A stretch of 64,000 bases of DNA from an uncultured virus (IMG/VR IMGVR_UViG_3300023240_000015). Taxonomy: Duplodnaviria > Heunggongvirae > Uroviricota > Caudoviricetes. The stretch lies in IMG/VR virus record IMGVR_UViG_3300023240_000015, one strand, 5' to 3'. The translations under genes were made by a program, and so were the position numbers. Every line of letters starts with the position of its first letter. Position 1 is the stretch's first letter. The notes under the pieces were generated by a model. That model did no database searches and had not been told where the DNA came from. It saw nothing but the letters and a program-made list of their open reading frames with translations. Below are positions 1-64,000 of this stretch, piece after piece.

Positions 1-4
1 AATC

Positions 5-275
5 ATGAATAAAATCAAATCTAAATCGAAGCCCAGCCCCGAAGCCCAGCCCCGAAACCCAAAGTGCCAGCGGGAATGATTCGAGTTCATCGTCTTGTTC
101 TCCTAAGATTATCCAAATCCTGATCGCTCCGAATGACTCCACATGGCAAGGGATTCTACTCGGACTTGGGGACGATGGGATTACTTACCAAGTCGGGACA
201 GGGACGAAATGGGAACCAATGATTCGCCATCTCGGATTTAAGGAGAACGCAAAGGTCAGAGGCGGCGGAGGTTAG
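5..275 (+). pseudogene. Small GC-rich cassette-like gene frameshifted by a 13-bp tandem duplication
   Basis: ATG at 5 stops at TGA 77-79. cgaagcccagccc occurs twice (27-39, 40-52); removing one copy joins the ATG to the frame ...SCSPKIIQILIAPNDSTWQGILLGLGDDG...ENAKVRGGGG* ending at TAG 273-275. Confidence 0.6.
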
Positions 276-313
276 GTGAGGCGTTGTCCGCCGTTCTCTG
301 GACCGATCTTTCG
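243..313. repeat. attC-like imperfect palindrome
   Basis: AAC-N5-GGTCAGAGGCGGCGGA...TCCGCCGTtCTCTgGACC, with two unpaired bases; the terminal GTT is degenerate. Confidence 0.45.
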
Positions 314-360
314 ACTATTTTATTTTGTCGAATGGTAAAAATGACACTAGTTGTAAGATT

Positions 361-975
361 TTAAAGACCATCTTCGATAAATTTCGCTTCTGCATCTCTA
401 CGACGAAGCAATCCTTTCACATGAGGCCATAATCTTTTCATAGATCGGATCTGTGCAGGAATTTTAGACCATTTTTTAGATATAAATAAGTTTCGAATTT
501 CCATCATCTCTTTTCTAGAATTTCCGGTCAACTTGGTTCCTCTATTGAACACAATAGACACTATAGCATCGCGAACACATTGGGGCGCAAATTCAAAACC
601 AGGGAATGTTTTAGACGCTAGATTATAATATCTCTCGACGGTGTATTTATCGAACTGATCGTTGGCAATATCCCACGAAATTGTAACATCTATCAAATTA
701 CCAAGGTAATTATGAGCGGTTTCTCCATGTAACCCAATAGCACCATTCAATTTTTTAATAGTTGATCCATCTAAGAACTCACCCCATTCTTTTTTAAGAG
801 ATCTTGATGTGTTATATCCACAATCCCATCCGATACCAATGGTTACACCACTGGAAGTGGTTCGCCATGCTGGAACCGTTGGATTATTGAGGAATTTTCG
901 ATAGTATTCTCCATTAGAACCACCCGCCTCAAAATCTAAAACTAGATCTAGCCCTTTTTTGCTTAATAAATTCAT
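361..975 (-). CDS. Endolysin (lysozyme-fold, pesticin/GH24-like muramidase)
   Basis: FEAGG...SGVTIGIGWDCG, SIVFNRG and C-terminal GLLRRRDAEA motifs of phage lysozymes. Confidence 0.85.
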   Translation of the reverse strand: MNLLSKKGLDLVLDFEAGGSNGEYYRKFLNNPTVPAWRTTSSGVTIGIGWDCGYNTSRSLKKEWGEFLDGSTIKKLNGAIGLHGETAHNYLGNLIDVTISWDIANDQFDKYTVERYYNLASKTFPGFEFAPQCVRDAIVSIVFNRGTKLTGNSRKEMMEIRNLFISKKWSKIPAQIRSMKRLWPHVKGLLRRRDAEAKFIEDGL

Positions 976-1406
976 TATTCTTCCTCATAATCGGGTTTAC
1001 TTCTACCTTCATCTATTTGTGCAATAGATTGGTTCAAATTTTGAACCAGATTAGAATTTTCCCCCGAAAGGTTCACTGCCGATGTCGAACCATATTTAAA
1101 ATCCAGAGTTGTTTGAGCACCAATATAAACCGCGATAATAACCGCCAATATTTCAACAATTTTAGAAAAAATTGTAACATATGGAACTATTATCAATGGA
1201 TATAAAGATGTTATGAATAAAATCCCAACACCAACAAAAAAGAAAACTACCAATATAGCAATAGACGAGAAAATAACGAAAAATTTCTTACTTGTTAAAA
1301 AATTTAAAGATTCCAGATCCTCATTAGATCCAGCAGTTGGCGGTGATTTACCACTTTGAAGCATTGTTGCACCACCAGCGATAATATTCATTATCGATTT
1401 CCACAT
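975..1406 (-). CDS. Holin-like membrane protein
   Basis: SKKF followed by hydrophobic segments; directly upstream of the endolysin. Confidence 0.55.
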   Translation of the reverse strand: MWKSIMNIIAGGATMLQSGKSPPTAGSNEDLESLNFLTSKKFFVIFSSIAILVVFFFVGVGILFITSLYPLIIVPYVTIFSKIVEILAVIIAVYIGAQTTLDFKYGSTSAVNLSGENSNLVQNLNQSIAQIDEGRSKPDYEEE

Positions 1407-1410
1407 AATT

Positions 1411-1689
1411 TTAGTAATTCATCTTCTGTAGAATCTCGGCTACTCGATTTGCACCTTTTTGATAAACTGCCACAACAATAAGTTCTTCACCTTTCCATAC
1501 ACCAAAATTTCTTGAATTTTTATAACGAGCTACTTTGATATCAGACTGTTGTGATGTCGGTGCCGGATTATTACCGATTTCCGGATTTTGTTGTGGATTT
1601 TGTTGTGGATTTTGACCAGATGGTTGAAGATTTTTGATATCAGTCATCATACTATCCAAACCTTCGTTTATAAGTTTTTTAAAGTTCAT
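1411..1689 (-). CDS. Hypothetical protein with QNPQ repeats
   Basis: ORF; C-terminal RNFGVWKGEELIVVAVYQKGA domain; TAATTA motif upstream. Confidence 0.7.
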   Translation of the reverse strand: MNFKKLINEGLDSMMTDIKNLQPSGQNPQQNPQQNPEIGNNPAPTSQQSDIKVARYKNSRNFGVWKGEELIVVAVYQKGANRVAEILQKMNY

Positions 1690-1693
1690 AATA

Positions 1694-1822
1694 TTAGATA
1701 ATTAGTCCAAAAATCAAACCGATTACAAATCCAGTGATAAAAATACTGAATTTTGGGTTCTTTAGAAGCCAATCCTTGATATTTCGGACAATTGTTAAAA
1801 ATTTCGATTCTATATTTGACAT
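1694..1822 (-). CDS. 42-aa single-TM membrane protein (not in ORF track)
   Basis: MSNIESKFLTIVRNIKDWLLKNPKFSIFITGFVIGLIFGLII*; fills the gap between co-oriented genes. Confidence 0.6.
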   Translation of the reverse strand: MSNIESKFLTIVRNIKDWLLKNPKFSIFITGFVIGLIFGLII

Positions 1823-1826
1823 AAGA

Positions 1827-2051
1827 TTACTTAGTATTCTTATTCGCCAACATTTCTCTTAGAACATTTTCGAACGAGAATTCTACAACCCCTGTAGGAG
1901 ATGTTTTAGGAACATCGGGTTCTTTTGGTAATATCGAATGAAAGGTTTCCAATAATTTTTTTTCTAAATTATCTATAGTTGGATCTTTTTCGATGGTAGA
2001 ACCGAACGGTCCAATTTTTTCATTACTAGATATGTATCCATATGGAGACAT
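1827..2051 (-). CDS. Hypothetical protein
   Basis: ORF abutting its neighbours on the same strand. Confidence 0.6.
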   Translation of the reverse strand: MSPYGYISSNEKIGPFGSTIEKDPTIDNLEKKLLETFHSILPKEPDVPKTSPTGVVEFSFENVLREMLANKNTK

Positions 2052-2052
2052 T

Positions 2053-2739
2053 TTAGAGGATGCCTTTTATACGCAAATATGTTGCCCCCAAGATCACAAC
2101 GATCAGTGCAACAATAACTATATTACGTTGCAAAATAGCCAGATCTTTTTGAACCAACTTCTTTTGCATGATGTTCAGATCTTTGACCATTTTAGAATTC
2201 ATTTGACTTTGTTTGGTCAATTCGTTGGTGACGCGATTTTGTAAGGATAGTAGATTTTTATTATCTCGTTCTAATTGTTTTGAAAACTCTCGGGTTTTCA
2301 ATAATTCTGACCATTCTTCGGAACCTTCGATCAATAATTTAGCATCTTTGAATTTTTCTGGTATGACCAAACGTAAAACATCATTGTTATTAGAATCTAA
2401 CATAGGATTTACTGGATAAGATTTGGGTGTTTGGATAGACCCAAACCTTTGTAAAGGTGGGTATACATAATCTTTATCCTTTTCAACGTTCACCTTCAAA
2501 TAATGTTCTGGTGATTCATTCTTGGTAACAATTGATGAAATCTTTACACGTTTCTTAGGTGGAAATGCTAATTTTTCAGCTTCTTTAGAATAATGATCAG
2601 CAAGATCAAATCTGGCAGCGTCTATAGAATCAGCAGTAGCAGTAACGGCTTGGGAAAGTGCCTCGCTTCGTTTCTCAGTATACACTGTGCAAGATGTCGT
2701 CATAAAAAGACATGCTAAAATAATCATTATTGTTCTCAT
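2053..2739 (-). CDS. Lipoprotein with C-terminal TM helix; probable unimolecular spanin
   Basis: Lipoprotein signal ending TTSC, coiled-coil region, C-terminal IVIVALIVVILGATYL; sits in the lysis cluster. Confidence 0.65.
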   Translation of the reverse strand: MRTIMIILACLFMTTSCTVYTEKRSEALSQAVTATADSIDAARFDLADHYSKEAEKLAFPPKKRVKISSIVTKNESPEHYLKVNVEKDKDYVYPPLQRFGSIQTPKSYPVNPMLDSNNNDVLRLVIPEKFKDAKLLIEGSEEWSELLKTREFSKQLERDNKNLLSLQNRVTNELTKQSQMNSKMVKDLNIMQKKLVQKDLAILQRNIVIVALIVVILGATYLRIKGIL

Positions 2740-2757
2740 ATTAAATAATTAGTTCAT

Positions 2758-3804
2758 ATGACCTACGGTAAGTTCGAAATCCTTTATCAAAATATTTTAG
2801 AATCCTATAACAAGCCAACAAGAATTGTAAAAACGATTAAAGTTGGTGATAATCAATATAAGATTGATCGAGAAATGCCCGATGGTAGCATTATGCGAAG
2901 TCCAGAAACATATGATTCTGACATGTTATCTAGAGTCCTAAAAACCTCGGAAGATATTTTAAAAAATTATGAAGACAATTTAGAAAACCAAAGAATGGAA
3001 GAAGAAGAAAAATCTTCTCCTGATTACGAAGAACCAGAAGAAGATTTTGAAACCGTTGGATTATCTGGTGAATATTGGTTCGATGATAATGGAACTACCA
3101 TGTATGCCGATGCTAATGTTAGTGACATGAACCATGAAGCATATGTCGTCCAAAAATGTGCATCAGAAGTTCTATCCTACTTTGATATGGGATATGAAGA
3201 TGATCCTAACCTAGAACAAAATGAAGATGCTATTCTACAATATATAGTAGATAACGGTGACTACGAAGATGATGAAGATCAATACGAAGCACTAAAACTT
3301 ATGAAACATGATCCAGCCGATGCCATGATTGATTATCTTAAAAAACAAGGTGTTGAAAATGCAAACGATTTAGTTATGCACGGATATGGATGCACTAACG
3401 ATTCTCGGGAATATGCTATTAAGAATTGGGGATGGTCTAGAGTTGCTGGAGATTCGATAGAAACAAAAGAATTAACCCGAGATACTTTAAAGACTATTGC
3501 CCGAGGAATTAGTAATGCACTTGACGAAGAGGGTAAAATATATGAATATGAAAGTAACCCCGAAATTCTCGATCAACATCAATATACCATATCAACTTAT
3601 TTCGGTAATCGATATGACATCACTCTAACAGATATGGAAAGTGGCAATGTTCAAGGACTAGAACGATCCGATTTAGAAGTTAAGGCAACAGCAGCAACTC
3701 AACAAGTGAGACAAATGGATATAGATAGTATGCCTTCATATTATCGAAATAAAGGAGTTATAGGAGATTCTTACATTTTGCATTATATGAAAGAACTCGA
3801 CTAA
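2758..3804 (+). CDS. Acidic hypothetical protein (possible internal head protein)
   Basis: 348-aa ORF; N-terminus KFEILYQNILES; late motif upstream. Confidence 0.75.
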   Translation: MTYGKFEILYQNILESYNKPTRIVKTIKVGDNQYKIDREMPDGSIMRSPETYDSDMLSRVLKTSEDILKNYEDNLENQRMEEEEKSSPDYEEPEEDFETVGLSGEYWFDDNGTTMYADANVSDMNHEAYVVQKCASEVLSYFDMGYEDDPNLEQNEDAILQYIVDNGDYEDDEDQYEALKLMKHDPADAMIDYLKKQGVENANDLVMHGYGCTNDSREYAIKNWGWSRVAGDSIETKELTRDTLKTIARGISNALDEEGKIYEYESNPEILDQHQYTISTYFGNRYDITLTDMESGNVQGLERSDLEVKATAATQQVRQMDIDSMPSYYRNKGVIGDSYILHYMKELD

Positions 3805-3812
3805 GTAATTTC

Positions 3813-4235
3813 ATGTCATCTAAATTTAACGACCTTTTTAAACAATCATATATTCGATTATTCGAAGAAGAATTTCCACCTAAAGATTTTCCCGAAGAAG
3901 AGGATGAATTAAATTCACCCGAAAATGTAGTAAAGCCTAAAAATGTTCCAAATCCGATGGAAGACGAAGAACAAGATTTTGGAGACGATTTTGCACCTGT
4001 TGATCTCCCAGAGGATAACGGTAGTCAATTACCAGATCCTAAAGAATCTGAGACAGTTACTATCAATCTTCTTAATACCTTTATTGATTTTATGAATCTA
4101 CCTGAAAATACTAAACAAGAATTTTTAAGAAGTTATACATCACCAACTGCTAGAGCTAATTCTGAAAATTATAAAACTATGTTAGATGTTTTAAAAAGTA
4201 TTACTAATGAAAAACTACCAGAACAAATCATTTAA
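3813..4235 (+). CDS. Acidic hypothetical protein
   Basis: ORF with TAAGTA at 3802. Confidence 0.75.
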   Translation: MSSKFNDLFKQSYIRLFEEEFPPKDFPEEEDELNSPENVVKPKNVPNPMEDEEQDFGDDFAPVDLPEDNGSQLPDPKESETVTINLLNTFIDFMNLPENTKQEFLRSYTSPTARANSENYKTMLDVLKSITNEKLPEQII

Positions 4236-4275
4236 TATTTGACTTTTAGAAAAATTACTTTATTATAAATTCATA

Positions 4276-4557
4276 ATGAGTAAAGAAATTATATCAATTG
4301 AATTAACAAATGAAGAATATAGAACTATTCTCGAATCTTTATTGTTTTCTTGTTCTTTGGATGTTTCTTCAAAATGGTATGAAGAAGATGTCATGATTAC
4401 AAAAGATCTTGCTATTCGATTGAGAACAACACGACCCGACATTTTAACCGAAAACGTAAAAGTTGTCACAAATATCAACTCGATTGATATCATGGACGAC
4501 AACCACACCGACGAACTTCTAGAATTTTTTCCAGAAATAGTTGAAAAAATAAAATAG
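4276..4557 (+). CDS. Hypothetical protein
   Basis: ORF preceded by a TTGACT...TATTAT promoter-like sequence. Confidence 0.7.
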   Translation: MSKEIISIELTNEEYRTILESLLFSCSLDVSSKWYEEDVMITKDLAIRLRTTRPDILTENVKVVTNINSIDIMDDNHTDELLEFFPEIVEKIK

Positions 4558-4576
4558 TGGTGTATATATTGTTGAT

Positions 4577-5239
4577 ATGAAAATTTGTGTAACAGGTTCG
4601 TCTAATTTAGGAAAAACTACATATATCCGAGATTTCTTGAAAAAATGGCCGATGTATACAACGCCAGAAAAATCCTACAGGGATGTAATCGAAGAAAAAA
4701 ATTTGATAATTAATGAAAATGGTAGCGAAGAGTCTCAAAAAATTATTCTCGATGCCTTGATCGACCAATGCACCGCTCATTCTAAAGACGACATGGTAAT
4801 TTTTGACCGATGTGTTCTAGATAATCTAGCATATACATCTTGGTTGCACATCAATGATAAAGTATCGAAAAAGTTTTTGGATACTACTAGAGATATCGTC
4901 CAAGAATGCTTGAAATTGTATGATCTTCTATTTTTCTTTCCTATTACCAAATTTTCCGAAATTGCCATCGAATCTGATGGTCTTAGGAGCACCGATCCGA
5001 AATATCGGGAAGAAATCGATCAATTGTTTAAAGCGTTTCAAACATCATATCATTCAGGTGATGGGAGAGTATTCCCAACTGGGGAATGTCCTGCAATGAT
5101 AGAGATTTTTGGTAACCCCGAACAGAGAATTGCGTTAACATCTCTTTACATTACCAAAGATGGAACTCATTATGGCGACGAAGACAGTTTGATGTCTGAC
5201 ATCACCATGCCTCCTGAAAAAAGCATTATTGTCCCTTAA
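4577..5239 (+). CDS. P-loop NTPase / nucleotide-kinase-like (AAA_28/NadR-type) protein
   Basis: Walker A GSSNLGKTT; IFDRCVLDNLAY motif. Confidence 0.75.
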   Translation: MKICVTGSSNLGKTTYIRDFLKKWPMYTTPEKSYRDVIEEKNLIINENGSEESQKIILDALIDQCTAHSKDDMVIFDRCVLDNLAYTSWLHINDKVSKKFLDTTRDIVQECLKLYDLLFFFPITKFSEIAIESDGLRSTDPKYREEIDQLFKAFQTSYHSGDGRVFPTGECPAMIEIFGNPEQRIALTSLYITKDGTHYGDEDSLMSDITMPPEKSIIVP

Positions 5240-5259
5240 AAAGCATAAGTAATTTATAT

Positions 5260-6045
5260 ATGAACAAGACTAAATTTGATATTTTCGTTGAAAATATTTT
5301 AGATATTACCGAGGGTAGAAAACCAAAAACGTACAACAAGATGGTTATTGATTTTGATAAACTTGAAAATGATGTCAACACTTTACCTGATAGTAACCCC
5401 TTTAAAAAGATTTATACATTCGCTCTGAGAGGATTGAAGCAGTATAACGACAATGAGTATTTTTCTAACGAAGAAATGTCTGGAGAATCTAAGACTTTAC
5501 CAGAATGGGAAGAAGCTATAGTCAATGCATATTCGGGACAAGCCCTAAGCTCTATAGAGAAAATTCGTTTCGCCGAAAGATTTTTTAATTTTGTTAAAGA
5601 CCCAGATCGTCAGTATTTTTCCGAATATGTTGGGGAAATCCCTGCTGATAAACGTGTTGAAAGTGTTCAACAACACATTTACGATTTTATCCATCAATCC
5701 GAAAGTGGTTCTGCGTCGGTTGAAGAAGTTGTTCAGTATATTGAACGTTACGGCCATGATGCCAACGAAGTTAAAGATATTATCCAAAAAATGGTATCAG
5801 ATAATCAAATATCCAACGAAGATAATATATTAACCGTATTACAAGACCCATCTTTAGATTCTTTGGACCCCGAAGAGAGTGATCTAGAAAGTTCTGGTGA
5901 TGATATGGAAGCATTCCGAGATGAAACAGGTGAAGATGAAGACCCTGAATCTGGTATTTCCGACGACATTGCCGCAGAATTAGGAATCGATAAAAACGAT
6001 CCGTTCGGTGATGAACAGTTTTTATCGGATAACGAATCTTACTAA
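5260..6045 (+). CDS. Acidic hypothetical protein
   Basis: 261-aa ORF; TAAGTA at 5246. Confidence 0.75.
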   Translation: MNKTKFDIFVENILDITEGRKPKTYNKMVIDFDKLENDVNTLPDSNPFKKIYTFALRGLKQYNDNEYFSNEEMSGESKTLPEWEEAIVNAYSGQALSSIEKIRFAERFFNFVKDPDRQYFSEYVGEIPADKRVESVQQHIYDFIHQSESGSASVEEVVQYIERYGHDANEVKDIIQKMVSDNQISNEDNILTVLQDPSLDSLDPEESDLESSGDDMEAFRDETGEDEDPESGISDDIAAELGIDKNDPFGDEQFLSDNESY

Positions 6046-6220
6046 TAAGTGATTAAAGATATAGAGAGTTAGAAATATAATTATATAGATTATATTTCAA
6101 CCCGAACAATTTGGGATTCCCTCTCTATTTTTAAAAAATCATTTGGAGACGATGTTTCCACTACACTAACCCACAATCTTCATGGTGGTGGGAGAATTTA
6201 TCCAAAGGAAAAAGGATAAT

Positions 6221-6248
6221 TTGACATAATATAATTCCGTGCCATAAT
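6221..6248 (+). promoter_or_regulatory. Sigma70-like promoter of the primase gene
   Basis: TTGACA-N16-CATAAT. Confidence 0.55.
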
Positions 6249-6253
6249 ACGGT

Positions 6254-7201
6254 ATGGAATTATCCGAAGAATATGTTTTAAATGCTATATTTACCTATGC
6301 AGGTAGCCCCGAAAGAAATAGGTTTGATGGCAATTATAATTGCGGATGTCCTATTTGTAGAGAAGGAAAAAGTTGGGGTAAAAAAAAGAGATTATTCTAT
6401 TACCCCAAGACTAAATCATTTTTTTGCTTCAATTGTTCAGAATCATGGACGGCTAAGAGATGGGTTCATGAAGTTTCCGGTCTTTCCTACACCGAAATGT
6501 TATCCGAAGGTGGTCAAGAAGACATTTCTATAGACATTCTACTCAATAAACCACTTAAAAAGGTAAATTTACCATCGCTTCCAAGTGATTCTGTTAATAT
6601 TTCAGATGAAACACAGATATCTTACTATAAAAAAAATAAATGGGTTCGTAAGGCTCTTTCCTATATTGAAAAGAGGCGTTTAAATACCGCGATAAATGCT
6701 CCAAAGAAGTTTTACATGAGCCTCACCGATTATACCCATAAAAACCGTCTGGTGATACCTTTCTGGGATAATGCGGGGCATATATCATTTTATCAGACTC
6801 GATCACTGGATGGATCAAATCCCAGATATCTAGGAAAGTATGGATCGGATAAAACTATATTTGGAATTGAAAAAGTAGATCCAAAATTCGAATATATCTT
6901 TTTATTCGAGGGTGCTATAGATTCCTGCTTTGTTAAAAATGGGGTTGGGTTAGCTGGATTGACTCTTTCGAAAAAACAAGAAATTCAACTGGCAGAATTT
7001 CCATTTCATCAAAAAATATGGGTTTTGGATAATATTTCGGTCACTAAAGATGACGAAACTAAAAACAAAACTATAAAGTTGCTAAACGATGGAGAAAAAA
7101 TTTTTAAATGGTCAAATCATCATAAAGATCTGAATGATTGGTGTATTCAAGACCAAATAGATCATATTGACCCAGAAACCATTATTCAAAATCTTTACTG
7201 A
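6254..7201 (+). CDS. gp61: DNA primase (T4 gp61-like)
   Basis: CPIC...FCFNC zinc finger, RLVIPF, Toprim FEGAIDS, KDLND. Confidence 0.9.
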   Translation: MELSEEYVLNAIFTYAGSPERNRFDGNYNCGCPICREGKSWGKKKRLFYYPKTKSFFCFNCSESWTAKRWVHEVSGLSYTEMLSEGGQEDISIDILLNKPLKKVNLPSLPSDSVNISDETQISYYKKNKWVRKALSYIEKRRLNTAINAPKKFYMSLTDYTHKNRLVIPFWDNAGHISFYQTRSLDGSNPRYLGKYGSDKTIFGIEKVDPKFEYIFLFEGAIDSCFVKNGVGLAGLTLSKKQEIQLAEFPFHQKIWVLDNISVTKDDETKNKTIKLLNDGEKIFKWSNHHKDLNDWCIQDQIDHIDPETIIQNLY

Positions 7202-7815
7202 ATAGGTCCGGTGGTTTGAGCCGCATCTCTCTGTTTTTTTGGTGCCGTAATTATGAATGTATTCAAAACTTCTTTCAATTTTTCAACTTCACCCGCAATA
7301 CGGGTAATAGAATCGGTGGCTTTTCTGGTGATACCTCGAAGGACGCTACCTGCTCGATCAGAATCCGCCAAAATTCGATGAAGTGATGTAGATTTATCAG
7401 GATCATTCAGAAAATTTGCAAATTCGTCTAACTTATCAGCCCAAACTTTGATTTGTTGAACACTTTGTTGAGTTACGCTAGGGTCAACGCCCCGAACTTC
7501 AAAATTATCATTTTCAGTTTCCGGATTTAGAGAATTTTCAAAATCGGATTGATTTCTTTCTGGTGTGAAATCGTCGGGAGATGATCCCGTAGAGTCTTCT
7601 GACCCAGAACCATCGATAGGTTCAACGGCATCACGACCTTGTTCTCTAAGAAGTGCCGAAACAAAGCTCTTGATAAACGGAATATCGCTCTCATTTAACT
7701 CAATTGTTCGCATATTTGAATTTAAAACGCGATTTACTTCGGAATTTACCTTTTTAGATGGTTTTGGAATAAGAGATTTCATAGATTTTTTCGTGTTTTT
7801 TAATTTTACCGACAT
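7195..7815 (-). CDS. Hypothetical protein
   Basis: 206-aa ORF. Confidence 0.7.
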   Translation of the reverse strand: MSVKLKNTKKSMKSLIPKPSKKVNSEVNRVLNSNMRTIELNESDIPFIKSFVSALLREQGRDAVEPIDGSGSEDSTGSSPDDFTPERNQSDFENSLNPETENDNFEVRGVDPSVTQQSVQQIKVWADKLDEFANFLNDPDKSTSLHRILADSDRAGSVLRGITRKATDSITRIAGEVEKLKEVLNTFIITAPKKQRDAAQTTGPIQ

Positions 7816-7898
7816 ATATGAAATTACTTATTCTTTATGGTGACATATATCGAAATTATCGACTTGACATTTTCATTTATTGCTTTAACATAACAAAC

Positions 7899-8582
7899 AT
7901 GACAACCCTTAAAGATGTAATTGATAATTTTATTATAGTAACTGCTACCCGAGGATCGGGAACTGATTTGTTGATTAATCGACCAATCGGAACATTCTTA
8001 GAAAAAACTGGATGGGATAAAAAAACCGAAATCATCGAAAACAATAAGGAAGGACTTTCAAAATGTTACAATAAATTCTTAACAGATAAGTATAAAGGAA
8101 AATATATTTTATTTGTCCACGACGATCTGTTGATAAGCGATCTTTTTTTTGCTGAAAAAATCGCCTTGGCCTTTGATAAATATGACATCATCGGACTAGC
8201 AGGGTCTAAAACCTGTAATTTAGAATCCGATGTTACTGCATGGCACACCATGACCGAGCGCAAAGATATGGTGGGTGAAGTTTCTCATACAAAAGATGAT
8301 AAGGTTTGGACAACTTGTTTCGGACCAACGGATTCTAGGGCACTTGTGATCGATAGTCTATTTATTGGCGTGAATGTAGACATTGCCCTAGAAAAAGGTC
8401 TTAAATTCGATGAACGATTTGACTTTCACCATCTAGATATCGATTTCTCACTAGAAGCCAATAAATTAAAAATTAAGACTGGTGTTTTTCAATTATCTGT
8501 GATACATTTCGGTCTAGGTGATTCTATGCAGTCTGAAAGATGGAAAGAATCTTCGGTAAAATTTAAGGAAAAATATAAATGA
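7899..8582 (+). CDS. Glycosyltransferase family 2-like protein
   Basis: GLSKCYN, FVHDD, IIGLAG, FDERFDFHHLDIDFS motifs; start moved to the ATG at 7899, downstream of a TTGACA promoter. Confidence 0.75.
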   Translation: MTTLKDVIDNFIIVTATRGSGTDLLINRPIGTFLEKTGWDKKTEIIENNKEGLSKCYNKFLTDKYKGKYILFVHDDLLISDLFFAEKIALAFDKYDIIGLAGSKTCNLESDVTAWHTMTERKDMVGEVSHTKDDKVWTTCFGPTDSRALVIDSLFIGVNVDIALEKGLKFDERFDFHHLDIDFSLEANKLKIKTGVFQLSVIHFGLGDSMQSERWKESSVKFKEKYK

Positions 8583-8773
8583 AATCGACAACACCAAAAA
8601 ATAAAAAACCAAAGACGAAACATTCAAAATTAATCGCCGAGATCGATAAAACTATTTTAATCCTTCGCGATGGATGGATCGATGCGAATGCAAAGGCCAA
8701 AAAAAAATGGATCGATAAGATCGATGGTGAATTGGATAATAGACTAAAATTGATGTCTTCACGGGATGGATAA
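8579..8773 (+). CDS. Hypothetical protein
   Basis: ORF overlapping the stop/start of its neighbours. Confidence 0.65.
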   Translation: MKSTTPKNKKPKTKHSKLIAEIDKTILILRDGWIDANAKAKKKWIDKIDGELDNRLKLMSSRDG

Positions 8774-9164
8774 CTTATTTAAATTTTTAGATTTCATTTT
8801 AAAAAAATGGGGATCTGATCCTATTGTTGATACAGACACCGTTCCTCCATTTATTTTGAATAGATGGATATCTATGACGACACCCACTAATGCCATGATC
8901 GTTAATTTGACTCATAACAGATGGAACAATGTAGAAGGGGGTTCAGATTTTATAAAATCATCTAGATTTTACCGGACCGTTTTACCCACAACTAATAAAA
9001 ACGCATCATATATTAAAAAATCCGAAGCAAAGGCTATAAAGGTAGATAAAGACGATATCAATTACTTTGACCCAGCGATCATTTGTAGAAATATGGATAT
9101 ATCTATGAGAGAATATATTTCATATAATAAAACACTTGCAGAATTAGAGGCTATTGGTAAATAG
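8766..9164 (+). CDS. gp62: Clamp loader small subunit (gp62-like)
   Basis: LFKFLDFI...PFILNRWISM pattern. Confidence 0.65.
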   Translation: MDNLFKFLDFILKKWGSDPIVDTDTVPPFILNRWISMTTPTNAMIVNLTHNRWNNVEGGSDFIKSSRFYRTVLPTTNKNASYIKKSEAKAIKVDKDDINYFDPAIICRNMDISMREYISYNKTLAELEAIGK

Positions 9165-9170
9165 TTTTCT

Positions 9171-9554
9171 ATGATAGAACGTCCTCACAATATTGAAAAC
9201 CTTAACCGTGGATTGGTTGAACTCGAAAGTTATAAAAATTCTGATATCAACTTAGACGGTTGGGAATTAACCACTGTCCTTTATGACACCCTATTTGTGC
9301 AATACGCAGACGTATCAGCAGACGGTAGAGAAGTTAAAAGAGGCTCCCTATATGTGCCAATTGATGCTGTAAATTTTGCATGGAGAATTGGCAAGGTTAT
9401 TTTGGCTGGAACCGATTGCAAAGTCGTCAAACAAGGAGATCATGTTATGTTCCCAAACGATAAAGGAATTAAAGCCGCGAACATCAACGGAATTTCTAAC
9501 GTAATTTTCCTAAGCGAAAGTCGAATTTTTGGAGTTGTAAAACCAACAGAATAA
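9171..9554 (+). CDS. GroES-like co-chaperonin
   Basis: GKVILAGTDCKVVKQGDHVMF...FLSESRIFGVV. Confidence 0.8.
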   Translation: MIERPHNIENLNRGLVELESYKNSDINLDGWELTTVLYDTLFVQYADVSADGREVKRGSLYVPIDAVNFAWRIGKVILAGTDCKVVKQGDHVMFPNDKGIKAANINGISNVIFLSESRIFGVVKPTE

Positions 9555-9979
9555 TGGCCGGAATTTCGAGAGATGGTTTAAAATCTTCTGCGTTTAAAAA
9601 CGTATTAGAAATAGTTTTTGTCCGGAGAGATAAAAATAGACGACCTACAGTCAGAAGAATGCTTATGACTCTCGATCCATTGCTTTTAAATTCAGAATTA
9701 GGTAAAAAAATTCTAAGATTCCGAAAACCTCGAAATGCACCAGCATATAATGCAGCATCTAAAAACCTATTGGTTGTATGGGATATTATCATGCAGGATT
9801 GGAGATCAGTCCCATTAGAAAGTATCCGAATTGCTAGGACAATTCCAACCAGATCCCAGAAAAATCTCAACAATGTTCTGGAAAACAAAAAAGCACAGCA
9901 CGATTTCTGGGAATATTTTAATGGAACGGTTTTAAAATGGACACCAGCACAGAAATCAGCATTTATAGATAGACCATAA
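9554..9979 (+). CDS. Conserved phage protein (Sm/WYL_2-like fold)
   Basis: EIVFVRR...RRMLMTL...VVWDIIMQDWRSV. Confidence 0.6.
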   Translation: MAGISRDGLKSSAFKNVLEIVFVRRDKNRRPTVRRMLMTLDPLLLNSELGKKILRFRKPRNAPAYNAASKNLLVVWDIIMQDWRSVPLESIRIARTIPTRSQKNLNNVLENKKAQHDFWEYFNGTVLKWTPAQKSAFIDRP

Positions 9980-9981
9980 TT

Positions 9982-10341
9982 ATGTTAATTAACGGCACAC
10001 CTTTAGAAAAATGTTGCAAAAATCTTTTGCAACAAAATCTGACATTCGAAATCAAAAACAAATCATTAAAAAGCGGAAAGATGATTCTTTTCTACCAAAA
10101 GAATTTCTACTTGGTTTTTGTTATAAATACGGATAAGAAAGATAAAGATAAAATTGAAATTCCTATACCATTTCAAATCGAAGAGCATCCGAGCGATAAT
10201 CTGATATATTTCGATTATCGAATTTCGACGCTTCAAAAACATTTTCAAGATGCCGAGCCTTATATATCTCTATACACACCTAAAAAAAATCTTGTAAAAA
10301 ACAAATTTTTTGATAATATACTGGTTATATCAAAAAACTAA
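9982..10341 (+). CDS. Hypothetical protein
   Basis: ORF in operon. Confidence 0.7.
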   Translation: MLINGTPLEKCCKNLLQQNLTFEIKNKSLKSGKMILFYQKNFYLVFVINTDKKDKDKIEIPIPFQIEEHPSDNLIYFDYRISTLQKHFQDAEPYISLYTPKKNLVKNKFFDNILVISKN

Positions 10342-10347
10342 AATATT

Positions 10348-10569
10348 ATGGAAAATAAAGGCACAATTAAAATATCAGGAGGAACTAGTTTTTTCGGTCT
10401 TCTCACAATCGCATTCATAGTTTTAAAATTAACCGGATTCATCACATGGTCTTGGTTATGGGTTCTGGCACCTTTATGGGTTGGGTTCGCCATAGGATTG
10501 GCAATTTTAGCAGCAACGGCAGCAATTTTTCTAGTAGGTTTTCTCATCATTCTAATATTTGATCGATAA
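10348..10569 (+). CDS. Small membrane protein
   Basis: LTIAFIVLKLTGFITWSWLWVLAPLW, a common phage membrane protein pattern. Confidence 0.8.
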   Translation: MENKGTIKISGGTSFFGLLTIAFIVLKLTGFITWSWLWVLAPLWVGFAIGLAILAATAAIFLVGFLIILIFDR

Positions 10570-10571
10570 CT

Positions 10572-10811
10572 ATGCCTAACAAATTTATATATAGCGTGTT
10601 CTCCGGAACTATTTACCAAGTTCCTGAAAAAGATATAAAAATTCTAGATATAGGACAGATTGCCCTACTTAAACAACCGCCCAACAACTGTAAAAAATGC
10701 TATGGTCGTGGATATTCTGGACGAGATTCTGATAATTTTGCATACTATGGATGTACATGTATTCGAAAAATAGTTGATAATAGGTATACAAATATACTTG
10801 CTCAAAAGTAA
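10572..10811 (+). CDS. Small zinc-finger protein
   Basis: CKKCYGRG...CTC. Confidence 0.65.
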   Translation: MPNKFIYSVFSGTIYQVPEKDIKILDIGQIALLKQPPNNCKKCYGRGYSGRDSDNFAYYGCTCIRKIVDNRYTNILAQK

Positions 10812-10832
10812 AAAGTGTGATATCAATTAAAG

Positions 10833-12482
10833 ATGTCATTAAAAGATTTCTTTCCAAAAGAATACACTCCACGAAAACAACAACTCGACGCTCTAGATAA
10901 AATTGAGAGCATCTGGACATCGGGTAAAAAATTCGCAATAGGTGTTCTTCCGACTGGTTCGGGAAAATCCCACATCTCTAAAACTATTGCAAATAGTTCG
11001 AGAGATATTGATCCATATCTCGAAAGTCTGATTCTAAATTATCAAATTTACAAAAGACGGAGGGATGGCGGATTTGCGGTTGAGGACGATTTCTTAAATG
11101 CCGAGTCATATGGTGCATTTATTTTGACGATTACCAAATCATTACAAGACCAATATCACAATCTATTTTCTGATGACTTTACGATCAAAGGAAAGAGTAA
11201 TTATCAATGTTTCGTCGATAACGACTTTACTACTGATTTTGCACCATGTTCCCTATCAACTAAACAAAAACAAACATGTTTTGATGAAAATTGTTGTCCC
11301 TATTATAGAAATAGAAATCAAGGTCTTGCATCTAAAGGACCATTTTTAAATTACAATGTATTTTTCAATTTACCCGAGTTTCTTAGAAAGAGGCAATATC
11401 TTATTTTAGACGAAGCTTCTGAATTAGAAGAAGAACTTGTGGGCAAATATTCCGTAAAAATCAATTACAAAATTCTAGAGTTTGAAAAGGTAATCGTCAA
11501 ACCACTAAAAAGCGAAAATTTGAATGTTGCTAAGAACTGGTTGGTGGATATCAGAACACAACTCGAAATTTTTTATGATGATGCCGTAGCCGAAGCATCG
11601 ACCAACAGTTCAAATAATAACTACAAAAACATCAATCCTAAACTGGTTAAAAAAATCAGTCGATTGAATAATATGATCAAAGAACTTGATCAGGCGTTCA
11701 CATATTGGACATCATGCCAATATATGGTAGAATCCTTAGATGATGAAGGCGCAACGTTTACACCTTACGACATCAGACCATTAACTCAAATCCTTTTTGA
11801 TGGAGCCGATAAAGTTTTGATGATGTCTGCTACAATTTCAAACCCCGTTGAATATGCTAAATCCTTGGGAATCGACCGAGACGATTTCGAATTTTTTGAA
11901 ATCTCATCAAGTTTTGATCCCAAAAAATCTCCGATCTTGTGTAGTAAAAAATACAATTTAAGTTTTAAAACCATGGAACAATTTCTGCCAAAAATTATTG
12001 AATCCGCGATTAGCGTATGCGAGACTCATGCAAACGAAAAGGGCGTGATTCACTGCCATTCTAATAGAATTCTTCAAGAAGTCAGACGACAAATTGGTGA
12101 CGATCCCCGATATTTATTCAGGGAACCGGGGGTAACTAACGAAGATCTTTTAGAGATTCATAAAAACTCAACAGAACCCACTATCATGGTTAGCCCATCT
12201 ATGGATACCGGAGTAAGTCTAGACGACGATCTAGGCCGATTCCAGATCATCTGTAAGGCTCCTTATCTACCTTTGGGTAGTAATCGAATCAAGAGACTCT
12301 TCAAAGAATTTCCAAAACGATATGCTATGAAGATGTTGGATAACGTAATTCAGATGAGTGGGCGATGCACTCGATCAATTGATGATTATTCAATCACATA
12401 CATACTAGACGGAACCCTCGTTAGTGCGATCCAGAGAGAGAATTCACACCTACCTAAACATTTCTTAGAACGATTTAAGTAA
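10833..12482 (+). CDS. DinG/Rad3-family SF2 helicase
   Basis: PTGSGKS, Cys cluster, DEA, MSAT, QMSGRCTRS motifs. Confidence 0.9.
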   Translation: MSLKDFFPKEYTPRKQQLDALDKIESIWTSGKKFAIGVLPTGSGKSHISKTIANSSRDIDPYLESLILNYQIYKRRRDGGFAVEDDFLNAESYGAFILTITKSLQDQYHNLFSDDFTIKGKSNYQCFVDNDFTTDFAPCSLSTKQKQTCFDENCCPYYRNRNQGLASKGPFLNYNVFFNLPEFLRKRQYLILDEASELEEELVGKYSVKINYKILEFEKVIVKPLKSENLNVAKNWLVDIRTQLEIFYDDAVAEASTNSSNNNYKNINPKLVKKISRLNNMIKELDQAFTYWTSCQYMVESLDDEGATFTPYDIRPLTQILFDGADKVLMMSATISNPVEYAKSLGIDRDDFEFFEISSSFDPKKSPILCSKKYNLSFKTMEQFLPKIIESAISVCETHANEKGVIHCHSNRILQEVRRQIGDDPRYLFREPGVTNEDLLEIHKNSTEPTIMVSPSMDTGVSLDDDLGRFQIICKAPYLPLGSNRIKRLFKEFPKRYAMKMLDNVIQMSGRCTRSIDDYSITYILDGTLVSAIQRENSHLPKHFLERFK

Positions 12483-12506
12483 TTTTAAATAAGTAGTTCT
12501 CATAAT

Positions 12507-13253
12507 ATGAAGAACTACACATATGCATGGGAAGTCCAAACTCTATTAGAGCAGTTTATTGGAGCATTTAATGATATCACGATCAAGAGATATGATAATC
12601 AAAAGAGTGTAATTCCTTCATTAAGTGCCGTGAAGGTGATATATGTTTACGCGCCAAAATCTAGAGTTTTTGCCACTTTGAATAATCCTGCACCGGGAGG
12701 ACTAACTCTTCCAGCAGTTTCCGTGAGTATTGCTAGTATATCTAGAGATAATTCTCGGGTATTTAATAAGAATGATGGGTTCGAGATCCCATATAACAAC
12801 GAAACCAATGTATATGAATACGATAAAAAAATCCCACAACCCGTTCCCATTAATATATCTGTTAATATGACGATCATTACAAAATATCAAGTTGATATGG
12901 ATCAGATAATTTCAAATTTTGTTCCTTACAATGACCCGTATATTGTAATTTCGTGGAAAATGCCTCATGTTGATGCGAAATTTCCAACCGAAATTCGATC
13001 TGAAATTTTATGGAGTGGTAACATTGCCATGAATTATCCTATCGATTTAGCCGGGAACCAATCATATAGAGTCACAGCGGATACATCATTCATTATTAAA
13101 GGATGGCTATTTAAAAAAATGGAAGATGTCGTTAGTAAAATATATGTTATTGATTCTGACTACAATTCGACAAATTTCAATAATGGGTTATTGGTCGATC
13201 TAGATACATTAACAACCGAATATCTTAGCGTTTCGGCTCGACCAAATTTTTAA
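12507..13253 (+). CDS. gp15: Tail sheath stabilizer / tail terminator (gp15-like)
   Basis: FIGAFNDITIKR, YAPK, LPAVS, PVPINI, FIIKGWLF. Confidence 0.8.
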   Translation: MKNYTYAWEVQTLLEQFIGAFNDITIKRYDNQKSVIPSLSAVKVIYVYAPKSRVFATLNNPAPGGLTLPAVSVSIASISRDNSRVFNKNDGFEIPYNNETNVYEYDKKIPQPVPINISVNMTIITKYQVDMDQIISNFVPYNDPYIVISWKMPHVDAKFPTEIRSEILWSGNIAMNYPIDLAGNQSYRVTADTSFIIKGWLFKKMEDVVSKIYVIDSDYNSTNFNNGLLVDLDTLTTEYLSVSARPNF

Positions 13254-13254
13254 T

Positions 13255-13770
13255 ATGAGAAAAGTATATCCATACCATTTTGTATTAGGCGAAAACGGGT
13301 CTATTACCCAAGCTTCTTCTATGAAAGTAGAGGTTTATGGAAAAAGTTTTCTAAGTTTACGAAATTTATACTTGAGTGGTTCCGATCCTTATATGTTTAG
13401 TGACACCACACTACATGATCCATTTTCGTCTAATAATTTGAAAATGCGAACAGCTTATCCATCATTTAACGCATCCATTATTCCGCAATTTTTGGTGCAT
13501 TCGGATAATATCATTAATTTTACATTCACAGAAGTTCCTAGAGTTACTGGGTATATCGATATTATAGCAGAAAATGAAGCGGGTTATGGAAAATTGTCCG
13601 TCGATAGCGTTATGCCGTTTTTAAGTTCATTTCAAGGTGCTGTTAATATTCAAAACCCTTGGGTTCGTGGTATTATAATAGATATCTCTGATGACTTATT
13701 ATATGGCATTCTATTAGAAAGTGGTAATTACCTATTGGATGAACTAGGAAAAACCATTATTGTGGATTGA
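13255..13770 (+). CDS. Virion-associated hypothetical protein
   Basis: Located between gp15 and portal; C-terminal LLESGNYLLDE. Confidence 0.7.
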   Translation: MRKVYPYHFVLGENGSITQASSMKVEVYGKSFLSLRNLYLSGSDPYMFSDTTLHDPFSSNNLKMRTAYPSFNASIIPQFLVHSDNIINFTFTEVPRVTGYIDIIAENEAGYGKLSVDSVMPFLSSFQGAVNIQNPWVRGIIIDISDDLLYGILLESGNYLLDELGKTIIVD

Positions 13771-13800
13771 TTTATTGAGATTCTTTGATAATTAATTATT

Positions 13801-15675
13801 ATGGCATCAAACGCATTTTCACAGGCTGGCGGAAAAACAGATCAAGGTAGAGGGTTCGTCTCAAGTTTACTACAAAAATTGCCTTATGCTGAGATTGTTC
13901 AGGACGTTGATGAAAATAATCCAAAATATGAGTTATTTAGTAGATTAACTAAGAATCGTGAAGCCAAAATAATGAGGCAATCTGTCATCACTGGTCCTTA
14001 TATGGATCAGTCTTGGCAGGATCAATTCTCTCCTAGTGCATTTAATACCGATAAAGGATATCATCAGTATATTTACGCCGCTTTGGACACCGATAAACCA
14101 CGTAGGTTATCGGAATATCGAAGAATGGCCGCATTTGCAGAAGTTTCTGATTGTTTGGATGAAATTTGCGATGACTTTGTTAATATTGATGATAATGGAC
14201 GAGCTATTTCAATCAAGTTTAACAATTTTAACAAGATAGAGTCCGAAGAACGCTCAGAGATCGAAAAAGAATTCTATCGATTCATTAATATTTTTGAAAT
14301 CCAAAGAAAGGGTTGGGCTTACTGTAGAAATTGGCTTACTGAGGGAGAAGTCTTCTTTGAAAATGTTATTCATGAAGAAAAAACCAATCTTGGCATTGTT
14401 GGTGCAATAACAGTTCCCGGAGATCTTATCAATCCAGTATATGACAATGTTCAAAACACGGTAATTCAAAATTTCTTATTTCAAAAGCCTGTTGATATTC
14501 AATCCAATCCAAATGTTCCACCGAACATGAAGAATACCAATCCGGTTAATTCTTTACAACAACAGATCTTAACGTTAGAAGGAAAACAAATTACATATAT
14601 CCATTCTGGTATATGGAATGAAGATTTTACAATCAGAATTCCATTTTTAGAGAATTGTCGTAGAGCCTACAAGCAAGTTTCACTCATCGAAGATGCTATT
14701 ATCATTTATCGAATGGTTAGAGCACCAGAACGATTGAAATTCACTATCGACGTTGGAACATTGCCACCAGCAAAGGCAGAAGCATATATTAAACAGATGA
14801 TGCATCAGTATAGGAATAGAAAATCTTATGACGGGTCGAGCCAGTCTCCCGGTGCGTCTAATGTATACGAACCTATGTCCATGTTGGATGATTATTGGTT
14901 TGCTCGAAGAAAAGGTGAAGATGGGTCTAACGTTGAGTCACTTCCGGGTGGTGGATCATTAGGCGAACTAGCCGACTTGCAATATTTCGTTAAAAAACTT
15001 TATCAATCTTTAAAAGTTCCTACTAGCAGACTAAACCCAGAGCAAAGTTTTAGCGATGGCGCAGAAATCTTGCGAGAAGAGCTTAGATTTGCCAAATTTA
15101 TCATTAGAATTCAACGAGCATTTGCTCAAGGATTTAAAGCGTCATTTGTCACTCATTTAAAACTTAGAGATTGGTGGAAAGAATACGGACTACATGAATC
15201 TAATTTTGATTTAGAATTTACACCACCATCTAGTTATTTTGCAATAAGACAGCAACAATTGTTTGATTTGAAATATAACAATTTCTCGAACATGGCTCAA
15301 AACGAATCAATCTCGAAAACCTTTGCACAGAGATATTATCTTGGTCTTACCGATGATAAGATTTCTGAAAATATGGCATGGTTGCGTAAAGATGCTGCCC
15401 TACAATGGGAATTGATGCAAATTGGTCAAATGGGGCCAAATTGGAGAGATCATTTAGAGGCAATGGCTGATGCCCAAGAAGGATTAGAAGGTGGTGGAGG
15501 CCCAGAAGGTGGTGGAATGGGTGTTCCTCCTGATGGAACGGGCGCGGGTTCCGAGATGGGATCAGCAATTCCCGAATTTGGTGCTCCCGGTGACGTACCA
15601 GTAGAAGGTGGAAATTTTCCGGTAGGGACCGAACCATTAGAAAATGATGAAGAAGATCCTGAAGAAGATCTATAA
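13801..15675 (+). CDS. gp20: Portal protein
   Basis: YRRMA, IEDAIIIYRMVRAPER, DVGTLP, MLDDYWFARR, LPGG, LKVPTSRL, REELRF. Confidence 0.95.
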   Translation: MASNAFSQAGGKTDQGRGFVSSLLQKLPYAEIVQDVDENNPKYELFSRLTKNREAKIMRQSVITGPYMDQSWQDQFSPSAFNTDKGYHQYIYAALDTDKPRRLSEYRRMAAFAEVSDCLDEICDDFVNIDDNGRAISIKFNNFNKIESEERSEIEKEFYRFINIFEIQRKGWAYCRNWLTEGEVFFENVIHEEKTNLGIVGAITVPGDLINPVYDNVQNTVIQNFLFQKPVDIQSNPNVPPNMKNTNPVNSLQQQILTLEGKQITYIHSGIWNEDFTIRIPFLENCRRAYKQVSLIEDAIIIYRMVRAPERLKFTIDVGTLPPAKAEAYIKQMMHQYRNRKSYDGSSQSPGASNVYEPMSMLDDYWFARRKGEDGSNVESLPGGGSLGELADLQYFVKKLYQSLKVPTSRLNPEQSFSDGAEILREELRFAKFIIRIQRAFAQGFKASFVTHLKLRDWWKEYGLHESNFDLEFTPPSSYFAIRQQQLFDLKYNNFSNMAQNESISKTFAQRYYLGLTDDKISENMAWLRKDAALQWELMQIGQMGPNWRDHLEAMADAQEGLEGGGGPEGGGMGVPPDGTGAGSEMGSAIPEFGAPGDVPVEGGNFPVGTEPLENDEEDPEEDL

Positions 15676-15695
15676 CATCATAAGTAATTATTAAT

Positions 15696-16556
15696 ATGTC
15701 TGTATTACCAACCAATTTTGGATCAACAACGTTCTCACCAAGGATTACTAGCTATGAACTGTTAGCTCAACGTGTTAGACGATCTTTAGGAGAACCTATG
15801 ATTGATGTAGAAGCCGCAAATGAACAGATCTATGAATGTATCGATATGGCGTGTGAATTTTTCACCAAATTCGCTGGATTAACCGAGGAATTCTTAATAT
15901 TTCGATCAGATCTATATCAAAGAGGATATGGACTGGAAATTGGTAAACTAATCAATATAACGCCTAATTTAATGCAGACCGGGACTACCCAATTGAGTTC
16001 TGGGTGGGATTATGATATGAACGAATATCGCAAAGTTGTCGAAGTCCATTCGTTCGAACAAGGTAACAACTCAGGTGTCAATACTTTGTTCACAATCGAA
16101 AACACTATTGCACAACAAGCGTATTTCGGTCATCTGTTGGGTAATATGGGATATGATCTTGTCACATGGCACATGCTTAAATCTTGGTTGGATACTCGTG
16201 AAAAATTGTTAGGTATGACACCATATATTAGATTTTATCCAGAAGAACAAGTACTAAGAGTTATACCAGAACCCAGTCAAAGTGGAAATCCTTATTTTGG
16301 GGTGGTTGGGTGTAAAATTCTTAAACCTATTAAAGAAATTGTCCCTCAATTGTGGGTTTGGAAATATACAATGGCACTTGTCAAAGAAAATATTGGATAT
16401 ATTCGTGGAAAATATACGGGAACAATTTTATTTGGTGGTCAACAAGTCAATTATAGTGATATTTTCCAACAAGGTATCAAAGAAAAGGAAGCATTAGAAG
16501 CTCAAATGATAACCAGCGGTTATGATGCTGAACCACCTAGATTTTTCTGTGCATGA
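15696..16556 (+). CDS. gp13: Neck protein (gp13-like)
   Basis: RSLGEPMIDVE, WVWKYTMALVK...RGKY...GG. Confidence 0.85.
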   Translation: MSVLPTNFGSTTFSPRITSYELLAQRVRRSLGEPMIDVEAANEQIYECIDMACEFFTKFAGLTEEFLIFRSDLYQRGYGLEIGKLINITPNLMQTGTTQLSSGWDYDMNEYRKVVEVHSFEQGNNSGVNTLFTIENTIAQQAYFGHLLGNMGYDLVTWHMLKSWLDTREKLLGMTPYIRFYPEEQVLRVIPEPSQSGNPYFGVVGCKILKPIKEIVPQLWVWKYTMALVKENIGYIRGKYTGTILFGGQQVNYSDIFQQGIKEKEALEAQMITSGYDAEPPRFFCA

Positions 16557-16760
16557 TTTTAAGCGGATGTGATACAGAAGTAAAACACAAACATTATTAT
16601 CCCGATTTTTATGTTAAAATGTTAAATACCGTTATAGAAATTAAATCAAAATATACACTCAACCTAAATAGATACTTAAATAATAAAAAATTTAAAAAAA
16701 ACTAGAGACGCTGGATATAATCTATTAGTAATTGTTGATAAAAATAATTTACTCAAATGA
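16553..16760 (+). pseudogene. Remnant of a PD-(D/E)xK homing endonuclease
   Basis: ATG at 16553; HYYPDFY...IEIKSKYT; frameshift in an A8 run at 16694-16701, then continues TRDAGYNLLVIVD. Confidence 0.6.
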
Positions 16761-17212
16761 AAAATCTTAGAAAAAATCCCAAATATAAACAAGGGATTTA
16801 TAATGCTCAACATCCTGAAAAATATAAGGGGTCTATCCCCATAATTTACCGATCAGGTTTGGAAATAAAGGCATTTAGGTGGATGGATAATAATTCTAAC
16901 GTGTTAACCTGGGGTTCGGAAAGCGTAGTGGTTCCATATCAAGGACCAGACGGTAAAATACATCGGTATTTTATAGATTTAGTGTGTGAAATGCGTAGAA
17001 CCGATGGATCTAACCAAAAATTTTTGATCGAAGTTAAGCCCGAAAGACAAACTATGGCACCGATCATTACACCACGTAAGGCCAAGAAGACTATTATGTA
17101 TGAAAGTTATACATGGGCAGTCAATAATGCCAAATGGCAAGCTGCTGAACAGTATGCCAAACAAAAAGGTTATAAATTTATCATTTTAACCGATAAACAT
17201 TTAACAGTTTAA
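16757..17212 (+). CDS. gp4: Head completion nuclease (gp4-like)
   Basis: PEKYKG, YRSGLE, WGSE, HRYFIDL, IEVKP, VNNAKW. Confidence 0.92.
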   Translation: MKNLRKNPKYKQGIYNAQHPEKYKGSIPIIYRSGLEIKAFRWMDNNSNVLTWGSESVVVPYQGPDGKIHRYFIDLVCEMRRTDGSNQKFLIEVKPERQTMAPIITPRKAKKTIMYESYTWAVNNAKWQAAEQYAKQKGYKFIILTDKHLTV

Positions 17213-17628
17213 ACAGATTGAACGTATTGTTCAGTCTTGTTGGATGCATAAGCCTCGGCTTCGGCTTTAAGTGCTCTTAATAAACGAATATATACATGCT
17301 CACCAACCATTTCAGGTGTAATAGGAATTTCGTTACCAGAAACTTCATCAACTTTAACAATTCTGAAATTTTCATCAAAATCGAAATCCAAAATTTCGAC
17401 ACTAGCTGGTATACCCGGATCTGTATAAGTTTGTTTTTGTTCAGGAGTTGATTCCCAAGATACTTCAACATCACCGATACCATAGTATTCGTCACCGTTG
17501 ATCACAACCATAGCCTGATCCTCAATCGTTACTGTATAAGGATTAGATGCATTACCACCATCATCATGGTAATATTCATTAACTTTGATATAAAGTGATT
17601 CTAAAATAAGGCTATCGTCGTCTTTCAT
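17209..17628 (-). CDS. Hypothetical protein
   Basis: Likely start MKDDDSLILESLY, just downstream of ATAAGTA on the minus strand. Confidence 0.65.
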   Translation of the reverse strand: MKDDDSLILESLYIKVNEYYHDDGGNASNPYTVTIEDQAMVVINGDEYYGIGDVEVSWESTPEQKQTYTDPGIPASVEILDFDFDENFRIVKVDEVSGNEIPITPEMVGEHVYIRLLRALKAEAEAYASNKTEQYVQSV

Positions 17629-17704
17629 AATATTACTTATTAATAATATCTCACAAATATTAGATATTGTAAACATATATGATAAATACTTTATAACAAT
17701 ACAC

Positions 17705-19465
17705 ATGGAAAATGCTTTTCAACTTATAGTCGAACAACCTAATTACGATGTAAAATATCTCATCGAAGAAAAAAATCGAAATACGCCTTCGACAATGCAT
17801 ATTCAAGGACCATTTTTAATGGCTGATTTGGCTAATAGAAATAATAGAATTTATCCATTGGAAGAGATGGTAAAAGAAGTTGATAGATATAATACGGAAA
17901 TGATTAAAAATAATCGAGCTACTGGTGAGCTTGAACATCCGAACTGTCATCTTGAAACAGCTAAAATTCTGACGGGAGATGGTTGGAAATTTTTGAAAGA
18001 TATTGATAATGAAGAGATGGTTTATTCTCTAAATCCAGATACACGCGAAATTGAATTACATCAGATCGATAAAAAGATAGATGACGCATATACTGGTAAA
18101 TTATACCATATTAAAGGTAGAAATATTGATACAAAGGTAACTCCAAATCATAGATTTTTAGTTTATGATCGATATAATAAACCATCTTTCGTCACAGCCG
18201 AGGAATTATATAATAATCGAAATAAATATAACCACTCGACTATACCAAAGCAAGGAAATTGGGTTTCTGAAACCCCCGAATTATTTAAATTAGAAGGGTT
18301 AAAAAATATTAAGGACGTTGGTAGATATAATATAAATCCAGAAACCGATTCTTATATTAAATATGAAACATTTGTTAAATTTTTAGGAATTTGGTTATCT
18401 GAGGGGTGGACTGTAAAATCGGAAAAAACGATTGTGGGAATAACTCAAAAGAAATCAGACATTGTTATAAAAATAAGAGAGATGCTTTCGGAATTTCCAG
18501 ATGAAATGAAATGGTCTGAAACTATCACCGATAGCGGCACATCAATTTTTAAATTGTTAGATTATCGATTAGCCGAATATCTTAAAAATAATTTTGGCAC
18601 AACATGTTATAATAAAAAAATCGCAAAAGAATTTAAAAATTTAGATTCTACATTATTGGACGAATTGGTATATTGGTTTAATTTAGGAGATGGTCGATTT
18701 GGAAATTGTGATGGATACGATTTTCGAAATGTGTTTTCAACATCAGAACAGCTTATATTAGATTTGAATGAAATTTTATTCAAATCGGGCGGTTGTGGAA
18801 ATATTAGAGAGATTGAAGCAGAATCGGATTATTACTTTGCGGGTCGTTTGATAAAGGCAGAAAATAAATCTATATTGTATCAATTAAATATATCAAGCAC
18901 TAATAATATCCATTTAGATTCTCGATTTTTAAAAATAACACCAGTGGATGATTTTTCAGGGAGAGTTTATTGTGTCACAGTAAAACATGGAAATTTTTAT
19001 TGCATGGATAACGGAAAGTCCTTTTGGACTGGAAATTCAGCAACGGTTAACCTAGAACGGGTTTGCCATGTTGTTACCGAACTTAAACAAGATGGTAATA
19101 TATTTTTAGGAAAATCTAAGATTCTTTCTACTCCTATGGGTAATATTGTTAAGTCACTTATTATGGATGGTGTTAAGTTGGGTGTATCTTCTAGAGCACT
19201 TGGACGGCTCGACGAAAAGGGTGGTAAATCAATGGTTTCGGAAATCCATCTGGTTGCCGTTGATGTTGTGGCTGACCCCTCGGTTCCAACTGCCTTTGTT
19301 AATGGTATCTTAGAATCTAAGAAATGGCTTGTTGGTGAATCCGGTTTATTCGAACCAGTTTATGCTGATTTTGAAAAGAGTATTTCCAAACTTCCCAAGA
19401 AGGCTCAACAAGAATTCCTTAAAGAACAAGTCATTAATTTCATTAATGCAATCAAGAAACTCTAA
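17705..19465 (+). CDS. gp21: Prohead protease with intein
   Basis: NRNNRIYP, GELEHP, ILSTPMG, LGVSSRALG, DVVADPS. Confidence 0.93.
   Translation: MENAFQLIVEQPNYDVKYLIEEKNRNTPSTMHIQGPFLMADLANRNNRIYPLEEMVKEVDRYNTEMIKNNRATGELEHPNCHLETAKILTGDGWKFLKDIDNEEMVYSLNPDTREIELHQIDKKIDDAYTGKLYHIKGRNIDTKVTPNHRFLVYDRYNKPSFVTAEELYNNRNKYNHSTIPKQGNWVSETPELFKLEGLKNIKDVGRYNINPETDSYIKYETFVKFLGIWLSEGWTVKSEKTIVGITQKKSDIVIKIREMLSEFPDEMKWSETITDSGTSIFKLLDYRLAEYLKNNFGTTCYNKKIAKEFKNLDSTLLDELVYWFNLGDGRFGNCDGYDFRNVFSTSEQLILDLNEILFKSGGCGNIREIEAESDYYFAGRLIKAENKSILYQLNISSTNNIHLDSRFLKITPVDDFSGRVYCVTVKHGNFYCMDNGKSFWTGNSATVNLERVCHVVTELKQDGNIFLGKSKILSTPMGNIVKSLIMDGVKLGVSSRALGRLDEKGGKSMVSEIHLVAVDVVADPSVPTAFVNGILESKKWLVGESGLFEPVYADFEKSISKLPKKAQQEFLKEQVINFINAIKKL
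17945..19036 (+). mobile_element. Intein (364 aa) with LAGLIDADG homing endonuclease
   Basis: Starts CHLETAKILT, has block B TPNHRF, FLGIWLSEG and LGDG, ends VYCVTV...FWTGN before Ser +1. Confidence 0.9.
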
Positions 19466-19473
19466 TTATTATT

Positions 19474-19653
19474 ATGAATCTTAAATCATTATATTCCAAA
19501 CTCATTATGAATGTTTGCGAGAACAAATATTCGGATGCCGACAAAAACCTTGATGCTATTCTCACCGAAAAGGTTAAGGTTAAGGTTAACAAGGCTGTTA
19601 AAGAAACCGATGGTTGTGGTAAGTCTAAACGATCCAAGAAATGTTGCCGTTAA
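19474..19653 (+). CDS. Small prohead-core-like protein (59 aa, not in ORF track)
   Basis: MNLKSLYSKLIMNVCENKYSDADKNLDAILTEKVK...; lies between protease and scaffold. Confidence 0.6.
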   Translation: MNLKSLYSKLIMNVCENKYSDADKNLDAILTEKVKVKVNKAVKETDGCGKSKRSKKCCR

Positions 19654-19916
19654 AATTATCGATATCATTCTTAATAAGAAAATAGGATTATCATCAGCAG
19701 ATCTCCCGGACACTGCAATATTTGCAGACGGGTTAGATGGCATCGAAGAAGGTTATTAATTTTCGTGTTGTCGGAAGAACAATCGCAGTGTTTTTATTAC
19801 ACTAACCTACAACCCTTATGAGCAGAACAGAATTTAAAAAATCGAACAAATTAAATTATTATTCGAAAAAAACACAAACTGTTGATGAATAAGTATAAGT
19901 AATTACACAAAATAAT

Positions 19917-20810
19917 ATGGAACTCAAAAAACTTCTCAAAAATTTAGATCCAAATCTAATTACCGAAGAAACTGCTTCTGCAATCGCAGAAGCATTTGAC
20001 TCAGCAGTTAAAGAAAAGTCCGATGCTAGAGTTTCTTTGGCCGTTGAAAAGGCTTTGTTCGAGCAAGATGAAGATCATGCTGCTAAATTGAACCATATTT
20101 TAGAAAAATCGGACACCGATCATTGTGATAAGTTAAAAATTGTTGTTAAAGCTATTACAGAGTCACACACCAAGAAACTTGGTAATATCATTAACTTCTA
20201 TAAGAAGTCAATCGACGAGAAAGCATCTACTTTCTCGAATAAGATCATTTGCGATCTCGATAAATTTATTTCCATGTATTTGGAAAAGAAAATTCCTTAC
20301 ACACAAATCCAAGAAGCGGTTAAAAACACACACGCTCGCAAGCAATTGAATGATATCCGTAAATTGGTTTCTTTTGATCCGGAAATGGTTCAAGAGAATG
20401 TTAAGTCGGTTGTTAAGTTGGGAAAGAACAAACTTGACAAGATGGCTGGTTTGTTGAGCGAGGCCAACGACCAAAATGCTAAACTACATCGTGAGTTAGG
20501 CAAAGTTAAGACTGCAATGATCCTTGAAGGTAAAACTAAAGGAATGGCATCTGCTAAAAAAGAATTTATCATTAAACTTCTCGAAGATAAGGATGTAACA
20601 TACATCAGAGAAAATTTCAATTATGTTGTTGAGATGTTCGAAAACGGCGAACAGGAAGAAACACAGAAGTCAGCGGTTGCTGCAACCAAGACTGCTATCA
20701 GTCGTGATGCTAAACCCACACAGCTTGTTTCTGAAGGAGTCGTTAAAACTAATGGGGCAAACAGTCCTGTTAGCGGATATCTGAGTGAATTGGAACGTAT
20801 TACTAAATAA
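19917..20810 (+). CDS. gp22: Prohead core scaffolding protein
   Basis: Coiled-coil, IAEAFDSAV motif, directly upstream of the major capsid gene. Confidence 0.8.
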   Translation: MELKKLLKNLDPNLITEETASAIAEAFDSAVKEKSDARVSLAVEKALFEQDEDHAAKLNHILEKSDTDHCDKLKIVVKAITESHTKKLGNIINFYKKSIDEKASTFSNKIICDLDKFISMYLEKKIPYTQIQEAVKNTHARKQLNDIRKLVSFDPEMVQENVKSVVKLGKNKLDKMAGLLSEANDQNAKLHRELGKVKTAMILEGKTKGMASAKKEFIIKLLEDKDVTYIRENFNYVVEMFENGEQEETQKSAVAATKTAISRDAKPTQLVSEGVVKTNGANSPVSGYLSELERITK

Positions 20811-20852
20811 TACGTCCACCAATTTTGTATCCCATAGAAAGAAAGTAATAAT

Positions 20853-22283
20853 ATGAGTATTAAAAATGTAAAACCCGCAACCGGCTTTATTGACCGTTCA
20901 CGCGCACAACAGCTTGTAGAAAAGTGGGAACCTGTTCTCGATCATAGTTCTGACAAAGTTAGTCCTATTTCCAACGAACACACCCGCCTAAATACAGCTA
21001 TTCTCATGGAAAACCAAGAAAAATGGTGTTTGCAGGAGGCTGGTAATTCAGCCGCAACTGGTGGAGTCTTCGGATCTCACCAAGGAACTGCTGGCGCATT
21101 TTCTGGCGATAATTATGCTACGGGCGATGCTCGTCTACCAAAGGTATTAATACCAATGGTTCGACGTACGTTCCCAGAGTTGATTACCAATGAGATTGTC
21201 GGTGTTCAGCCAATGAGTGGTCCAGTCGGACTCGCATTCGCTCTCCGTTACCGCTATGAGGCTGATAGTTTAGGTGCCAATGGCATCGATGGTTATGCCA
21301 ATGGCAAAACCACCTACGGCGCAGGAATCGAAAGATCCGGTGCCGATGGAAAAGAACTAGGCTATCAAGACTTAGATACACGCTTTACTGGCACAAGCTC
21401 GCAAGCCCTAACAGGAAACGCGAATTTCAATATCCTCGAATCCGATCAAGGTGTTGCTGCGATCCTAAGTCAGTTTGAGCTAACTGGTAATATTCCTCAA
21501 GTAACCGTCGAATTCAGCAAAACCGCTGTCGAAGCTGGCACCCGCCGCCTTGCAGCGCGTTGGTCTGTTGAACTAGAGCAGGACTTGAAGAACATGAACG
21601 GTCTCGATATCGATTCTGAACTCACCAACGCAATGTCGTATGAGTTACAGGCCGAAATCGACCGTGAAATGGTTATCAGAATGATCCAAGTAGCCCTCAC
21701 AGCAGGTGCAGGAAATGGTTATAGCTTCTGGTATGCTGCTTCGGCTGACGCACGTTGGCTCGGAGAGAGAAACCGAGACTTCTATTCCAAGATCATTGTT
21801 GAAGCAAACCGTATCGCGATCCGTAACAGGCGTGGTGCTGCTAACTTCATCATCGCAACTCCTAGAGTTTGTGCGATTTTGGAAATGTTGCCTGAGTTTC
21901 AGTGGATGAGTGTGAATGGTAACGTGAATACACAACCTACTGGCATTGCCAAGGTTGGTAATCTCGGAGGCCGCTTCACAGTCTACCGCGACACCAGAAC
22001 TGACGCCCAGTTCCTATCCGGAGCGAGAGACGCTGCTCTTGAATACGCTTTACTAGGTTACAAAGGTGCAGAATATTACGACACTGGCATAGTTTATTGT
22101 CCTTATATTCCCGTAATGATTCAACGAACCATCGGTCCTAATGATTTCAGCCCAAGGGTTGGTCTTATGACTCGATATGGTGTTGTTGATTATATCTTCG
22201 GAGCATCCTTGTTCTATCATGTGATCCTTGTTCGCGGCCTCGGCCAAGAATTCTCGGCATCATCTGGAAGAGTATACCTCTAA
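20853..22283 (+). CDS. gp23: Major capsid protein
   Basis: KWEPVLD, MENQE, VGVQPMSGPVGLAFALR, ELEQDLK, AEIDRE, YCPYIP, TRYG. Confidence 0.97.
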   Translation: MSIKNVKPATGFIDRSRAQQLVEKWEPVLDHSSDKVSPISNEHTRLNTAILMENQEKWCLQEAGNSAATGGVFGSHQGTAGAFSGDNYATGDARLPKVLIPMVRRTFPELITNEIVGVQPMSGPVGLAFALRYRYEADSLGANGIDGYANGKTTYGAGIERSGADGKELGYQDLDTRFTGTSSQALTGNANFNILESDQGVAAILSQFELTGNIPQVTVEFSKTAVEAGTRRLAARWSVELEQDLKNMNGLDIDSELTNAMSYELQAEIDREMVIRMIQVALTAGAGNGYSFWYAASADARWLGERNRDFYSKIIVEANRIAIRNRRGAANFIIATPRVCAILEMLPEFQWMSVNGNVNTQPTGIAKVGNLGGRFTVYRDTRTDAQFLSGARDAALEYALLGYKGAEYYDTGIVYCPYIPVMIQRTIGPNDFSPRVGLMTRYGVVDYIFGASLFYHVILVRGLGQEFSASSGRVYL

Positions 22284-22309
22284 GCTTAGACAAGAACGAA
22301 TAAAGTCCC

Positions 22310-22349
22310 AGAAAGCCCACTATCGTAAGGTAGTGGGCTTTCTCATTTT
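22310..22349 (+). terminator. Intrinsic terminator after gp23
   Basis: AGAAAGCCCACTA-tcgtaagg-TAGTGGGCTTTCT followed by T-rich sequence. Confidence 0.8.
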
Positions 22350-22395
22350 AAAAAATAAATTTGATTTACGACACCGACAGTGTTAATTATATTAA

Positions 22396-23847
22396 ATGAA
22401 CGAAAATAAATATTGTAAATGTGGTTGTGGTGAACCCCTAAAAAATCACAAAAATACATATATTTTAGGACATTCGAACCGATCCAAAGAAGTTCAAGAT
22501 AAGAAGAAAATGGCATATATATCACGTTATGGTGTAGATAATCCATCCAAATCATGTGAAATAAAAATTAAAAAGGAAGAAACGAATCTTAAAAAATATG
22601 GTGTTCGATATGCTGCTCAAAATCTAGAAATCCAACAAAGAACGAAAGAAAATTTTATTGATAAATATGGAACCGATAATCCATCAAAAAATATAGAAAT
22701 TAGGAAGAAAATTTCGGAAGGGGTGAAAAAATCTCGACCACATGTTAAAGAGACTATTAAAAGAAAGTTGTTAGATAAATTTTATACGAAATTGAAAAAC
22801 TCAGATCGATTAAAATCGATAATTCCCCTTTTTGATATAACCGATTACGATGGGGTGCAGAACAAATATCCATTTAAATGTTCTATATGTAATAACGAAT
22901 TTACTAGTGATTTGGATGATGGAAAAATTCCGAGATGCTTCGTATGTTTACCAAAAATCGAAACTAAGGGACAGTCTATAATCGAAAACGAATTAATCCA
23001 GTATATAAAAAAATACGAACATAATATAATAGAGCAAGATAGAGAAATCATAAAACCGATGGAATTGGATGTTGTAATCCCAGATAAGAATATCGCAATT
23101 GAATTAGATGGTTTGTATTGGCACTCGGAAATGTCTGGAAAAAAATCCAAATTTTACCATTATCAAAAATCTAAATTAGCAGAAAATCTAGGTTATCGGT
23201 TAATCCATATATTTGAAGATGAATGGGTGAATAAACAAAAAATTGTGAAAACGAGACTTAAAAATATTTTAGGTCACTTCACAAGAAAAATTTATGCCAG
23301 AAAATGTATCATTAAGGAAATATCTAAAGATGTCAAAAATAAATTTTTACAAAAATATCATATACAGGGGAATGATAAATCGAATGTATTCATTGGCCTT
23401 TTTTATAAAAATCGTTTAGTATCGGTTATGACTTTTTCACCCAAACGGATAGCTCTCGGTTACAATCAAACAGAAAATGAATGGGAATTGGTAAGATTTT
23501 GTTCGGTTTCTAATTTCTCAATCATTGGTGCCGCATCGAAAATGTTAAAATTCTTTGAAAGAACAAGATCACCCAAAAAAATCATAACTTATGCTGATAA
23601 GCGATGGTCTAAAGGTAACGTATATATCAATATGGGATTTCAATCTATTGGATCGACCTTACCGGGATATTGGTATATTATTGGAAACGAACGAAAACAT
23701 AGATACGGCTATCGAAAAGATATCATCAAAAATAAATTAAAAATATATGATGAAACTTTAACCGAATGGGAGAATATGCAATTGAACGGACTCGATAGAA
23801 TATGGGATTGTGGACATCTTAAATTCGAGAAAATATTTCCAATTTAA
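22396..23847 (+). CDS. Free-standing homing endonuclease (Hef-like, PD-(D/E)xK)
   Basis: CKCGCG, KYGVDNPS repeats, ELDVVIP..IAIELDGLYWHS, IHIFEDEW, TYADKRWS, RIWDCG. Confidence 0.85.
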   Translation: MNENKYCKCGCGEPLKNHKNTYILGHSNRSKEVQDKKKMAYISRYGVDNPSKSCEIKIKKEETNLKKYGVRYAAQNLEIQQRTKENFIDKYGTDNPSKNIEIRKKISEGVKKSRPHVKETIKRKLLDKFYTKLKNSDRLKSIIPLFDITDYDGVQNKYPFKCSICNNEFTSDLDDGKIPRCFVCLPKIETKGQSIIENELIQYIKKYEHNIIEQDREIIKPMELDVVIPDKNIAIELDGLYWHSEMSGKKSKFYHYQKSKLAENLGYRLIHIFEDEWVNKQKIVKTRLKNILGHFTRKIYARKCIIKEISKDVKNKFLQKYHIQGNDKSNVFIGLFYKNRLVSVMTFSPKRIALGYNQTENEWELVRFCSVSNFSIIGAASKMLKFFERTRSPKKIITYADKRWSKGNVYINMGFQSIGSTLPGYWYIIGNERKHRYGYRKDIIKNKLKIYDETLTEWENMQLNGLDRIWDCGHLKFEKIFPI

Positions 23848-23854
23848 AAGATTG

Positions 23855-24343
23855 TTATCCAACATTAGCTTCGATAATATCATTATCTTCTAACTCGATT
23901 TTTTTAGGACCGTTCATCATTTTTATCGCATCGTCTCTAGAACCTACAAATATTTGGTTGTTTTGTTGACCCACCGAATTTCCAAGAAGTGGGTTCTTGT
24001 TACGACCTTCTGCTTCAATTTTTTTCATCTCGATGTTGTTTTTAGATTGTTTCTCTTGCAGATAAATCTTATTTAAATTATCTATCGATTTGGAAATGGT
24101 TGATATAAGTTGAGCATATGCGCTAATTTCTTTAGGATCTGCTGCTGTGGCTATCAATGTCTGCATACTTCGTATCGATGCCATACCTAATTCGATCATT
24201 TCGGCGGATCTGGTGTAAATATACACACCAACATTCTCATCGGTTAATTCGGGTATTGTAATTTTTGTAGGAAACTCATGCGAAGGGGCAGCACCAGCCT
24301 TTAATTCAGCTACAATATCATCAATTTCGGAATTTTCTTGCAT
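23855..24343 (-). CDS. Terminase small subunit-like protein
   Basis: Helical core and NNQIFVGSRDD motif typical of T4-like small terminases. Confidence 0.6.
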   Translation of the reverse strand: MQENSEIDDIVAELKAGAAPSHEFPTKITIPELTDENVGVYIYTRSAEMIELGMASIRSMQTLIATAADPKEISAYAQLISTISKSIDNLNKIYLQEKQSKNNIEMKKIEAEGRNKNPLLGNSVGQQNNQIFVGSRDDAIKMMNGPKKIELEDNDIIEANVG

Positions 24344-24430
24344 ATATTAAATATTTATCTTATACTATACATTTATCACCTTTAGATATATTTTATTGAT
24401 ATTTGAAAATAGTTGATAAATAGTTTTAAT

Positions 24431-24595
24431 ATGACAACGGTAATTATACAAGGCTACGGCCAATATCAGATATCTACAGAACATGTTCAATCTCTTTTAA
24501 ATTGGTTGGCTCAAAATAGCGGTGTTAGAACACAGACAAATGAGCAAAACATGGTTCCCCCACAATTTGCGGGAAAAGACTTGATAAATGGTTAA
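24431..24595 (+). CDS. Small hypothetical protein
   Basis: ATG at 24431 downstream of ATAAATA. Confidence 0.6.
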   Translation: MTTVIIQGYGQYQISTEHVQSLLNWLAQNSGVRTQTNEQNMVPPQFAGKDLING

Positions 24596-24614
24596 TATAT
24601 GATACATTCATCCA

Positions 24615-25541
24615 ATGAATCATTATGATAAACTTTGGGTTGAAAAGTGGAGACCGACTAAAATTGATGAAATTGTTCTGACTGATGATGTTAGAACCCA
24701 TCTAGAAAGACTATCCACGGATATCCCACATTTGCTTTTTCATGGTAGAGCGGGGATAGGAAAGACTACAACAGCCAAAGTGCTCATAAAGGCAGTTTTG
24801 GGATGCCAATCGCTATATATCAATGCTAGTGATGAGAGTGGTATTGATGCCATTCGGACTAAGGTTATGACATTTGCTCAAACGAGGTCATTTGATGGAC
24901 AAAGAAAAGTGATTTTACTCGACGAATGTGATGGTATGTCACCAACAGCGATGCGAGGACTTCGAAGTGTGATGGAGGAATATAATGAAACGACTCGTTT
25001 TATCCTCACCGCAAACCAATTTTCAAAAATCATCGAACCCATCAGGTCCAGATGCATCATTTTCAATCTAAAACCAGATTTAAAGGGGTGTATTCAACGA
25101 TGTATTAAGATATTAAAAGAGGAAAACATCGATATTGGTGATAATCTACCGGAACTGATCAATTTTGTCAAGGATAGATTCCCCGATATGCGAAGAACCA
25201 TCAACGATCTTCAAATGTCATCAGTGACAGGAAAATTGGTTCTGGTAAAAGGAGATATAGCCGATAATTTTACAAAAATTCTATGGACACAACTCAAAAC
25301 ATGTGATAGTGTGTTAAAACTCCGAAAATGCATAATCCAAGGCGAATCTGAGTTTAATTCGGATTATCAAAACCTATATAAATCTCTTTTTAACATCATT
25401 TACGATGATCCCATCGCAGATGCCAAGAAAAAAGAACTATTATTGGAATTGGGTGAGTTTACCTATCGAGACAATTTCGTAATTGACCATGAAATCAACT
25501 TTTACTGCTTTCTTATCAGTGCAGAGAAAATTTTGAAATGA
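24615..25541 (+). CDS. gp44: Clamp loader large subunit (RFC-like)
   Basis: WVEKWRP, GRAGIGKTT, INASDE, LDECD, IRSRC. Confidence 0.92.
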   Translation: MNHYDKLWVEKWRPTKIDEIVLTDDVRTHLERLSTDIPHLLFHGRAGIGKTTTAKVLIKAVLGCQSLYINASDESGIDAIRTKVMTFAQTRSFDGQRKVILLDECDGMSPTAMRGLRSVMEEYNETTRFILTANQFSKIIEPIRSRCIIFNLKPDLKGCIQRCIKILKEENIDIGDNLPELINFVKDRFPDMRRTINDLQMSSVTGKLVLVKGDIADNFTKILWTQLKTCDSVLKLRKCIIQGESEFNSDYQNLYKSLFNIIYDDPIADAKKKELLLELGEFTYRDNFVIDHEINFYCFLISAEKILK

Positions 25542-25543
25542 TC

Positions 25544-26116
25544 TTATCGGAGCTTGGTGTTCTTAGTAGGCAGAGATCGAGTCGTCGGAGAATTTCCTAG
25601 ACCAACAAATTGAGTATCATTTACAGGGGTTGGTTTCCCTCTTTCAGAGTCTGGGTAAGAATAAGGATTTTCAGGACTCAATATCGGCGGAAGATCGTTT
25701 CCAAAATCGATAATTTCGATATGACGAAGATCGTTACCCGAAAGCATAAATTTATATGATGGATCATCTTTATAAGCAACCGAAATAACACCAAATTCCT
25801 TGTTATTAGAGTTTAGATCGTTCGCGCTTTTAACATTAGGACCAACAGTGGTTCTATTATCTGTTCGGACTTTGAAAAAATGCTGAACACCTTTTTCAAA
25901 CTTTGTATTGTTTAAAACCTTTAATCTATCCAACTGTTCGGATGGGATATTCTCGATACTTTCAGATTTTGAGAAAAAACTAGGTTTTAGACGGATATTA
26001 GAACCGATTTTCAACCCATTCGAATAAACTTTCGAATCTATGGCGTTTTCTTCTTTGACGATTTTCCCCAAAGCCGATTCGTAAACCGAATTAAATTTAT
26101 TGAACTTATTAATCAT
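25544..26116 (-). CDS. Hypothetical protein
   Basis: 190-aa ORF; N-terminus KFNSVYES. Confidence 0.7.
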   Translation of the reverse strand: MINKFNKFNSVYESALGKIVKEENAIDSKVYSNGLKIGSNIRLKPSFFSKSESIENIPSEQLDRLKVLNNTKFEKGVQHFFKVRTDNRTTVGPNVKSANDLNSNNKEFGVISVAYKDDPSYKFMLSGNDLRHIEIIDFGNDLPPILSPENPYSYPDSERGKPTPVNDTQFVGLGNSPTTRSLPTKNTKLR

Positions 26117-26143
26117 ATGTTTGTAATAAATACTTATACAAGC

Positions 26144-26650
26144 ATGGCAACAATTCGATTAAACACAATTACAAAGCCTAGAGAGGTCAATAAAACCAGA
26201 GAAACTGTAATTACTGGGACCACTAAAGACGCCCACGTATACACAGATATTCATCTAGATTTAGAACTACAAAAAAATGTTGGTATGGGCGCACATCCAA
26301 AATCTTCTGGTGATATAAAGGTTGATAACGATTATGACGCCATTAAAAACTCAATTAGAAATATATTTAATACTCGAAAAGGTCAAAAATTGCTAACTCC
26401 CGAGTTTGGGTCGTCACTAGATCAGTTTTTATTTGAACGTGTTGATGATTTTGTTGCTAATGTAATAGGAAATACGATCCTCACAAATTTACAGATGTTC
26501 GAACCTCGTATTGGGGTTGACAAGGTGCAAGTTAGACCAAAACCAGATGATAATCGTTATGATATACTGGTCCACTACCGCTTTTTAAAACTTAAAACTA
26601 AACATGTGGTGAATTTATCGGTAACTAATAACGGACAAATTATTGTCTAA
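26144..26650 (+). CDS. gp25: Baseplate wedge subunit (gp25-like)
   Basis: AIKNSIRNIFNTRKGQ...PEFGS...FEPRI. Confidence 0.88.
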   Translation: MATIRLNTITKPREVNKTRETVITGTTKDAHVYTDIHLDLELQKNVGMGAHPKSSGDIKVDNDYDAIKNSIRNIFNTRKGQKLLTPEFGSSLDQFLFERVDDFVANVIGNTILTNLQMFEPRIGVDKVQVRPKPDDNRYDILVHYRFLKLKTKHVVNLSVTNNGQIIV

Positions 26651-26664
26651 GGGTAAATATTTAT

Positions 26665-28452
26665 ATGGCTGATAATTTATTAAACAAAAATTCATATTTA
26701 ACATTTGATGGTACGAGTCTTAGAGATGTTATAGTTGATAGATTGAATAAAGACGGTGTATTTACCGATCAAAATTATCAAGGGTCCAATCTTTCTGCAC
26801 TGATTGATGTGATTTCATATTCATATTCAACACTTTTATATTACCTAAACAAAACCTCATCCGAGAGTATGTTTTCAGAAGCACAGTTATATGAAAACAT
26901 GAACAGAATTATAAAAGTGTTGAACTATAAACCAATCGGAAAGGTTGGACAAAGTGCTCCTATAAAAATAACAACTAACACTTTAAATAGTGGAAATTAC
27001 ACAATTCCTAGATACACCTACATGTTAGTAGGTAATACACCATTTTCTTTCACGGAAGATGTGTCATTCACAAAGGTATTAAATGGCGAAGAATCCATAA
27101 CTGATTTAGATAATAAACATGTATTAAAACAAGGACTTTACACGGAATATCCGATATATACAGCAACCGGAGTTGATAACGAGGTTGTTTATATTTCAAC
27201 AAATGATAATGCCGTAGATCATTTTGGTATAGATGTTTATGTAAAACCTGAAAACTCAACAAACTGGAGCAAGTGGGAAAGAGTTAATGAATTATTTACC
27301 AAAACAACTTCGGATAAATGTTACGAAGTTCGATATAATCAAAATAAAAATTACGAAATCAAATTTGGCGATGACATCAACGGAAAAAGGATTAACACTA
27401 ATGATTTGGTGTATATCGTGTATCTTAAAATAAATATAAACTCTAGCAACATCGGACCGAACTCTTTGTTGGATAGTTATTTAATTGCATACAACACAAA
27501 TAGTTTTTCTAATGTGCTCGATGACACAAAAACTAATTTTGGGACATATCTATCTAACGATTCTTTGAGATATGTGATATTGGATAATGAATTCACATCA
27601 TCCGATTACACCGAAGAAGAAAGTGTTGACAGTATTAGAAAAAATGCCCCAAAAGTGTTCAGAACCCAAAACAGATTAGTCACTTCCTCCGATTTCGACA
27701 CATATATTAGGAATAATTTTTCTAACATTTTAACAGATTTGCAAGTGTTGAATAATAACGAATATTTAGAATCGCATATCAAATATCTATACGATATTGG
27801 GTTAGATACTCCACAGTTAGAAAAATCGATTTTATATAACCAAATAAACTTTGCAACAAGTTGTAATTTCAACAATGTATATATTTATATGGTTCCTAAA
27901 AATACAAATCTGGAATATTTAACAACCAGTCAGAAATCTATTATATTAAATTCTTTGGATGGTATTAAAATTTTAACATCTAACGTTGTTCCAGCCGATC
28001 CGGTATACATGTATATTGATTTTTATCTACCGACAACCAAAACATCTGTAACCGATTTAGGCAATACTAAGATATATGTATATAAAAAAAATAACACACG
28101 ACGAGCATCATCTGCTATTCAATCAGACATTGTAAAAACCTTTAAAACATTTTTTTCTCGCTCTGGAAACACTTTGGGTCAGAAAATAAATATATACGAA
28201 TTAAATTCAACTCTTTTAAATATAGATGGTGTTGAATCTATCAAAACAACCAGAACCGACTCCGATGTTCAAATTGACGGTATATCATTTATGATATGGA
28301 ATTCTGTATACCCAGAATTAGATGCCAAAACTTATAGTCAAAATGTAAACTTGGAATTATTCCAATTTCCTATTTTTAATGATATTGATAATATATCAGA
28401 TCGTATTAATGTTGTTGAAAATACCGGATTCATTAAATCATCTGAATTTTAA
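26665..28452 (+). CDS. gp6: Baseplate wedge subunit (gp6-like)
   Basis: FTDQNYQGSNLS, IKFGDDINGK, ESVDSIRKNAP, QNRLVT..D. Confidence 0.88.
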   Translation: MADNLLNKNSYLTFDGTSLRDVIVDRLNKDGVFTDQNYQGSNLSALIDVISYSYSTLLYYLNKTSSESMFSEAQLYENMNRIIKVLNYKPIGKVGQSAPIKITTNTLNSGNYTIPRYTYMLVGNTPFSFTEDVSFTKVLNGEESITDLDNKHVLKQGLYTEYPIYTATGVDNEVVYISTNDNAVDHFGIDVYVKPENSTNWSKWERVNELFTKTTSDKCYEVRYNQNKNYEIKFGDDINGKRINTNDLVYIVYLKININSSNIGPNSLLDSYLIAYNTNSFSNVLDDTKTNFGTYLSNDSLRYVILDNEFTSSDYTEEESVDSIRKNAPKVFRTQNRLVTSSDFDTYIRNNFSNILTDLQVLNNNEYLESHIKYLYDIGLDTPQLEKSILYNQINFATSCNFNNVYIYMVPKNTNLEYLTTSQKSIILNSLDGIKILTSNVVPADPVYMYIDFYLPTTKTSVTDLGNTKIYVYKKNNTRRASSAIQSDIVKTFKTFFSRSGNTLGQKINIYELNSTLLNIDGVESIKTTRTDSDVQIDGISFMIWNSVYPELDAKTYSQNVNLELFQFPIFNDIDNISDRINVVENTGFIKSSEF

Positions 28453-28455
28453 TCG

Positions 28456-31400
28456 ATGGATATTAATTTCAATATAGACAAAGTAAGGGGTTATGAGAAG
28501 GCAACCGAATTTTTCTTCTCCGTATCTCCTACTCCTTTGAGTGCTGTATTATCCGTCAATTATATTTTTGATGATGGTAAATGGTTCACAGGATTTTCGG
28601 CGAGTCATAGATATCAACATGAGGGAGTTTATAACCCGATAGTTTTTGTATATACTAATACAGGAATCGTATCGGCAACAAAAACAATCCAAATCAACCC
28701 ATATATAGATGAGTCTATCCGGTTTGATTTTGTTCCACCACCAGCATTCGCTGGTCATTATAACCGATATCCTTTCAAAATCAACATTACATCAAAAACC
28801 ACGGAAGATCATTTTATCGATCTGTCAACAATGTTTTCTAGATCATACAAACATCAAGAGATAGAATCTAAGTGGGGGTTTTTACGACCAGAATGGAGAT
28901 TTTTAGATCTTGCTGGAAACATCATAGATAGCATTAAAACAACCGACACAATTTTAAAAATTGATGATTATGGTAACCAAGTTTCTGATGGTACGGTTGT
29001 TGGTGTTTCTGGATCGGCAGAATTTTACTTTATTGATGATATATACAATTTTGATTTGTCTATAGCAAAGGATCAGTTCACAACTCTTATAGCCACACTT
29101 CGATCTGATAAAGTTCCTACCAAGGATGATTATGTAAAAACCGGATTGTCTGTTTATGGGTATTCAAATAGTAATAGTGTTGCGATATTCCCATACAACA
29201 TTCAACCACGGCCTCCGGAAAAACTTAAAATTACCGAGAATGGAATATCTTACCATGTCAACCCAAAATGGGTTGATGTTCATACCCCGGTAATTGTTAA
29301 TTCTATACCATCTAAGGATTTCACCGATGAGTGGATTGATGGAAATGGTGCATCTCAATTATATCGACCACTGGAATATTTTATCAAAGATATTCCGATT
29401 ATTGATATAAAAATTCCTATAATTGTTCAAGTTTCTAATATCAATACAGTCTTTACACCATCCGATACTAGTTTAAATTTATATGATGCCACTAGGTATA
29501 AAATTCCGGGTTATTATAAAGGACAATTTGATACTAATTCATTATCAGGAACAAATTGTTTCATCACGGCATCAGCAGATATTCCAATACCTACATTGAG
29601 TAGTTTATATGTATATCCTATTTTATGGGTTTCCAATCCAGAATCAAAAACATTACACACCGCTCAATATTTCTATCAGGCTAACCTATCGGCTGTATCT
29701 GGGTTAAACATGAATAAGGCACAGACGTTCGCGTTTGACATACCAGTAGTCGAATCATCTGATTATACTAACCTTTCTATGGCCGTAACAGGCTTCCACG
29801 GCGTTTATAGCATGGCAGTGACCCCATTCCCTGATTATCATGTTTGGGCGGCAGATTCTGAGAAAAATTACATCTACAAATACTCTACACATGGGGACAT
29901 GTTGTGCTCTATCAACCTAAACGATGTCGTATCAAAAAACAATCTTGGGTGGTTGGTCGATAAACAAGTATCACCAGCATCTATGGTTCTGGATAGCGAT
30001 AAAAATATATGGGTTACTTTATACGATACAGTTTCTACCTTAAAATTTGACAGTATAGGAAACTTTCTATTCGCCGTAACCCCATTATCACAAACTGGTT
30101 ATGCCATACCTCCCAACATCAATCCGATTTGGTTTTCCGATACACAAGTGAACAATTCATCCCCTAATGAGTCGGGCGATAATAATTTCATAGAGCCTAC
30201 CGGAATCGATAGTGATTTTGATGATAATGTATGGGTTACCTATTCGTATTTTGCTAGTGGATTCCTTATCAAATATTCTAAACTGGGCGCATTGCTAAAC
30301 ACAATCAGCTTTCCAACTTGCGCATGTCCACAAGAAGTTGTTTGCGATAAATATGATAACGTTTGGACATTGCACAGTGACTTAATTTGGGGAGATTTTG
30401 GAAAAGTTGAAAAGAGAAATTCTAACGGGACTCTTTTAAGTTCTTTTGGAGGAATCCGACAACCCAACCACGCAACTATCGATGCTCAACAGAATTTTTG
30501 GTTTACTTTCGATTATGATAAAGTGGGTAAAATTGATAATCAAAACTCATCCTTCACGGTTATAAATCTTTCTTCTCGTGATGTATATCCATATACTCCT
30601 GATTATTGGTTCGATAAAAATAAAAATACCGACGACACGGTATTTAACGGTATTTGTACAGATTATCGTGGATTTGTATACGTTATTAATAGCATCGAAA
30701 ATCAAATATATGTCTTAGACCAAATAACTTCTGAATATAAGGATAGATTCACCATAAACCCCCAAGGTATGGGTTATTATATTGGAGAGTCCTTCGGACC
30801 AACCTACACCGAATACAACCCTATTGGCAAATCTTTACAAGCTCAGGGTGACTGGTCTGGGTTTAGATGGATCAATAAATATGGTGCAGAGAAATTGTCA
30901 TATTTTAACAGCACATCATCCGTCAAGGTTGCTGGAGAATCTATATCATTAAATTATTATAACGATAATCCATATTCGGTTTTTAAAATCAATGAAGATT
31001 TTGATATGGCTGGCTATATGAAATCTATGGCATTCATCCCTACGTTGAACAATGGCGAATTTTTATTCGACGATTTCTTAACTAGTATATTTGGTAAATC
31101 CGATGATCTAGATGGACTGGGGCTAAATTCTTACGAACGAATTGCAAATTTCTTATACAACAAAACTGATATTGATACATGCAACGTAGATTCTTTATAT
31201 GATCTTTCCGGTTTGGTCGATATTAACACAGATGATTTTCGATTGAATTATCCAAGCAATATCAAAAGATTGATTGATTTGGCAAGCATCAATGAAAGCA
31301 TTTTATGGGGATCTCTAACAGATCTAGAATTGGATATTCCAAAATTGATTAGAAATTCAGATCCCATCAACACGACAACTTATATGGTTACTGCGGGTGA

Positions 31401-31728
31401 CTTGATGATTCTCAAAACTAAACCCCTAAATCAGTATCGCGTATTACCAACTGGTCCGATATATGGTGACACTGTTTATAGCATCCAATTATTAGCAACA
31501 TCCATAGGACTAGATGCCGATTATTGGAGGGGTAGTTACGAATTTTTTCCGGCAATTGATTGTTGGAAAAATCAAAGTTATACTAGTAATATTATAGACT
31601 GGAATAATCCCAACACCAATATATCACCCGTATTATCATCGGTTGGTCCTAAATGGTTAGGTGATCAGGGTATTTTGGAAACTATGTTGTCTTATCATTT
31701 GTTTAAGGGACTGGATTATCTATCCTAA
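28456..31728 (+). CDS. Large virion structural protein (PKD-like and beta-propeller repeats)
   Basis: 1090 aa; repeated D..DNVWV units; baseplate cluster. Confidence 0.7.
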   Translation: MDINFNIDKVRGYEKATEFFFSVSPTPLSAVLSVNYIFDDGKWFTGFSASHRYQHEGVYNPIVFVYTNTGIVSATKTIQINPYIDESIRFDFVPPPAFAGHYNRYPFKINITSKTTEDHFIDLSTMFSRSYKHQEIESKWGFLRPEWRFLDLAGNIIDSIKTTDTILKIDDYGNQVSDGTVVGVSGSAEFYFIDDIYNFDLSIAKDQFTTLIATLRSDKVPTKDDYVKTGLSVYGYSNSNSVAIFPYNIQPRPPEKLKITENGISYHVNPKWVDVHTPVIVNSIPSKDFTDEWIDGNGASQLYRPLEYFIKDIPIIDIKIPIIVQVSNINTVFTPSDTSLNLYDATRYKIPGYYKGQFDTNSLSGTNCFITASADIPIPTLSSLYVYPILWVSNPESKTLHTAQYFYQANLSAVSGLNMNKAQTFAFDIPVVESSDYTNLSMAVTGFHGVYSMAVTPFPDYHVWAADSEKNYIYKYSTHGDMLCSINLNDVVSKNNLGWLVDKQVSPASMVLDSDKNIWVTLYDTVSTLKFDSIGNFLFAVTPLSQTGYAIPPNINPIWFSDTQVNNSSPNESGDNNFIEPTGIDSDFDDNVWVTYSYFASGFLIKYSKLGALLNTISFPTCACPQEVVCDKYDNVWTLHSDLIWGDFGKVEKRNSNGTLLSSFGGIRQPNHATIDAQQNFWFTFDYDKVGKIDNQNSSFTVINLSSRDVYPYTPDYWFDKNKNTDDTVFNGICTDYRGFVYVINSIENQIYVLDQITSEYKDRFTINPQGMGYYIGESFGPTYTEYNPIGKSLQAQGDWSGFRWINKYGAEKLSYFNSTSSVKVAGESISLNYYNDNPYSVFKINEDFDMAGYMKSMAFIPTLNNGEFLFDDFLTSIFGKSDDLDGLGLNSYERIANFLYNKTDIDTCNVDSLYDLSGLVDINTDDFRLNYPSNIKRLIDLASINESILWGSLTDLELDIPKLIRNSDPINTTTYMVTAGDLMILKTKPLNQYRVLPTGPIYGDTVYSIQLLATSIGLDADYWRGSYEFFPAIDCWKNQSYTSNIIDWNNPNTNISPVLSSVGPKWLGDQGILETMLSYHLFKGLDYLS

Positions 31729-31750
31729 CAAATAAGTAATTATATAACAA

Positions 31751-34700
31751 ATGGGACCGTCTGAACAAGCATATACAATTAAACAGATAGGAAATTGGCC
31801 AAATGAACAATATTCTATTAAATTGGATCATAATATATTCGATCCATTGTTAGGGATTGTTCCGTATCAAAATAAATTTCTATCTCCTCAAAACATCGGT
31901 CACCAGTTTGGAAAATTAGATAATAATTTCACCGATTATAATTACGGAAGCGTAAATACGACATTTTCACCGATAGATTATAAGTTTAAATTAGACATAT
32001 CGACGGGTGACACTTTATATTGGTCACCAACATCAATTCGAAAAATATTCAATGGTAGAATTGTTAACATATTTTACATAAACCTAGATCCGGGTGAAAG
32101 GTTGATCGGATATGTTCTTTACCCCACGCGATTATTTCTAAAACCTATTAGCGTAGCAAAAACAGTAGCAGGATGGTCGTTGAAAACATCTGCTATATTG
32201 TTGAGCGCAACTCCTTTATACTTCACAACTAACGGATTATCGGTATGTGCCTTAGACATCAACCAAAAGTATTTTGAAAACTTTGATAATAAAGTAGAAA
32301 TACCACTATCCCAAAGTGTTTTTTTATCATATAGCCTATCGGCGGTTCAAAAGTTTTCGAGTCGTCCCGTAATTAACTATACATACGATTATAATCCGAT
32401 TTATCATAATAGTATGTTAGAATCTAACGGTTCTAAGATTAAAATGGATTCCGTCAGTCTCACAAACATTCATGGGTATTATGATTTGGATGGAACTTAC
32501 GAAACAATAGGTGATCCGGTTATTTTTAAAAATGATCGTAGATATTATGATTTCGATTCTTCATTATTTTTCACGGATTTAACAGCATCGCCACAGATTC
32601 AATCATTTTACATGCTCCAATCAGCAGCTAATTCGAATTTGCCTATTAATGCTAGTCAAAATTGTATGTTGAGTTCTATTATAGATGTAGATTCGACAAA
32701 TTTCAAATATTATGCAAATTTTTACATCGACACTCGCGATCCTATACTGAACGTGTCGGGGGTAAATGCGACTCATTTGGGCGTAAAATATATATCAGAC
32801 TCTCCGGTGTTCAGAAACACTCTAGAAACGGTGAATTCTACTATCGCGAGTTTTACAAATGCAAATATTCCTAATATTTTCATGTCGGCATCTGCGTCAT
32901 CGATTGGAGCAGACACAACAGTCTGGGAGACAACGCACCCACCACATCATTATTCTTACAATCTCAAATTTGCGGATAATATAAATTTCTCTAAATTTAC
33001 CGAAGAAAGTTCGTTATTATTCGACCTATCATCTAAAATTGTCAGCATCACTAGTGATACAGTAGTCCTTTCAACTTATCTTATGTCGGAATTTGGGCTA
33101 ATGAATCTCGATTTAGAATCATATGGACAATCTGATATGATCAAATTTGAGTTTTTCGATGTATACGACGAATTCGTCCCATATCTATCATGTTATTATG
33201 GTAATAGCGAAACTCCTTATAGCATAACCAATCCACAATGGGTTCCTGCCAACGAAGGTTCTCGATTAAGAATTTTTTATCCAAATTCTCCATTGGGAGA
33301 GATTAACATCAGCTTAACATCTCATTTATCAACATATGCCGGATTCTTAGATTCTTATTATAGAACCAAAGTCGTCCTTGCTAATGGGGTGAGTAATGAA
33401 ATTGTTCCAAATGTTAAAATTTTCCAAAATTTAATTGAAGAGGGATCGGATTACATGAAAACTACCGTCGGGCACTTAACCAGTTTAAGTGATTTTCCAC
33501 TGAGGGATCTATCGGGATCGTATATTAGCTGGTCATATGAGCCAACCAATAGAGCGTTTCAAATATACACTATAAACCAAGATAACACCTATACATTATT
33601 GCCAGCTAATAGCGCAGTATTATTCGGTTCCGACACATGGAGCATTATGTTGTCTGGTTACGGTCCAACCACGGCAATTACTAAATTGTCATCTCAAAAA
33701 TATAACGAAGTATCTTTATTATCATCCACATCTTCGGTGTTTGATATTTTCCGAGAAGGTAAATTTTTCATAAATCCTATAAAAAGTTTAAACAATCTCG
33801 ACACTGTTAGAAATATCTCACTTTCCGCAGGAATCCCGTATGGTAATAACATATACCCGATACCAAACGATCTAACGATGTTCTGGACATGGGAATATGA
33901 TAATGTAAGTAACCCAATCAATCAACCCATAAGTTCCATCTTATTATTCAACGGTAATAGATTTGAATATGGTGATTTTGGTATATCCAACAATTTAAGT
34001 GCTATTGAGGTATTCGTTAAACCCGTTACCGATAATTTCTATCCGGTAAATCATAGGGTTAAATATACTTTATCATGTTTTACTGCCAGTAAACCCATAA
34101 CCGGAGAATATTTCTTCGATGTTGATTCTTTTCCAGATTCGTCGGTGATTTCGGCAGATTTTTACACATATTACCCAAACATCACCAGTTCTCCAATTGC
34201 ATTCACAAAAACTAGTGATGTAATGACCAGACCATTAGATATTACATCTAAATATAAATTTGTTGCTAATAATGATATACAACAACCCAATACTAATGCT
34301 CAGTTGGTTTGGAATGTTAAGGATAGTCTTGTAACCCTATCTTCTTTGAGTGGAACGCCCACGATGTACCACAATATCACCGGAGCAAGAGTTACATATG
34401 TAACTCTAAGTGCATTGAATTGTATCGCACCTGGATGGATAAACCCACACAATATTTCTAAAACATTTACTATATATACAATTCCATTGGCCGAATTTAA
34501 TAATCCGTTGGTATTCAATGTATATCCAGAGTTTTTCTGGAATTCTGGTAGAAATCTAACAATTTCGGATGCATCGAATTACACAAATTCTTTGGCACCA
34601 ACATCTTATCAAAATACTACCGACAATACGTATGGTTTTTGGTTATCTGCTAACAAGACCCATGGATTTGACAAATACAATTATTCCATTGGGAATAAAA

Positions 34701-37333
34701 CATCATCAATATCATTAGCATTGATTCCTTATAGTACCGATCTAAAATCTGCGGACGGTCTATCAATATCTTTAACGGCATTTGGTTTAGAATTTCCAGA
34801 GACAAATGGTATTTTCTACAAAGCATCTGGTGTTAATGGATTATTCACCAACAACTTTAACCTCACTGCCAAGACAACGCCTATAACCATTGGAAATTCT
34901 CAACAATTTCAAGTATCTCCCAAAATTGTTCCTTACACTTCTTGTACATTTTCTTTTTCGGCCACTGTAACTAGTTTAGATGTATCAACCAATCGATACA
35001 TCACGATTCAACAAGCAATTAGCACTAACCCATTTGAGAGTCCTACACAGCCAATTGGTGGGACTATAACCTACAAACTTTCGTCAACGTATTGGGTATC
35101 CGAAGCAACGGTTCCTGCTCAAAATGGCGTCGTTGTTCCATTCTCTTTATATATTGGTGATCCATTTAATCCATTATATATTAGTGATAAATCTCTAAAT
35201 ACCCTATATTTAACAGCTTCTGCTAATATTATTAAGACTATTCCAGAGACGACATTTGCGAACTATCCTTCATATAATAAACCAAAGGCATTATGGTCAT
35301 CGATATATGAAAACGTGTCATCTAATCATATAGAAACATTTTTTGCATATACAACTTCCGATAAAGCCAATATATATGTTTCTGACTACTATTCTTTAAC
35401 TGGTAATGCCATTAATGTAGAAATTGAAAATTATTACCTAATAGATTCGGGTTCCATACAGAATTATAATTTAGATTTTGGTGATGGTTCTGGTGAAAAT
35501 CTTTTCAATTTGGGTGATTCGATTTCTCATAAGTATTTGATTGAAGGATCTTACAATATAACTATTAGTTCAATATATACAGACGGTTCCAAAATTGTTT
35601 ATGTAAATAACCAACCGATAACCATATTAAACGAATGGGTCGAATTTAACCAAGATGATATTAGATTTTTAGACGAAAATATTTTAAGTTTACCATATAC
35701 ACTAGATCAGGTATATATCCAACCCAACGAATTTGGTAATGTTGATATTTTCAATTCCGCAATCACCCGATTACAAAATAATCTAGATTATCTAAAAAAT
35801 AATTCGAAAACTATCAACACCGAATCACCATCAAATATCTTTGGATGGTTGGGAACCGATGTGTATAACCAATCCGAAGGTGTTCAGTGGCACACACTAG
35901 ATTACAATTTAGATATTTATGCAAATTTTGATTATGCAGTATCAATCGGAAAAACATATTTTAAAAATATACAAGATTTTTCTGAAATACGTTCGAACGG
36001 TGATTATGCCGTAATCGACGATGGTGACTTGAAATATTTTCGTTCGGGTAAAAATCCACAAGAGGTTAGTTTTATAAATTATGACATTTTTAGATCCAAT
36101 TTCAAAAATCTAAAAAATATTTCATCCAATTCTGATGGAACGGTTTTATATATATCTGATAATCTAAATAATAAAATCCACAAGGTCGATTTAGAAATTT
36201 CCGAATACTCTTACATTTTTGATACCTTAGATATTGGCGGATTTGGTGATAAAAAGAGCACAAATAGATTTAATAATCCTGATAAAATTGTGTATAGAGG
36301 GAATTATGTATATGTTCTGGATTATAACAACTACTGTATCAAAAAATTCACAGGAGAATTGACATGGGTTGATACCTTTTATGTTGATATGTTTTCGTCT
36401 GATCAGATCGAAACTTTTGATGTTCACCCCAACGGTTTATTGTATGTAGCAACCAAGAGTGGTTCTGTATATATATTAGATACACCAGATGAGGTTTTTG
36501 ATGTTATAAACATATCTAATATAACAGGGACCGATATATCAGATTTATCATTTGATAATATTGGTGAATTTTTCTACGTCTCAACACCAACTGGTGTATA
36601 TAAATTTTCTTCGTCGGGTGTTTACATCGGAATCACCAATATACCAACAGGAACTATAAGAACAGTTATCGGTGATGGTAGAAATATGTTTAGTGTTTAT
36701 CCAAAATATATGTTAAAATGGGTGGACCTTGTTAGCATCTTTAAAATTGGTAATGATATAGATGTATCGACATGGAATCTTGATAAACAGTTGTTAATAT
36801 CTGACGAATTTGCATCTGATGTTAACTATAATAGATCGTTTCAACGAACCGTTCAAAATGTAAAAAAATTTAGAAATTCTATCGAATCTAAAATGGTTTT
36901 AGCAACAGAGACTACATCTGTAGGGTCGGTTACTTATTATGCCAAATATCCGGTAAAGGTATCAGAAAGACCTGTGTTTTCGAATGATGTTGAGATCGAA
37001 AATGTTAGAGTTGGGGTAAATGAGTTGCATATACCCCAAGTGTTTAATCGAGAACTTGAAAAAATTTATGATGCAATAGAATTGTTGAGACAATTCTTAA
37101 ACATAAAAACAATCAACTCGGCAACAGACAATGGGTGTCAAAATATATTTTGTTGGTCGTGGAAGGCTATGAGTTGTTACAATCTATCGTTGCCAGTTAT
37201 CAAATTGTGCAATATCAATCCAATTACATATGCTGAACTAAAAACATCTTTCGGGGTCAGTTATGCACCGACAAAGGCATGGAAAGATGCAAAATCTGGA
37301 TGTTGTAATAGTGTTATATCACCTTTAATGTAA
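31751..37333 (+). CDS. Very large virion structural protein (PKD and NHL-type repeats)
   Basis: 1860 aa; DFGDGS PKD motif, RFNNP..YVLDYNN..IKKF; Cys-rich C-terminus. Confidence 0.7.
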   Translation: MGPSEQAYTIKQIGNWPNEQYSIKLDHNIFDPLLGIVPYQNKFLSPQNIGHQFGKLDNNFTDYNYGSVNTTFSPIDYKFKLDISTGDTLYWSPTSIRKIFNGRIVNIFYINLDPGERLIGYVLYPTRLFLKPISVAKTVAGWSLKTSAILLSATPLYFTTNGLSVCALDINQKYFENFDNKVEIPLSQSVFLSYSLSAVQKFSSRPVINYTYDYNPIYHNSMLESNGSKIKMDSVSLTNIHGYYDLDGTYETIGDPVIFKNDRRYYDFDSSLFFTDLTASPQIQSFYMLQSAANSNLPINASQNCMLSSIIDVDSTNFKYYANFYIDTRDPILNVSGVNATHLGVKYISDSPVFRNTLETVNSTIASFTNANIPNIFMSASASSIGADTTVWETTHPPHHYSYNLKFADNINFSKFTEESSLLFDLSSKIVSITSDTVVLSTYLMSEFGLMNLDLESYGQSDMIKFEFFDVYDEFVPYLSCYYGNSETPYSITNPQWVPANEGSRLRIFYPNSPLGEINISLTSHLSTYAGFLDSYYRTKVVLANGVSNEIVPNVKIFQNLIEEGSDYMKTTVGHLTSLSDFPLRDLSGSYISWSYEPTNRAFQIYTINQDNTYTLLPANSAVLFGSDTWSIMLSGYGPTTAITKLSSQKYNEVSLLSSTSSVFDIFREGKFFINPIKSLNNLDTVRNISLSAGIPYGNNIYPIPNDLTMFWTWEYDNVSNPINQPISSILLFNGNRFEYGDFGISNNLSAIEVFVKPVTDNFYPVNHRVKYTLSCFTASKPITGEYFFDVDSFPDSSVISADFYTYYPNITSSPIAFTKTSDVMTRPLDITSKYKFVANNDIQQPNTNAQLVWNVKDSLVTLSSLSGTPTMYHNITGARVTYVTLSALNCIAPGWINPHNISKTFTIYTIPLAEFNNPLVFNVYPEFFWNSGRNLTISDASNYTNSLAPTSYQNTTDNTYGFWLSANKTHGFDKYNYSIGNKTSSISLALIPYSTDLKSADGLSISLTAFGLEFPETNGIFYKASGVNGLFTNNFNLTAKTTPITIGNSQQFQVSPKIVPYTSCTFSFSATVTSLDVSTNRYITIQQAISTNPFESPTQPIGGTITYKLSSTYWVSEATVPAQNGVVVPFSLYIGDPFNPLYISDKSLNTLYLTASANIIKTIPETTFANYPSYNKPKALWSSIYENVSSNHIETFFAYTTSDKANIYVSDYYSLTGNAINVEIENYYLIDSGSIQNYNLDFGDGSGENLFNLGDSISHKYLIEGSYNITISSIYTDGSKIVYVNNQPITILNEWVEFNQDDIRFLDENILSLPYTLDQVYIQPNEFGNVDIFNSAITRLQNNLDYLKNNSKTINTESPSNIFGWLGTDVYNQSEGVQWHTLDYNLDIYANFDYAVSIGKTYFKNIQDFSEIRSNGDYAVIDDGDLKYFRSGKNPQEVSFINYDIFRSNFKNLKNISSNSDGTVLYISDNLNNKIHKVDLEISEYSYIFDTLDIGGFGDKKSTNRFNNPDKIVYRGNYVYVLDYNNYCIKKFTGELTWVDTFYVDMFSSDQIETFDVHPNGLLYVATKSGSVYILDTPDEVFDVINISNITGTDISDLSFDNIGEFFYVSTPTGVYKFSSSGVYIGITNIPTGTIRTVIGDGRNMFSVYPKYMLKWVDLVSIFKIGNDIDVSTWNLDKQLLISDEFASDVNYNRSFQRTVQNVKKFRNSIESKMVLATETTSVGSVTYYAKYPVKVSERPVFSNDVEIENVRVGVNELHIPQVFNRELEKIYDAIELLRQFLNIKTINSATDNGCQNIFCWSWKAMSCYNLSLPVIKLCNINPITYAELKTSFGVSYAPTKAWKDAKSGCCNSVISPLM

Positions 37334-37480
37334 TTGGTTAATTCCAAAGTTAAAAATATATTCATCAAAAAACATCTAATATGATAAATATTTAAAATCA
37401 CTCCAAAATAGTAACTGCGCTTTCGTAAAGTTTGGTTCTTTATAATGGTAACATTATAATTGGCTTGAAGAGAGACATAT

Positions 37481-39667
37481 ATTAGTAATCGTTTTCATAA
37501 TCGATGGCACAGAGTTGACCATCACACATATACAAACCCGAATAACCCGAGTGCTGGACATGACCCAATAGCAAGTCAGAGCCAACCATTCTTAGGGGAA
37601 TTCGTCCTAAATGGGTCATTATCGGCTGTAGCAATGCTTTCGGCATATGCAGCACATTTTTATTCCAATAACACGGCAGTCTGTGCTATTGGTGGGAAAC
37701 AGGGGCTTTATGTTACAGGTACACAGAATGGTATACAAGTATTTTCAGAATATCTAGCAATATCGGCATATTCTCCAAAATTGGGAGTTTCGGTTGCATC
37801 ACCTGTAAGAGCACTTTCAGCATACTCTGGATTTATCGGTGCTGATATATTTTCAGAAAATAAGGCTATCTCAGCCAGAGGTCTTAAAATCGGTCTAGAA
37901 GTTTCTTCTCCTGTAAGAGCACTTTCAGCATACTCTAATTTTATCGGTGCTGATATATTTTCAGAAAATAAGGCTATCTCGGCCAGAGGTCTTAAAATCG
38001 GTCTAGAAGTTTCTTCTCCTGTAAGAGCCATATCCGCCAATGGTAATGTAATAGGGGTAGAATCATACTCTAATAACATTTCCATATCATCATATGGTGG
38101 AACCATTGGTTTACATGTTACATCGCCTAATAAGGCCATTTATGCCATCGGAAACGCTATAGGTGTAGAATCATACTCAACAACCCGAGCAATTTCAGCA
38201 TTCGGATCATTAATTGGTTTAGAAGTTGCATCACCAATAAGAGCAATTTCGGCATACTCTGGATTTGTTGGTGCTGATATATTTTCAGAAAATAAGGCTA
38301 TCTCGGCCAGAGGTCTTAAAATCGGTCTAGAAGTTTCTTCCCCTATTCGAGCAATTTCGGCATACGGTGGAATAATTGGCATCGAATCATATAGTTTAAA
38401 CATCCCCCTATCGACAGCATTTGGTAAAAATATTATGCACGGTTGGGTTGGTATCAACAATAATACACCAACATCGGCACTGGAAGTCAAAGGAAGCACG
38501 GTTTTGGATGGCAATGTTAGAATCACCCAAGAAGTTAAATTGGACTCCAATTTGACGATTTTTGGGAACTTATCAACACTTGGTAATATTTCATATCTCG
38601 ATACGTTCGTAACCGTGACTAGCGCGATGTCTATCACTAATACCGGAACGGGTCCTGCACTAACAGTCACACAGACCGGAGATGAACCTATTGCACGTTT
38701 CTATGATGATGCAGGATTGGTTGCTCTTTACGTAGAGGGTCAATCGACAAAACCGGGATGGGTGGGTATCGGAACAGATAATCCAAATATGGCACTAACG
38801 GTTGTCGGAAGCATTAGTGCATTAAGTTCCCTATATGTTGATCAAACTATAACAGCATCTAGCTCACTATACGTAGGACACAATGCCTATATAAACAATG
38901 AACTTGCTGTCGGACAAGGAACACGAACACCAATGCTATCAACAACCACGATCCAAAGTTTAGGATCTGAGGGTGTTAAGGTTAAAGCATCTACCGGACT
39001 ATACGATATTGCACATTTCTCTAATGATGGTAACACAACGCTTAGTGCAAATCTTGTTATCGGTGGGACTGTCACGGCGGAAAACCAAACAGCGGCGAGT
39101 GGATCAAGCGTTATGACGCGGCAGCTTCTCGACGCTCGCGGGAGTTATTTCCAATGGTGCATTAATCTAAACTCGGCCGCAGCAAAAGCCGACGATGCAT
39201 CGTGGTCGCTTGTACCGGGGGGATATAATGCTTTTTCTACCAGCCTACCCGCGTCTATTCCCGCTGAGATGACAAAATTTCGAGTGCGGGTTTCAATGGG
39301 ATTCACATCCAACCCAACTTCGGACACATTCCCAATTTACGTGAAATTTAGTTCGCAGGGCATCAACTCAACGAACACGATAGAGACGCTGCACGGCACC
39401 CGTGTCGGGAATACCGCTTATCCCGACACCGTTGGCGGGCTGACCGGGACTCTCGTTGACCTTGCCGCGACTCATAGCGGATTTACTAACACATTTGCCT
39501 TCACGAGCGATTGGGTGACGATCCCAGAGGCCTGGCAAACAAATGCGGCGAATGTCGGATCGTATGGATTCATCGGGATCATTGTCGGCAACAAATCAGG
39601 GGGATCGTTGACTGACAATTACGCGCAGAACCACTCCATTTACGGCCAAATCGAATTTCGCCGCTAA
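37481..39667 (+). CDS. Tail fibre / receptor-binding protein; start probably upstream of the called ATG at 37634
   Basis: Frame open from 37469; ISNRFHNRWHRVDHHT N-terminus; WVGINNNTPTSALEV and WVGIGTDNPNMALTVVG fibre repeats. Confidence 0.75.
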   Translation: MSNRFHNRWHRVDHHTYTNPNNPSAGHDPIASQSQPFLGEFVLNGSLSAVAMLSAYAAHFYSNNTAVCAIGGKQGLYVTGTQNGIQVFSEYLAISAYSPKLGVSVASPVRALSAYSGFIGADIFSENKAISARGLKIGLEVSSPVRALSAYSNFIGADIFSENKAISARGLKIGLEVSSPVRAISANGNVIGVESYSNNISISSYGGTIGLHVTSPNKAIYAIGNAIGVESYSTTRAISAFGSLIGLEVASPIRAISAYSGFVGADIFSENKAISARGLKIGLEVSSPIRAISAYGGIIGIESYSLNIPLSTAFGKNIMHGWVGINNNTPTSALEVKGSTVLDGNVRITQEVKLDSNLTIFGNLSTLGNISYLDTFVTVTSAMSITNTGTGPALTVTQTGDEPIARFYDDAGLVALYVEGQSTKPGWVGIGTDNPNMALTVVGSISALSSLYVDQTITASSSLYVGHNAYINNELAVGQGTRTPMLSTTTIQSLGSEGVKVKASTGLYDIAHFSNDGNTTLSANLVIGGTVTAENQTAASGSSVMTRQLLDARGSYFQWCINLNSAAAKADDASWSLVPGGYNAFSTSLPASIPAEMTKFRVRVSMGFTSNPTSDTFPIYVKFSSQGINSTNTIETLHGTRVGNTAYPDTVGGLTGTLVDLAATHSGFTNTFAFTSDWVTIPEAWQTNAANVGSYGFIGIIVGNKSGGSLTDNYAQNHSIYGQIEFRR
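37802..38345 (+). repeat. 108-bp (36-aa) tandem repeats in the fibre gene
   Basis: Near-identical PVRALSAYSGFIGADIFSENKAISARGLKIGLEVSS units start at 37802, 37910 and 38234, with diverged units between. Confidence 0.9.
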
Positions 39668-39670
39668 ATT

Positions 39671-39799
39671 ATGAAACACCTCATCACACTCTGTCTTCTG
39701 GCCGCAATCGCCACCGCATCCGCATCCCCTGAATTGCGATTTGCGAGATTCGAGCCAGCGACTGGGGCCATTTCCCTGACCGTTTTGGAGGATGGCTAA
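39671..39799 (+). pseudogene. GC-rich truncated gene with signal-peptide-like N-terminus
   Basis: MKHLITLCLLAAIATASASPELRFARFEPATGAISLTVLEDG*; ends where composition returns to AT-rich. Confidence 0.5.
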
Positions 39800-40313
39800 T
39801 TTTAACAAAAATGTAATGATTAATTCTCAGACCATACAGGTAGATAACTCAACAGATGGTTCTACGATATCTTCGTATTCCCCATTGTCTCTGACACTAT
39901 GTACATCTGGGTTCACACCATTAAATAAAATATGGAAAATCGAATGTGATTTTGGTAATGATCTACAGTCAACCGAGGAACTTATACCCCTACTAGATCA
40001 ACCAACAGGAACTTTCATCTTAGATGAATCGGGTGATCCTAGAAACAAGTTACTAACAACCTCATACTTCTTTGATGATACGGCTCAAAAAATTTACAAT
40101 ATCAAGATACAGTTCTACGAAATAGGAATATCAACCCCAGAGGAAGTAAACTTCACAATTAGTCTAACACTACCAAGTCTAGAAACCATATTAGGGGATT
40201 CTACAAACTTTAAACTTGTGGGATCTCGAATGTTTGGGGTAACTGACCGCCTGCTATATATGTTTGAGTCTCAGAGTCCAAATTACTTACTTCCGGTTCT
40301 TCTAGAATTTTAG
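39792..40313 (+). CDS. Hypothetical (PKD-like) structural protein
   Basis: WKIECDFGN motif. Confidence 0.65.
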   Translation: MANFNKNVMINSQTIQVDNSTDGSTISSYSPLSLTLCTSGFTPLNKIWKIECDFGNDLQSTEELIPLLDQPTGTFILDESGDPRNKLLTTSYFFDDTAQKIYNIKIQFYEIGISTPEEVNFTISLTLPSLETILGDSTNFKLVGSRMFGVTDRLLYMFESQSPNYLLPVLLEF

Positions 40314-40785
40314 GCTCGTCTGAGGGTTTAGATGTAGCCATCGACAGGAGATAGTCGGCCTTATTGATCTCCGAGAATATCTCTTCCAGTTTGTTATTGA
40401 TACCATTCTTAGGGGCATTATCAACAAAGTCGGTAAAGTCGTTTAGTGTTAGAATTGAATACAATTCATTAACAATAAGCTTAAAGGAATCATAACAATC
40501 CGATTCACAATCTACCACAGGTACCACAATGGAATTTTCAGGAAAAACCAAGCTTTTATCGGATTTGTATAGTCCGACCACTTCTTCCATTAAAGAGTCA
40601 AAGTCGTTTGATAGAGCACCGTAAAGAGCACCGTAAATTGTGTGGGTGCTGTAGTTGTTGGTGAATACATGACACAACCGTATACCTGATAAAATACTAT
40701 TCAGGTGTTCACAAAAATTGTATACGGTCTGTAGACAATTTTCATCTTCGGGTAATTTTACCACTACTATTTCTATATCATTCAT
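40210..40785 (-). CDS. Ferritin/Dps-like four-helix protein
   Basis: HVFTNNYSTH..YGALY..L...FDSLMEE, YLL near the C-terminus. Confidence 0.65.
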   Translation of the reverse strand: MNDIEIVVVKLPEDENCLQTVYNFCEHLNSILSGIRLCHVFTNNYSTHTIYGALYGALSNDFDSLMEEVVGLYKSDKSLVFPENSIVVPVVDCESDCYDSFKLIVNELYSILTLNDFTDFVDNAPKNGINNKLEEIFSEINKADYLLSMATSKPSDEPKILEEPEVSNLDSETQTYIAGGQLPQTFEIPQV

Positions 40786-41189
40786 AAATTGTAATAAGGC
40801 TTTTTTATAAGTTCTTCCATGGTCGTGATGGTCTCTACCTTCATTGGTGGCTCTACGATTGGCTCATTATCTGATTTGGGTTCTTCACCCTCTTTATGTA
40901 GGATGATCCCATGTTTCTTATAATCAGCATTCAATGATGTTTCTAGATCGTCATGTGTTTTAAAGAAAATTCTCCAGAAGGGGATAGGGATTAGAATATT
41001 CAAGGCCATTCTTCGATTGCTACATGTTTGACACGGTTCTAGGTTACCTGTTATGAGATATGTTATAGGCCCGATAAATTTTGAATGTAATGTAGCAGCT
41101 ATGAAGTCACCCAGACCATAACCATATCGAAATTTTAACACAGGGTTAAAACCTTTTGTCTTACTTAAATACAGCTTTATGTTTCTCAT
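40782..41189 (-). CDS. Hypothetical protein
   Basis: GLGDFIA...PCQTCSNRRMALN motif. Confidence 0.7.
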   Translation of the reverse strand: MRNIKLYLSKTKGFNPVLKFRYGYGLGDFIAATLHSKFIGPITYLITGNLEPCQTCSNRRMALNILIPIPFWRIFFKTHDDLETSLNADYKKHGIILHKEGEEPKSDNEPIVEPPMKVETITTMEELIKKPYYNL

Positions 41190-41610
41190 AAATTTCTTCT
41201 TTCGTTTCTATATTATTTTCTTCCTTTAAAGACTTAACCAAGTTGTCGTAATAATCAATAAGAGGCATGATATCATCACACATATTTTTGAAATTATCAT
41301 CAAAACATTCTAATTTTTCAGATATTTTATGAATTTGTTTGATGCACAGAATATGGCTGATCTCATTAGAATATAGAGCCTTCATTTTATCAACAAATTC
41401 TTCCTCGATATGAAAAGCATTCAATTTCTTGGCTTTGAGAGGTCTTACACAACCAGAAAGGAAGTCACCATCCCAAAATGATGTCATGGGATCGAATTCA
41501 TTCCCCAAATCTTTTATTTTTTTGATGTGTGGAGGAACAACCTCACAATACCCTAAAAAAACATCACCATCGTTGAAAATTGCTATCATAATATTTCTGT
41601 ATTTACCCAA
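41161..41610 (-). CDS. Hypothetical protein
   Basis: ORF in operon. Confidence 0.65.
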   Translation of the reverse strand: MGKYRNIMIAIFNDGDVFLGYCEVVPPHIKKIKDLGNEFDPMTSFWDGDFLSGCVRPLKAKKLNAFHIEEEFVDKMKALYSNEISHILCIKQIHKISEKLECFDDNFKNMCDDIMPLIDYYDNLVKSLKEENNIETKEEIYEKHKAVFK

Positions 41611-42203
41611 ACATCAGAAACCATCTCAAATTTGAAATTTTTACTTTTTACAATATATACATCATTTTTTGTAAAATCCACGATCCAATACTGTGATCGT
41701 GGATAATCCTGATAAGGGCCATCTACAGTAGAAATAAATTCCCCACTGCTACTATATAACAGAAACGATATATTGACTATAGACTTAGGTAGATATTCAG
41801 AAACCGGAAAATTTGCATTTATATACGTCTGGGCGATCAAAGAAAGATTTTGATCGGCAATAGTATCTAAATAATAATTTTTTAGAGATACATTAGAATC
41901 CGAAACAAAATTTATAGGATATTGGACCGTTATTTCAGGAGTATTCCAATAAGAACTCAAAAGAGTGACTGCTGTAAATGCTTCCTTATAACCAGATACA
42001 TCATTGTAAACATTTCCTATATTAATCAAAGATTCTGATATATTTAAAAAATCGTTAAATTCTTTATATATGTTAGGATTATCTAAAAAGAATATAGATG
42101 ATACGCCACAAAGTTTATCATCTAGATTGATAAAATTGTAGTTATATTTTCCTAACGAGTCACCAACACATTCGTAATCTAATATTTCATAGGTATAATT
42201 CAT
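41586..42203 (-). CDS. Structural protein, paralogue 1
   Basis: ECVGDSLGKYNYNF..LD N-terminus shared with the next two genes. Confidence 0.7.
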   Translation of the reverse strand: MNYTYEILDYECVGDSLGKYNYNFINLDDKLCGVSSIFFLDNPNIYKEFNDFLNISESLINIGNVYNDVSGYKEAFTAVTLLSSYWNTPEITVQYPINFVSDSNVSLKNYYLDTIADQNLSLIAQTYINANFPVSEYLPKSIVNISFLLYSSSGEFISTVDGPYQDYPRSQYWIVDFTKNDVYIVKSKNFKFEMVSDVWVNTEIL

Positions 42204-42204
42204 T

Positions 42205-42975
42205 TTATAAATTCCTTTCGAACGTCCAAGAACAATCTTTAACAGTATACATCATACCTTTTAATTCTCGTTCATATACATCTTGAAAACGACTATTGAT
42301 CGTTGCCTGTATATATCGATTTGTTGAATTTGTATTCGTTTCTGGATATCTACATGACACTGTTGCACATGATTGACATGCCCCACCAGCACAACCACCG
42401 CATGACTGTTGTTGTCCTCTGCACGATGTCGAACCCCTACCTACACGGTTTTGACACCTTACGCACCCCGTAGCACTGTCTTGTGAATAGCATCCGGCAA
42501 CTTCGTTAGAGTTTTGTACGAAACTATCATTAACCACATCTTTGATTGTATTTGTGTAGTAGTATATTATAGCTCTTTGATTTTCTATATGGTTAGGAGC
42601 AATGGTTGGATCTGGTAAAATAGGATATAGATCATTGAAAGAACTAACAATTATATTTAAAGTGCTCAATGCTATCGGATACCTATAAACCGTTGGGTGG
42701 ATAAAAACTATAGGTTTGATCCACTTTGCGCTATTGGTGGATACCAATGTTCTCATAGTTTCCCAATTAGCACTATAAGTCTGCGTGGTTGTTATTAATG
42801 ATTTGAATCTATCTTTATGGGTTACATAGAATTCCATCAAAGGTTCAAATAAATTATAGGCACTTACGTGCAGACCATATGTGAAAGCATCCAACCCCTT
42901 AAATGATAGATTTATAGATGATAGAGTATTACCAATATCTTCGGTGTTTATAATAGGTGATAATGTTAAATTCAT
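42205..42975 (-). CDS. Structural protein, paralogue 2 (Cys-rich insert)
   Basis: EDIGNTLSSINLSF..LD; Cys/Gly-rich insert near the C-terminus. Confidence 0.7.
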   Translation of the reverse strand: MNLTLSPIINTEDIGNTLSSINLSFKGLDAFTYGLHVSAYNLFEPLMEFYVTHKDRFKSLITTTQTYSANWETMRTLVSTNSAKWIKPIVFIHPTVYRYPIALSTLNIIVSSFNDLYPILPDPTIAPNHIENQRAIIYYYTNTIKDVVNDSFVQNSNEVAGCYSQDSATGCVRCQNRVGRGSTSCRGQQQSCGGCAGGACQSCATVSCRYPETNTNSTNRYIQATINSRFQDVYERELKGMMYTVKDCSWTFERNL

Positions 42976-43760
42976 ATTAATGTCCAGACATTGTTAATAT
43001 TTATATATTCTACTTTTATGTTTCTAGGTATAAACCCATCGGACATATATCTACTATAATTCAGATTCAAGGTCGTCTGTCCCCCTAACGATCTACATGT
43101 TACCGATCCTGATTTACTCTCACCTCTCACATCGCAATTGTTACATAGGTTGCAACTTGGTATATCTTTGTTACCATCAGCATCCGGGTGATTACATTTC
43201 ACCTGACCTATATTGCATCTACCACAGCTTATACCACGAGAACTGTAGATATAACAGCTTTCATAATAACTTCTCTGGAATTTAAAGTCGAAATTCACAT
43301 TTTTGAATAGGTTAATACAAACAACTAGTTTTTGATTCATGTAGAAATCCGTGGGTGGGAAAACATAATCTAACCAATTTTTGATAACAACCGTTTCGTA
43401 GTTGTTTGTATAAGAATACCAATCATCCATAACAATTAATTTCGGATATATAATTTCTAAGGGAGTTTGCCAATAAGAACTTGTAGACTCTACCGTGGAA
43501 TACGCACTATTCCAACTAGCACTTAAAGTGTGGATATTATCGAAGGCTTTTAAAATATTTGCGCTATTTACCGTAAACGTGGTATATATGTTATAAAAAT
43601 CGTTGGCATATGTTTCTAAATTTAGTAAACTAGAAGACAATCCAGAGAAATTCGCATTCATTATTTGATACGAATCACCCAGACATAAATTTTCATCTAT
43701 TAGATAAACATTTGAACATGCATCGTTTGCGGATATATTAAAATCGGTTAATTTTGACAT
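42972..43760 (-). CDS. Structural protein, paralogue 3 (Cys-rich insert)
   Basis: LCLGDSYQIMNANF..L; Cys-rich insert. Confidence 0.7.
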   Translation of the reverse strand: MSKLTDFNISANDACSNVYLIDENLCLGDSYQIMNANFSGLSSSLLNLETYANDFYNIYTTFTVNSANILKAFDNIHTLSASWNSAYSTVESTSSYWQTPLEIIYPKLIVMDDWYSYTNNYETVVIKNWLDYVFPPTDFYMNQKLVVCINLFKNVNFDFKFQRSYYESCYIYSSRGISCGRCNIGQVKCNHPDADGNKDIPSCNLCNNCDVRGESKSGSVTCRSLGGQTTLNLNYSRYMSDGFIPRNIKVEYININNVWTLI

Positions 43761-43761
43761 A

Positions 43762-46700
43762 TTATACCCATTCTATTTTATTCAACCCACTATAAGATGG
43801 GATGATTTTCTTAACAACATTTTTTAACGATTCCTCGATAATTAATTTTAAAGAGTTGTCAACTTCCATATTATGAATATTTATGTTGAAGTGTCTACTT
43901 TTCAAACCAGTAAGTTGCATCTTGTACCACTTATCAACACATTCGATGAAATTCCTCTCACCCGTTGGCATGTTCCAATGTAATGGGATAGGTTTTACCG
44001 AATATGGAAATGTGAAGTATAATGCTCTAATCTGGTTAGATGTAAGTGCCTTAGAATATATACGTAGATCCGAAACCTTACCTATAAATTTATATGAATT
44101 GTTAATTCTGATCACATCATTCAATATTTTATTTTTAACCGTATTGGCACCCAACAGAAGCGGAGATCTATAAGAAAAAGCTAATTTATATATATATTTA
44201 TCAAATTTTACAGAGTCCACCAATATACTATCTATGTAATAACTTGCTTCACCTTTAAGAGTATCGAATGCAAAGGTAAACATGTGCCAACCTTTGTATA
44301 AATTTTTCGCTGTGTGCTTCAATGTTATATTTCTATTATCGGTTCCATCCAACTTGGAAATTTTGAATTTCCATGCCAATGATTTATCGGAGTAGCCATA
44401 TTTTCTGAGATATTGGTATCCGGTAAAATCTCCTTCGGCATAGTATTTAAAATCGCCAGAATCTTTTCCATCTCGCAAATTCATTTTAGATAACATATCA
44501 CCATTTTGATTGATTATGTAAATTTCATTATCAAAATTATCAACAATGACCGCCAAATCTTCGGAAATTTTTCCATTAGGAACTTTCAAGAAGTCTATCG
44601 TTCTGAATTTATCAGGAATACTTGCCAATACGCACGGATCTTCTGGTAAAGATGATCGAGTCCCTATTCTTAAACTAAAGGTGAATGCATCAATAGAAGT
44701 ATTTAATTTTGAAACCGTATCTTGCCCATGTAAAATCCATAGATTGTCTAGAGCATCAAATAATATTTCTTGAACAAGTCCTACATTACCATATATCTGT
44801 TTATTCTTATATAGATTTCCACCAACAATTTCCCATAGATTATTAGAACTATCTATATCAGCAAATGATCCATAACAATCAATTAAATTATCATTCAAAT
44901 CAATCTGGAAAGAATTTCCGGTTATAGATCTTGTATTTGTGTAATTTCCATCACTATCCAGAACCAATATATTATGATTGTCTTTATCATATAAATACAA
45001 ACTCTGGGCGGAATCTATTTTTACTTGTGTGATGGTACTCAATGTGGGTGATATGTCAGAGGTTGGTATAACATCCAAAAGTTTTCCTTCAATGTCATAT
45101 CGTCTACCTATCAAATTAATACAATCAAAAACCCAATAATCGAAATTAGGCAATTTTTGTATAATTCTATTTTCTTGATCATCAAGAGGTTCAAACATCA
45201 CCTCATCAATTTCTAACATTCGGTAATTATATGTAGATATTTTTCCTGCGGTGTTTTCAACTATGGTGAACAGTGGTGATGGGTATGCAGAACTATTAAC
45301 AAATCCATATCCACCGTTGTAATAATTTCCGAAAATTTGTTCACCTTGTATATCAGACCAATCATCTACATTAACCCAAAGACTCGTTGTGAATTCGGTA
45401 TCGTTTAATAGAATATTATCAGACGAAAATACTGCATGGTTTTCACCATCCATAACCCAATAATCCCCTTTGAAGTTATCAAAATTATTGTAGAATACTA
45501 ACCCATCGTGTTTATACGGAGTCTCATCGAGAAGAGGATCAGAATTCCATTTTTTAATATGTAATATTTTTCCACCAAGTTCCATCGATGGGTCAAAATC
45601 AAAACTTTTTATATAGTCATCCACATCGTACTGACCAATTCTCATATATGAATATCGAATTCCCGGTTCGAAATACATGGTAGATATATCATCCCACATA
45701 TTAGTGGATATATTTCTATGTTTTGGATTGTAGACAACATTTCCAGCCGATATAGCTTGATCTAATGTGTAATACGCAGAATTATAAAACCTATCCATCC
45801 AAATAGAATCGCCTAAATGATTGCCACTCAACCAAGAACATGCCCATGTTCCATCAAATTTCTTGATGGTTGATGATGTTGCCAAGAATTCGGAATAGTC
45901 TATATTATTAACAAAAACTTTATCAGAATCAAATGGTATTTCACCGCTTTTGGCACCATCTTCGATTAACCCAGAATCCCCGATATATATTCTCGGTGCA
46001 TTGAATGGATAGAAAAATTTTGTATTTTTATTTGGGTCGAAAATTTGTTCGGCAGTCTTTCCTCGGTAGCCCAAAAAAACATTATCATTTCCGCCATATT
46101 GATTACTACCAGTAAAAATCTTATCGTAATCTCTTCGGGTGGATGAGTTGTTTAGATATGTCTCAGACCCTTTACTATAGGCATATTCGGGCGTTTGGTA
46201 GTTTTTAAGACCGTTGATATATAAAGGGTATCCATTATCAGTTTTATATTCGTAGGGAAAAATAACCAGATAATTTTGTTTATATTCTAGGTCGTCTATT
46301 CGTTTCAGAGATTCGGTTGATGTGATAGGGTTGTTTTCATACGTGACAACCGAGGTTTCTAACAATCCATAGTTGTTTAAAGCATCTGTAAATGCATACA
46401 TTTTTAAAATGTATAATGACGAGTTTGATGAGAATGTATTGTAGTTATAAGAACTAACTGATAGAGGATTTGTAGAAACTACGATTTTAGACCGATTGTA
46501 ACCATATGGATAAAGATATAGTAAATTATCATTTAAATTATAATCAAATTTTTGTAAATTTGAATCTGATATTATTTTTGGGATAAATGATAATGTATCA
46601 TCTGTTGGGTTATGTGTTAGATAAAAGTTCCTGTTATTTTTTATATGTAAATAATCAGAAACCTTTAAAAATGTTAATGTATCTGGGATATCCGCTACAG

Positions 46701-47034
46701 TTTTGTTGGTGAAGTGTAGATTATTCGATGATGTGGAAATAACAAAATTATTAGATGTTGTTATGGGCGAATCCATATTTGAAAAATTTAACTTTGATAT
46801 GACATCAGATGATTCAAAAATCTCTGAATTGGATCGGAGACTACTTAACAACAATCCACTTTTATTATTGAATGAGAAATCTTTGGCACCTGACAGAACG
46901 TTATATATAGACAATTTTAAACCATTATCTAAACAAACACTAGTACATTCCAAATTGGACTCCTGAGATACAGGTGAAAATTTGAAAAATTCTAGGTTTA
47001 CCGACGAAAATGAATTATATGATGAAACGATCAC
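43762..47034 (-). CDS. LamG/concanavalin-like domain virion protein
   Basis: FTTSLWVN, GWHMFTF...YYID...FIGKVSDLRIYSKALT. Confidence 0.75.
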   Translation of the reverse strand: MIVSSYNSFSSVNLEFFKFSPVSQESNLECTSVCLDNGLKLSIYNVLSGAKDFSFNNKSGLLLSSLRSNSEIFESSDVISKLNFSNMDSPITTSNNFVISTSSNNLHFTNKTVADIPDTLTFLKVSDYLHIKNNRNFYLTHNPTDDTLSFIPKIISDSNLQKFDYNLNDNLLYLYPYGYNRSKIVVSTNPLSVSSYNYNTFSSNSSLYILKMYAFTDALNNYGLLETSVVTYENNPITSTESLKRIDDLEYKQNYLVIFPYEYKTDNGYPLYINGLKNYQTPEYAYSKGSETYLNNSSTRRDYDKIFTGSNQYGGNDNVFLGYRGKTAEQIFDPNKNTKFFYPFNAPRIYIGDSGLIEDGAKSGEIPFDSDKVFVNNIDYSEFLATSSTIKKFDGTWACSWLSGNHLGDSIWMDRFYNSAYYTLDQAISAGNVVYNPKHRNISTNMWDDISTMYFEPGIRYSYMRIGQYDVDDYIKSFDFDPSMELGGKILHIKKWNSDPLLDETPYKHDGLVFYNNFDNFKGDYWVMDGENHAVFSSDNILLNDTEFTTSLWVNVDDWSDIQGEQIFGNYYNGGYGFVNSSAYPSPLFTIVENTAGKISTYNYRMLEIDEVMFEPLDDQENRIIQKLPNFDYWVFDCINLIGRRYDIEGKLLDVIPTSDISPTLSTITQVKIDSAQSLYLYDKDNHNILVLDSDGNYTNTRSITGNSFQIDLNDNLIDCYGSFADIDSSNNLWEIVGGNLYKNKQIYGNVGLVQEILFDALDNLWILHGQDTVSKLNTSIDAFTFSLRIGTRSSLPEDPCVLASIPDKFRTIDFLKVPNGKISEDLAVIVDNFDNEIYIINQNGDMLSKMNLRDGKDSGDFKYYAEGDFTGYQYLRKYGYSDKSLAWKFKISKLDGTDNRNITLKHTAKNLYKGWHMFTFAFDTLKGEASYYIDSILVDSVKFDKYIYKLAFSYRSPLLLGANTVKNKILNDVIRINNSYKFIGKVSDLRIYSKALTSNQIRALYFTFPYSVKPIPLHWNMPTGERNFIECVDKWYKMQLTGLKSRHFNINIHNMEVDNSLKLIIEESLKNVVKKIIPSYSGLNKIEWV

Positions 47035-47061
47035 TTAACTATTTATAGGGCCAATGTGATT

Positions 47062-47736
47062 TTAAATATATAAAACATTGGTGATTCGAGATGTGATTAA
47101 TGGTTGGTTAGGCAAAACCAAGTTTAAACTATCAAGTATCATCGTATTTTTGGTTTTCACATTCCACGATAACAAATTTACATCACTCAGGCTCGATGTG
47201 CTAAATACCAAACTTATATTAAAATTAGTAGTATCTTGATTATAGCAGACCTTTAGGCCATCCACGGTAGTAATAGGCTCTGATACGATATCGAATGCTA
47301 AATGACGTTTTTTGTCATATAGGTTGTTCAAAATATCAAATTCATAAATCTCAAAATTGAATTTATTATCGAGTGCAGACATTCCTCCAAAAAAAGTGTA
47401 TATTTTTTGGGTCGGTTCGTCGAACCAATAATCCAAACTACAATTCTTCGGTATTGTATGAGAATTGTTATAATTTAAAATAGGAACAGGAATATTATCA
47501 TCGTTGATGTAGAATTTATCGATAAAAAATGCACTGATTGTTTTTACCAATAAAACATCTTGAATAACATCTAAATCCTTGATGTGGTTGTCGGTTATAT
47601 TGGAATACAAATCATAATCAATATTTCGGTATTTTATCCCAAAACTTGATAGGGCTATGTTACATGATAATATTTTACCATCCGAAGATCTATACCAAGA
47701 TTCTCCTATATTGTTTTGTTTTTCGTATATTGTCAT
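47062..47736 (-). CDS. Hypothetical protein
   Basis: 224-aa ORF in operon. Confidence 0.7.
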   Translation of the reverse strand: MTIYEKQNNIGESWYRSSDGKILSCNIALSSFGIKYRNIDYDLYSNITDNHIKDLDVIQDVLLVKTISAFFIDKFYINDDNIPVPILNYNNSHTIPKNCSLDYWFDEPTQKIYTFFGGMSALDNKFNFEIYEFDILNNLYDKKRHLAFDIVSEPITTVDGLKVCYNQDTTNFNISLVFSTSSLSDVNLLSWNVKTKNTMILDSLNLVLPNQPLITSRITNVLYI

Positions 47737-47737
47737 A

Positions 47738-50700
47738 TTATTCTATTGTCATGTATTCTAACAGTTCTGTTAATAAGTTTAACATTTCTTCGGTTTTTAT
47801 GAAGTTGGTATCATCAATATTATCACCTTTATACACACCAAATTCGTTTCCGTATATATCACTTTTCCACTGAACCAAAACACCTCTATTTACCAAGAAT
47901 GTTTTAATTTTCTCTAGTAGAACTTCGACTGTTAGTTCATTTCTAAGAGTTAGATTATAAGAAGGATCGTTCCATTTTGCAGGATCGGCTGGATGCCATA
48001 ATTGTAAATCGTCTCCTTGTCTAGAAAGGCCGAAGTAATTTTTACCTTTGTTTTCGTAATCAGTCTGGTAAGGAAGCAATTTTTGAATCCTTTGTGGGTT
48101 TTTAATGATTCCGGCCCTATTGTTGTTGAAATATGACTCAGATATCCATCGATTATCTAATTCATCCAATTCCGAAATGGTGACCTGATCGTTTTTGGTT
48201 AATCCTCGATTACGGTTTCCATATTTGTTCAAATCATAATATAATCTTTCGGCGGATAATCCATCAACAATGGTTAGTTGTGAACTGGTTATTTTATAAG
48301 TGTACCCTCTACCAAGATAATGAGATGTTCCCAAATTTTCTGGTAATAGATAATGACCTACAGATTTTTCGGTGATACAATTTTTTGGAAATTCTTCAAT
48401 CGCGATTGTTGGAAAATGGACGTTTGTTAAATTATTATATGGGTTGGTTGGGTCGATATAATAACCCGTTAAGAATGTAACAAAACTATTAACATCTCGA
48501 TTACTATAATATAGGGGTTGAGAATATTTAAAAGGTTTTCGAGCGTAGTAATTATATTTAGCAGGTTTAAATTGTGAGTATCCTTCTAGAACCAAATCAC
48601 TGTCCTCAAAAGTTGGTATTGAAACCCGATCTATGGTTCCATTCTTTAAAATTTCTGATAAATTGGAAGTATTGGTTATGAATTCTAATTTTTTCCATCG
48701 ATTTACCTTAGTTGTGATAACAAAATCTAAAGGTTGATCCCATGAAAATTTATATAAATCTTTTCGATTATATGTTATTAGAGAATCGTTCTCCAAAATC
48801 ATCGGAGATACATTTGGTTGAGTTATTGGGGTATATTCTTCAAAATATCTAATATGTCCACCAAATATATTAGTTTCTTTATTGAATCGATTTTCAATGG
48901 TTTTATCGGAATATGCTTCACCCCAGAAAGGTTTAGCCCCAAAATTCAGACCTATGGATGTTAATGAGAATGTATTGGTTGTGTAATCCCACCCATCCAA
49001 TTTAAAATTAGTTGTGAAATTTATAGCAATGTTTGTGAAATCTGAATAACTATCGAATCCTCTATATGTAACAACGTCTTGATGGACATATGATAAGAAA
49101 TCACCCGCTCTTATTATCAAATCACTAACTTCACCATTTCCGGACCAGTTGCCATTTGCATCGCGAACCGCCTTCATCCATCTTGGTGATATAGGTCTAC
49201 ATCCATTAATTTTTCTTGATATGTGTTCAACGAAAGAGTTTATATCTCCATCGCCATATATCATATATCGTTGTAGGTTAAAATATGTTTGAATAGAATC
49301 TGTGGAAATTTCTTCCATAAGATTATTTAAATTAGCCAATTCACCAAAGTCTACGGAATGGATTTCCACACCCATAGATTTTACGAAATTTGCATATTCG
49401 ATTACACCAGAAGGTTCGTACGAATCTGAACCATCACTGATTATTAATATTTTTTTAGATGCGTCCGGTCTAGGCACGTTGAAAGATTTTGCAGATGAAC
49501 CACTATTTATAATGGTTGATGCTAAGGACTTACATAATTTTGAGAAATCTGCATATTCATCAGATCCTGTGGGTATGGGGGTGGTTAAGATATAGTAAGC
49601 CATTTCTAGGGCACCTTTAATGTTTGTGGCGTAATCCGGATAAATAGATTTGATGGAAACTTGATTTATATAGAAATTCAACACATCGGAATCTTTACTT
49701 AAATATCCAACAACAATTGTATCATTATCGAATGCAATAATCGATACTTTGGTGGTTGACCCTACGGAATATGCTATTAATTTTTTGGCCAATAACTTTA
49801 CAACATCCTTAGCATTGCCAAAAACATTTTCTTGTGTTTTGGAAATATCCCAAAGAATGACTATATCGCTTTTACCCGGATAACATAACCCAACAATTTT
49901 TTTGTAGGGGTACTTAACCACAAAATATGGTGCCGGATCATCAGTTGTATTATCTCGTCGTTGTGATGATCTATAGTACGTATAACGCTTCCCGGTTTTA
50001 AGGACCATTCGTTGACCATTACCGGTTTTCCAAAACCCATCACCCCAACCAACCTTAGAATCCCCTGAAGTTATTTTATAGAATGAGAATTGTGGACTAT
50101 TTTTTACGGTTAAGTTTCGGGTATCTTTCCAACTATTGAGGGCAAAATCTTCACCAACACCATCAGGATCGTGAAACAGAATATCAGCCATTCCGTTGTA
50201 TTCAAATATAGATTCTCCTTCGTGACCGATAGGAGAAAAATAAACCGACTTACAAGAACAGTTTTTGTAGTTGTTCTTGGCTAATGATTTTTTTAAATTG
50301 ATAAAACTTTGGTCGGTGTAATAATCATTAGAAATCTTACCATAAGGACAATCATCAGAATGTTTATAGAATTTAAAGACATCATCTGCATAGGTATCAA
50401 CATCGGTCCAAATAAAAGAAACCTTCTCAAGTGGATTAATTTTTAAAGATAGTGCTCCTTGGATCGGGCCTGATATATATTTGGAACATCTTACTGCCTC
50501 ATTTTCATAGACTGCAATATTGTCAATAGTCAGATCCAATTCATCGGTTAAAGATGTTTGTAAAAATGCTGCCTCCATTGGCTCTAAAGTCCTACTATTC
50601 AGTTTATAGATGACATCTGAGTCATTGAAAGATAAACCAGCCACAGCCCCTATAGAAGACCGAGAATCGACCTCATTGAGATTAATGGGAGCACAAACAT

Positions 50701-52261
50701 CATCCTTTATGGTTATCGGAAACTCTTCATCGGGTACATACACCATATAAGGCCAATAAACATACGAAATTCCTACCGATATTGGTAAATCGGTTTTTAA
50801 TGGTTTATATAAAAATGCCGATTCGATTGGACCTAATAAATCTTCGGAGTACACTGGACTTGTTTGCGAGGCCGATGACTTTTTTACTATCGTATCACTG
50901 TTAGTGTATAAATTTCCGGCAAATGCTCCCATATCAACCAAACTTGTTCTATTAAGAGTAATATCAGTAGAAGCCGACTGCGGAATGGTTTCTGTAAAAT
51001 ATGTTGTTAAAATTTGTTCGCGTTGACTATTATCCAAATCATAAAAATCTGGTAGAAATGAATCGTTGATGGAAAACCCATCCCATGACGATCCTTTGGT
51101 TTTCAATTTAAACCCTGCGAACGGGAATCTAAATTCTTTCGATTCTCCACCCATTATGGTAATAGACATTACATCAGAAACATCGTCCAATTGATCGCTC
51201 AACAACCAAGCACCCTCAACGCTACCATTCTTTTCGGTAAAAATTAAATCAGATTCTTCATAAGTTGTTCCGGCCTTTGCGCTAGATGCGAAAAATAAAG
51301 AATCGTTAATTTTAATAGGAGCATATACATTAGAAAATGTATAATCGTTTGTAATTATGTTACCACTAGGCCATAGAAACCAGTTATTACCAACGGTCAG
51401 GTCAATATCTAAACCCATATCAAAATTATTAGTTTCTGACAATCTAACAGCAGTCAATCCGTATATAGGCTCACCTAAATATCTTTTTGATGTCTCGACA
51501 AGTAATTGAGAAACGTTTGTAGAATTTTTAATATCTGATTCGATATATTTACCAATCAATTTAGAAAGATTTGAATTTGCTAGTCTAGGAATCAATCTAG
51601 ATGCTAATACTTTAGATAGTTCATCAACCGTTAAAGTTTCTAGAGGGATTTCCCCAAGGACCTCGGATATTTTTTGATATACACCAATATCAATAGTTGG
51701 GTCAGAATCTTGATAAAGAGTCGGGTCATGTAATTCCTCAACCTCGATATAAAAGTCATTTTTAACCGCTGATAATTGTGGAAGAATATTCAATAATTCA
51801 GATGCCGGAATTTGGGTAATGTTCCCATCTTTTTTAGTAAAACTTCTGAGAACGTAATCATATAACAATGTCTCTAACCCCTTGTTAGAACCGACCATGT
51901 TATATTTCAATTTTGCATTCTTGGTAGATTCTCTTTTGTTGATCAGAACCTTTGAAATTTCTTTTAATTTTTTGGCAAAGAATGGTATAGCATAGATAAC
52001 CTCGTCTTTGTTTTCAAAATCCACATCGCGAAGAAATCTATTTTCTTCAGATTCGCTGAATAGAAACGAAAGATCTTTTAAAAGTTGAACATATTCATCT
52101 TTGATAGTTTTCTTGGTTTCTGGATATATTAATTTCTTGTTTGCATACCACGATTTTAAATATTCTACATATTTTGGATGATCTGTATCCGAAATGTCGA
52201 TATTTTGACGATAAACCCATTCTTTATAGGTATATGGGTTGTTGGTATTTAAATCTATCAT
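47738..52261 (-). CDS. Large virion protein with von Willebrand A domain
   Basis: DIVILWDISKT MIDAS-like motif, TNIKGAL, ILIISDG. Confidence 0.75.
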   Translation of the reverse strand: MIDLNTNNPYTYKEWVYRQNIDISDTDHPKYVEYLKSWYANKKLIYPETKKTIKDEYVQLLKDLSFLFSESEENRFLRDVDFENKDEVIYAIPFFAKKLKEISKVLINKRESTKNAKLKYNMVGSNKGLETLLYDYVLRSFTKKDGNITQIPASELLNILPQLSAVKNDFYIEVEELHDPTLYQDSDPTIDIGVYQKISEVLGEIPLETLTVDELSKVLASRLIPRLANSNLSKLIGKYIESDIKNSTNVSQLLVETSKRYLGEPIYGLTAVRLSETNNFDMGLDIDLTVGNNWFLWPSGNIITNDYTFSNVYAPIKINDSLFFASSAKAGTTYEESDLIFTEKNGSVEGAWLLSDQLDDVSDVMSITIMGGESKEFRFPFAGFKLKTKGSSWDGFSINDSFLPDFYDLDNSQREQILTTYFTETIPQSASTDITLNRTSLVDMGAFAGNLYTNSDTIVKKSSASQTSPVYSEDLLGPIESAFLYKPLKTDLPISVGISYVYWPYMVYVPDEEFPITIKDDVCAPINLNEVDSRSSIGAVAGLSFNDSDVIYKLNSRTLEPMEAAFLQTSLTDELDLTIDNIAVYENEAVRCSKYISGPIQGALSLKINPLEKVSFIWTDVDTYADDVFKFYKHSDDCPYGKISNDYYTDQSFINLKKSLAKNNYKNCSCKSVYFSPIGHEGESIFEYNGMADILFHDPDGVGEDFALNSWKDTRNLTVKNSPQFSFYKITSGDSKVGWGDGFWKTGNGQRMVLKTGKRYTYYRSSQRRDNTTDDPAPYFVVKYPYKKIVGLCYPGKSDIVILWDISKTQENVFGNAKDVVKLLAKKLIAYSVGSTTKVSIIAFDNDTIVVGYLSKDSDVLNFYINQVSIKSIYPDYATNIKGALEMAYYILTTPIPTGSDEYADFSKLCKSLASTIINSGSSAKSFNVPRPDASKKILIISDGSDSYEPSGVIEYANFVKSMGVEIHSVDFGELANLNNLMEEISTDSIQTYFNLQRYMIYGDGDINSFVEHISRKINGCRPISPRWMKAVRDANGNWSGNGEVSDLIIRAGDFLSYVHQDVVTYRGFDSYSDFTNIAINFTTNFKLDGWDYTTNTFSLTSIGLNFGAKPFWGEAYSDKTIENRFNKETNIFGGHIRYFEEYTPITQPNVSPMILENDSLITYNRKDLYKFSWDQPLDFVITTKVNRWKKLEFITNTSNLSEILKNGTIDRVSIPTFEDSDLVLEGYSQFKPAKYNYYARKPFKYSQPLYYSNRDVNSFVTFLTGYYIDPTNPYNNLTNVHFPTIAIEEFPKNCITEKSVGHYLLPENLGTSHYLGRGYTYKITSSQLTIVDGLSAERLYYDLNKYGNRNRGLTKNDQVTISELDELDNRWISESYFNNNRAGIIKNPQRIQKLLPYQTDYENKGKNYFGLSRQGDDLQLWHPADPAKWNDPSYNLTLRNELTVEVLLEKIKTFLVNRGVLVQWKSDIYGNEFGVYKGDNIDDTNFIKTEEMLNLLTELLEYMTIE

Positions 52262-52295
52262 CTTCTATGATAATACTTATAACTAAGAAACCTTC

Positions 52296-53105
52296 TTACA
52301 AAGAAAGTATTATATTTTGGTAAAAACCCACCGTTGGTTTTTTATTAAGAATATAAAGATCCGAAAATTTATAAAAACATAAAAGCGGTGATGTGCTTGG
52401 AGATCCACTATCAATATATACAACAATCCCACCAATAGTTTCGGTGATCAAAGAATCTCCGAAAACTACTGTATCAGTTTTTAAAACATTTAAGTTGATA
52501 TATTTATTGATAATTGGTCCTTGTGTGACAACATCAGATGAAACATCCGAAAGAAATTCTTTCTCGATGTTTGGTGTGTGAGTGTTTTTAAGAAAACCAA
52601 CTTTAAGGGACACTGTTTGTAAATTTCCGAGTAACCCTCTCAACATCTTATCACTAGCTGTTCTATATAAGAATCTATTCGTTCCATAATAATCATCAGT
52701 ATCCCGTAAATAAAATATTTTTTTATTATTAAAGGCGTAAAAAACTTCACCGTATCCTGTAAAGTTTCCGATACTATGTGAGAATAATATCGGACTTGTT
52801 GATGGATTACCAGTATCTTTATATAAATAGAAATATGTGGTTGATCCAGAAATACCACCAGTAACATCGGGGAAAAAACAATCGGAAGATGTTAAAGATA
52901 TTGATTTAGAGGATGATGCCACACCAATATCAATAGTTATCGCAACACTAGAAAGAGTAAAACTCATTGAATGAATATTCGTAATATCTGAAAGAACATT
53001 TACATTATATTGGTAATCTTGAGTTAAAACACCCTTTATCAACATTGATGAGAAATCGAAATTACCGCTCAATAAATTCGACTGTGTGTTTGGGTATATA
53101 ATCAT
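52296..53105 (-). CDS. Structural protein with an internally duplicated domain
   Basis: YKDTGNPSTSPILF and YIDSGSPSTSPLLC repeats. Confidence 0.7.
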   Translation of the reverse strand: MIIYPNTQSNLLSGNFDFSSMLIKGVLTQDYQYNVNVLSDITNIHSMSFTLSSVAITIDIGVASSSKSISLTSSDCFFPDVTGGISGSTTYFYLYKDTGNPSTSPILFSHSIGNFTGYGEVFYAFNNKKIFYLRDTDDYYGTNRFLYRTASDKMLRGLLGNLQTVSLKVGFLKNTHTPNIEKEFLSDVSSDVVTQGPIINKYINLNVLKTDTVVFGDSLITETIGGIVVYIDSGSPSTSPLLCFYKFSDLYILNKKPTVGFYQNIILSL

Positions 53106-53143
53106 GTTAATTACTTATAAATGTTTTGATCATTTACCAATTA

Positions 53144-54334
53144 TTAACGAATCGTTCCGTATAAACTTTGTGTAATATTCTCCAAATTCATGGAAGGTGA
53201 AGAATTATTGGATATTATTATACCGTATAAACTTTGTGTAATATTCTTCAAATTCATGGAAGGTGAAGAATTATTGGATATTATTATACCGTCTGAACTT
53301 TGTGTAATATTCTTCAAATTCATGGAAGGTGAAGAATTATTGGATATTATTATACCGTCTGAACTTTGAAATATTGACCCTAAACTATTCTCGGTTTGTG
53401 AATTAGAACTTCTGAAAGTACCGTTACCACTATAAATAATTTGTTTGATATTCGATGAAGTACTTGAATTAGAACTTCTGAAAGTACCGTTACCACTATA
53501 AATAATTTGTTTGATATTCGATGAAATACTTGAATTGTTATGGTAGGAGAATCCATTATCAGATTTTATTATATCGCTAATATCATAATTTAAATCTATA
53601 ATATGTAAAATTGAATCTCCGCATGAATCATCAAGGATCTCTGCGTTGGGGTTATAATTTTCTCTATATGGGTTTGTGCAACCCGCGATTGGTGGTCTAT
53701 AACATTCTATAATTTTTCCATCTAAAGACTCATAATATATCTTAATATATGATTGTGTATCACTTTGTGGATAAAGTTCTAAAAAATTACCAATAGGACA
53801 TCCGTCATATAAATAATTGAATGGGTCATTTTCAGAATAAACTCTAATCCATGTAACGTTTTCGTGACACTTTCCTAGACCCCAACCCCCATTTTCATCA
53901 GGTCGTATATCACATACTAAAGATAATTGTAAAATATTGTTATTAGGTGAAGATTCTCTAATTTGTCTAGCTAATTCACTATTAATGGTTAATGATGTGT
54001 CTCTATCACCGCCACCAGGATCATTATTAAGGTCTGCCACACCTATTAAAACACCATTTCCTAATAATCTAAATCTAGCAGCGTTACATGAATGTCCACC
54101 TTGACAAGGCCCAGAGTTGTTAGAATATCTTACCTCTATTGTATAACCATCATAAAAAGACGTAGATTCTCCCGGTGATTCGAGAAGTCCTACTAATGCA
54201 CACGAAAACGATTCTCGGGGGATCGGTTGGACTATATCAACATAACCAACGGAACAATCTGATATTTTCGATAATATAGGAAAATTCCCAGAGAATGATC
54301 TATTTCCTTTAGAAAATTGCTTGAGATAATCCAT
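53144..54334 (-). CDS. Cys-containing protein with tandem-repeat C-terminus
   Basis: CQGGHSCNAARF, GCTNP...NYNPNA...DDSC. Confidence 0.7.
   Translation of the reverse strand: MDYLKQFSKGNRSFSGNFPILSKISDCSVGYVDIVQPIPRESFSCALVGLLESPGESTSFYDGYTIEVRYSNNSGPCQGGHSCNAARFRLLGNGVLIGVADLNNDPGGGDRDTSLTINSELARQIRESSPNNNILQLSLVCDIRPDENGGWGLGKCHENVTWIRVYSENDPFNYLYDGCPIGNFLELYPQSDTQSYIKIYYESLDGKIIECYRPPIAGCTNPYRENYNPNAEILDDSCGDSILHIIDLNYDISDIIKSDNGFSYHNNSSISSNIKQIIYSGNGTFRSSNSSTSSNIKQIIYSGNGTFRSSNSQTENSLGSIFQSSDGIIISNNSSPSMNLKNITQSSDGIIISNNSSPSMNLKNITQSLYGIIISNNSSPSMNLENITQSLYGTIR
53158..53537. repeat. 66-bp (22-aa) tandem repeats, two repeat types
   Basis: GIIISNNSSPSMNL(K/E)NITQS x3 and SNIKQIIYSGNGTFRSSNS x2, all with a 66-bp period. 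Confidence 0.9.
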
Positions 54335-55023
54335 TATAATATTCTATTAAAAAATGCACCGAAATTTTCAAATGAAAGAAATTCATCTTCTTTATTTCTC
54401 AAAGTATCATATAATTTACCGAGATACCCACTATGCCGCAATTCTTTAAATACTAAATTCCCTATGGAATATTCTCCAGAGTCTGCCAACCCCCGAGTTC
54501 TCATTTCTTTAATTTCTCTTCGAAGTATGGTTCCTTCGTCTAGTGATAAATTTAGAGAAATTAATTCATCAATTCGGTCCTGATAATCTAATACGATATC
54601 TTTGATCTTATCACTACCCGATACGATATTACTAGGCATTGAAGGTTCTTGAATCCATGTATCGGTTAAAATGTCATATACACCTTTATTATCCAAAAGT
54701 TTTTCTTCCATCTTAATATTAAGTTCCAATAGATACCCACGAATGAAAATGGAATGATGGCTGTTGAAAAGTTTAGAATACATGTTCAAATATTCCGTGG
54801 CAACATCTTCATAAGAACCAACAGGATCTACGATGATGTGTAAATCAATATCGCTACTCGATCTCCAAACAAAAGATGCCAATGATCCAGTAAATAAAAC
54901 ATGTTTTACCTTGACATTGATTTTTAGGTCTGATACAATCCGTCTAGCTATAAATAATAGCTTTTCTTTAATTTCTGGTTGTAACTTTATACCATTCCAA
55001 AGTTTATCGTTGAGAGACTGCAT
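54334..55023 (-). CDS. Pol-beta-family nucleotidyltransferase
   Basis: TGSLAS...SDIDLHI, GVYDI...WI, GEYSIGNLVFKELR. Confidence 0.8.
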   Translation of the reverse strand: MQSLNDKLWNGIKLQPEIKEKLLFIARRIVSDLKINVKVKHVLFTGSLASFVWRSSSDIDLHIIVDPVGSYEDVATEYLNMYSKLFNSHHSIFIRGYLLELNIKMEEKLLDNKGVYDILTDTWIQEPSMPSNIVSGSDKIKDIVLDYQDRIDELISLNLSLDEGTILRREIKEMRTRGLADSGEYSIGNLVFKELRHSGYLGKLYDTLRNKEDEFLSFENFGAFFNRIL

Positions 55024-55063
55024 AGAAATATTTACTTGATTACTACGAAAAATCTGCTATTTT

Positions 55064-55330
55064 GTGGAAATGAAGAAAAATATCGAAGAACAGAAAGAAA
55101 TGGCTCTCAACTCTTTTAAATGGATCAAAGAACGAATTTCTGAATCAAATACCAATTTGGAATTATTGCGCGAAAAATCTTCTGTAAATCAAGACTCCGA
55201 TTTAATGGAAGTAGATGAGGATATAGACCAAGAAATTGAAGAAGCAATGATCATATATAAAGAATTGGCCGATAGACTTGGTTTCGAAAAGAGAAACCTG
55301 AAAGTTTTGGGTGTTATTACTGGTATCTAG
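55064..55330 (+). CDS. Hypothetical coiled-coil protein
   Basis: ORF downstream of a sigma70-like promoter. Confidence 0.6.
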   Translation: MEMKKNIEEQKEMALNSFKWIKERISESNTNLELLREKSSVNQDSDLMEVDEDIDQEIEEAMIIYKELADRLGFEKRNLKVLGVITGI

Positions 55331-55625
55331 AATCCCATTCGTTCTTCAGAGTTTCGGTAATTTCCGAAACCGTACGAAATTCTGCAATAGATTGAAGTTC
55401 AATCTTTTCCAAAAACCTTATATTGTTGAAATCTAGTTCGAGAACAAACACCCAGTCGGATCGATCTTCGTAGATACGCTCTTCGAATCGACAATCGACA
55501 ACATCAGCAATATTCAAACCACCTTTACCAAAAATTGTTACGGCTTGGTTTCTGAGAACGGTCAAATTTTCTAGGTTTAGAGGATCTGTGAAATTTGTGA
55601 CATTGTAGACAATTTCTATTTGCAT
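55317..55625 (-). CDS. Hypothetical protein
   Basis: ORF with TAAATA upstream. Confidence 0.6.
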   Translation of the reverse strand: MQIEIVYNVTNFTDPLNLENLTVLRNQAVTIFGKGGLNIADVVDCRFEERIYEDRSDWVFVLELDFNNIRFLEKIELQSIAEFRTVSEITETLKNEWDSRYQ

Positions 55626-55684
55626 ATATTATATTTAATATGATTTTTGTTGAATATCAAGAAAAATATGATAAATTATAGAAT

Positions 55685-55831
55685 ATGTCTGATAATAGAA
55701 AACATTCCGCTGGAAAGGGTGATTATCCTAGAAAAGTCAACCAAACCAAATATGGTAAGAATCATGATGAAATTTCATGGCCAAGTAAAAAGAAGGTTGA
55801 CAAATCAATAAAAACGAAATATGATCGGTGA
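55685..55831 (+). CDS. 48-aa basic phage protein (not in ORF track)
   Basis: MSDNRKHSAGKGDYPRKVNQTKYGKNHDEISW... Confidence 0.6.
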   Translation: MSDNRKHSAGKGDYPRKVNQTKYGKNHDEISWPSKKKVDKSIKTKYDR

Positions 55832-56504
55832 TATGTTTAATAAATTTACATTTAACCACAACAAAGACGTAAAAACATTCTTTGTGTCTGACACCCATTT
55901 TTGCCATGATCGAGATTTTATTTTAGGAAAACGAGGATTCTCCAACATATCTGAGCACGATATTGCGATAAAAAATCGATGGAATGATATCGTATCACCA
56001 CAAGATAACGTGATACATTTGGGGGATTTTTTGGTTGGGGCCGGAAATGATGCCTTTAAAAGAGGACAGGAAATTCTATTTTCTCTGAACGGACACATCC
56101 ATTTTTTATGGGGAAATCATAATAGTTATGTCAAAGAAATATATCGAATCTCCCTGAAAGAAAAAATTGGTGAATGTGATCTTACTACCGAAATGTATCC
56201 CATTACCTATCAAGACAAGATAACGTTTTATGGTAATAATCTTCTGGCTAAAATTAAAACCGAAAAAAACTCCCAATATATATTTTGTTCGCATTTTGCT
56301 CATCGCATATGGATAGATTCTCACAAAGGTTCTGTGTGGCATCTCAGTGGACACAGCCACGGTGTCGATGTCGAAAGTCAACCAGAATATCTCAACTCTT
56401 CTCGGTTAGATGTAGGTATCGAAAATTTTGGCGGTCCTGTGTCATTTGATGATATCAAAGTAATAATGGACAAAAAAATGGATAAAAAAATAGATCATCA
56501 TTGA
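55821..56504 (+). CDS. Calcineurin-like metallophosphoesterase
   Basis: SDTHF, HLGDF, GNH, HLSGHSH, LDVG. Confidence 0.9.
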   Translation: MIGDMFNKFTFNHNKDVKTFFVSDTHFCHDRDFILGKRGFSNISEHDIAIKNRWNDIVSPQDNVIHLGDFLVGAGNDAFKRGQEILFSLNGHIHFLWGNHNSYVKEIYRISLKEKIGECDLTTEMYPITYQDKITFYGNNLLAKIKTEKNSQYIFCSHFAHRIWIDSHKGSVWHLSGHSHGVDVESQPEYLNSSRLDVGIENFGGPVSFDDIKVIMDKKMDKKIDHH

Positions 56505-56514
56505 TTATTAATAA

Positions 56515-56787
56515 ATGAAATTTATTATCTCGATTTTATGTGCATTTATCGTTATGGGATGTTCGACTCCTAAATCGACATCTCGATTTTATGGTGATAC
56601 TGATTACCAACAGAAATCATCGAAGACTCTTTATACTAGGATGGGAACCGAATATCGCCTACAAATATATGAATTTAAATCTAAAAAAAATTCGGTGTTT
56701 GTGGGAGGATCGGTCGAAACAGGTTATGATATCTATCAACGTATGATGAAAATGAACGGAACGGTTAATGTTGGAATGGAATTTTAA
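56515..56787 (+). CDS. Small lipoprotein
   Basis: Lipoprotein signal ending VMGC. Confidence 0.65.
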   Translation: MKFIISILCAFIVMGCSTPKSTSRFYGDTDYQQKSSKTLYTRMGTEYRLQIYEFKSKKNSVFVGGSVETGYDIYQRMMKMNGTVNVGMEF

Positions 56788-56788
56788 A

Positions 56789-56989
56789 ATGAAAACTATA
56801 AATAAATTATTAAACTTTTTTGGATATGCATTGATACCATATTCCGAAATTGAATCAATGTATCGAGATGGTGAAATTTATGGGAATATCCATCCAGCAG
56901 AAAACGAAAGACTTTCTGGATATTTTAACGGTCTGGGAGATTATGCTTCTAAGAAATCTATGATATTAGATGAAAAATATTATCAATAA
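56789..56989 (+). CDS. Hypothetical protein
   Basis: ATG at 56789 right after the previous stop. Confidence 0.6.
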   Translation: MKTINKLLNFFGYALIPYSEIESMYRDGEIYGNIHPAENERLSGYFNGLGDYASKKSMILDEKYYQ

Positions 56990-56991
56990 CC

Positions 56992-57380
56992 TTGACATAT
57001 TTTTAAAATTATGAATAATTCAAACATGAAAAACCGCGAAACCTTATGGGTAATTTATCTGGAGAAAAACCCGAAGTTCATTCAACCAGATGCCCAAATT
57101 ACCTTTACCCAAAAGGGTTTGAGACAGTTCTTCTAACGAACATTCGACTATGCCTATAAAGCTGGTGTTGAATCTGCAATTGAAGACCCATCACCCCAAT
57201 CATCTAAAAAGGATTATGATGATCTTTCGGGTGATAATTTTTTTAATCATTTGTTCAAACGATATAAAAAATAAATTGACATTTATCAAAAGATCTGAAA
57301 AACTTCAAACATGTTCACACTTCCACACAAATATCAACACCAATAAAATAAGTTGACATAACCTATAAAATCTGATAATT
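56992..57380 (+). promoter_or_regulatory. Cluster of sigma70-like early/middle promoters
   Basis: TTGACA at ~56992, ~57276 and ~57353, each followed by a TG-extended -10-like hexamer. Confidence 0.6.
57026..57274 (+). pseudogene. Small gene with an in-frame TAA at codon 37
   Basis: MKNRETLW...GLRQFF*RTFDYAYKAGVES...RYKK*; own TTGACA promoter. Confidence 0.6.
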
Positions 57381-57387
57381 TATCAAA

Positions 57388-57819
57388 ATGAAAACAATTA
57401 GAACCAGCACATTCGAAACAAATAGTTCATCGAGCCATTCTCTCACAATTGGGACGAATATCGAAATGCCAAAGATAGATTATAATGGAGAACCTTTTGT
57501 AATCGAAAGTGGTGAATATGGTTGGGGATATAAAAGTTTTACCGATATTTATAGCAAAATTTGTTACGTTGCTGTTGATGCAATGGAAACCGGAAACGAA
57601 AATCTTAAAAATTGGTTAGTCGAGATTCTTAAAGATGCATATCATTGTGGTGATGTAGTATTCGACTTCACCGTTGGTTGCGAATCTAATAAAAACTATA
57701 CCTACATCGACCACCAATCGGTGGGAACCGCTCTCGAAGCATTTCAGAGCAAATCCGATCTAGAAAGATTTTTGTTTTCACCTACTAGCGAACTAATTAT
57801 TAATAACGATAATCACTAA
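57388..57819 (+). CDS. Conserved phage protein (FETNSSSSHS family)
   Basis: IRTSTFETNSSSSHS...YIDHQS. Confidence 0.8.
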   Translation: MKTIRTSTFETNSSSSHSLTIGTNIEMPKIDYNGEPFVIESGEYGWGYKSFTDIYSKICYVAVDAMETGNENLKNWLVEILKDAYHCGDVVFDFTVGCESNKNYTYIDHQSVGTALEAFQSKSDLERFLFSPTSELIINNDNH

Positions 57820-57905
57820 AACCAAACCATCCTAGAATAAGGTAATCTAGGATGATGATAAAGAAATTATTGACGACGATACGACACAATGATAAGTAAT
57901 CGTTA

Positions 57906-58229
57906 ATGAACACAGATGATCTAGGAACAATTTACGAGTCCTCCGTTTTTAACGAGGGACTCGTTTCTAATGTTGGTAAGATCCTTAAAACCGGATTGGA
58001 ACAGGGGTCTAACATTTTTGATATTGTTTCTAATAATCTTCAAGAGTTTATTTCGGTAATTGCTGTTGTGTCGGCAATGACCACGGCAATGAAATTTCAA
58101 ACGATGTATCAAAACCGACCGGATATTTTGAAAAGTCATATTCATTATGTTGAAGCAGCTAAAGATGAAGTGGCTCAATTTTTGGTAGATCATCCAGATA
58201 TTGTTCAGATGTTGATTAAAAAGAGTTGA
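57906..58229 (+). CDS. Hypothetical protein
   Basis: TAAGTA at 57893. Confidence 0.65.
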   Translation: MNTDDLGTIYESSVFNEGLVSNVGKILKTGLEQGSNIFDIVSNNLQEFISVIAVVSAMTTAMKFQTMYQNRPDILKSHIHYVEAAKDEVAQFLVDHPDIVQMLIKKS

Positions 58230-58274
58230 AAAATGATACACTCAAGTATAAGTAAATAGAGAAGGACATATAAG

Positions 58275-58364
58275 ATGAAGTTAAGATCAAACACAACAAT
58301 GCATAAACCGCAACCGATTATAGGTCGTTTAGGTTATTGTGTCGCTGAATGGCTCTTTATGTAA
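58275..58364 (+). CDS. 29-aa leader peptide of a putative tRNA-operon attenuator
   Basis: GAAGGA SD at 58261; MKLRSNTTMHKPQPIIGRLGYCVAEWLFM*; 19 of 20 amino acids. Confidence 0.75.
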   Translation: MKLRSNTTMHKPQPIIGRLGYCVAEWLFM

Positions 58365-58366
58365 CA

Positions 58367-58405
58367 TCCCTGATTATAATCTAATAGTAGACGAATAATC
58401 GGGGA
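58367..58405 (+). promoter_or_regulatory. Antiterminator hairpin
   Basis: TCCCTGATTAT (58367-77) pairs with ATAATCGGGGA (58395-405) and overlaps the terminator 5' arm. Confidence 0.7.
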
Positions 58406-58430
58406 ACCCAAAAGGTTCCCTTTTTTGTTT
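58402..58430 (+). terminator. Intrinsic terminator (attenuator)
   Basis: GGGAACC-caaaa-GGTTCCC-TTTTTTGTTT. Confidence 0.85.
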
Positions 58431-58552
58431 TAGGAACCAAAAACTGAAAACAAAAAGAAAAAGTAAAAAAAATTTGACAATCTCTTAAAAATATGAGACA
58501 GTAAAGGGGTTGAAAGAAAAACAACAAAAACAATTTTTAGAACATTTTGAGA

Positions 58553-58780
58553 AGACTTAGTTAGCCTAGTTCACTTCTAGTGGCGGTAAGAACGGCGAAA
58601 AAACAATAATAAAGAAAATCGGACCTTGTGCCTCGAAAGCATATTGAAAAATGGTTTCCGATTCGTTCCAATAGGAATAGCCCCCAATTGACAGGAGATC
58701 TAAAAGATCTTGTGTGGTAATAATCTATGGGTAGAAGCATCAACTTCTACTATAGAATAACCATCGTTCTAAATGTCTTG
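58553..58780 (+). ncRNA. Putative multi-stem structured RNA
   Basis: Closing AAGAC/GTCTT and AGAACG/CGTTCT pairings plus several internal hairpins; no convincing ORF. Confidence 0.45.
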
Positions 58781-58828
58781 AAAAACTGATGAACATTAAG
58801 ATGGTTATTATATTAGCAGACTATGTAA

Positions 58829-59413
58829 ATGTCTGCACATTTTATGAAAAATCCATATCCAATTCACTATACTAGGGATGAGTATAGAAACGAATATCTA
58901 GTATCTCCCGATTGGAAGAAGAAGAGGCTTATTGTATTGGAAAGGGATGAAGTATGTCGAATTTGTGATGTGACCGTTTCACATGATGTTCACCACATAA
59001 CATATGACCGTATTCCGTTCGAGAATTTGGAGACCGATTTAATCGGAATCTGTCGCCCTTGTCATAATAAGATTCATAGCTGGCATCTCTTAACTAAGTG
59101 CCGTAGCGTGAAAAAGATACGTTCACTTATTTCAATGATGAAGACTAAATTCGAGATAGATGATTTATTCATCTCAAAAATGAATGGTTTACCGATAAAT
59201 TCGAAGAAAAAGATGTCGAGTCTCTTTAAGAAGAATGTGCATTCCTTCGAATCTCTTCGTGGGGTTATGGTAACATTTAGAACTTACTTGGACATAAGAG
59301 ACCTAATCAAAACAGCCCGTAAGAAGTTTAAATCAAAGAAGTTGGGGTTTAAGATCAATAAACCACAAAATTCTTTCTTAGGTCATGGTGGATGGAGTAG
59401 AAAAATTCTATAA
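58829..59413 (+). CDS. HNH endonuclease-like protein
   Basis: WKKKR..VLERD..CRIC...VHHITY...ICRPCHNKIH. Confidence 0.85.
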   Translation: MSAHFMKNPYPIHYTRDEYRNEYLVSPDWKKKRLIVLERDEVCRICDVTVSHDVHHITYDRIPFENLETDLIGICRPCHNKIHSWHLLTKCRSVKKIRSLISMMKTKFEIDDLFISKMNGLPINSKKKMSSLFKKNVHSFESLRGVMVTFRTYLDIRDLIKTARKKFKSKKLGFKINKPQNSFLGHGGWSRKIL

Positions 59414-59420
59414 TTAAAAT

Positions 59421-59493
59421 ATCCCTGCCAGCGGATTCTGGACAGATGCCTTCTAAGCAACTAGGGAAGGTTCGACTCCTTCTAGGGATACCA
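59421..59493 (+). tRNA. tRNA-Arg(TCT), atypical D arm
   Basis: ATCCCTG/TAGGGAT stem, loop CT-TCT-AA, GGTTCGACTCC, CCA. Confidence 0.7.
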
Positions 59494-59548
59494 AATGTTA
59501 AATATCGTTTCGGCCCGATGATCTGGTAAACCAGAAGCCGACATTTTT

Positions 59549-59585
59549 GCCGTGGTCGCATAGTGGCCGATTGCACCTGTTTTTT
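59549..59585 (+). pseudogene. Orphan tRNA 5' half (Thr-like)
   Basis: GCCGTGG-TC-GCATAGTGGCCGATTGC-A-CCTGT, with no adjacent 3' half. Confidence 0.55.
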
Positions 59586-59784
59586 TACCTACAGAGTTCG
59601 TCGATTAGTATGTAGGTGGCTGGAATAAACATCGACTCTGACGGAGAATCTGATAGGTCAGAAATAGGTCTGACAATCCGTTGAAGCAACAACAAAAATC
59701 GCGATCAAAATGTTGCTAGGACTTGTAAATTTGAAACTTGCGAACGGCTCGCGTAATCTGGTAAACCAGAAGCCGACTTTTTAC

Positions 59785-59858
59785 GCTTCCTTAGTTCACG
59801 CTGGCTAGAATTCCTCACTTGTAATGAGGGGAAGTCGGTTCGACACCGACAGGAAGCT
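59785..59858 (+). tRNA. tRNA-Thr(TGT)
   Basis: Canonical cloverleaf; CCTCA-CTTGTAA-TGAGG. Confidence 0.9.
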
Positions 59859-60565
59859 CATGATCGATTGCGTTTGCCACTCTTGTTAAGTCTCCTAAAG
59901 TTTGGAGTCAAACTATGACAATTTGGACAAATTAGTTCAAGGTTATCCTCAGAACAATTCAAAGCATCACCGTCAATATGGTTGACCTCCAAAGGAATAG
60001 ATTTGCTAGTTGGGTTAATTTGACTCCAACCACATTTACAACATTTGTTTTCATATTTATCAAAAAGATATCTTCTTACGAATACTTTAATTCGGATAGT
60101 CTTTCCCGTCCACCCATTGATGGACCCATCTTTCCAATTACTAATCAACTCTTGTTGTTTATATTTTCTTGTGCAAATCTGCGAACAAAATTTTCTTGGA
60201 TTTTCCCTCTCGATGAAAGAAAATGAGTCTTTGCAATTCTCACAATTTTTTGTTTTAGTGTTAGTAATTTTTCTTAAATGGTTGTTGAAAGTTGCCGAAC
60301 AAGACCTTGAACAGAAATTATTATCACCAATTTGGCTATTTTGGATAATCCGACTTTCTCCGCAATTTTTACAAATAATAGACTTGGTGAGAGTCTTCGC
60401 TCGTCGTGAACACTCTACGGAACAAAAATCGACCCTTTTTGTCCCTTTCAATCCCCTTCGTGCTAGTGATATACTAACGAAAAAAGGTTTCTTACAATTT
60501 AAGCATTCGCATGGAACTTTTGAGCCGCGAACAACATCTGAAATATTTGGTACGAGCATCTTCAT
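59858..60565 (-). CDS. HNH homing endonuclease with Cys-rich repeats, antisense to the tRNA array
   Basis: FCS..C repeats, LEVNHIDG...NLELICPNCH; start reassigned to the ATG at 60565 after GTAAGTA. Confidence 0.85.
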   Translation of the reverse strand: MKMLVPNISDVVRGSKVPCECLNCKKPFFVSISLARRGLKGTKRVDFCSVECSRRAKTLTKSIICKNCGESRIIQNSQIGDNNFCSRSCSATFNNHLRKITNTKTKNCENCKDSFSFIERENPRKFCSQICTRKYKQQELISNWKDGSINGWTGKTIRIKVFVRRYLFDKYENKCCKCGWSQINPTSKSIPLEVNHIDGDALNCSEDNLELICPNCHSLTPNFRRLNKSGKRNRS

Positions 60566-60608
60566 ACTAATACTTACCCCGATTCCCCGTCTTGGCTCCA
60601 TACAATTT

Positions 60609-60687
60609 GTCGCGGGAGTGAAACGGAATAATAATCCAAGTCTCATAAGCTTTGGGATAACAGGTTCGACTCCTGTCTGCGCCACCA
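60609..60687 (+). tRNA. tRNA-Met(CAT)
   Basis: Loop CT-CAT-AA, GGTTCGACTCC, CCA; one acceptor mismatch. Confidence 0.75.
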
Positions 60688-60713
60688 TTGATAATGATCG
60701 TTTACATTTATAT

Positions 60714-60809
60714 ATGGATAAGGCTAAGGTAGCCGGAAGGACTCCAAATCCTTTGTGTCAAATCGGAAGAAATGACTACGATAAGATTCGATTTCTTATA
60801 TCCATGCCA
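60714..60809 (+). tRNA. tRNA-Trp(CCA) with enlarged variable region
   Basis: ATGGATA/TATCCAT, AAGGA-CTCCAAA-TCCTT, G73, CCA. Confidence 0.75.
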
Positions 60810-60826
60810 TTTCAAAAACTTTATAT

Positions 60827-60913
60827 GTGGTTGCGCAGAAGTCGGAGAGTCTGACCTGCCTTTCAAGCAGTGTCCCTTATGGGAAGCGGGTTCGATTCCC
60901 GTCAGCCATGCCA
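60827..60913 (+). tRNA. tRNA-Glu(TTC) with long variable arm
   Basis: CTGC-CTTTCAA-GCAG, TCCC-ttat-GGGA arm, GGTTCGATTCC, CCA. Confidence 0.7.
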
Positions 60914-60996
60914 TTTCGATACTTTGCCTTAACAATGTGTAGTTATTAGTTTCTAGAAACTATCCGTATGTGTGCATACGGGTTGAATGTTTTTAT

Positions 60997-61073
60997 GGTG
61001 GTATTAGTGTAGTGGTTTCGCACTTCTCTTTGTGAAAGAGACAGGATGATTTCGAATATCATATACCACACCA
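60997..61073 (+). tRNA. tRNA-His(GTG)
   Basis: G-1 encoded, TCTCT-TTGTGAA-AGAGA, A73, CCA. Confidence 0.8.
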
Positions 61074-61076
61074 TTT

Positions 61077-61320
61077 TTCATTAATCTTATCTTGGATAAT
61101 TTGGAAATATTTTAATGACGACAATTCAGTGAATTTCATCTGTTCGGTAGTGTTTATAACACACAATTCTATACCATCCTCGAAACATTTTTTGATTTTC
61201 GCGTATCATTTCTTTGAATATTTAACAATTTAGATTCCCCGTAGATGGGAGAGTAATGAAATATACCATTGATCTCAAAAGCCAAGTCTAATTTTTGGAT
61301 GTAGATATCTAACTCTATCG
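61077..61320 (-). pseudogene. Remnant PD-(D/E)xK (Vsr/DUF559-like) endonuclease
   Basis: IELDIYIQKLDLAFEINGIFHYSPIYG, then a frameshift to CFEDGIELCVIN; no N-terminus. Confidence 0.7.
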
Positions 61321-61341
61321 CTTAGAAAATTTTAGTATTAT

Positions 61342-61412
61342 TCCCTGTAGGTGTATCGGTTGCACATCTGGTTTTGGCCCAGACAGGCGTGGTTCGATTC
61401 CACGACGGGGAG
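61342..61412 (+). tRNA. tRNA-Gln(TTG)
   Basis: TCTGG-TTTTGGC-CCAGA, GGTTCGATTCC. Confidence 0.85.
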
Positions 61413-61426
61413 CATTTTAGATTTTT

Positions 61427-61511
61427 GGGTGATTAAACTGTTAAGGAGGCAGTCGGGATTGTAAACCCCGCTCGTAATGATCGCAGGATTCGATTTCCTG
61501 ATCACCCACCA
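61427..61511 (+). tRNA. tRNA-Tyr(GTA)
   Basis: GGGTGAT/ATCACCC, loop TT-GTA-AA, long variable arm, CCA. Confidence 0.85.
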
Positions 61512-61515
61512 TTTC

Positions 61516-61594
61516 GCGTTGGTATCCGCTTCGGCTTCGAACCGATTGAAACGGTAAAGGACGCATGGGATTTCGAAATTCCCCCGACGCACCA
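61516..61594 (+). tRNA. tRNA-Arg(TCG)-like RNA lacking a conventional D arm
   Basis: GCGTTGG/CCGACGC, TCGG-CTTCGAA-CCGA, T arm, ACCA. Confidence 0.6.
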
Positions 61595-61700
61595 TTTGAA
61601 TAATTTATCTAAACGATAAAGCCTGCACGTTTGAAGGTTCATGCGACCAATGATTACTACCATGTAGAGTCTCGCGAAACTGATCGGATGTATTTTCAAC

Positions 61701-61771
61701 CTCTGTATAATTAAATGGTATAATAAGCCTTTGATAAAGGCTCTTCGTTGGTTCGATTCCAGCTATAGAGA
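61701..61771 (+). tRNA. tRNA-Ile(GAT)
   Basis: AGCCT-TTGATAA-AGGCT, GGTTCGATTCC. Confidence 0.85.
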
Positions 61772-61784
61772 CATAATTTTCTAA

Positions 61785-61862
61785 CCTCCGTTAGCTCACG
61801 ATTGGCAGAGCAAGCTCTTTATAAGAGCGAGGTAGCTGGATCGACGCCAGCACGGAGGACCA
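61785..61862 (+). tRNA. tRNA-Ile(TAT)
   Basis: CCTCCGT/ACGGAGG, GCTC-TTTATAA-GAGC, CCA. Confidence 0.85.
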
Positions 61863-62071
61863 AACATTTTTTGGTGCGTAGGCGAACACAACTCTTCGCC
61901 CACCAAAACATTTTTAACGAGACGGTGCTGCAAGGTTCGATCAGATCATGATCTGTGAAAGACCCCAAGGAACGCACAATTAAAAAGTCTAATATAGTTT
62001 CACGACCTCATGAGGAAGTGTTACGACAATAAACACAGAAGGTTCGAATCCCACTGGATGCACCAATTTAT

Positions 62072-62148
62072 TGCGGTCAGGTGGTCTGGTTGACCATTCA
62101 AGTTTCATAAGCTTGAGAGCTAGGTTCGATTCCTAGGACTCGCTACCA
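62072..62148 (+). tRNA. tRNA-Met(CAT), 1:72 mismatch
   Basis: CAAGT-TTCATAA-GCTTG, GGTTCGATTCC, ACCA. Confidence 0.75.
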
Positions 62149-62174
62149 TTTGTTGAGTAGTCGTAGAAGTAAAA

Positions 62175-62399
62175 ATGATATGGAAGCATGGTGAAACGTT
62201 AAATAACTACACGAGGTTTTTCGAAGAAAAAAACACCGCCTTGCGATATTTTTGCGAGAAAAGAGGCTACAAAGCGTTGATCTTAAATGTGTCTGATAAT
62301 CCAGAATTTAACAAATTTTATAGAAAATATTTGAAACATTTTAATCGCAGGGTAGAGAAGGTGGTAACTCGGGGGTCTCATTCAGTAATCATGATGTGA
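62175..62399 (+). CDS. Small hypothetical ORF or gene remnant; its 3' end runs into a tRNA
   Basis: Coding-like AT-rich spacer. Confidence 0.35.
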   Translation: MIWKHGETLNNYTRFFEEKNTALRYFCEKRGYKALILNVSDNPEFNKFYRKYLKHFNRRVEKVVTRGSHSVIMM

Positions 62400-62447
62400 T
62401 TACTGAATAAGCCCTTTCATCGGATTCGAACGCCGCCCCCGCTACCA
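62346..62447 (+). tRNA. Initiator-like tRNA(CAT) with a 27-nt hairpin insertion in the anticodon loop
   Basis: C1:T72 mismatch, GGG-rich anticodon stem, CTCAT[insert]AA, ACCA. Confidence 0.65.
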
Positions 62448-62534
62448 TTTTTGCTACTATTTAAATTTTAATTTCAGAATAGCTACAAAACGATTCTGTT
62501 GACATCTAGGAAAGACTAGTGCCAATTTAAAAAT

Positions 62535-62609
62535 GGGAGATTAAGTTATGCGGTAAACTTCGGATTTCATAAGTCCAGATAACGGATTCAGACGCCGTAT
62601 CTCCTACCA
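62535..62609 (+). tRNA. tRNA(CAT), Met or lysidine-Ile2 type
   Basis: GGGAGAT/ATCTCCT, GGAT-TTCATAA-GTCC, CCA. Confidence 0.7.
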
Positions 62610-62619
62610 TACATTTTAA

Positions 62620-62699
62620 CGGAAATGGGACTGCTTGGCGTGGTCGCGTGATTTGGGATCACGATATTCAGCGGGATTCGATGGCCCGATTTCCGACCA
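62620..62699 (+). tRNA. tRNA-Pro(TGG)
   Basis: CGGAAAT/ATTTCCG, CGTGA-TTTGGGA-TCACG, CCA. Confidence 0.85.
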
Positions 62700-62917
62700 T
62701 ATGACTTTGGGATTAGTTCGATTCCACCTGTAAAGAACGTTCGTGAAATCCTTTTTGTTTCGTAAACTTTCTGCGCGGTATATGATAGTTGACTAAGTGC
62801 AACAACCCCGCACCTTTTCTGAGTTATGCAGTTGCGATAAAACGCTAAATAGATTGCAAACTCTATGGTGGAAGCTATGGTGAAAGCTGGCAACTTGCTT
62901 TGAAATGTTGTATTTAT

Positions 62918-63002
62918 GCGAGCGTGGCGAAATCGGCAGACGCGCCAGATTTAGGATCTGGTTCCGCAAGGAGTGTGGGTTCAAGTCCCTCCGTTCGCAC
63001 CA
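62918..63002 (+). tRNA. tRNA-Leu(TAG)
   Basis: Canonical class II; CCAGA-TTTAGGA-TCTGG. Confidence 0.93.
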
Positions 63003-63219
63003 AGTCTGGATGGGAATTGGAAACAAGACGGACTTCATAAATGTCTACCTCACCGAATCGTTATTATTTGTGATAATCAAATGACGCAACCCTGTTTGCG
63101 AAAGAGGATAAACCTTAAACAGTTCAATTTATCATACTCCCCGCGCCTCTAAATGTATGCGTAATTCGGGGAGTCTTTTGAGAAATTTGATCACAGAGTT
63201 GTCTCTTAACCATTTATAT

Positions 63220-63299
63220 GTCTCGCTCGCCTAAATAGCTTAATGGCGTTTCCCTTCCAAGGAAAAATAATGAGGGCTGCTAATCCTCGCGGGATACCA
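63220..63299 (+). tRNA. tRNA-Gly(TCC), divergent T loop
   Basis: TTTCC-CTTCCAA-GGAAA, CCA. Confidence 0.7.
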
Positions 63300-63389
63300 A
63301 TTTTGACTGATAGAGTCCTCCCCATCTAAGGGATTTGCCGGAAGGTGGTGGCGATTCAAAGAAAACTGGTTCAGTCGATAATTTAAAAA

Positions 63390-63467
63390 CGCTAAGTGGT
63401 GTAGTTGGAACTCGCACGACATTCTGAAAAAATGAGGGAATCTGTTCGAATCAGATCTTAGCGGCCA
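63390..63467 (+). tRNA. tRNA-Phe(GAA)
   Basis: CGCTAAG/CTTAGCG, CATT-CTGAAAA-AATG, GTTCGAATC. Confidence 0.8.
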
Positions 63468-63503
63468 TTATTCCGCTCGAATTAGAGCATGGAAAAATTT
63501 TAT

Positions 63504-63577
63504 GGGGCATAGCTGTGGTCAGCGGAGAATTCTTGCAAAATTCTTGTCTATGATTTCGATTATCATATGCTCCACCA
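63504..63577 (+). tRNA. tRNA-Ala(TGC), minimal D loop
   Basis: G3:U70, GAATT-CTTGCAA-AATTC, CCA. Confidence 0.8.
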
Positions 63578-63582
63578 TTTAA

Positions 63583-63657
63583 GCGGGTGTCGTATAACGG
63601 CTATTATGGGGCATTGCCTATGCCCAGATGGGAGATCGTCCCTCCCCACCCGCTCCA
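63583..63657 (+). tRNA. tRNA-Gly(GCC)
   Basis: GCGGGTG/CACCCGC, GGGCA-TTGCCTA-TGCCC, U73, CCA. Confidence 0.85.
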
Positions 63658-63662
63658 ATTTT

Positions 63663-63796
63663 AAACATGAGGCGGAAATGTAAATGACGCAGCATTATCG
63701 AAAGAACTCTGGAACATCTACTAGTGATGCGAAATCCATTATTCTTAGAGATGAATCCTCCAAATGCAGGAGTGGGTCCAAATCCCACCATGTTTA
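63663..63796 (+). ncRNA. tRNA-like RNA with a 66-nt expanded anticodon domain
   Basis: AAACATG/CATGTTT, GCG/CGC D stem, GCATT/AATGC, GTGGG-TCCAAAT-CCCAC. Confidence 0.55.
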
Positions 63797-63806
63797 AAGA
63801 ATTTTA

Positions 63807-63882
63807 GTCCTCTGAGGGAGCAGGTGAACCCCAACCTCTGCAAAAGGTTTGTTGCTCGGTTCGATACCGAGAGATGACTCCA
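63807..63882 (+). tRNA. tRNA-Cys(GCA)
   Basis: AACCT-CTGCAAA-AGGTT, GGTTCGATACC, U73, CCA. Confidence 0.85.
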
Positions 63883-63924
63883 CTTTTTAATTGACAATAT
63901 CTGAAATTTTGATATCTTCACCCT

Positions 63925-64000
63925 ATGAAGAAAATTATTGCAAACTTGGTGAGTTTTATATTTGAAATGATCGACCTTATATTTTGGTGTCTGTTTTTGT
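63925..64000 (+). CDS. Partial hydrophobic ORF running off the window
   Basis: ATG downstream of a TTGACA promoter at 63891. Confidence 0.5.
   Translation, partial: MKKIIANLVSFIFEMIDLIFWCLFL

Follow-up and report, generated by a model that had tools for sequence, protein, structure and literature searches.

A leader ORF, a competing stem, and a terminator ahead of a tRNA array

The DNA analyzed here (the window) is a stretch of 64,000 nt from an uncultured virus, IMGVR_UViG_3300023240_000015; a longer contig of the same phage extends to 96.7 kb. By its Gp23 capsid and Gp20 portal families, the phage is an uncultured T4-like myovirus, and its capsid protein is only ~35% identical to the capsids of cultured cyanophages. 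We detected 12 tRNA genes in the window and 22, over ~10 kb, in the longer contig. The following features lie at the head of the tRNA region.

58226-58231, plus strand: TTGAAA, by sequence reading a possible -35-like hexamer, 17 nt 5' of TAAGTA
58247-58254, plus strand: TATAAGTA, a promoter-like motif with core ATAAGTA, going by the known consensus a putative T4-type late promoter variant
58261-58266, plus strand: GAAGGA, Shine-Dalgarno (SD)-like, 8 nt 5' of the ATG, anti-SD pairing of -5.4 kcal/mol
58275-58364, plus strand: leader ORF of 29 codons, translated as MKLRSNTTMHKPQPIIGRLGYCVAEWLFM, with the stop codon TAA at 58362-58364
58367-58377, plus strand: 5' arm of a competing (antiterminator-like) stem, TCCCTGATTAT, forming 11 pairs with 58395-58405
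58395-58405, plus strand: 3' arm of the competing stem, ATAATCGGGGA, which by pairing and folding overlaps the terminator 5' arm from 58401 or 58402 to 58405
58401-58426, plus strand: intrinsic terminator from terminator scans, an 8-pair hairpin followed by T6
58440-58479, plus strand: A-rich tract (20 A in the 25 nt upstream) and then TTGACA, a promoter-like site 3' of the terminator
58829-59413, plus strand: HNH homing-endonuclease-like gene separating the terminator from the tRNAs (PHROG HNH families, best E-value 1.3e-10)
59785-59859, plus strand: tRNA-Thr(UGU) from tRNA detection, the first gene of the tRNA array

Reading the sequence confirmed at these positions every feature that the initial annotation had described, namely the motif, the SD, the ORF, the stem, the terminator, and TTGACA. 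The competing stem begins 2 nt past the stop codon, and its 11 pairs (58367-58377 with 58395-58405) include one G-U. The terminator, GGGAACC-caaaa-GGTTCCC-T6, occupies 58402-58426 and has 8 pairs if 58401/58421 is included. The TTGACA hexamer itself is at 58474-58479. It had been proposed that the stem sequesters the 5' arm of the terminator. The two do overlap, but the competing stem takes up just 4 to 5 of the 7 to 8 bases in that arm.

The initial annotation interpreted this layout as a transcription attenuator governed by translation of the leader. It also proposed a special case of attenuation: a leader that samples nearly all amino acids would act as a general sensor of the tRNA pool, so that a stall at any codon, through starvation or host anticodon nucleases, would supply replacement tRNAs on demand. 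The main rival to any attenuator is an ordinary end of a transcription unit, a reading that we regard as rather unlikely. Here, a small late gene or a small noncoding RNA of ~165 nt would have its own promoter motif and terminator; the terminator would insulate the tRNA region, which would be transcribed from 58474, and the upstream hairpin would be a 3'-end stability element or a product of chance. The gene at 57906-58229 speaks for this rival: it has its own ATAAGTA motif and ends at the same terminator.

The placement of the element upstream of the tRNA array held up in part. The array does lie downstream, but its first gene (Thr-UGU, 59785) is 1364 nt (~1.36 kb) from the terminator stem, with the HNH gene (58829-59413) and ~400 nt of noncoding DNA in between, and this distance counts against an attenuator. 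In T4, the homing-endonuclease gene segB lies within the tRNA precursor transcript, as described in the available portion of PMC2330249. Since that endonuclease gene is cotranscribed with tRNAs, an HNH gene between a switch and its tRNAs is no bar to the attenuator reading, nor is the distance to the tRNAs alone fatal to it.

The array might also have a promoter of its own. The TTGACA at 58474 is the most A-rich such site in the window, with 20 A in the 25 nt upstream, and a promoter-like site past the terminator favors an ordinary unit end over attenuation. The same portion of PMC2330249, citing Broida and Abelson, has the T4 tRNA cluster driven by a promoter just upstream, which again agrees with the rival. 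Against it, the 58474 site has a poor -10 region (GACAGT after 17 nt). No clear promoter was found in the 370 nt 5' of tRNA-Thr. From the sequence, the array may be fed from 58474 as well as by read-through.

The TATAAGTA motif occurs at five sites in the window, all of them 6 to 20 nt 5' of an ATG, and four of these ATGs open ORFs of 190 to 1507 aa. Its core, ATAAGTA, has 16 sites in the window, 11 of which are ahead of long-ORF starts; by a looser count, composition-matched control motifs were associated with gene starts at 19% of their sites. We observed the same association in the relative G002, where ATAAGTA precedes ORF starts at 21 of 29 sites. This link to gene starts favors an attenuator. 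The T4-type late promoter consensus is TATAAATA, and ATAAGTA may be a variant of that box, which its association with gene starts would fit. A literature search on TATAAGTA as a late promoter gave unrelated matches only. The leader elements of related phages described below have TTGCAA at the same spacing before ATAAATA or ATAATTA as TTGAAA has here.

The distance from ATAAGTA to the ATG is mostly 3 to 12 nt, which suggests that mRNA leaders are very short or absent in this phage. The scarcity of SD-like sites, borne out from the initial annotation, is consistent with this: anti-SD pairing reaches -4 kcal/mol or better in only 3 of the 51 genes in the window. The GAAGGA ahead of the leader ORF is therefore unusual for this phage; because SD sequences are so rare here, we treat it as weak evidence that the leader may be translated.

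The leader peptide and its variants

The 29 codons of the leader MKLRSNTTMHKPQPIIGRLGYCVAEWLFM specify 19 different amino acids, with Asp alone absent. At least 19 distinct residues in 29 has a probability of 0.0015 in an i.i.d. simulation and of 0.0008 among real 29-residue windows of the proteins of this phage, and was seen in 2 of the 281 short ORFs of 25 to 35 aa in the window. These figures, which support the tRNA-pool sensor, overstate the significance of the diversity because the trait was noticed only after the peptide had been read.

The codons of the leader speak against a tRNA-pool sensor. With standard wobble allowed, the 20 anticodons of the 96.7-kb contig can decode 18 codons of the leader's 29. 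Gene windows of 29 codons in this phage average more, at 19.5, and 75% of them reach at least 18. Within that contig, no phage tRNA matches the Lys, Arg, Pro, or Trp codons or GAA. In known attenuators, moreover, single codons produce little stalling signal. The only codon repeat in the leader is ACA-ACA (Thr-Thr) at codons 7 and 8; the lack of any other run of one regulatory codon weighs against an attenuator. The peptide has a single Cys and a single Trp, and the ORF matched no Pfam or PHROG family.

All copies of the element that we found are either identical (L001, L002, and L100) or belong to one second haplotype (L099), which has 4 differences in 6321 nt. Three of these fall inside the ORF, in a span of 28 nt (58294, 58309, and 58321), all at second codon positions and all nonsynonymous (T7I, P12Q, and I16T). 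The frame stays open, and the start codon, stop codon, stems, and terminator are unaltered. The variant leader loses the ACA-ACA repeat. It retains 19 distinct amino acids, a point in favor of the tRNA-pool sensor. A contig from another run has 58294 C>T and 3 differences in total, consistent with the same second haplotype, and the contigs of 4 runs display the second haplotype only. That three of the four single-nucleotide polymorphisms (SNPs) change the peptide while the regulatory parts stay intact favors an attenuator and argues against a conserved microprotein at the end of an ordinary unit. Such a pattern fits a lack of sequence conservation in the peptide, although it may reflect a single event. 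CRISPR escape as a cause of the SNP cluster was set aside: neither haplotype's 26-mer was matched in the genome collection.

The 5' part of the minimum free energy (MFE) fold differs between the haplotypes, which is uninformative on conservation of structure. Only near-identical copies from a single phage population are known of the element, a point against an attenuator, and they leave its own stems no covariation to assess. In cultured-phage DNA, neither near nor distant searches with 57380-59500 found anything, and a protein search of cultured phages with the 143-aa neighbor gave no match. Among viral and metagenome contigs and in a protein collection, the neighboring proteins had only identical or 99% identical copies. 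Exact-pattern searches based on the terminator, on the stem, and on the window tRNA-Thr recovered only this phage or unrelated coding sequence. The stretch is contained in 24 sequencing runs, with no RNA run listed among them.

Competition between the two stems

By a strict scan, the plus strand of the 64-kb window has just one strong terminator, that at 58401-58426, which was also the top result of a second terminator scan; the next strong one on that strand is >50 kb further on in the 96.7-kb contig. A sole strong terminator in tens of kilobases, positioned upstream of the tRNA region, favors an attenuator. Structural criteria for terminator/antiterminator pairs were taken from the available portion of PMC5314783. 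We also considered the 61 loose terminator-like hairpins of the window. Among them, the hairpin at 58401-58421 alone has an upstream stem of at least 8 pairs that overlaps the 5' arm, and it also has an ATG-started ORF ending beside that stem, which favors an attenuator.

Taken alone, the competing hairpin has an energy of -15.3 kcal/mol and the terminator hairpin -12.3 kcal/mol, and the competing stem appears in the MFE fold. In RNA ending at the 3' arm of the terminator, the terminator pair probability was lowered to 0.46 to 0.80, varying with how much upstream RNA was included. For comparison, the terminators of the relative G002, where stems are longer, had pair probabilities of 0.94 to 0.99 in 18 of 18 cases. 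Shuffling the upstream mononucleotides matched the observed low probability in only 3/400, 2/300, and 5/200 shuffles. An ordinary unit end sits poorly with a competing stem that is unusual by both comparisons.

At the decision point, the shortened upstream hairpin with the full terminator has an energy of -17.4 kcal/mol, against -16.1 kcal/mol for the full competing hairpin. The terminator state is thus 1.3 kcal/mol more stable, and the barrier between the states is 3.2 kcal/mol. A terminator fold that is slightly favored and easily reached speaks for an ordinary unit end, and together with the overlap of 4 to 5 bases it counts against attenuation. By this modeling, the competing stem is not a lock; it can do no more than shift the equilibrium of the pairs at the terminator's base. 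With so little energy separating the two folds, any regulatory effect should be modest.

A ribosome would alter this competition. When we masked the first 8 to 15 nt past the stop codon, as they would be under a terminating ribosome, the terminator was the sole fold. A stall anywhere well short of the stop codon would leave the competing stem free to form, a geometry that would suit a sensor of stalls at any codon. No anti-antiterminator (1:2) hairpin was predicted with the terminator removed, which is a further point against an attenuator. The upstream pairing of the arm at 58367-58377 was weak (total 0.33 to 0.60 at 58367-58371, with no pair above ~0.3). Lacking an anti-antiterminator, the element should lean to read-through when it is not translated, unlike trp. 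In a search of 56000-64000, no Rfam leader family matched at E-values up to 1; an Rfam Histone3 match (E 0.033) was below threshold and was taken as chance.

The attenuator geometry of the initial annotation thus survives in the order of its parts (motif, ORF, competing stem beside the stop codon, terminator, and tRNAs) and is weakened by the partial overlap of the arms and the barrier of ~3 kcal/mol. We consider the layout of an attenuator plausible.

A leader element of the same layout in related phages

Two relatives, G002 and G003, both uncultured T4-like phages, have complete genomes and ~79 to 80% capsid identity to the window phage. DNA and protein searches found in them no homologue of any small gene from 55064 to 59413. 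The tRNA-Thr of G002 has a plain TTGACA-N17-TAAGTT promoter ~35 nt upstream and no leader. A promoter directly upstream of the tRNA cluster, as in G002-type relatives, is in line with an ordinary unit end and counts against an attenuator. Ahead of the tRNA-Gly/tRNA-Thr genes of G003, we observed a promoter-like box and then an ORF of 22 codons, with its stop codon overlapping arm A (AGCGGGTTT), followed by arm B (AAACCCGCT), arm C (AGCGGGTTT), and a U-rich tail ~95 nt before the first tRNA.

With the tRNA-Thr common to G002 and G003 as the anchor, we collected 15 loci. Five passed an automated test for a terminator, a competing stem, and an ATG-started leader; a sixth has the element with a weaker T tail, and three have a plain promoter. 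When the anchor was instead the conserved motif downstream of the element, 8 loci were recovered, representing 7 distinct sequences. The distance from the element to tRNA-Thr was 172 to 236 nt in the five scanned loci. The ORF is 22 to 24 codons long, and by alignment reading its stop codon overlaps arm A by 1 to 2 nt in 7/7 sequences; indels within the ORFs are of 3 and 6 nt only.

The G003-type terminator is 94.7% paired, with 4 pairs (6 cells) altered on both sides, and none of 500 shuffles matched its covariation score. The A:B stem is 83.6% paired, compared with at most 46.7% when slid, and showed no covariation in the 7 sequences. Covariation of the two stems had been suggested as a check, and in the relatives it was found for the terminator, with its 4 compensatory pairs, but not for the A:B stem. 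In 6 of the 7 sequences, the alternative hairpins are near equal in energy. One member, L155, likewise has an overlap of only 4 nt. The Trp_leader model of Rfam scored 22.3 bits on the G003 element (E 0.42), below its gathering score of 41, and we do not count this match as evidence.

The leaders of these elements differ from that of the window. They contain 13 to 15 distinct residues in 22 to 24, where 12.9 to 13.5 are expected, and so are ordinary in diversity; instead they are rich in Thr, and in the four that diverge most it makes up 16 of 93 residues (binomial P = 2.7e-4, uncorrected for relatedness). One Cys is present in 7/7 leaders and one Trp in 6/7. Equivalents in relatives had also been named as a check on the attenuator. 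An element of the same layout does exist there in 7 distinct sequences, but it is unrelated to the window element in sequence and its leaders are not diverse.

Several features are common to the two elements: a promoter-like motif before the ATG (ATAAATA or ATAATTA in the relatives), hairpins of near-equal energy, a U-rich tail, a single Cys and Trp, and a downstream array with tRNA-Thr(UGU). They also differ. There is no detectable homology, a point against an attenuator in the window: nhmmer searches with the whole G003-type element and with its motif gave 0 matches in the window and in G007, and the G003 control was recovered at E 1e-60. Of 2000 shuffles, 66 scored at least as well as the best alignment of the window peptide with those of the relatives. 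In the relatives, but not in the window, arm C directly repeats arm A. The G003-type element is followed by a structured 85-nt motif, with tRNAs within ~100 nt; in the window, allowing up to 3 mismatches did not recover this conserved motif, and the tRNAs are 1.36 kb away. As for the stop codon, it closes an ORF of 29 codons in the window and lies 2 nt short of the stem arm; in the relatives, it closes an ORF of 22 to 24 codons and overlaps arm A by 1 to 2 nt.

How often would such a triad of ORF, competing stem, and terminator be found? Among 38 tRNA block heads from 9 sequences, it occurred within 600 nt only at the G003 Thr head (1/38), a scarcity that counts against attenuation of tRNA arrays. 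Random 600-nt windows contained a loose triad in 2 of 600 cases, from which about one loose triad is expected by chance per genome of such size (about one per 180 kb of strand). This base rate favors an ordinary unit end; the window triad is far stronger than the loose threshold of the survey.

The relatives also show what an ordinary unit end looks like. The accessory and tRNA regions of G002 have many small genes, each closely trailed by a terminator; in one example, a 40-codon ORF ends 26 nt before a terminator that is itself 33 nt before a tRNA. Against an ordinary unit end stands the conserved element of attenuator layout at the same genomic position in relatives. For the small-RNA form of that reading, a target search over 97 kb of this phage turned up no complementarity exceeding 12 nt.

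We suggest that the relatives raise the prior probability that the window element is functional, without proving function. By sequence, the G003-type element appears to be the stronger lead of the two, with comparative support that the window's own element lacks.

A possible ribosome-dependent attenuator

Our best explanation is that the window element is a ribosome-dependent transcription attenuator heading the tRNA region, a tentative reading that we place close to, and still short of, an even call. It is favored because the competing stem is unusual in comparison with shuffles and because relatives have a conserved element of the same layout. Transcription would begin at TATAAGTA and would probably also enter from the upstream gene. 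A ribosome at the stop codon (58362-58364) would cover the next 12 to 15 nt, that is, the 5' arm of the competing stem (58367-58377). The terminator hairpin (58401-58421) would then form, and transcription would stop at T6. If the ribosome lagged, stalled, or was absent, the 11-bp stem would form first, claiming the bases at the foot of the terminator stem and letting more polymerases through to the HNH gene and the array of 22 tRNAs. In this scheme, translation of the leader, termination and read-through, and the size of the effect are all predictions from sequence and folding.

The role and expression timing of tRNA genes in large phages are debated, with codon supply and escape from tRNA-cleaving defenses among the explanations. 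If the attenuator reading is true, a translation-sensing switch before the tRNA array would put tRNA supply under feedback control. One could generalize further: large phages might gate their tRNA arrays by leader-peptide attenuators that read ribosome speed and raise tRNA output when decoding slows through host codon mismatch, starvation, or tRNA-cleaving defenses. The leader here would then be widened to nearly every amino acid, and the Thr-rich element of the relatives would be a second form. We think this generalization quite improbable.

Very unlikely, in our judgment, is the pan-amino-acid sensor with on-demand tRNA replacement: given the ordinary diversity of the relatives' leaders, the below-average match of the leader codons to phage tRNAs, the partial cover of the terminator arm with its low barrier, and the 1.36 kb to the first tRNA, past a promoter-like site and the HNH gene, we conclude that it is not supported.

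Amino-acid-operon attenuators (trpL, hisL, thrL, leuL, pheL, and ilvL, and the Rfam leader families) have a promoter-proximal ORF of 14 to 32 codons and a hairpin that competes with the terminator, the fold being set by ribosome position. The ORF length and stop-to-stem spacing of the window element fit this class. Unlike the trp/his type, it has no run of one regulatory codon and no predicted 1:2 hairpin, only 4 to 5 terminator-arm bases are in its competing stem, it matches no Rfam leader model, and it is in a phage. Its downstream genes encode a homing endonuclease and tRNAs, as opposed to the biosynthetic enzymes of amino acid operons.

The window phage resembles T4 in being T4-like and in having a homing-endonuclease gene in its tRNA cluster, which in T4 is cotranscribed with the tRNAs; the available portion of PMC2330249 places a middle promoter just upstream of the T4 cluster and mentions no leader ORF or attenuator there. 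Control of phage tRNA genes by a leader peptide was not described in the available text of the papers that a literature search matched.

In logic, the known systems nearest to a general translation sensor are the bmrB-bmrCD, vmlR leader, msrD leader, and toiL upstream ORF (uORF) systems (PMC4191407, PMC9226507, PMC10314930, and PMC12121999). In the portions of these sources that were available, a short leader ORF without amino acid specificity is described, and a stall anywhere in it shifts the fold or exposes the transcript. That general stall-sensing attenuators exist at antibiotic resistance genes (bmrCD and vmlR), along with the toiL uORF, lends some credit to a sensor of stalls at any codon. 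As described there, those systems respond to antibiotics and control bacterial resistance or toxin-antitoxin genes, whereas the predicted output of the window element is phage tRNAs. If real, the window element would be a variant of an already known type of control, new in form. If the attenuator reading is true, it would also be a short, portable element, amenable to reporter work.

Sequence variation at the small ORF and the head of the tRNA array

Comparing the window with L099, the second haplotype of its phage, we found only four SNPs in 6.3 kb, and three of them fell within 28 nt at the small ORF, the 29-codon candidate leader. These three (window positions 58294, 58309 and 58321, compared with L099 and a contig of run X20) each change an amino acid. 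Perhaps the cluster marks a brief stretch of recombination; other candidates are selection and a mutational hot spot. A search of the genome collection found no spacer-like match to either haplotype.

Downstream of the small ORF, the array carries two HNH homing-endonuclease-like genes:

58829-59413, + strand, at the head of the tRNA array
59858-60688, - strand, inside the tRNA array

Their placement resembles that of segB, the homing-endonuclease gene at the tRNA cluster of T4. The non-coding stretch before the first of them (58540-58830, + strand) folds somewhat better than its shuffles (z = -2.31; 4 of 200 shuffles folded as well), and we found for it neither an Rfam family match nor conservation in relatives. 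Weak tRNA-like Rfam matches at 60609-60684 and 60829-60907 overlap the HNH/tRNA-array area. In G007, from the same phage, ARAGORN called an in-array tRNA (~65990-66062, window-equivalent) with an abnormal two-base anticodon loop, "(ag)".

Structured RNAs and terminators in relatives

At the array head of relatives, the interval from the terminator to tRNA-Gly holds a conserved structured RNA motif of ~85 nt (GGAGGTGARCCTGAATCAC...CCACCGTGAA...):

L153:680-770; also in L155, L156, L157, L158 and L160

Compensatory changes occur at three pairs in one of its hairpins. The motif has no Rfam family match and is missing from the window.

L158, the array-head locus of relative G003, also contains a partial tmRNA match (46 bits, 1301-1428, - strand) that ends at the locus edge. 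Its position, ~370 nt upstream of the G003 leader element (an ORF with competing stem and terminator, unrelated in sequence to the window's element), points to a phage-encoded tmRNA adjoining the tRNA array.

In relative G002, positions 51000-56400 comprise a series of small genes, each followed after 17-29 nt by a strong terminator. The stems are closely alike (AACCCAnnGC...GCnGTGGGTT), and this mutual likeness suggests a repeated terminator cassette.

Gene starts and other window genes

Many gene starts in the window and in G002 are preceded, at 3-21 nt, by ATAAGTA. Example sites in the window are:

5245, 12489, 15680, 19895, 31732, 57892, + strand
53118, 52280, 26137, 7831, - strand

Shine-Dalgarno sites are nearly missing from the window (3 of 51 genes). 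Taken together, these sequence features suggest that this phage clade has a late-promoter variant whose mRNAs would be leaderless or nearly so.

The prohead protease gene (Peptidase_S77; 17705-19465, + strand) also matches an intein splicing domain at residues 97-432, and hence probably contains an intein. Elsewhere, a near-identical stretch of ~60 nt occurs in two copies 66 nt apart (53431 and 53497, + strand coordinates); the copies form a tandem repeat within a 396-aa gene (53144-54334, - strand).

Follow-up and report, generated by a model that had tools for sequence, protein, structure and literature searches.

The DNA presented here comes from a tailed phage, and its positions 61516–61594 (plus strand) probably encode a functional elongator tRNA-Arg(UCG) with a secondary structure other than the cloverleaf. 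This reading comes from the sequence of the window, by which we mean the whole stretch of 64,000 nucleotides that was analysed, and from comparison with the relatives that the locus has in other genomes. Together with the locus, these relatives apparently make up a large family, not described so far, of mostly phage-borne tRNAs whose D domain is strand-swapped. Covariation in the family shows a predicted fold with three arms around one junction, namely an acceptor stem, a T arm and one long arm. The same data show how the long arm would be built: a new 3-bp helix, here called helix H, then one C opposite a 5-nt linker, and then a five-layer anticodon stem. To our knowledge, the cloverleaf is taken as universal for bacterial and phage tRNAs.

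Results

Genomic setting and codon demand

The window has a GC content of ~35%, and its genes encode a DNA helicase, a portal protein, a head maturation protease, a major head protein, a baseplate wedge subunit and HNH endonucleases. Because portal, major head, protease, baseplate and helicase proteins are encoded, we assign the window to a tailed phage. ARAGORN reports 12 tRNAs in the window, all on the plus strand and between 59785 and 63882. The locus is part of this same-strand cluster; it begins 4 nt past a tRNA-Tyr (61427–61511), and in both the CCA end is encoded in the DNA. The nearest record, a 58.9-kb fragment, is without the tRNA region. The 24 sequencing runs listed for this DNA are all DNA metagenomes, with no RNA run among them.

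UCG is the cognate anticodon for CGA. In 48 long open reading frames of the window, CGA makes up 150 of 596 Arg codons and is second after AGA (273), the other Arg codons being CGT (76), AGG (41), CGC (30) and CGG (26).

Layout of the locus

The locus at 61516–61594 combines an acceptor stem of 7 bp with a T arm, a hairpin that carries a UCG anticodon and an ACCA end encoded in the DNA; a D hairpin is absent. This is the layout that a preliminary description of the locus had given, including the acceptor stem, the T arm and ACCA. In the window copy, the acceptor strands GCGTTGG and CCGACGC form seven pairs, one of which is G·U. The 5′ strand is followed by TA, then by TCCGCT and then by the hairpin TCGG-CTTCGAA-CCGA, whose 7-nt anticodon loop has the standard form CU-NNN-AA with U33 and a purine at position 37. 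Between this hairpin and the T arm lies the 21-nt segment TTGAAACGGTAAAGGACGCAT. The T arm itself, GGGAT-TTCGAAA-TTCCC, has four pairs and a U·U at the inner T-stem pair.

A D arm hairpin with a 10–13/22–25 stem finds no room here, as only 6 nt lead from U8 A9 to the anticodon stem; no hairpin between position 9 and the anticodon stem occurs in the consensus structure, and none can be drawn in the window copy. Neither a short variable region (4–5 nt) nor a variable arm is found, since 20 nt join the anticodon stem to the T stem, a stretch that contains the 3′ strand of helix H and a GG element. The parts of the locus are as follows.

61516–61522 (+): 5′ strand of the acceptor stem, GCGTTGG; pairs with 61584–61590, and all seven acceptor pairs covary in the family
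61523–61525 (+): connector U8 A9 U10; the TA is invariant in the BLAST-derived set
61526–61528 (+): 5′ strand of helix H, CCG (nt 11–13); pairs with 61552–61554, heads toward the anticodon stem and is in the place of D-stem strand 23–25
61529 (+): lone C that joins helix H to the anticodon stem, equivalent to position 26; C in 11 of 11 BLAST-derived members and also in the divergent copies L022 and L031
61530–61546 (+): anticodon arm, with stem UUCGG/CCGAU (outer pair U·U) and loop CUUCGAA; anticodon UCG at 61537–61539; the four inner pairs covary
61547–61551 (+): UGAAA, the linker that leads from the anticodon stem into the 3′ strand of helix H
61552–61554 (+): 3′ strand of helix H, CGG; heads away from the anticodon stem and is in the place of D-stem strand 10–12
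61555–61566 (+): D-loop counterpart and connector, UAA-A-GG-A-CGCAU; GG at 61559–61560 (G18 G19), A at 61561 as the position-20 counterpart
61567–61583 (+): T arm, GGGAU/UUCGAAA/UUCCC; all five T-stem pairs covary in the family
61584–61594 (+): 3′ strand of the acceptor stem, CCGACGC, discriminator A (61591) and encoded CCA (61592–61594)

Standard tools pass over the locus

The preliminary description had predicted that standard scanners would miss such an RNA, and indeed neither ARAGORN nor Rfam gives a match at the locus. ARAGORN, run on the window, calls no tRNA at 61516–61594. Rfam at its gathering score yields four tRNA matches in the window and none at these positions, and in a relaxed Rfam search of 59500–64000 (E ≤ 10) none of 20 matches overlaps the locus and no Rfam family matches it. 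The same holds for the relatives described below: at 60 family loci, ARAGORN placed no tRNA at the member's position (0/60), though neighbouring tRNAs were called. A permissive Rfam search of 20 loci put seven members at 29 bits (the gathering score of the tRNA family, RF00005) or above and eight below it (22.3–27.6 bits), with five unlisted at E ≤ 1.

Single-sequence folding also fails to single out the proposed structure. The minimum free energy (MFE) fold of the window copy, at −21.4 kcal/mol, has a z-score of −0.14 against shuffled sequences and uses another inner hairpin, ACCG/CGGU. The proposed structure has −19.5 kcal/mol and thus lies about 2 kcal/mol above the MFE.

A family of relatives in phages and bacterial tRNA arrays

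Megablast of the window's tRNA cluster against phages gave no match, and an exact-word scan of IMG/VR returned two contigs with identical copies only, which are uninformative for covariation. A sensitive BLAST search of 61300–62200 against GenBank phages revealed a 56-nt match with 87.5% identity in Streptomyces phage TunaTartare, located in an unannotated gap of a tRNA cluster. The TunaTartare copy has the same layout, with the acceptor strands GCCCTAG/CTGGGGC and the hairpin stem CTGG/CCAG instead of the window's TCGG/CCGA; two hairpin pairs are changed on both sides, and the acceptor stem carries compensatory changes as well. The segments TATCCGCT and TTGAAACGGTAA-N-GGACGCAT are common to both copies.

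With the TunaTartare copy as query, BLAST found 20 phage records, 17 of Streptomyces phages and 3 of Microbacterium phages, in which the site is mostly unannotated. The loop triplets among these copies are TCG, ACG, TCT, TAT and CAT. MAFFT misaligned the Francob type among the first 11 copies, so a covariance model, R1, was built from 8 sequences; it comprises four helices (acceptor, H, anticodon, T), and the remaining copies were realigned by the model. R1 assigns 46.6–95.8 bits to family members and at most 29.5 bits to ordinary tRNAs, both at the loci and in five whole phage genomes. The window copy scores 90.5 bits (E about 3e-26) and is the sole copy in the window, while Mildred21 has four copies (TCG, GAT, ACG and TCT) and Zooman two.

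Further members came from a scan pattern of 38 positions, in which TA[A/T], one C, CT..AA, TTGAAA, TAA and a G are fixed. It has at least 120 matches in IMG/VR, and among the 80 loci listed, 76 hold 79 strong copies (71–93 bits). Conservation of the fixed letters in this large set is partly by construction, and the BLAST-derived set alone is free of that bias. For bacterial genomes, 5 of the 80 loci listed are true members and 75 are chance matches, so that in large databases a match to the pattern does not by itself identify a member. The true bacterial members listed belong to Pedobacter nyackensis, two Verrucomicrobium isolates, a Proteobacteria MAG and an Erysipelotrichaceae MAG; whole-genome searches of these five genomes detected 1–2 copies in each. 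In Verrucomicrobium and Erysipelotrichaceae the copies lie in dense tRNA arrays with 4–8 ARAGORN-called tRNAs per 3 kb. The Pedobacter copy adjoins a single canonical tRNA-Ile and is identical to the copy on one IMG/VR contig, and at the locus of the Proteobacteria MAG ARAGORN called no tRNA.

Altogether, the family has at least 93 copies, which represent 81 distinct sequences and occur in Streptomyces and Microbacterium phages, on IMG/VR contigs and in a few bacterial tRNA arrays. Besides phages of Actinomycetota, genomes of Bacteroidota, Verrucomicrobiota and Bacillota also contain copies.

Covariation supports four helices, including helix H

Helix H is a helix of only 3 bp, in which nt 11–13 pair with the three nucleotides before a conserved UAA and thereby enclose the anticodon arm. 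The paired strands are CCG:CGG in the window copy and the TunaTartare type, CGC:GCG in the Francob type, ACC:GGU in the A3Wally type and CGA:UCG in the second Zooman copy. In an alignment of the 93 copies (81 distinct) fitted to R1, 93.8% of the cells are paired, compared with 57.5% in shuffles and at most 48.3% when the partner is slid by one column, and all 20 pairs of the model change on both sides (20/20). For helix H, 100% of the cells are paired in the 81 distinct sequences, and each of the three pairs shows changes on both sides. The pair types in this alignment are CG 41, AU 32, GC 4 and UA 4 for the first pair, CG 46, GC 17, UA 14 and AU 3 for the second, and CG 58, GC 19, UA 2 and AU 1 for the third. 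The T stem of the family is 98.8% paired.

The same helices emerge by other routes. At fixed offsets, and hence free of any alignment, 62 of the 66 distinct viral matches listed have both a helix H with 3/3 Watson-Crick pairs and a hairpin stem with 4/4, whereas shuffling of the H partners gave a mean of 11.7 and a maximum of 21; at least 14 fully paired helix H sequences occur among the viral pattern matches listed. Both helices, at 3/3 and 4/4, are found in 5 of the 80 bacterial-genome pattern matches listed, and therefore the pattern alone imposes no pairing. RNAalifold independently found the same four helices, and these also account for all of the 16 top column pairs in a mutual-information scan with average-product correction. 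Covariation thus supports the four predicted helices, the new 3-bp helix H among them. It also supports the core of the preliminary description, a tRNA-Arg(UCG)-like RNA of rewired topology with its D-loop element 3′ of the anticodon arm, for which the existence of homologues with compensatory changes had been named as a test; such homologues are abundant.

Outside the helices, 74 of 80 parsed members have U at position 10 and 6 have A, in a set for which the scan pattern permitted A or T alone at this position; likewise, the pattern fixed the C equivalent to position 26 in the members other than the BLAST-derived ones and L022 and L031, and the loop CU..AA in most members. We considered whether A9-U10 might pair with the A-U that precedes the T stem but dropped this idea, as the six members with A10 retain the same tail. 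The linker UGAAA is kept in the window, TunaTartare, Mildred21, A3Wally and Zooman copies and is exchanged for other linkers in the Francob-type copies and in L022 and L031. The outer pair of the anticodon stem is U·U in 74, C-G in 3 and A-U in 3 of the 80 parsed members, and the T loop UUCGAAA occurs in one of them, the window copy.

The proposed D-loop counterpart tracks the anticodon

On the 3′ side of helix H, the members have UAA, 1–2 nt, GG, one nucleotide and then 3–5 nt (mostly YACAU) up to the T stem. In the 80 of 81 sequences that could be parsed, the anticodons are limited to Arg (ACG 30, UCU 14, UCG 5, CCU 5) or to Ile/CAU (GAU 11, CAU 9, UAU 6), even though Thr, Lys, Asn and Met loops are also compatible with the scan pattern. 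Since the family carries ACG, UCG, UCU, CCU, GAU, UAU and CAU, and since CGA is heavily used in the window, the earlier remark that a UCG anticodon is uncommon in bacteria is beside the point.

Among the members with Arg anticodons, GG is followed by A in 54 of 54, and among the Ile/CAU members by U in 25 of 26, the exception being C. Indeed, anticodon nucleotide 35 and the base after GG form the strongest non-helix covariation in the mutual-information scan. The discriminator is A in 24, G in 23 and U in 7 members of the Arg class and A in 26 of 26 of the Ile/CAU class. According to Table 1 of Giege & Eriani 2023, the bacterial Arg identity set comprises A/G73, U73, A20, C35 and U/G36, and the bacterial Ile set comprises A73, U20, the anticodon and others. 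Because the base after GG tracks the anticodon and matches the published A20 and U20, we read GG-N as the probable counterpart of G18-G19-N20.

This refines what the preliminary description had seen in the segment. It had called GGTAAA D-loop-like; a D-loop element does appear to lie here, but the CGG inside is a strand of helix H. Likewise, the GGA that it had taken for a helix strand does not serve as one and instead reads as the D-loop counterpart G18 G19 A20.

The elbow contact of a tRNA offers a further comparison. In 87 parsed sequences, the second G and T-loop position 56 are G-C in 86 and A-U in one, with no mismatch; the compensatory change at 19–56 is that of a single sequence, and with so few elbow events the comparison speaks to consistency only. 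At this level, the putative elbow contact is consistent with the reading as G18-G19-N20. Three Verrucomicrobium copies have A-G instead of G-U at the 18/55 positions.

Discussion

A proposed fold and function

The sequence logic suggests how an L shape could be reached from the new connectivity. Helix H would replace the D stem and stack on the anticodon stem. Its three layers, a possible U·U, a C·U and the five anticodon layers would add up to ~10, as do a normal D stem, position 26 and the anticodon stem; with about the same number of layers, the distance from the anticodon to the elbow could therefore be kept. The 5′ strand of helix H would enter the anticodon stem through one C, in the way that D-stem strand 22–25 enters it through position 26, and the 3′ strand would lead into UAA..GG-N, as strand 10–13 leads into A14..G18 G19 N20. 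The strand that runs from helix H toward the elbow would thus carry counterparts of A14, R15, G18, G19 and N20 and could dock on the T loop. U8 is present and could act in a counterpart of U8-A14, and a pair similar to A15-U48 could form between the second A of UAA and the U that immediately precedes the T stem. In terms of a canonical tRNA, segment 10–21 would have moved behind segment 22–48, turning the order A-B-C-D into A-C-B-D with an L shape still possible.

With regard to function, we propose that the RNA is made from the phage tRNA cluster with its encoded CCA, like the neighbouring tRNA-Tyr. Host ArgRS would charge it by way of the A20 counterpart, C35, G36 and A73, and the charged RNA would read CGA (and CGG).

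Alternative explanations

The explanation that competes best, although we judge it improbable, is that the RNA is tRNA-like and has its role outside translation, be it as a decoy or sponge that occupies a host tRNA-targeting nuclease, a modification enzyme or an aminoacyl-tRNA synthetase, or as a recombination or homing site linked to nearby HNH genes. Two observations speak for such a role. Canonical tRNAs with the same anticodon adjoin some members (Arg-ACG in Zooman, Ile-GAU at locus L069), and HNH or endonuclease VII genes end 1–7 nt upstream of the copies in TunaTartare, Mildred21 and A3Wally. Yet there is no clear reason why a decoy should combine a covarying 7-bp acceptor stem, identity-appropriate discriminators and an anticodon-matched A20/U20 counterpart with a canonical anticodon loop of 7 nt and a CCA that is encoded or can be added, and the demand for CGA codons fits decoding.

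The fold offered in the preliminary description, in which TCC (nt 10–12) pairs with GGA as a D stem and GGTAAA forms the D loop, is very unlikely. This pairing can be drawn in the window copy and in other CCG-type copies, but it is impossible in the Francob-type (UCG) and A3Wally-type (UAC) copies. Moreover, it leaves no covariation signal: across the 81 distinct members 63.9% of the cells are paired compared with 64.0% in shuffles, and the observed value is equalled or exceeded by 297 of 500 shuffles, while the competing helix H is fully paired and covaries.

Even less can be said for an ordinary cloverleaf tRNA with another anticodon, a reading we consider scarcely credible. It would be in line with GenBank feature tables, where tRNA-Phe(gaa) is the label of the Mildred21 copy and tRNA-Val(aac) that of the Yaboi copy, and with the MFE fold, which presents a UGA (Ser) loop. 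However, UUGAAA stays constant while the hairpin triplet varies and tracks the identity nucleotides, the D hairpin cannot be drawn, and ARAGORN found no tRNA at the member's position in any of the 60 loci. In TunaTartare, substitutions disrupt the MFE hairpin ACCG/CGGU, and it is in the UCG arm that they are compensated; on these grounds, the MFE alternative with the UGA loop is rejected.

A decayed pseudogene or a chance tRNA-like sequence, which would fit the silence of the scanners and the unremarkable z-score of the fold, is likewise hardly tenable, because the family has many copies with covariation: 81 distinct sequences in phages of several host phyla share four covarying helices and conserved unpaired segments.

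Why the topology might be kept

The working tRNA-Arg(UCG) thus remains our preferred reading of the locus. Canonical neighbours with the same anticodon imply that the odd form is not always needed just to supply the anticodon, and this redundancy, together with the altered D region, suggests, as a speculation, a second role such as escape. Our leading guess is that the topology would allow escape from a factor that recognizes the normal D arm, which might belong to host tRNA-targeting defences or to the phage's own attack on host tRNAs.

It is possible, and we put it forward tentatively as a doubtful but not negligible proposal, that the family is the first natural tRNA class outside mitochondria that is without cloverleaf connectivity and yet works in bacterial translation. 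In this proposal, the class would be widespread and phage-borne, with the 5′ half of the D arm (stem strand and G18-G19-N20 loop) behind the anticodon arm, and would be charged by host ArgRS or IleRS. It would be kept, often next to a canonical tRNA of identical anticodon, because it would be overlooked by factors that recognize the normal D arm or elbow; host tRNA-cleaving or tRNA-modifying defences, or the phage's own tRNA attack, could be such factors.

Comparison with known tRNAs and tRNA mimics

The literature covered, largely that outside subscription journals, held no description of this tRNA topology. The family shares much with canonical class I tRNA-Arg and tRNA-Ile (RF00005): the 7-bp acceptor stem, discriminator and CCA, the 5-bp T stem with a UUCRANY loop, a five-layer anticodon stem with a CU-NNN-AA loop, U8, and a GG able to meet the T loop. 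Identity nucleotides are shared as well, namely A20, C35 and A/G/U73 for Arg, and U20 and A73 for Ile. In contrast to canonical tRNAs, the D-stem counterpart is a 3-bp long-range helix around the anticodon arm in place of a D hairpin, the D-loop counterpart lies 3′ of helix H and runs straight into the T stem, and the junction is three-way instead of four-way.

Metazoan mitochondrial D-armless tRNAs, e.g. mt-tRNA-Ser(AGY/UCU), resemble the family in the absent D hairpin and the short connector between acceptor and anticodon stems; such L1 connectors are given as 5–12 nt in a table of Salinas-Giege et al. 2015. In the mitochondrial forms, the contact between D and T loops is lost and the shape is that of a Y or a boomerang, as stated in the relevant passages of Edelmann et al. 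2024 and Krahn et al. 2020. In the phage family, by contrast, the T loop is canonical and both a GG-N20 counterpart and a D-stem substitute are retained; its members are encoded by phages of bacteria and within bacterial tRNA arrays rather than by organelles.

Other departures from the standard form are treated in the review by Krahn, Fischer and Soll 2020, the available text of which deals with tRNA-Sec, selC* tRNA-Cys, allo-tRNA (8/4, 9/3), tRNA-Pyl and mitochondrial tRNAs and leaves phages unmentioned. As far as that text goes, tRNA-Sec, selC* tRNA-Cys, allo-tRNA and tRNA-Pyl have in common with the family that they are natural, lie off the 7/5 cloverleaf and are poorly handled by scanners. 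They differ in that their segment order is kept and stem and loop lengths alone change, whereas in the phage family the order itself is changed.

Finally, the abstract of Wang et al. (bioRxiv 2026) presents skipping-rope, DUF2693-FD and salivarius-1 RNAs as bacterial tRNA mimics that are L-shaped by way of a different connectivity; there, they are regulatory or of unknown function and are not described as decoders. Unlike these mimics, the window locus combines a complete acceptor stem and CCA with an anticodon loop and with identity nucleotides for a synthetase.

Implications

Apparently, the family keeps every functional contact of a tRNA while the order of the strands changes. If its members are charged and used, translation would require the L shape and not the connectivity of the cloverleaf, and counts of phage tRNAs as well as analyses of codon usage would at present overlook a class of Arg and Ile tRNAs. 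Under the same premise, the recognition of A20 by ArgRS could be studied in a different backbone context, and the fold could serve as a natural scaffold for engineered tRNAs. The family may then also be an example of phage tRNAs that were shaped by tRNA-targeting immunity.

Variation and annotation within the rewired family

Rewired tRNAs of Verrucomicrobium depart from the rest of the family at two places. The GG that is the counterpart of D-loop G18 G19 is replaced by AG, and the T loop reads UGCAAAU or UGCAAGU instead of UUCRANY. The two substitutions could represent a coordinated change of the 18/55 tertiary contact. The copies concerned are:

L200 90-165 and 265-340 (-), Verrucomicrobium rewired tRNAs
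L185 114-189, Verrucomicrobium rewired tRNA
L283 1501-1576, Verrucomicrobium rewired tRNA

Two phage members carry a GenBank identity that differs from the one given by the family structure:

L010 3001-3076, Mildred21, annotated tRNA-Phe(gaa); by structure UCG (Arg)
L013 301-379, Yaboi, annotated tRNA-Val(aac); by structure UCU (Arg)

In Enygma (L012 74-147), a neighbouring GenBank feature is labelled 'tRNA-OTHER ?(Thr|Tyr)(gt)'.

Further tRNA-like sequences

By a T-arm motif scan and reading of the sequence, we detected four additional tRNA-like genes in the tRNA cluster of the window. In each, the acceptor stem and the T arm are good and the CCA is encoded, but ARAGORN made no call at any of them:

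59421-59493, +, Arg(UCU)-like, odd D region
60716-60810, +, Trp(CCA)-like, variable region of ~28 nt
60829-60907, +, Glu(UUC)-like, long variable arm
62620-62700, +, Pro(UGG)-like

Against the Rfam tRNA-Sec model, the Glu(UUC)-like gene scores 22.9 bits, which is below threshold. The Rfam abiF RNA motif gives a weak match at 63137-63174 (+), between tRNA-Leu and tRNA-Phe of the cluster, with 25.6 bits versus a gathering score of 37 and an E value of 0.21.

A short tRNA-like sequence of ~66 nt adjoins two rewired tRNAs on a single IMG/VR contig:

L004 507-575 (= L040 333-394), -, short tRNA-like sequence, 28-30 bits with R1, the covariance model of the rewired family

Its anticodon arm is of the Leu(UAA) type, and a variable hairpin and T arm are also present; no D arm is evident and there is no clean acceptor stem.

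Genomic context of the rewired tRNAs

In TunaTartare, Mildred21 and A3Wally, the rewired tRNA starts 1-7 nt past the end of an HNH / endonuclease VII gene, and an HNH endonuclease ORF heads the tRNA cluster of the window:

L003 985-1494, TunaTartare, upstream HNH / endonuclease VII gene
L010 2565-2999, Mildred21, upstream HNH / endonuclease VII gene
L014 1-288, A3Wally, upstream HNH / endonuclease VII gene
Window 58829-59413, HNH endonuclease ORF

The placement of these genes could mean that the rewired tRNA travels together with a homing endonuclease.

At two loci, a rewired tRNA is adjacent to a canonical tRNA that shares its anticodon:

L015 150-222 and 294-369, Zooman, Arg-ACG
L069 114-190 and 207-279, IMG/VR contig, Ile-GAU

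The rewired form is therefore more than a mere replacement.
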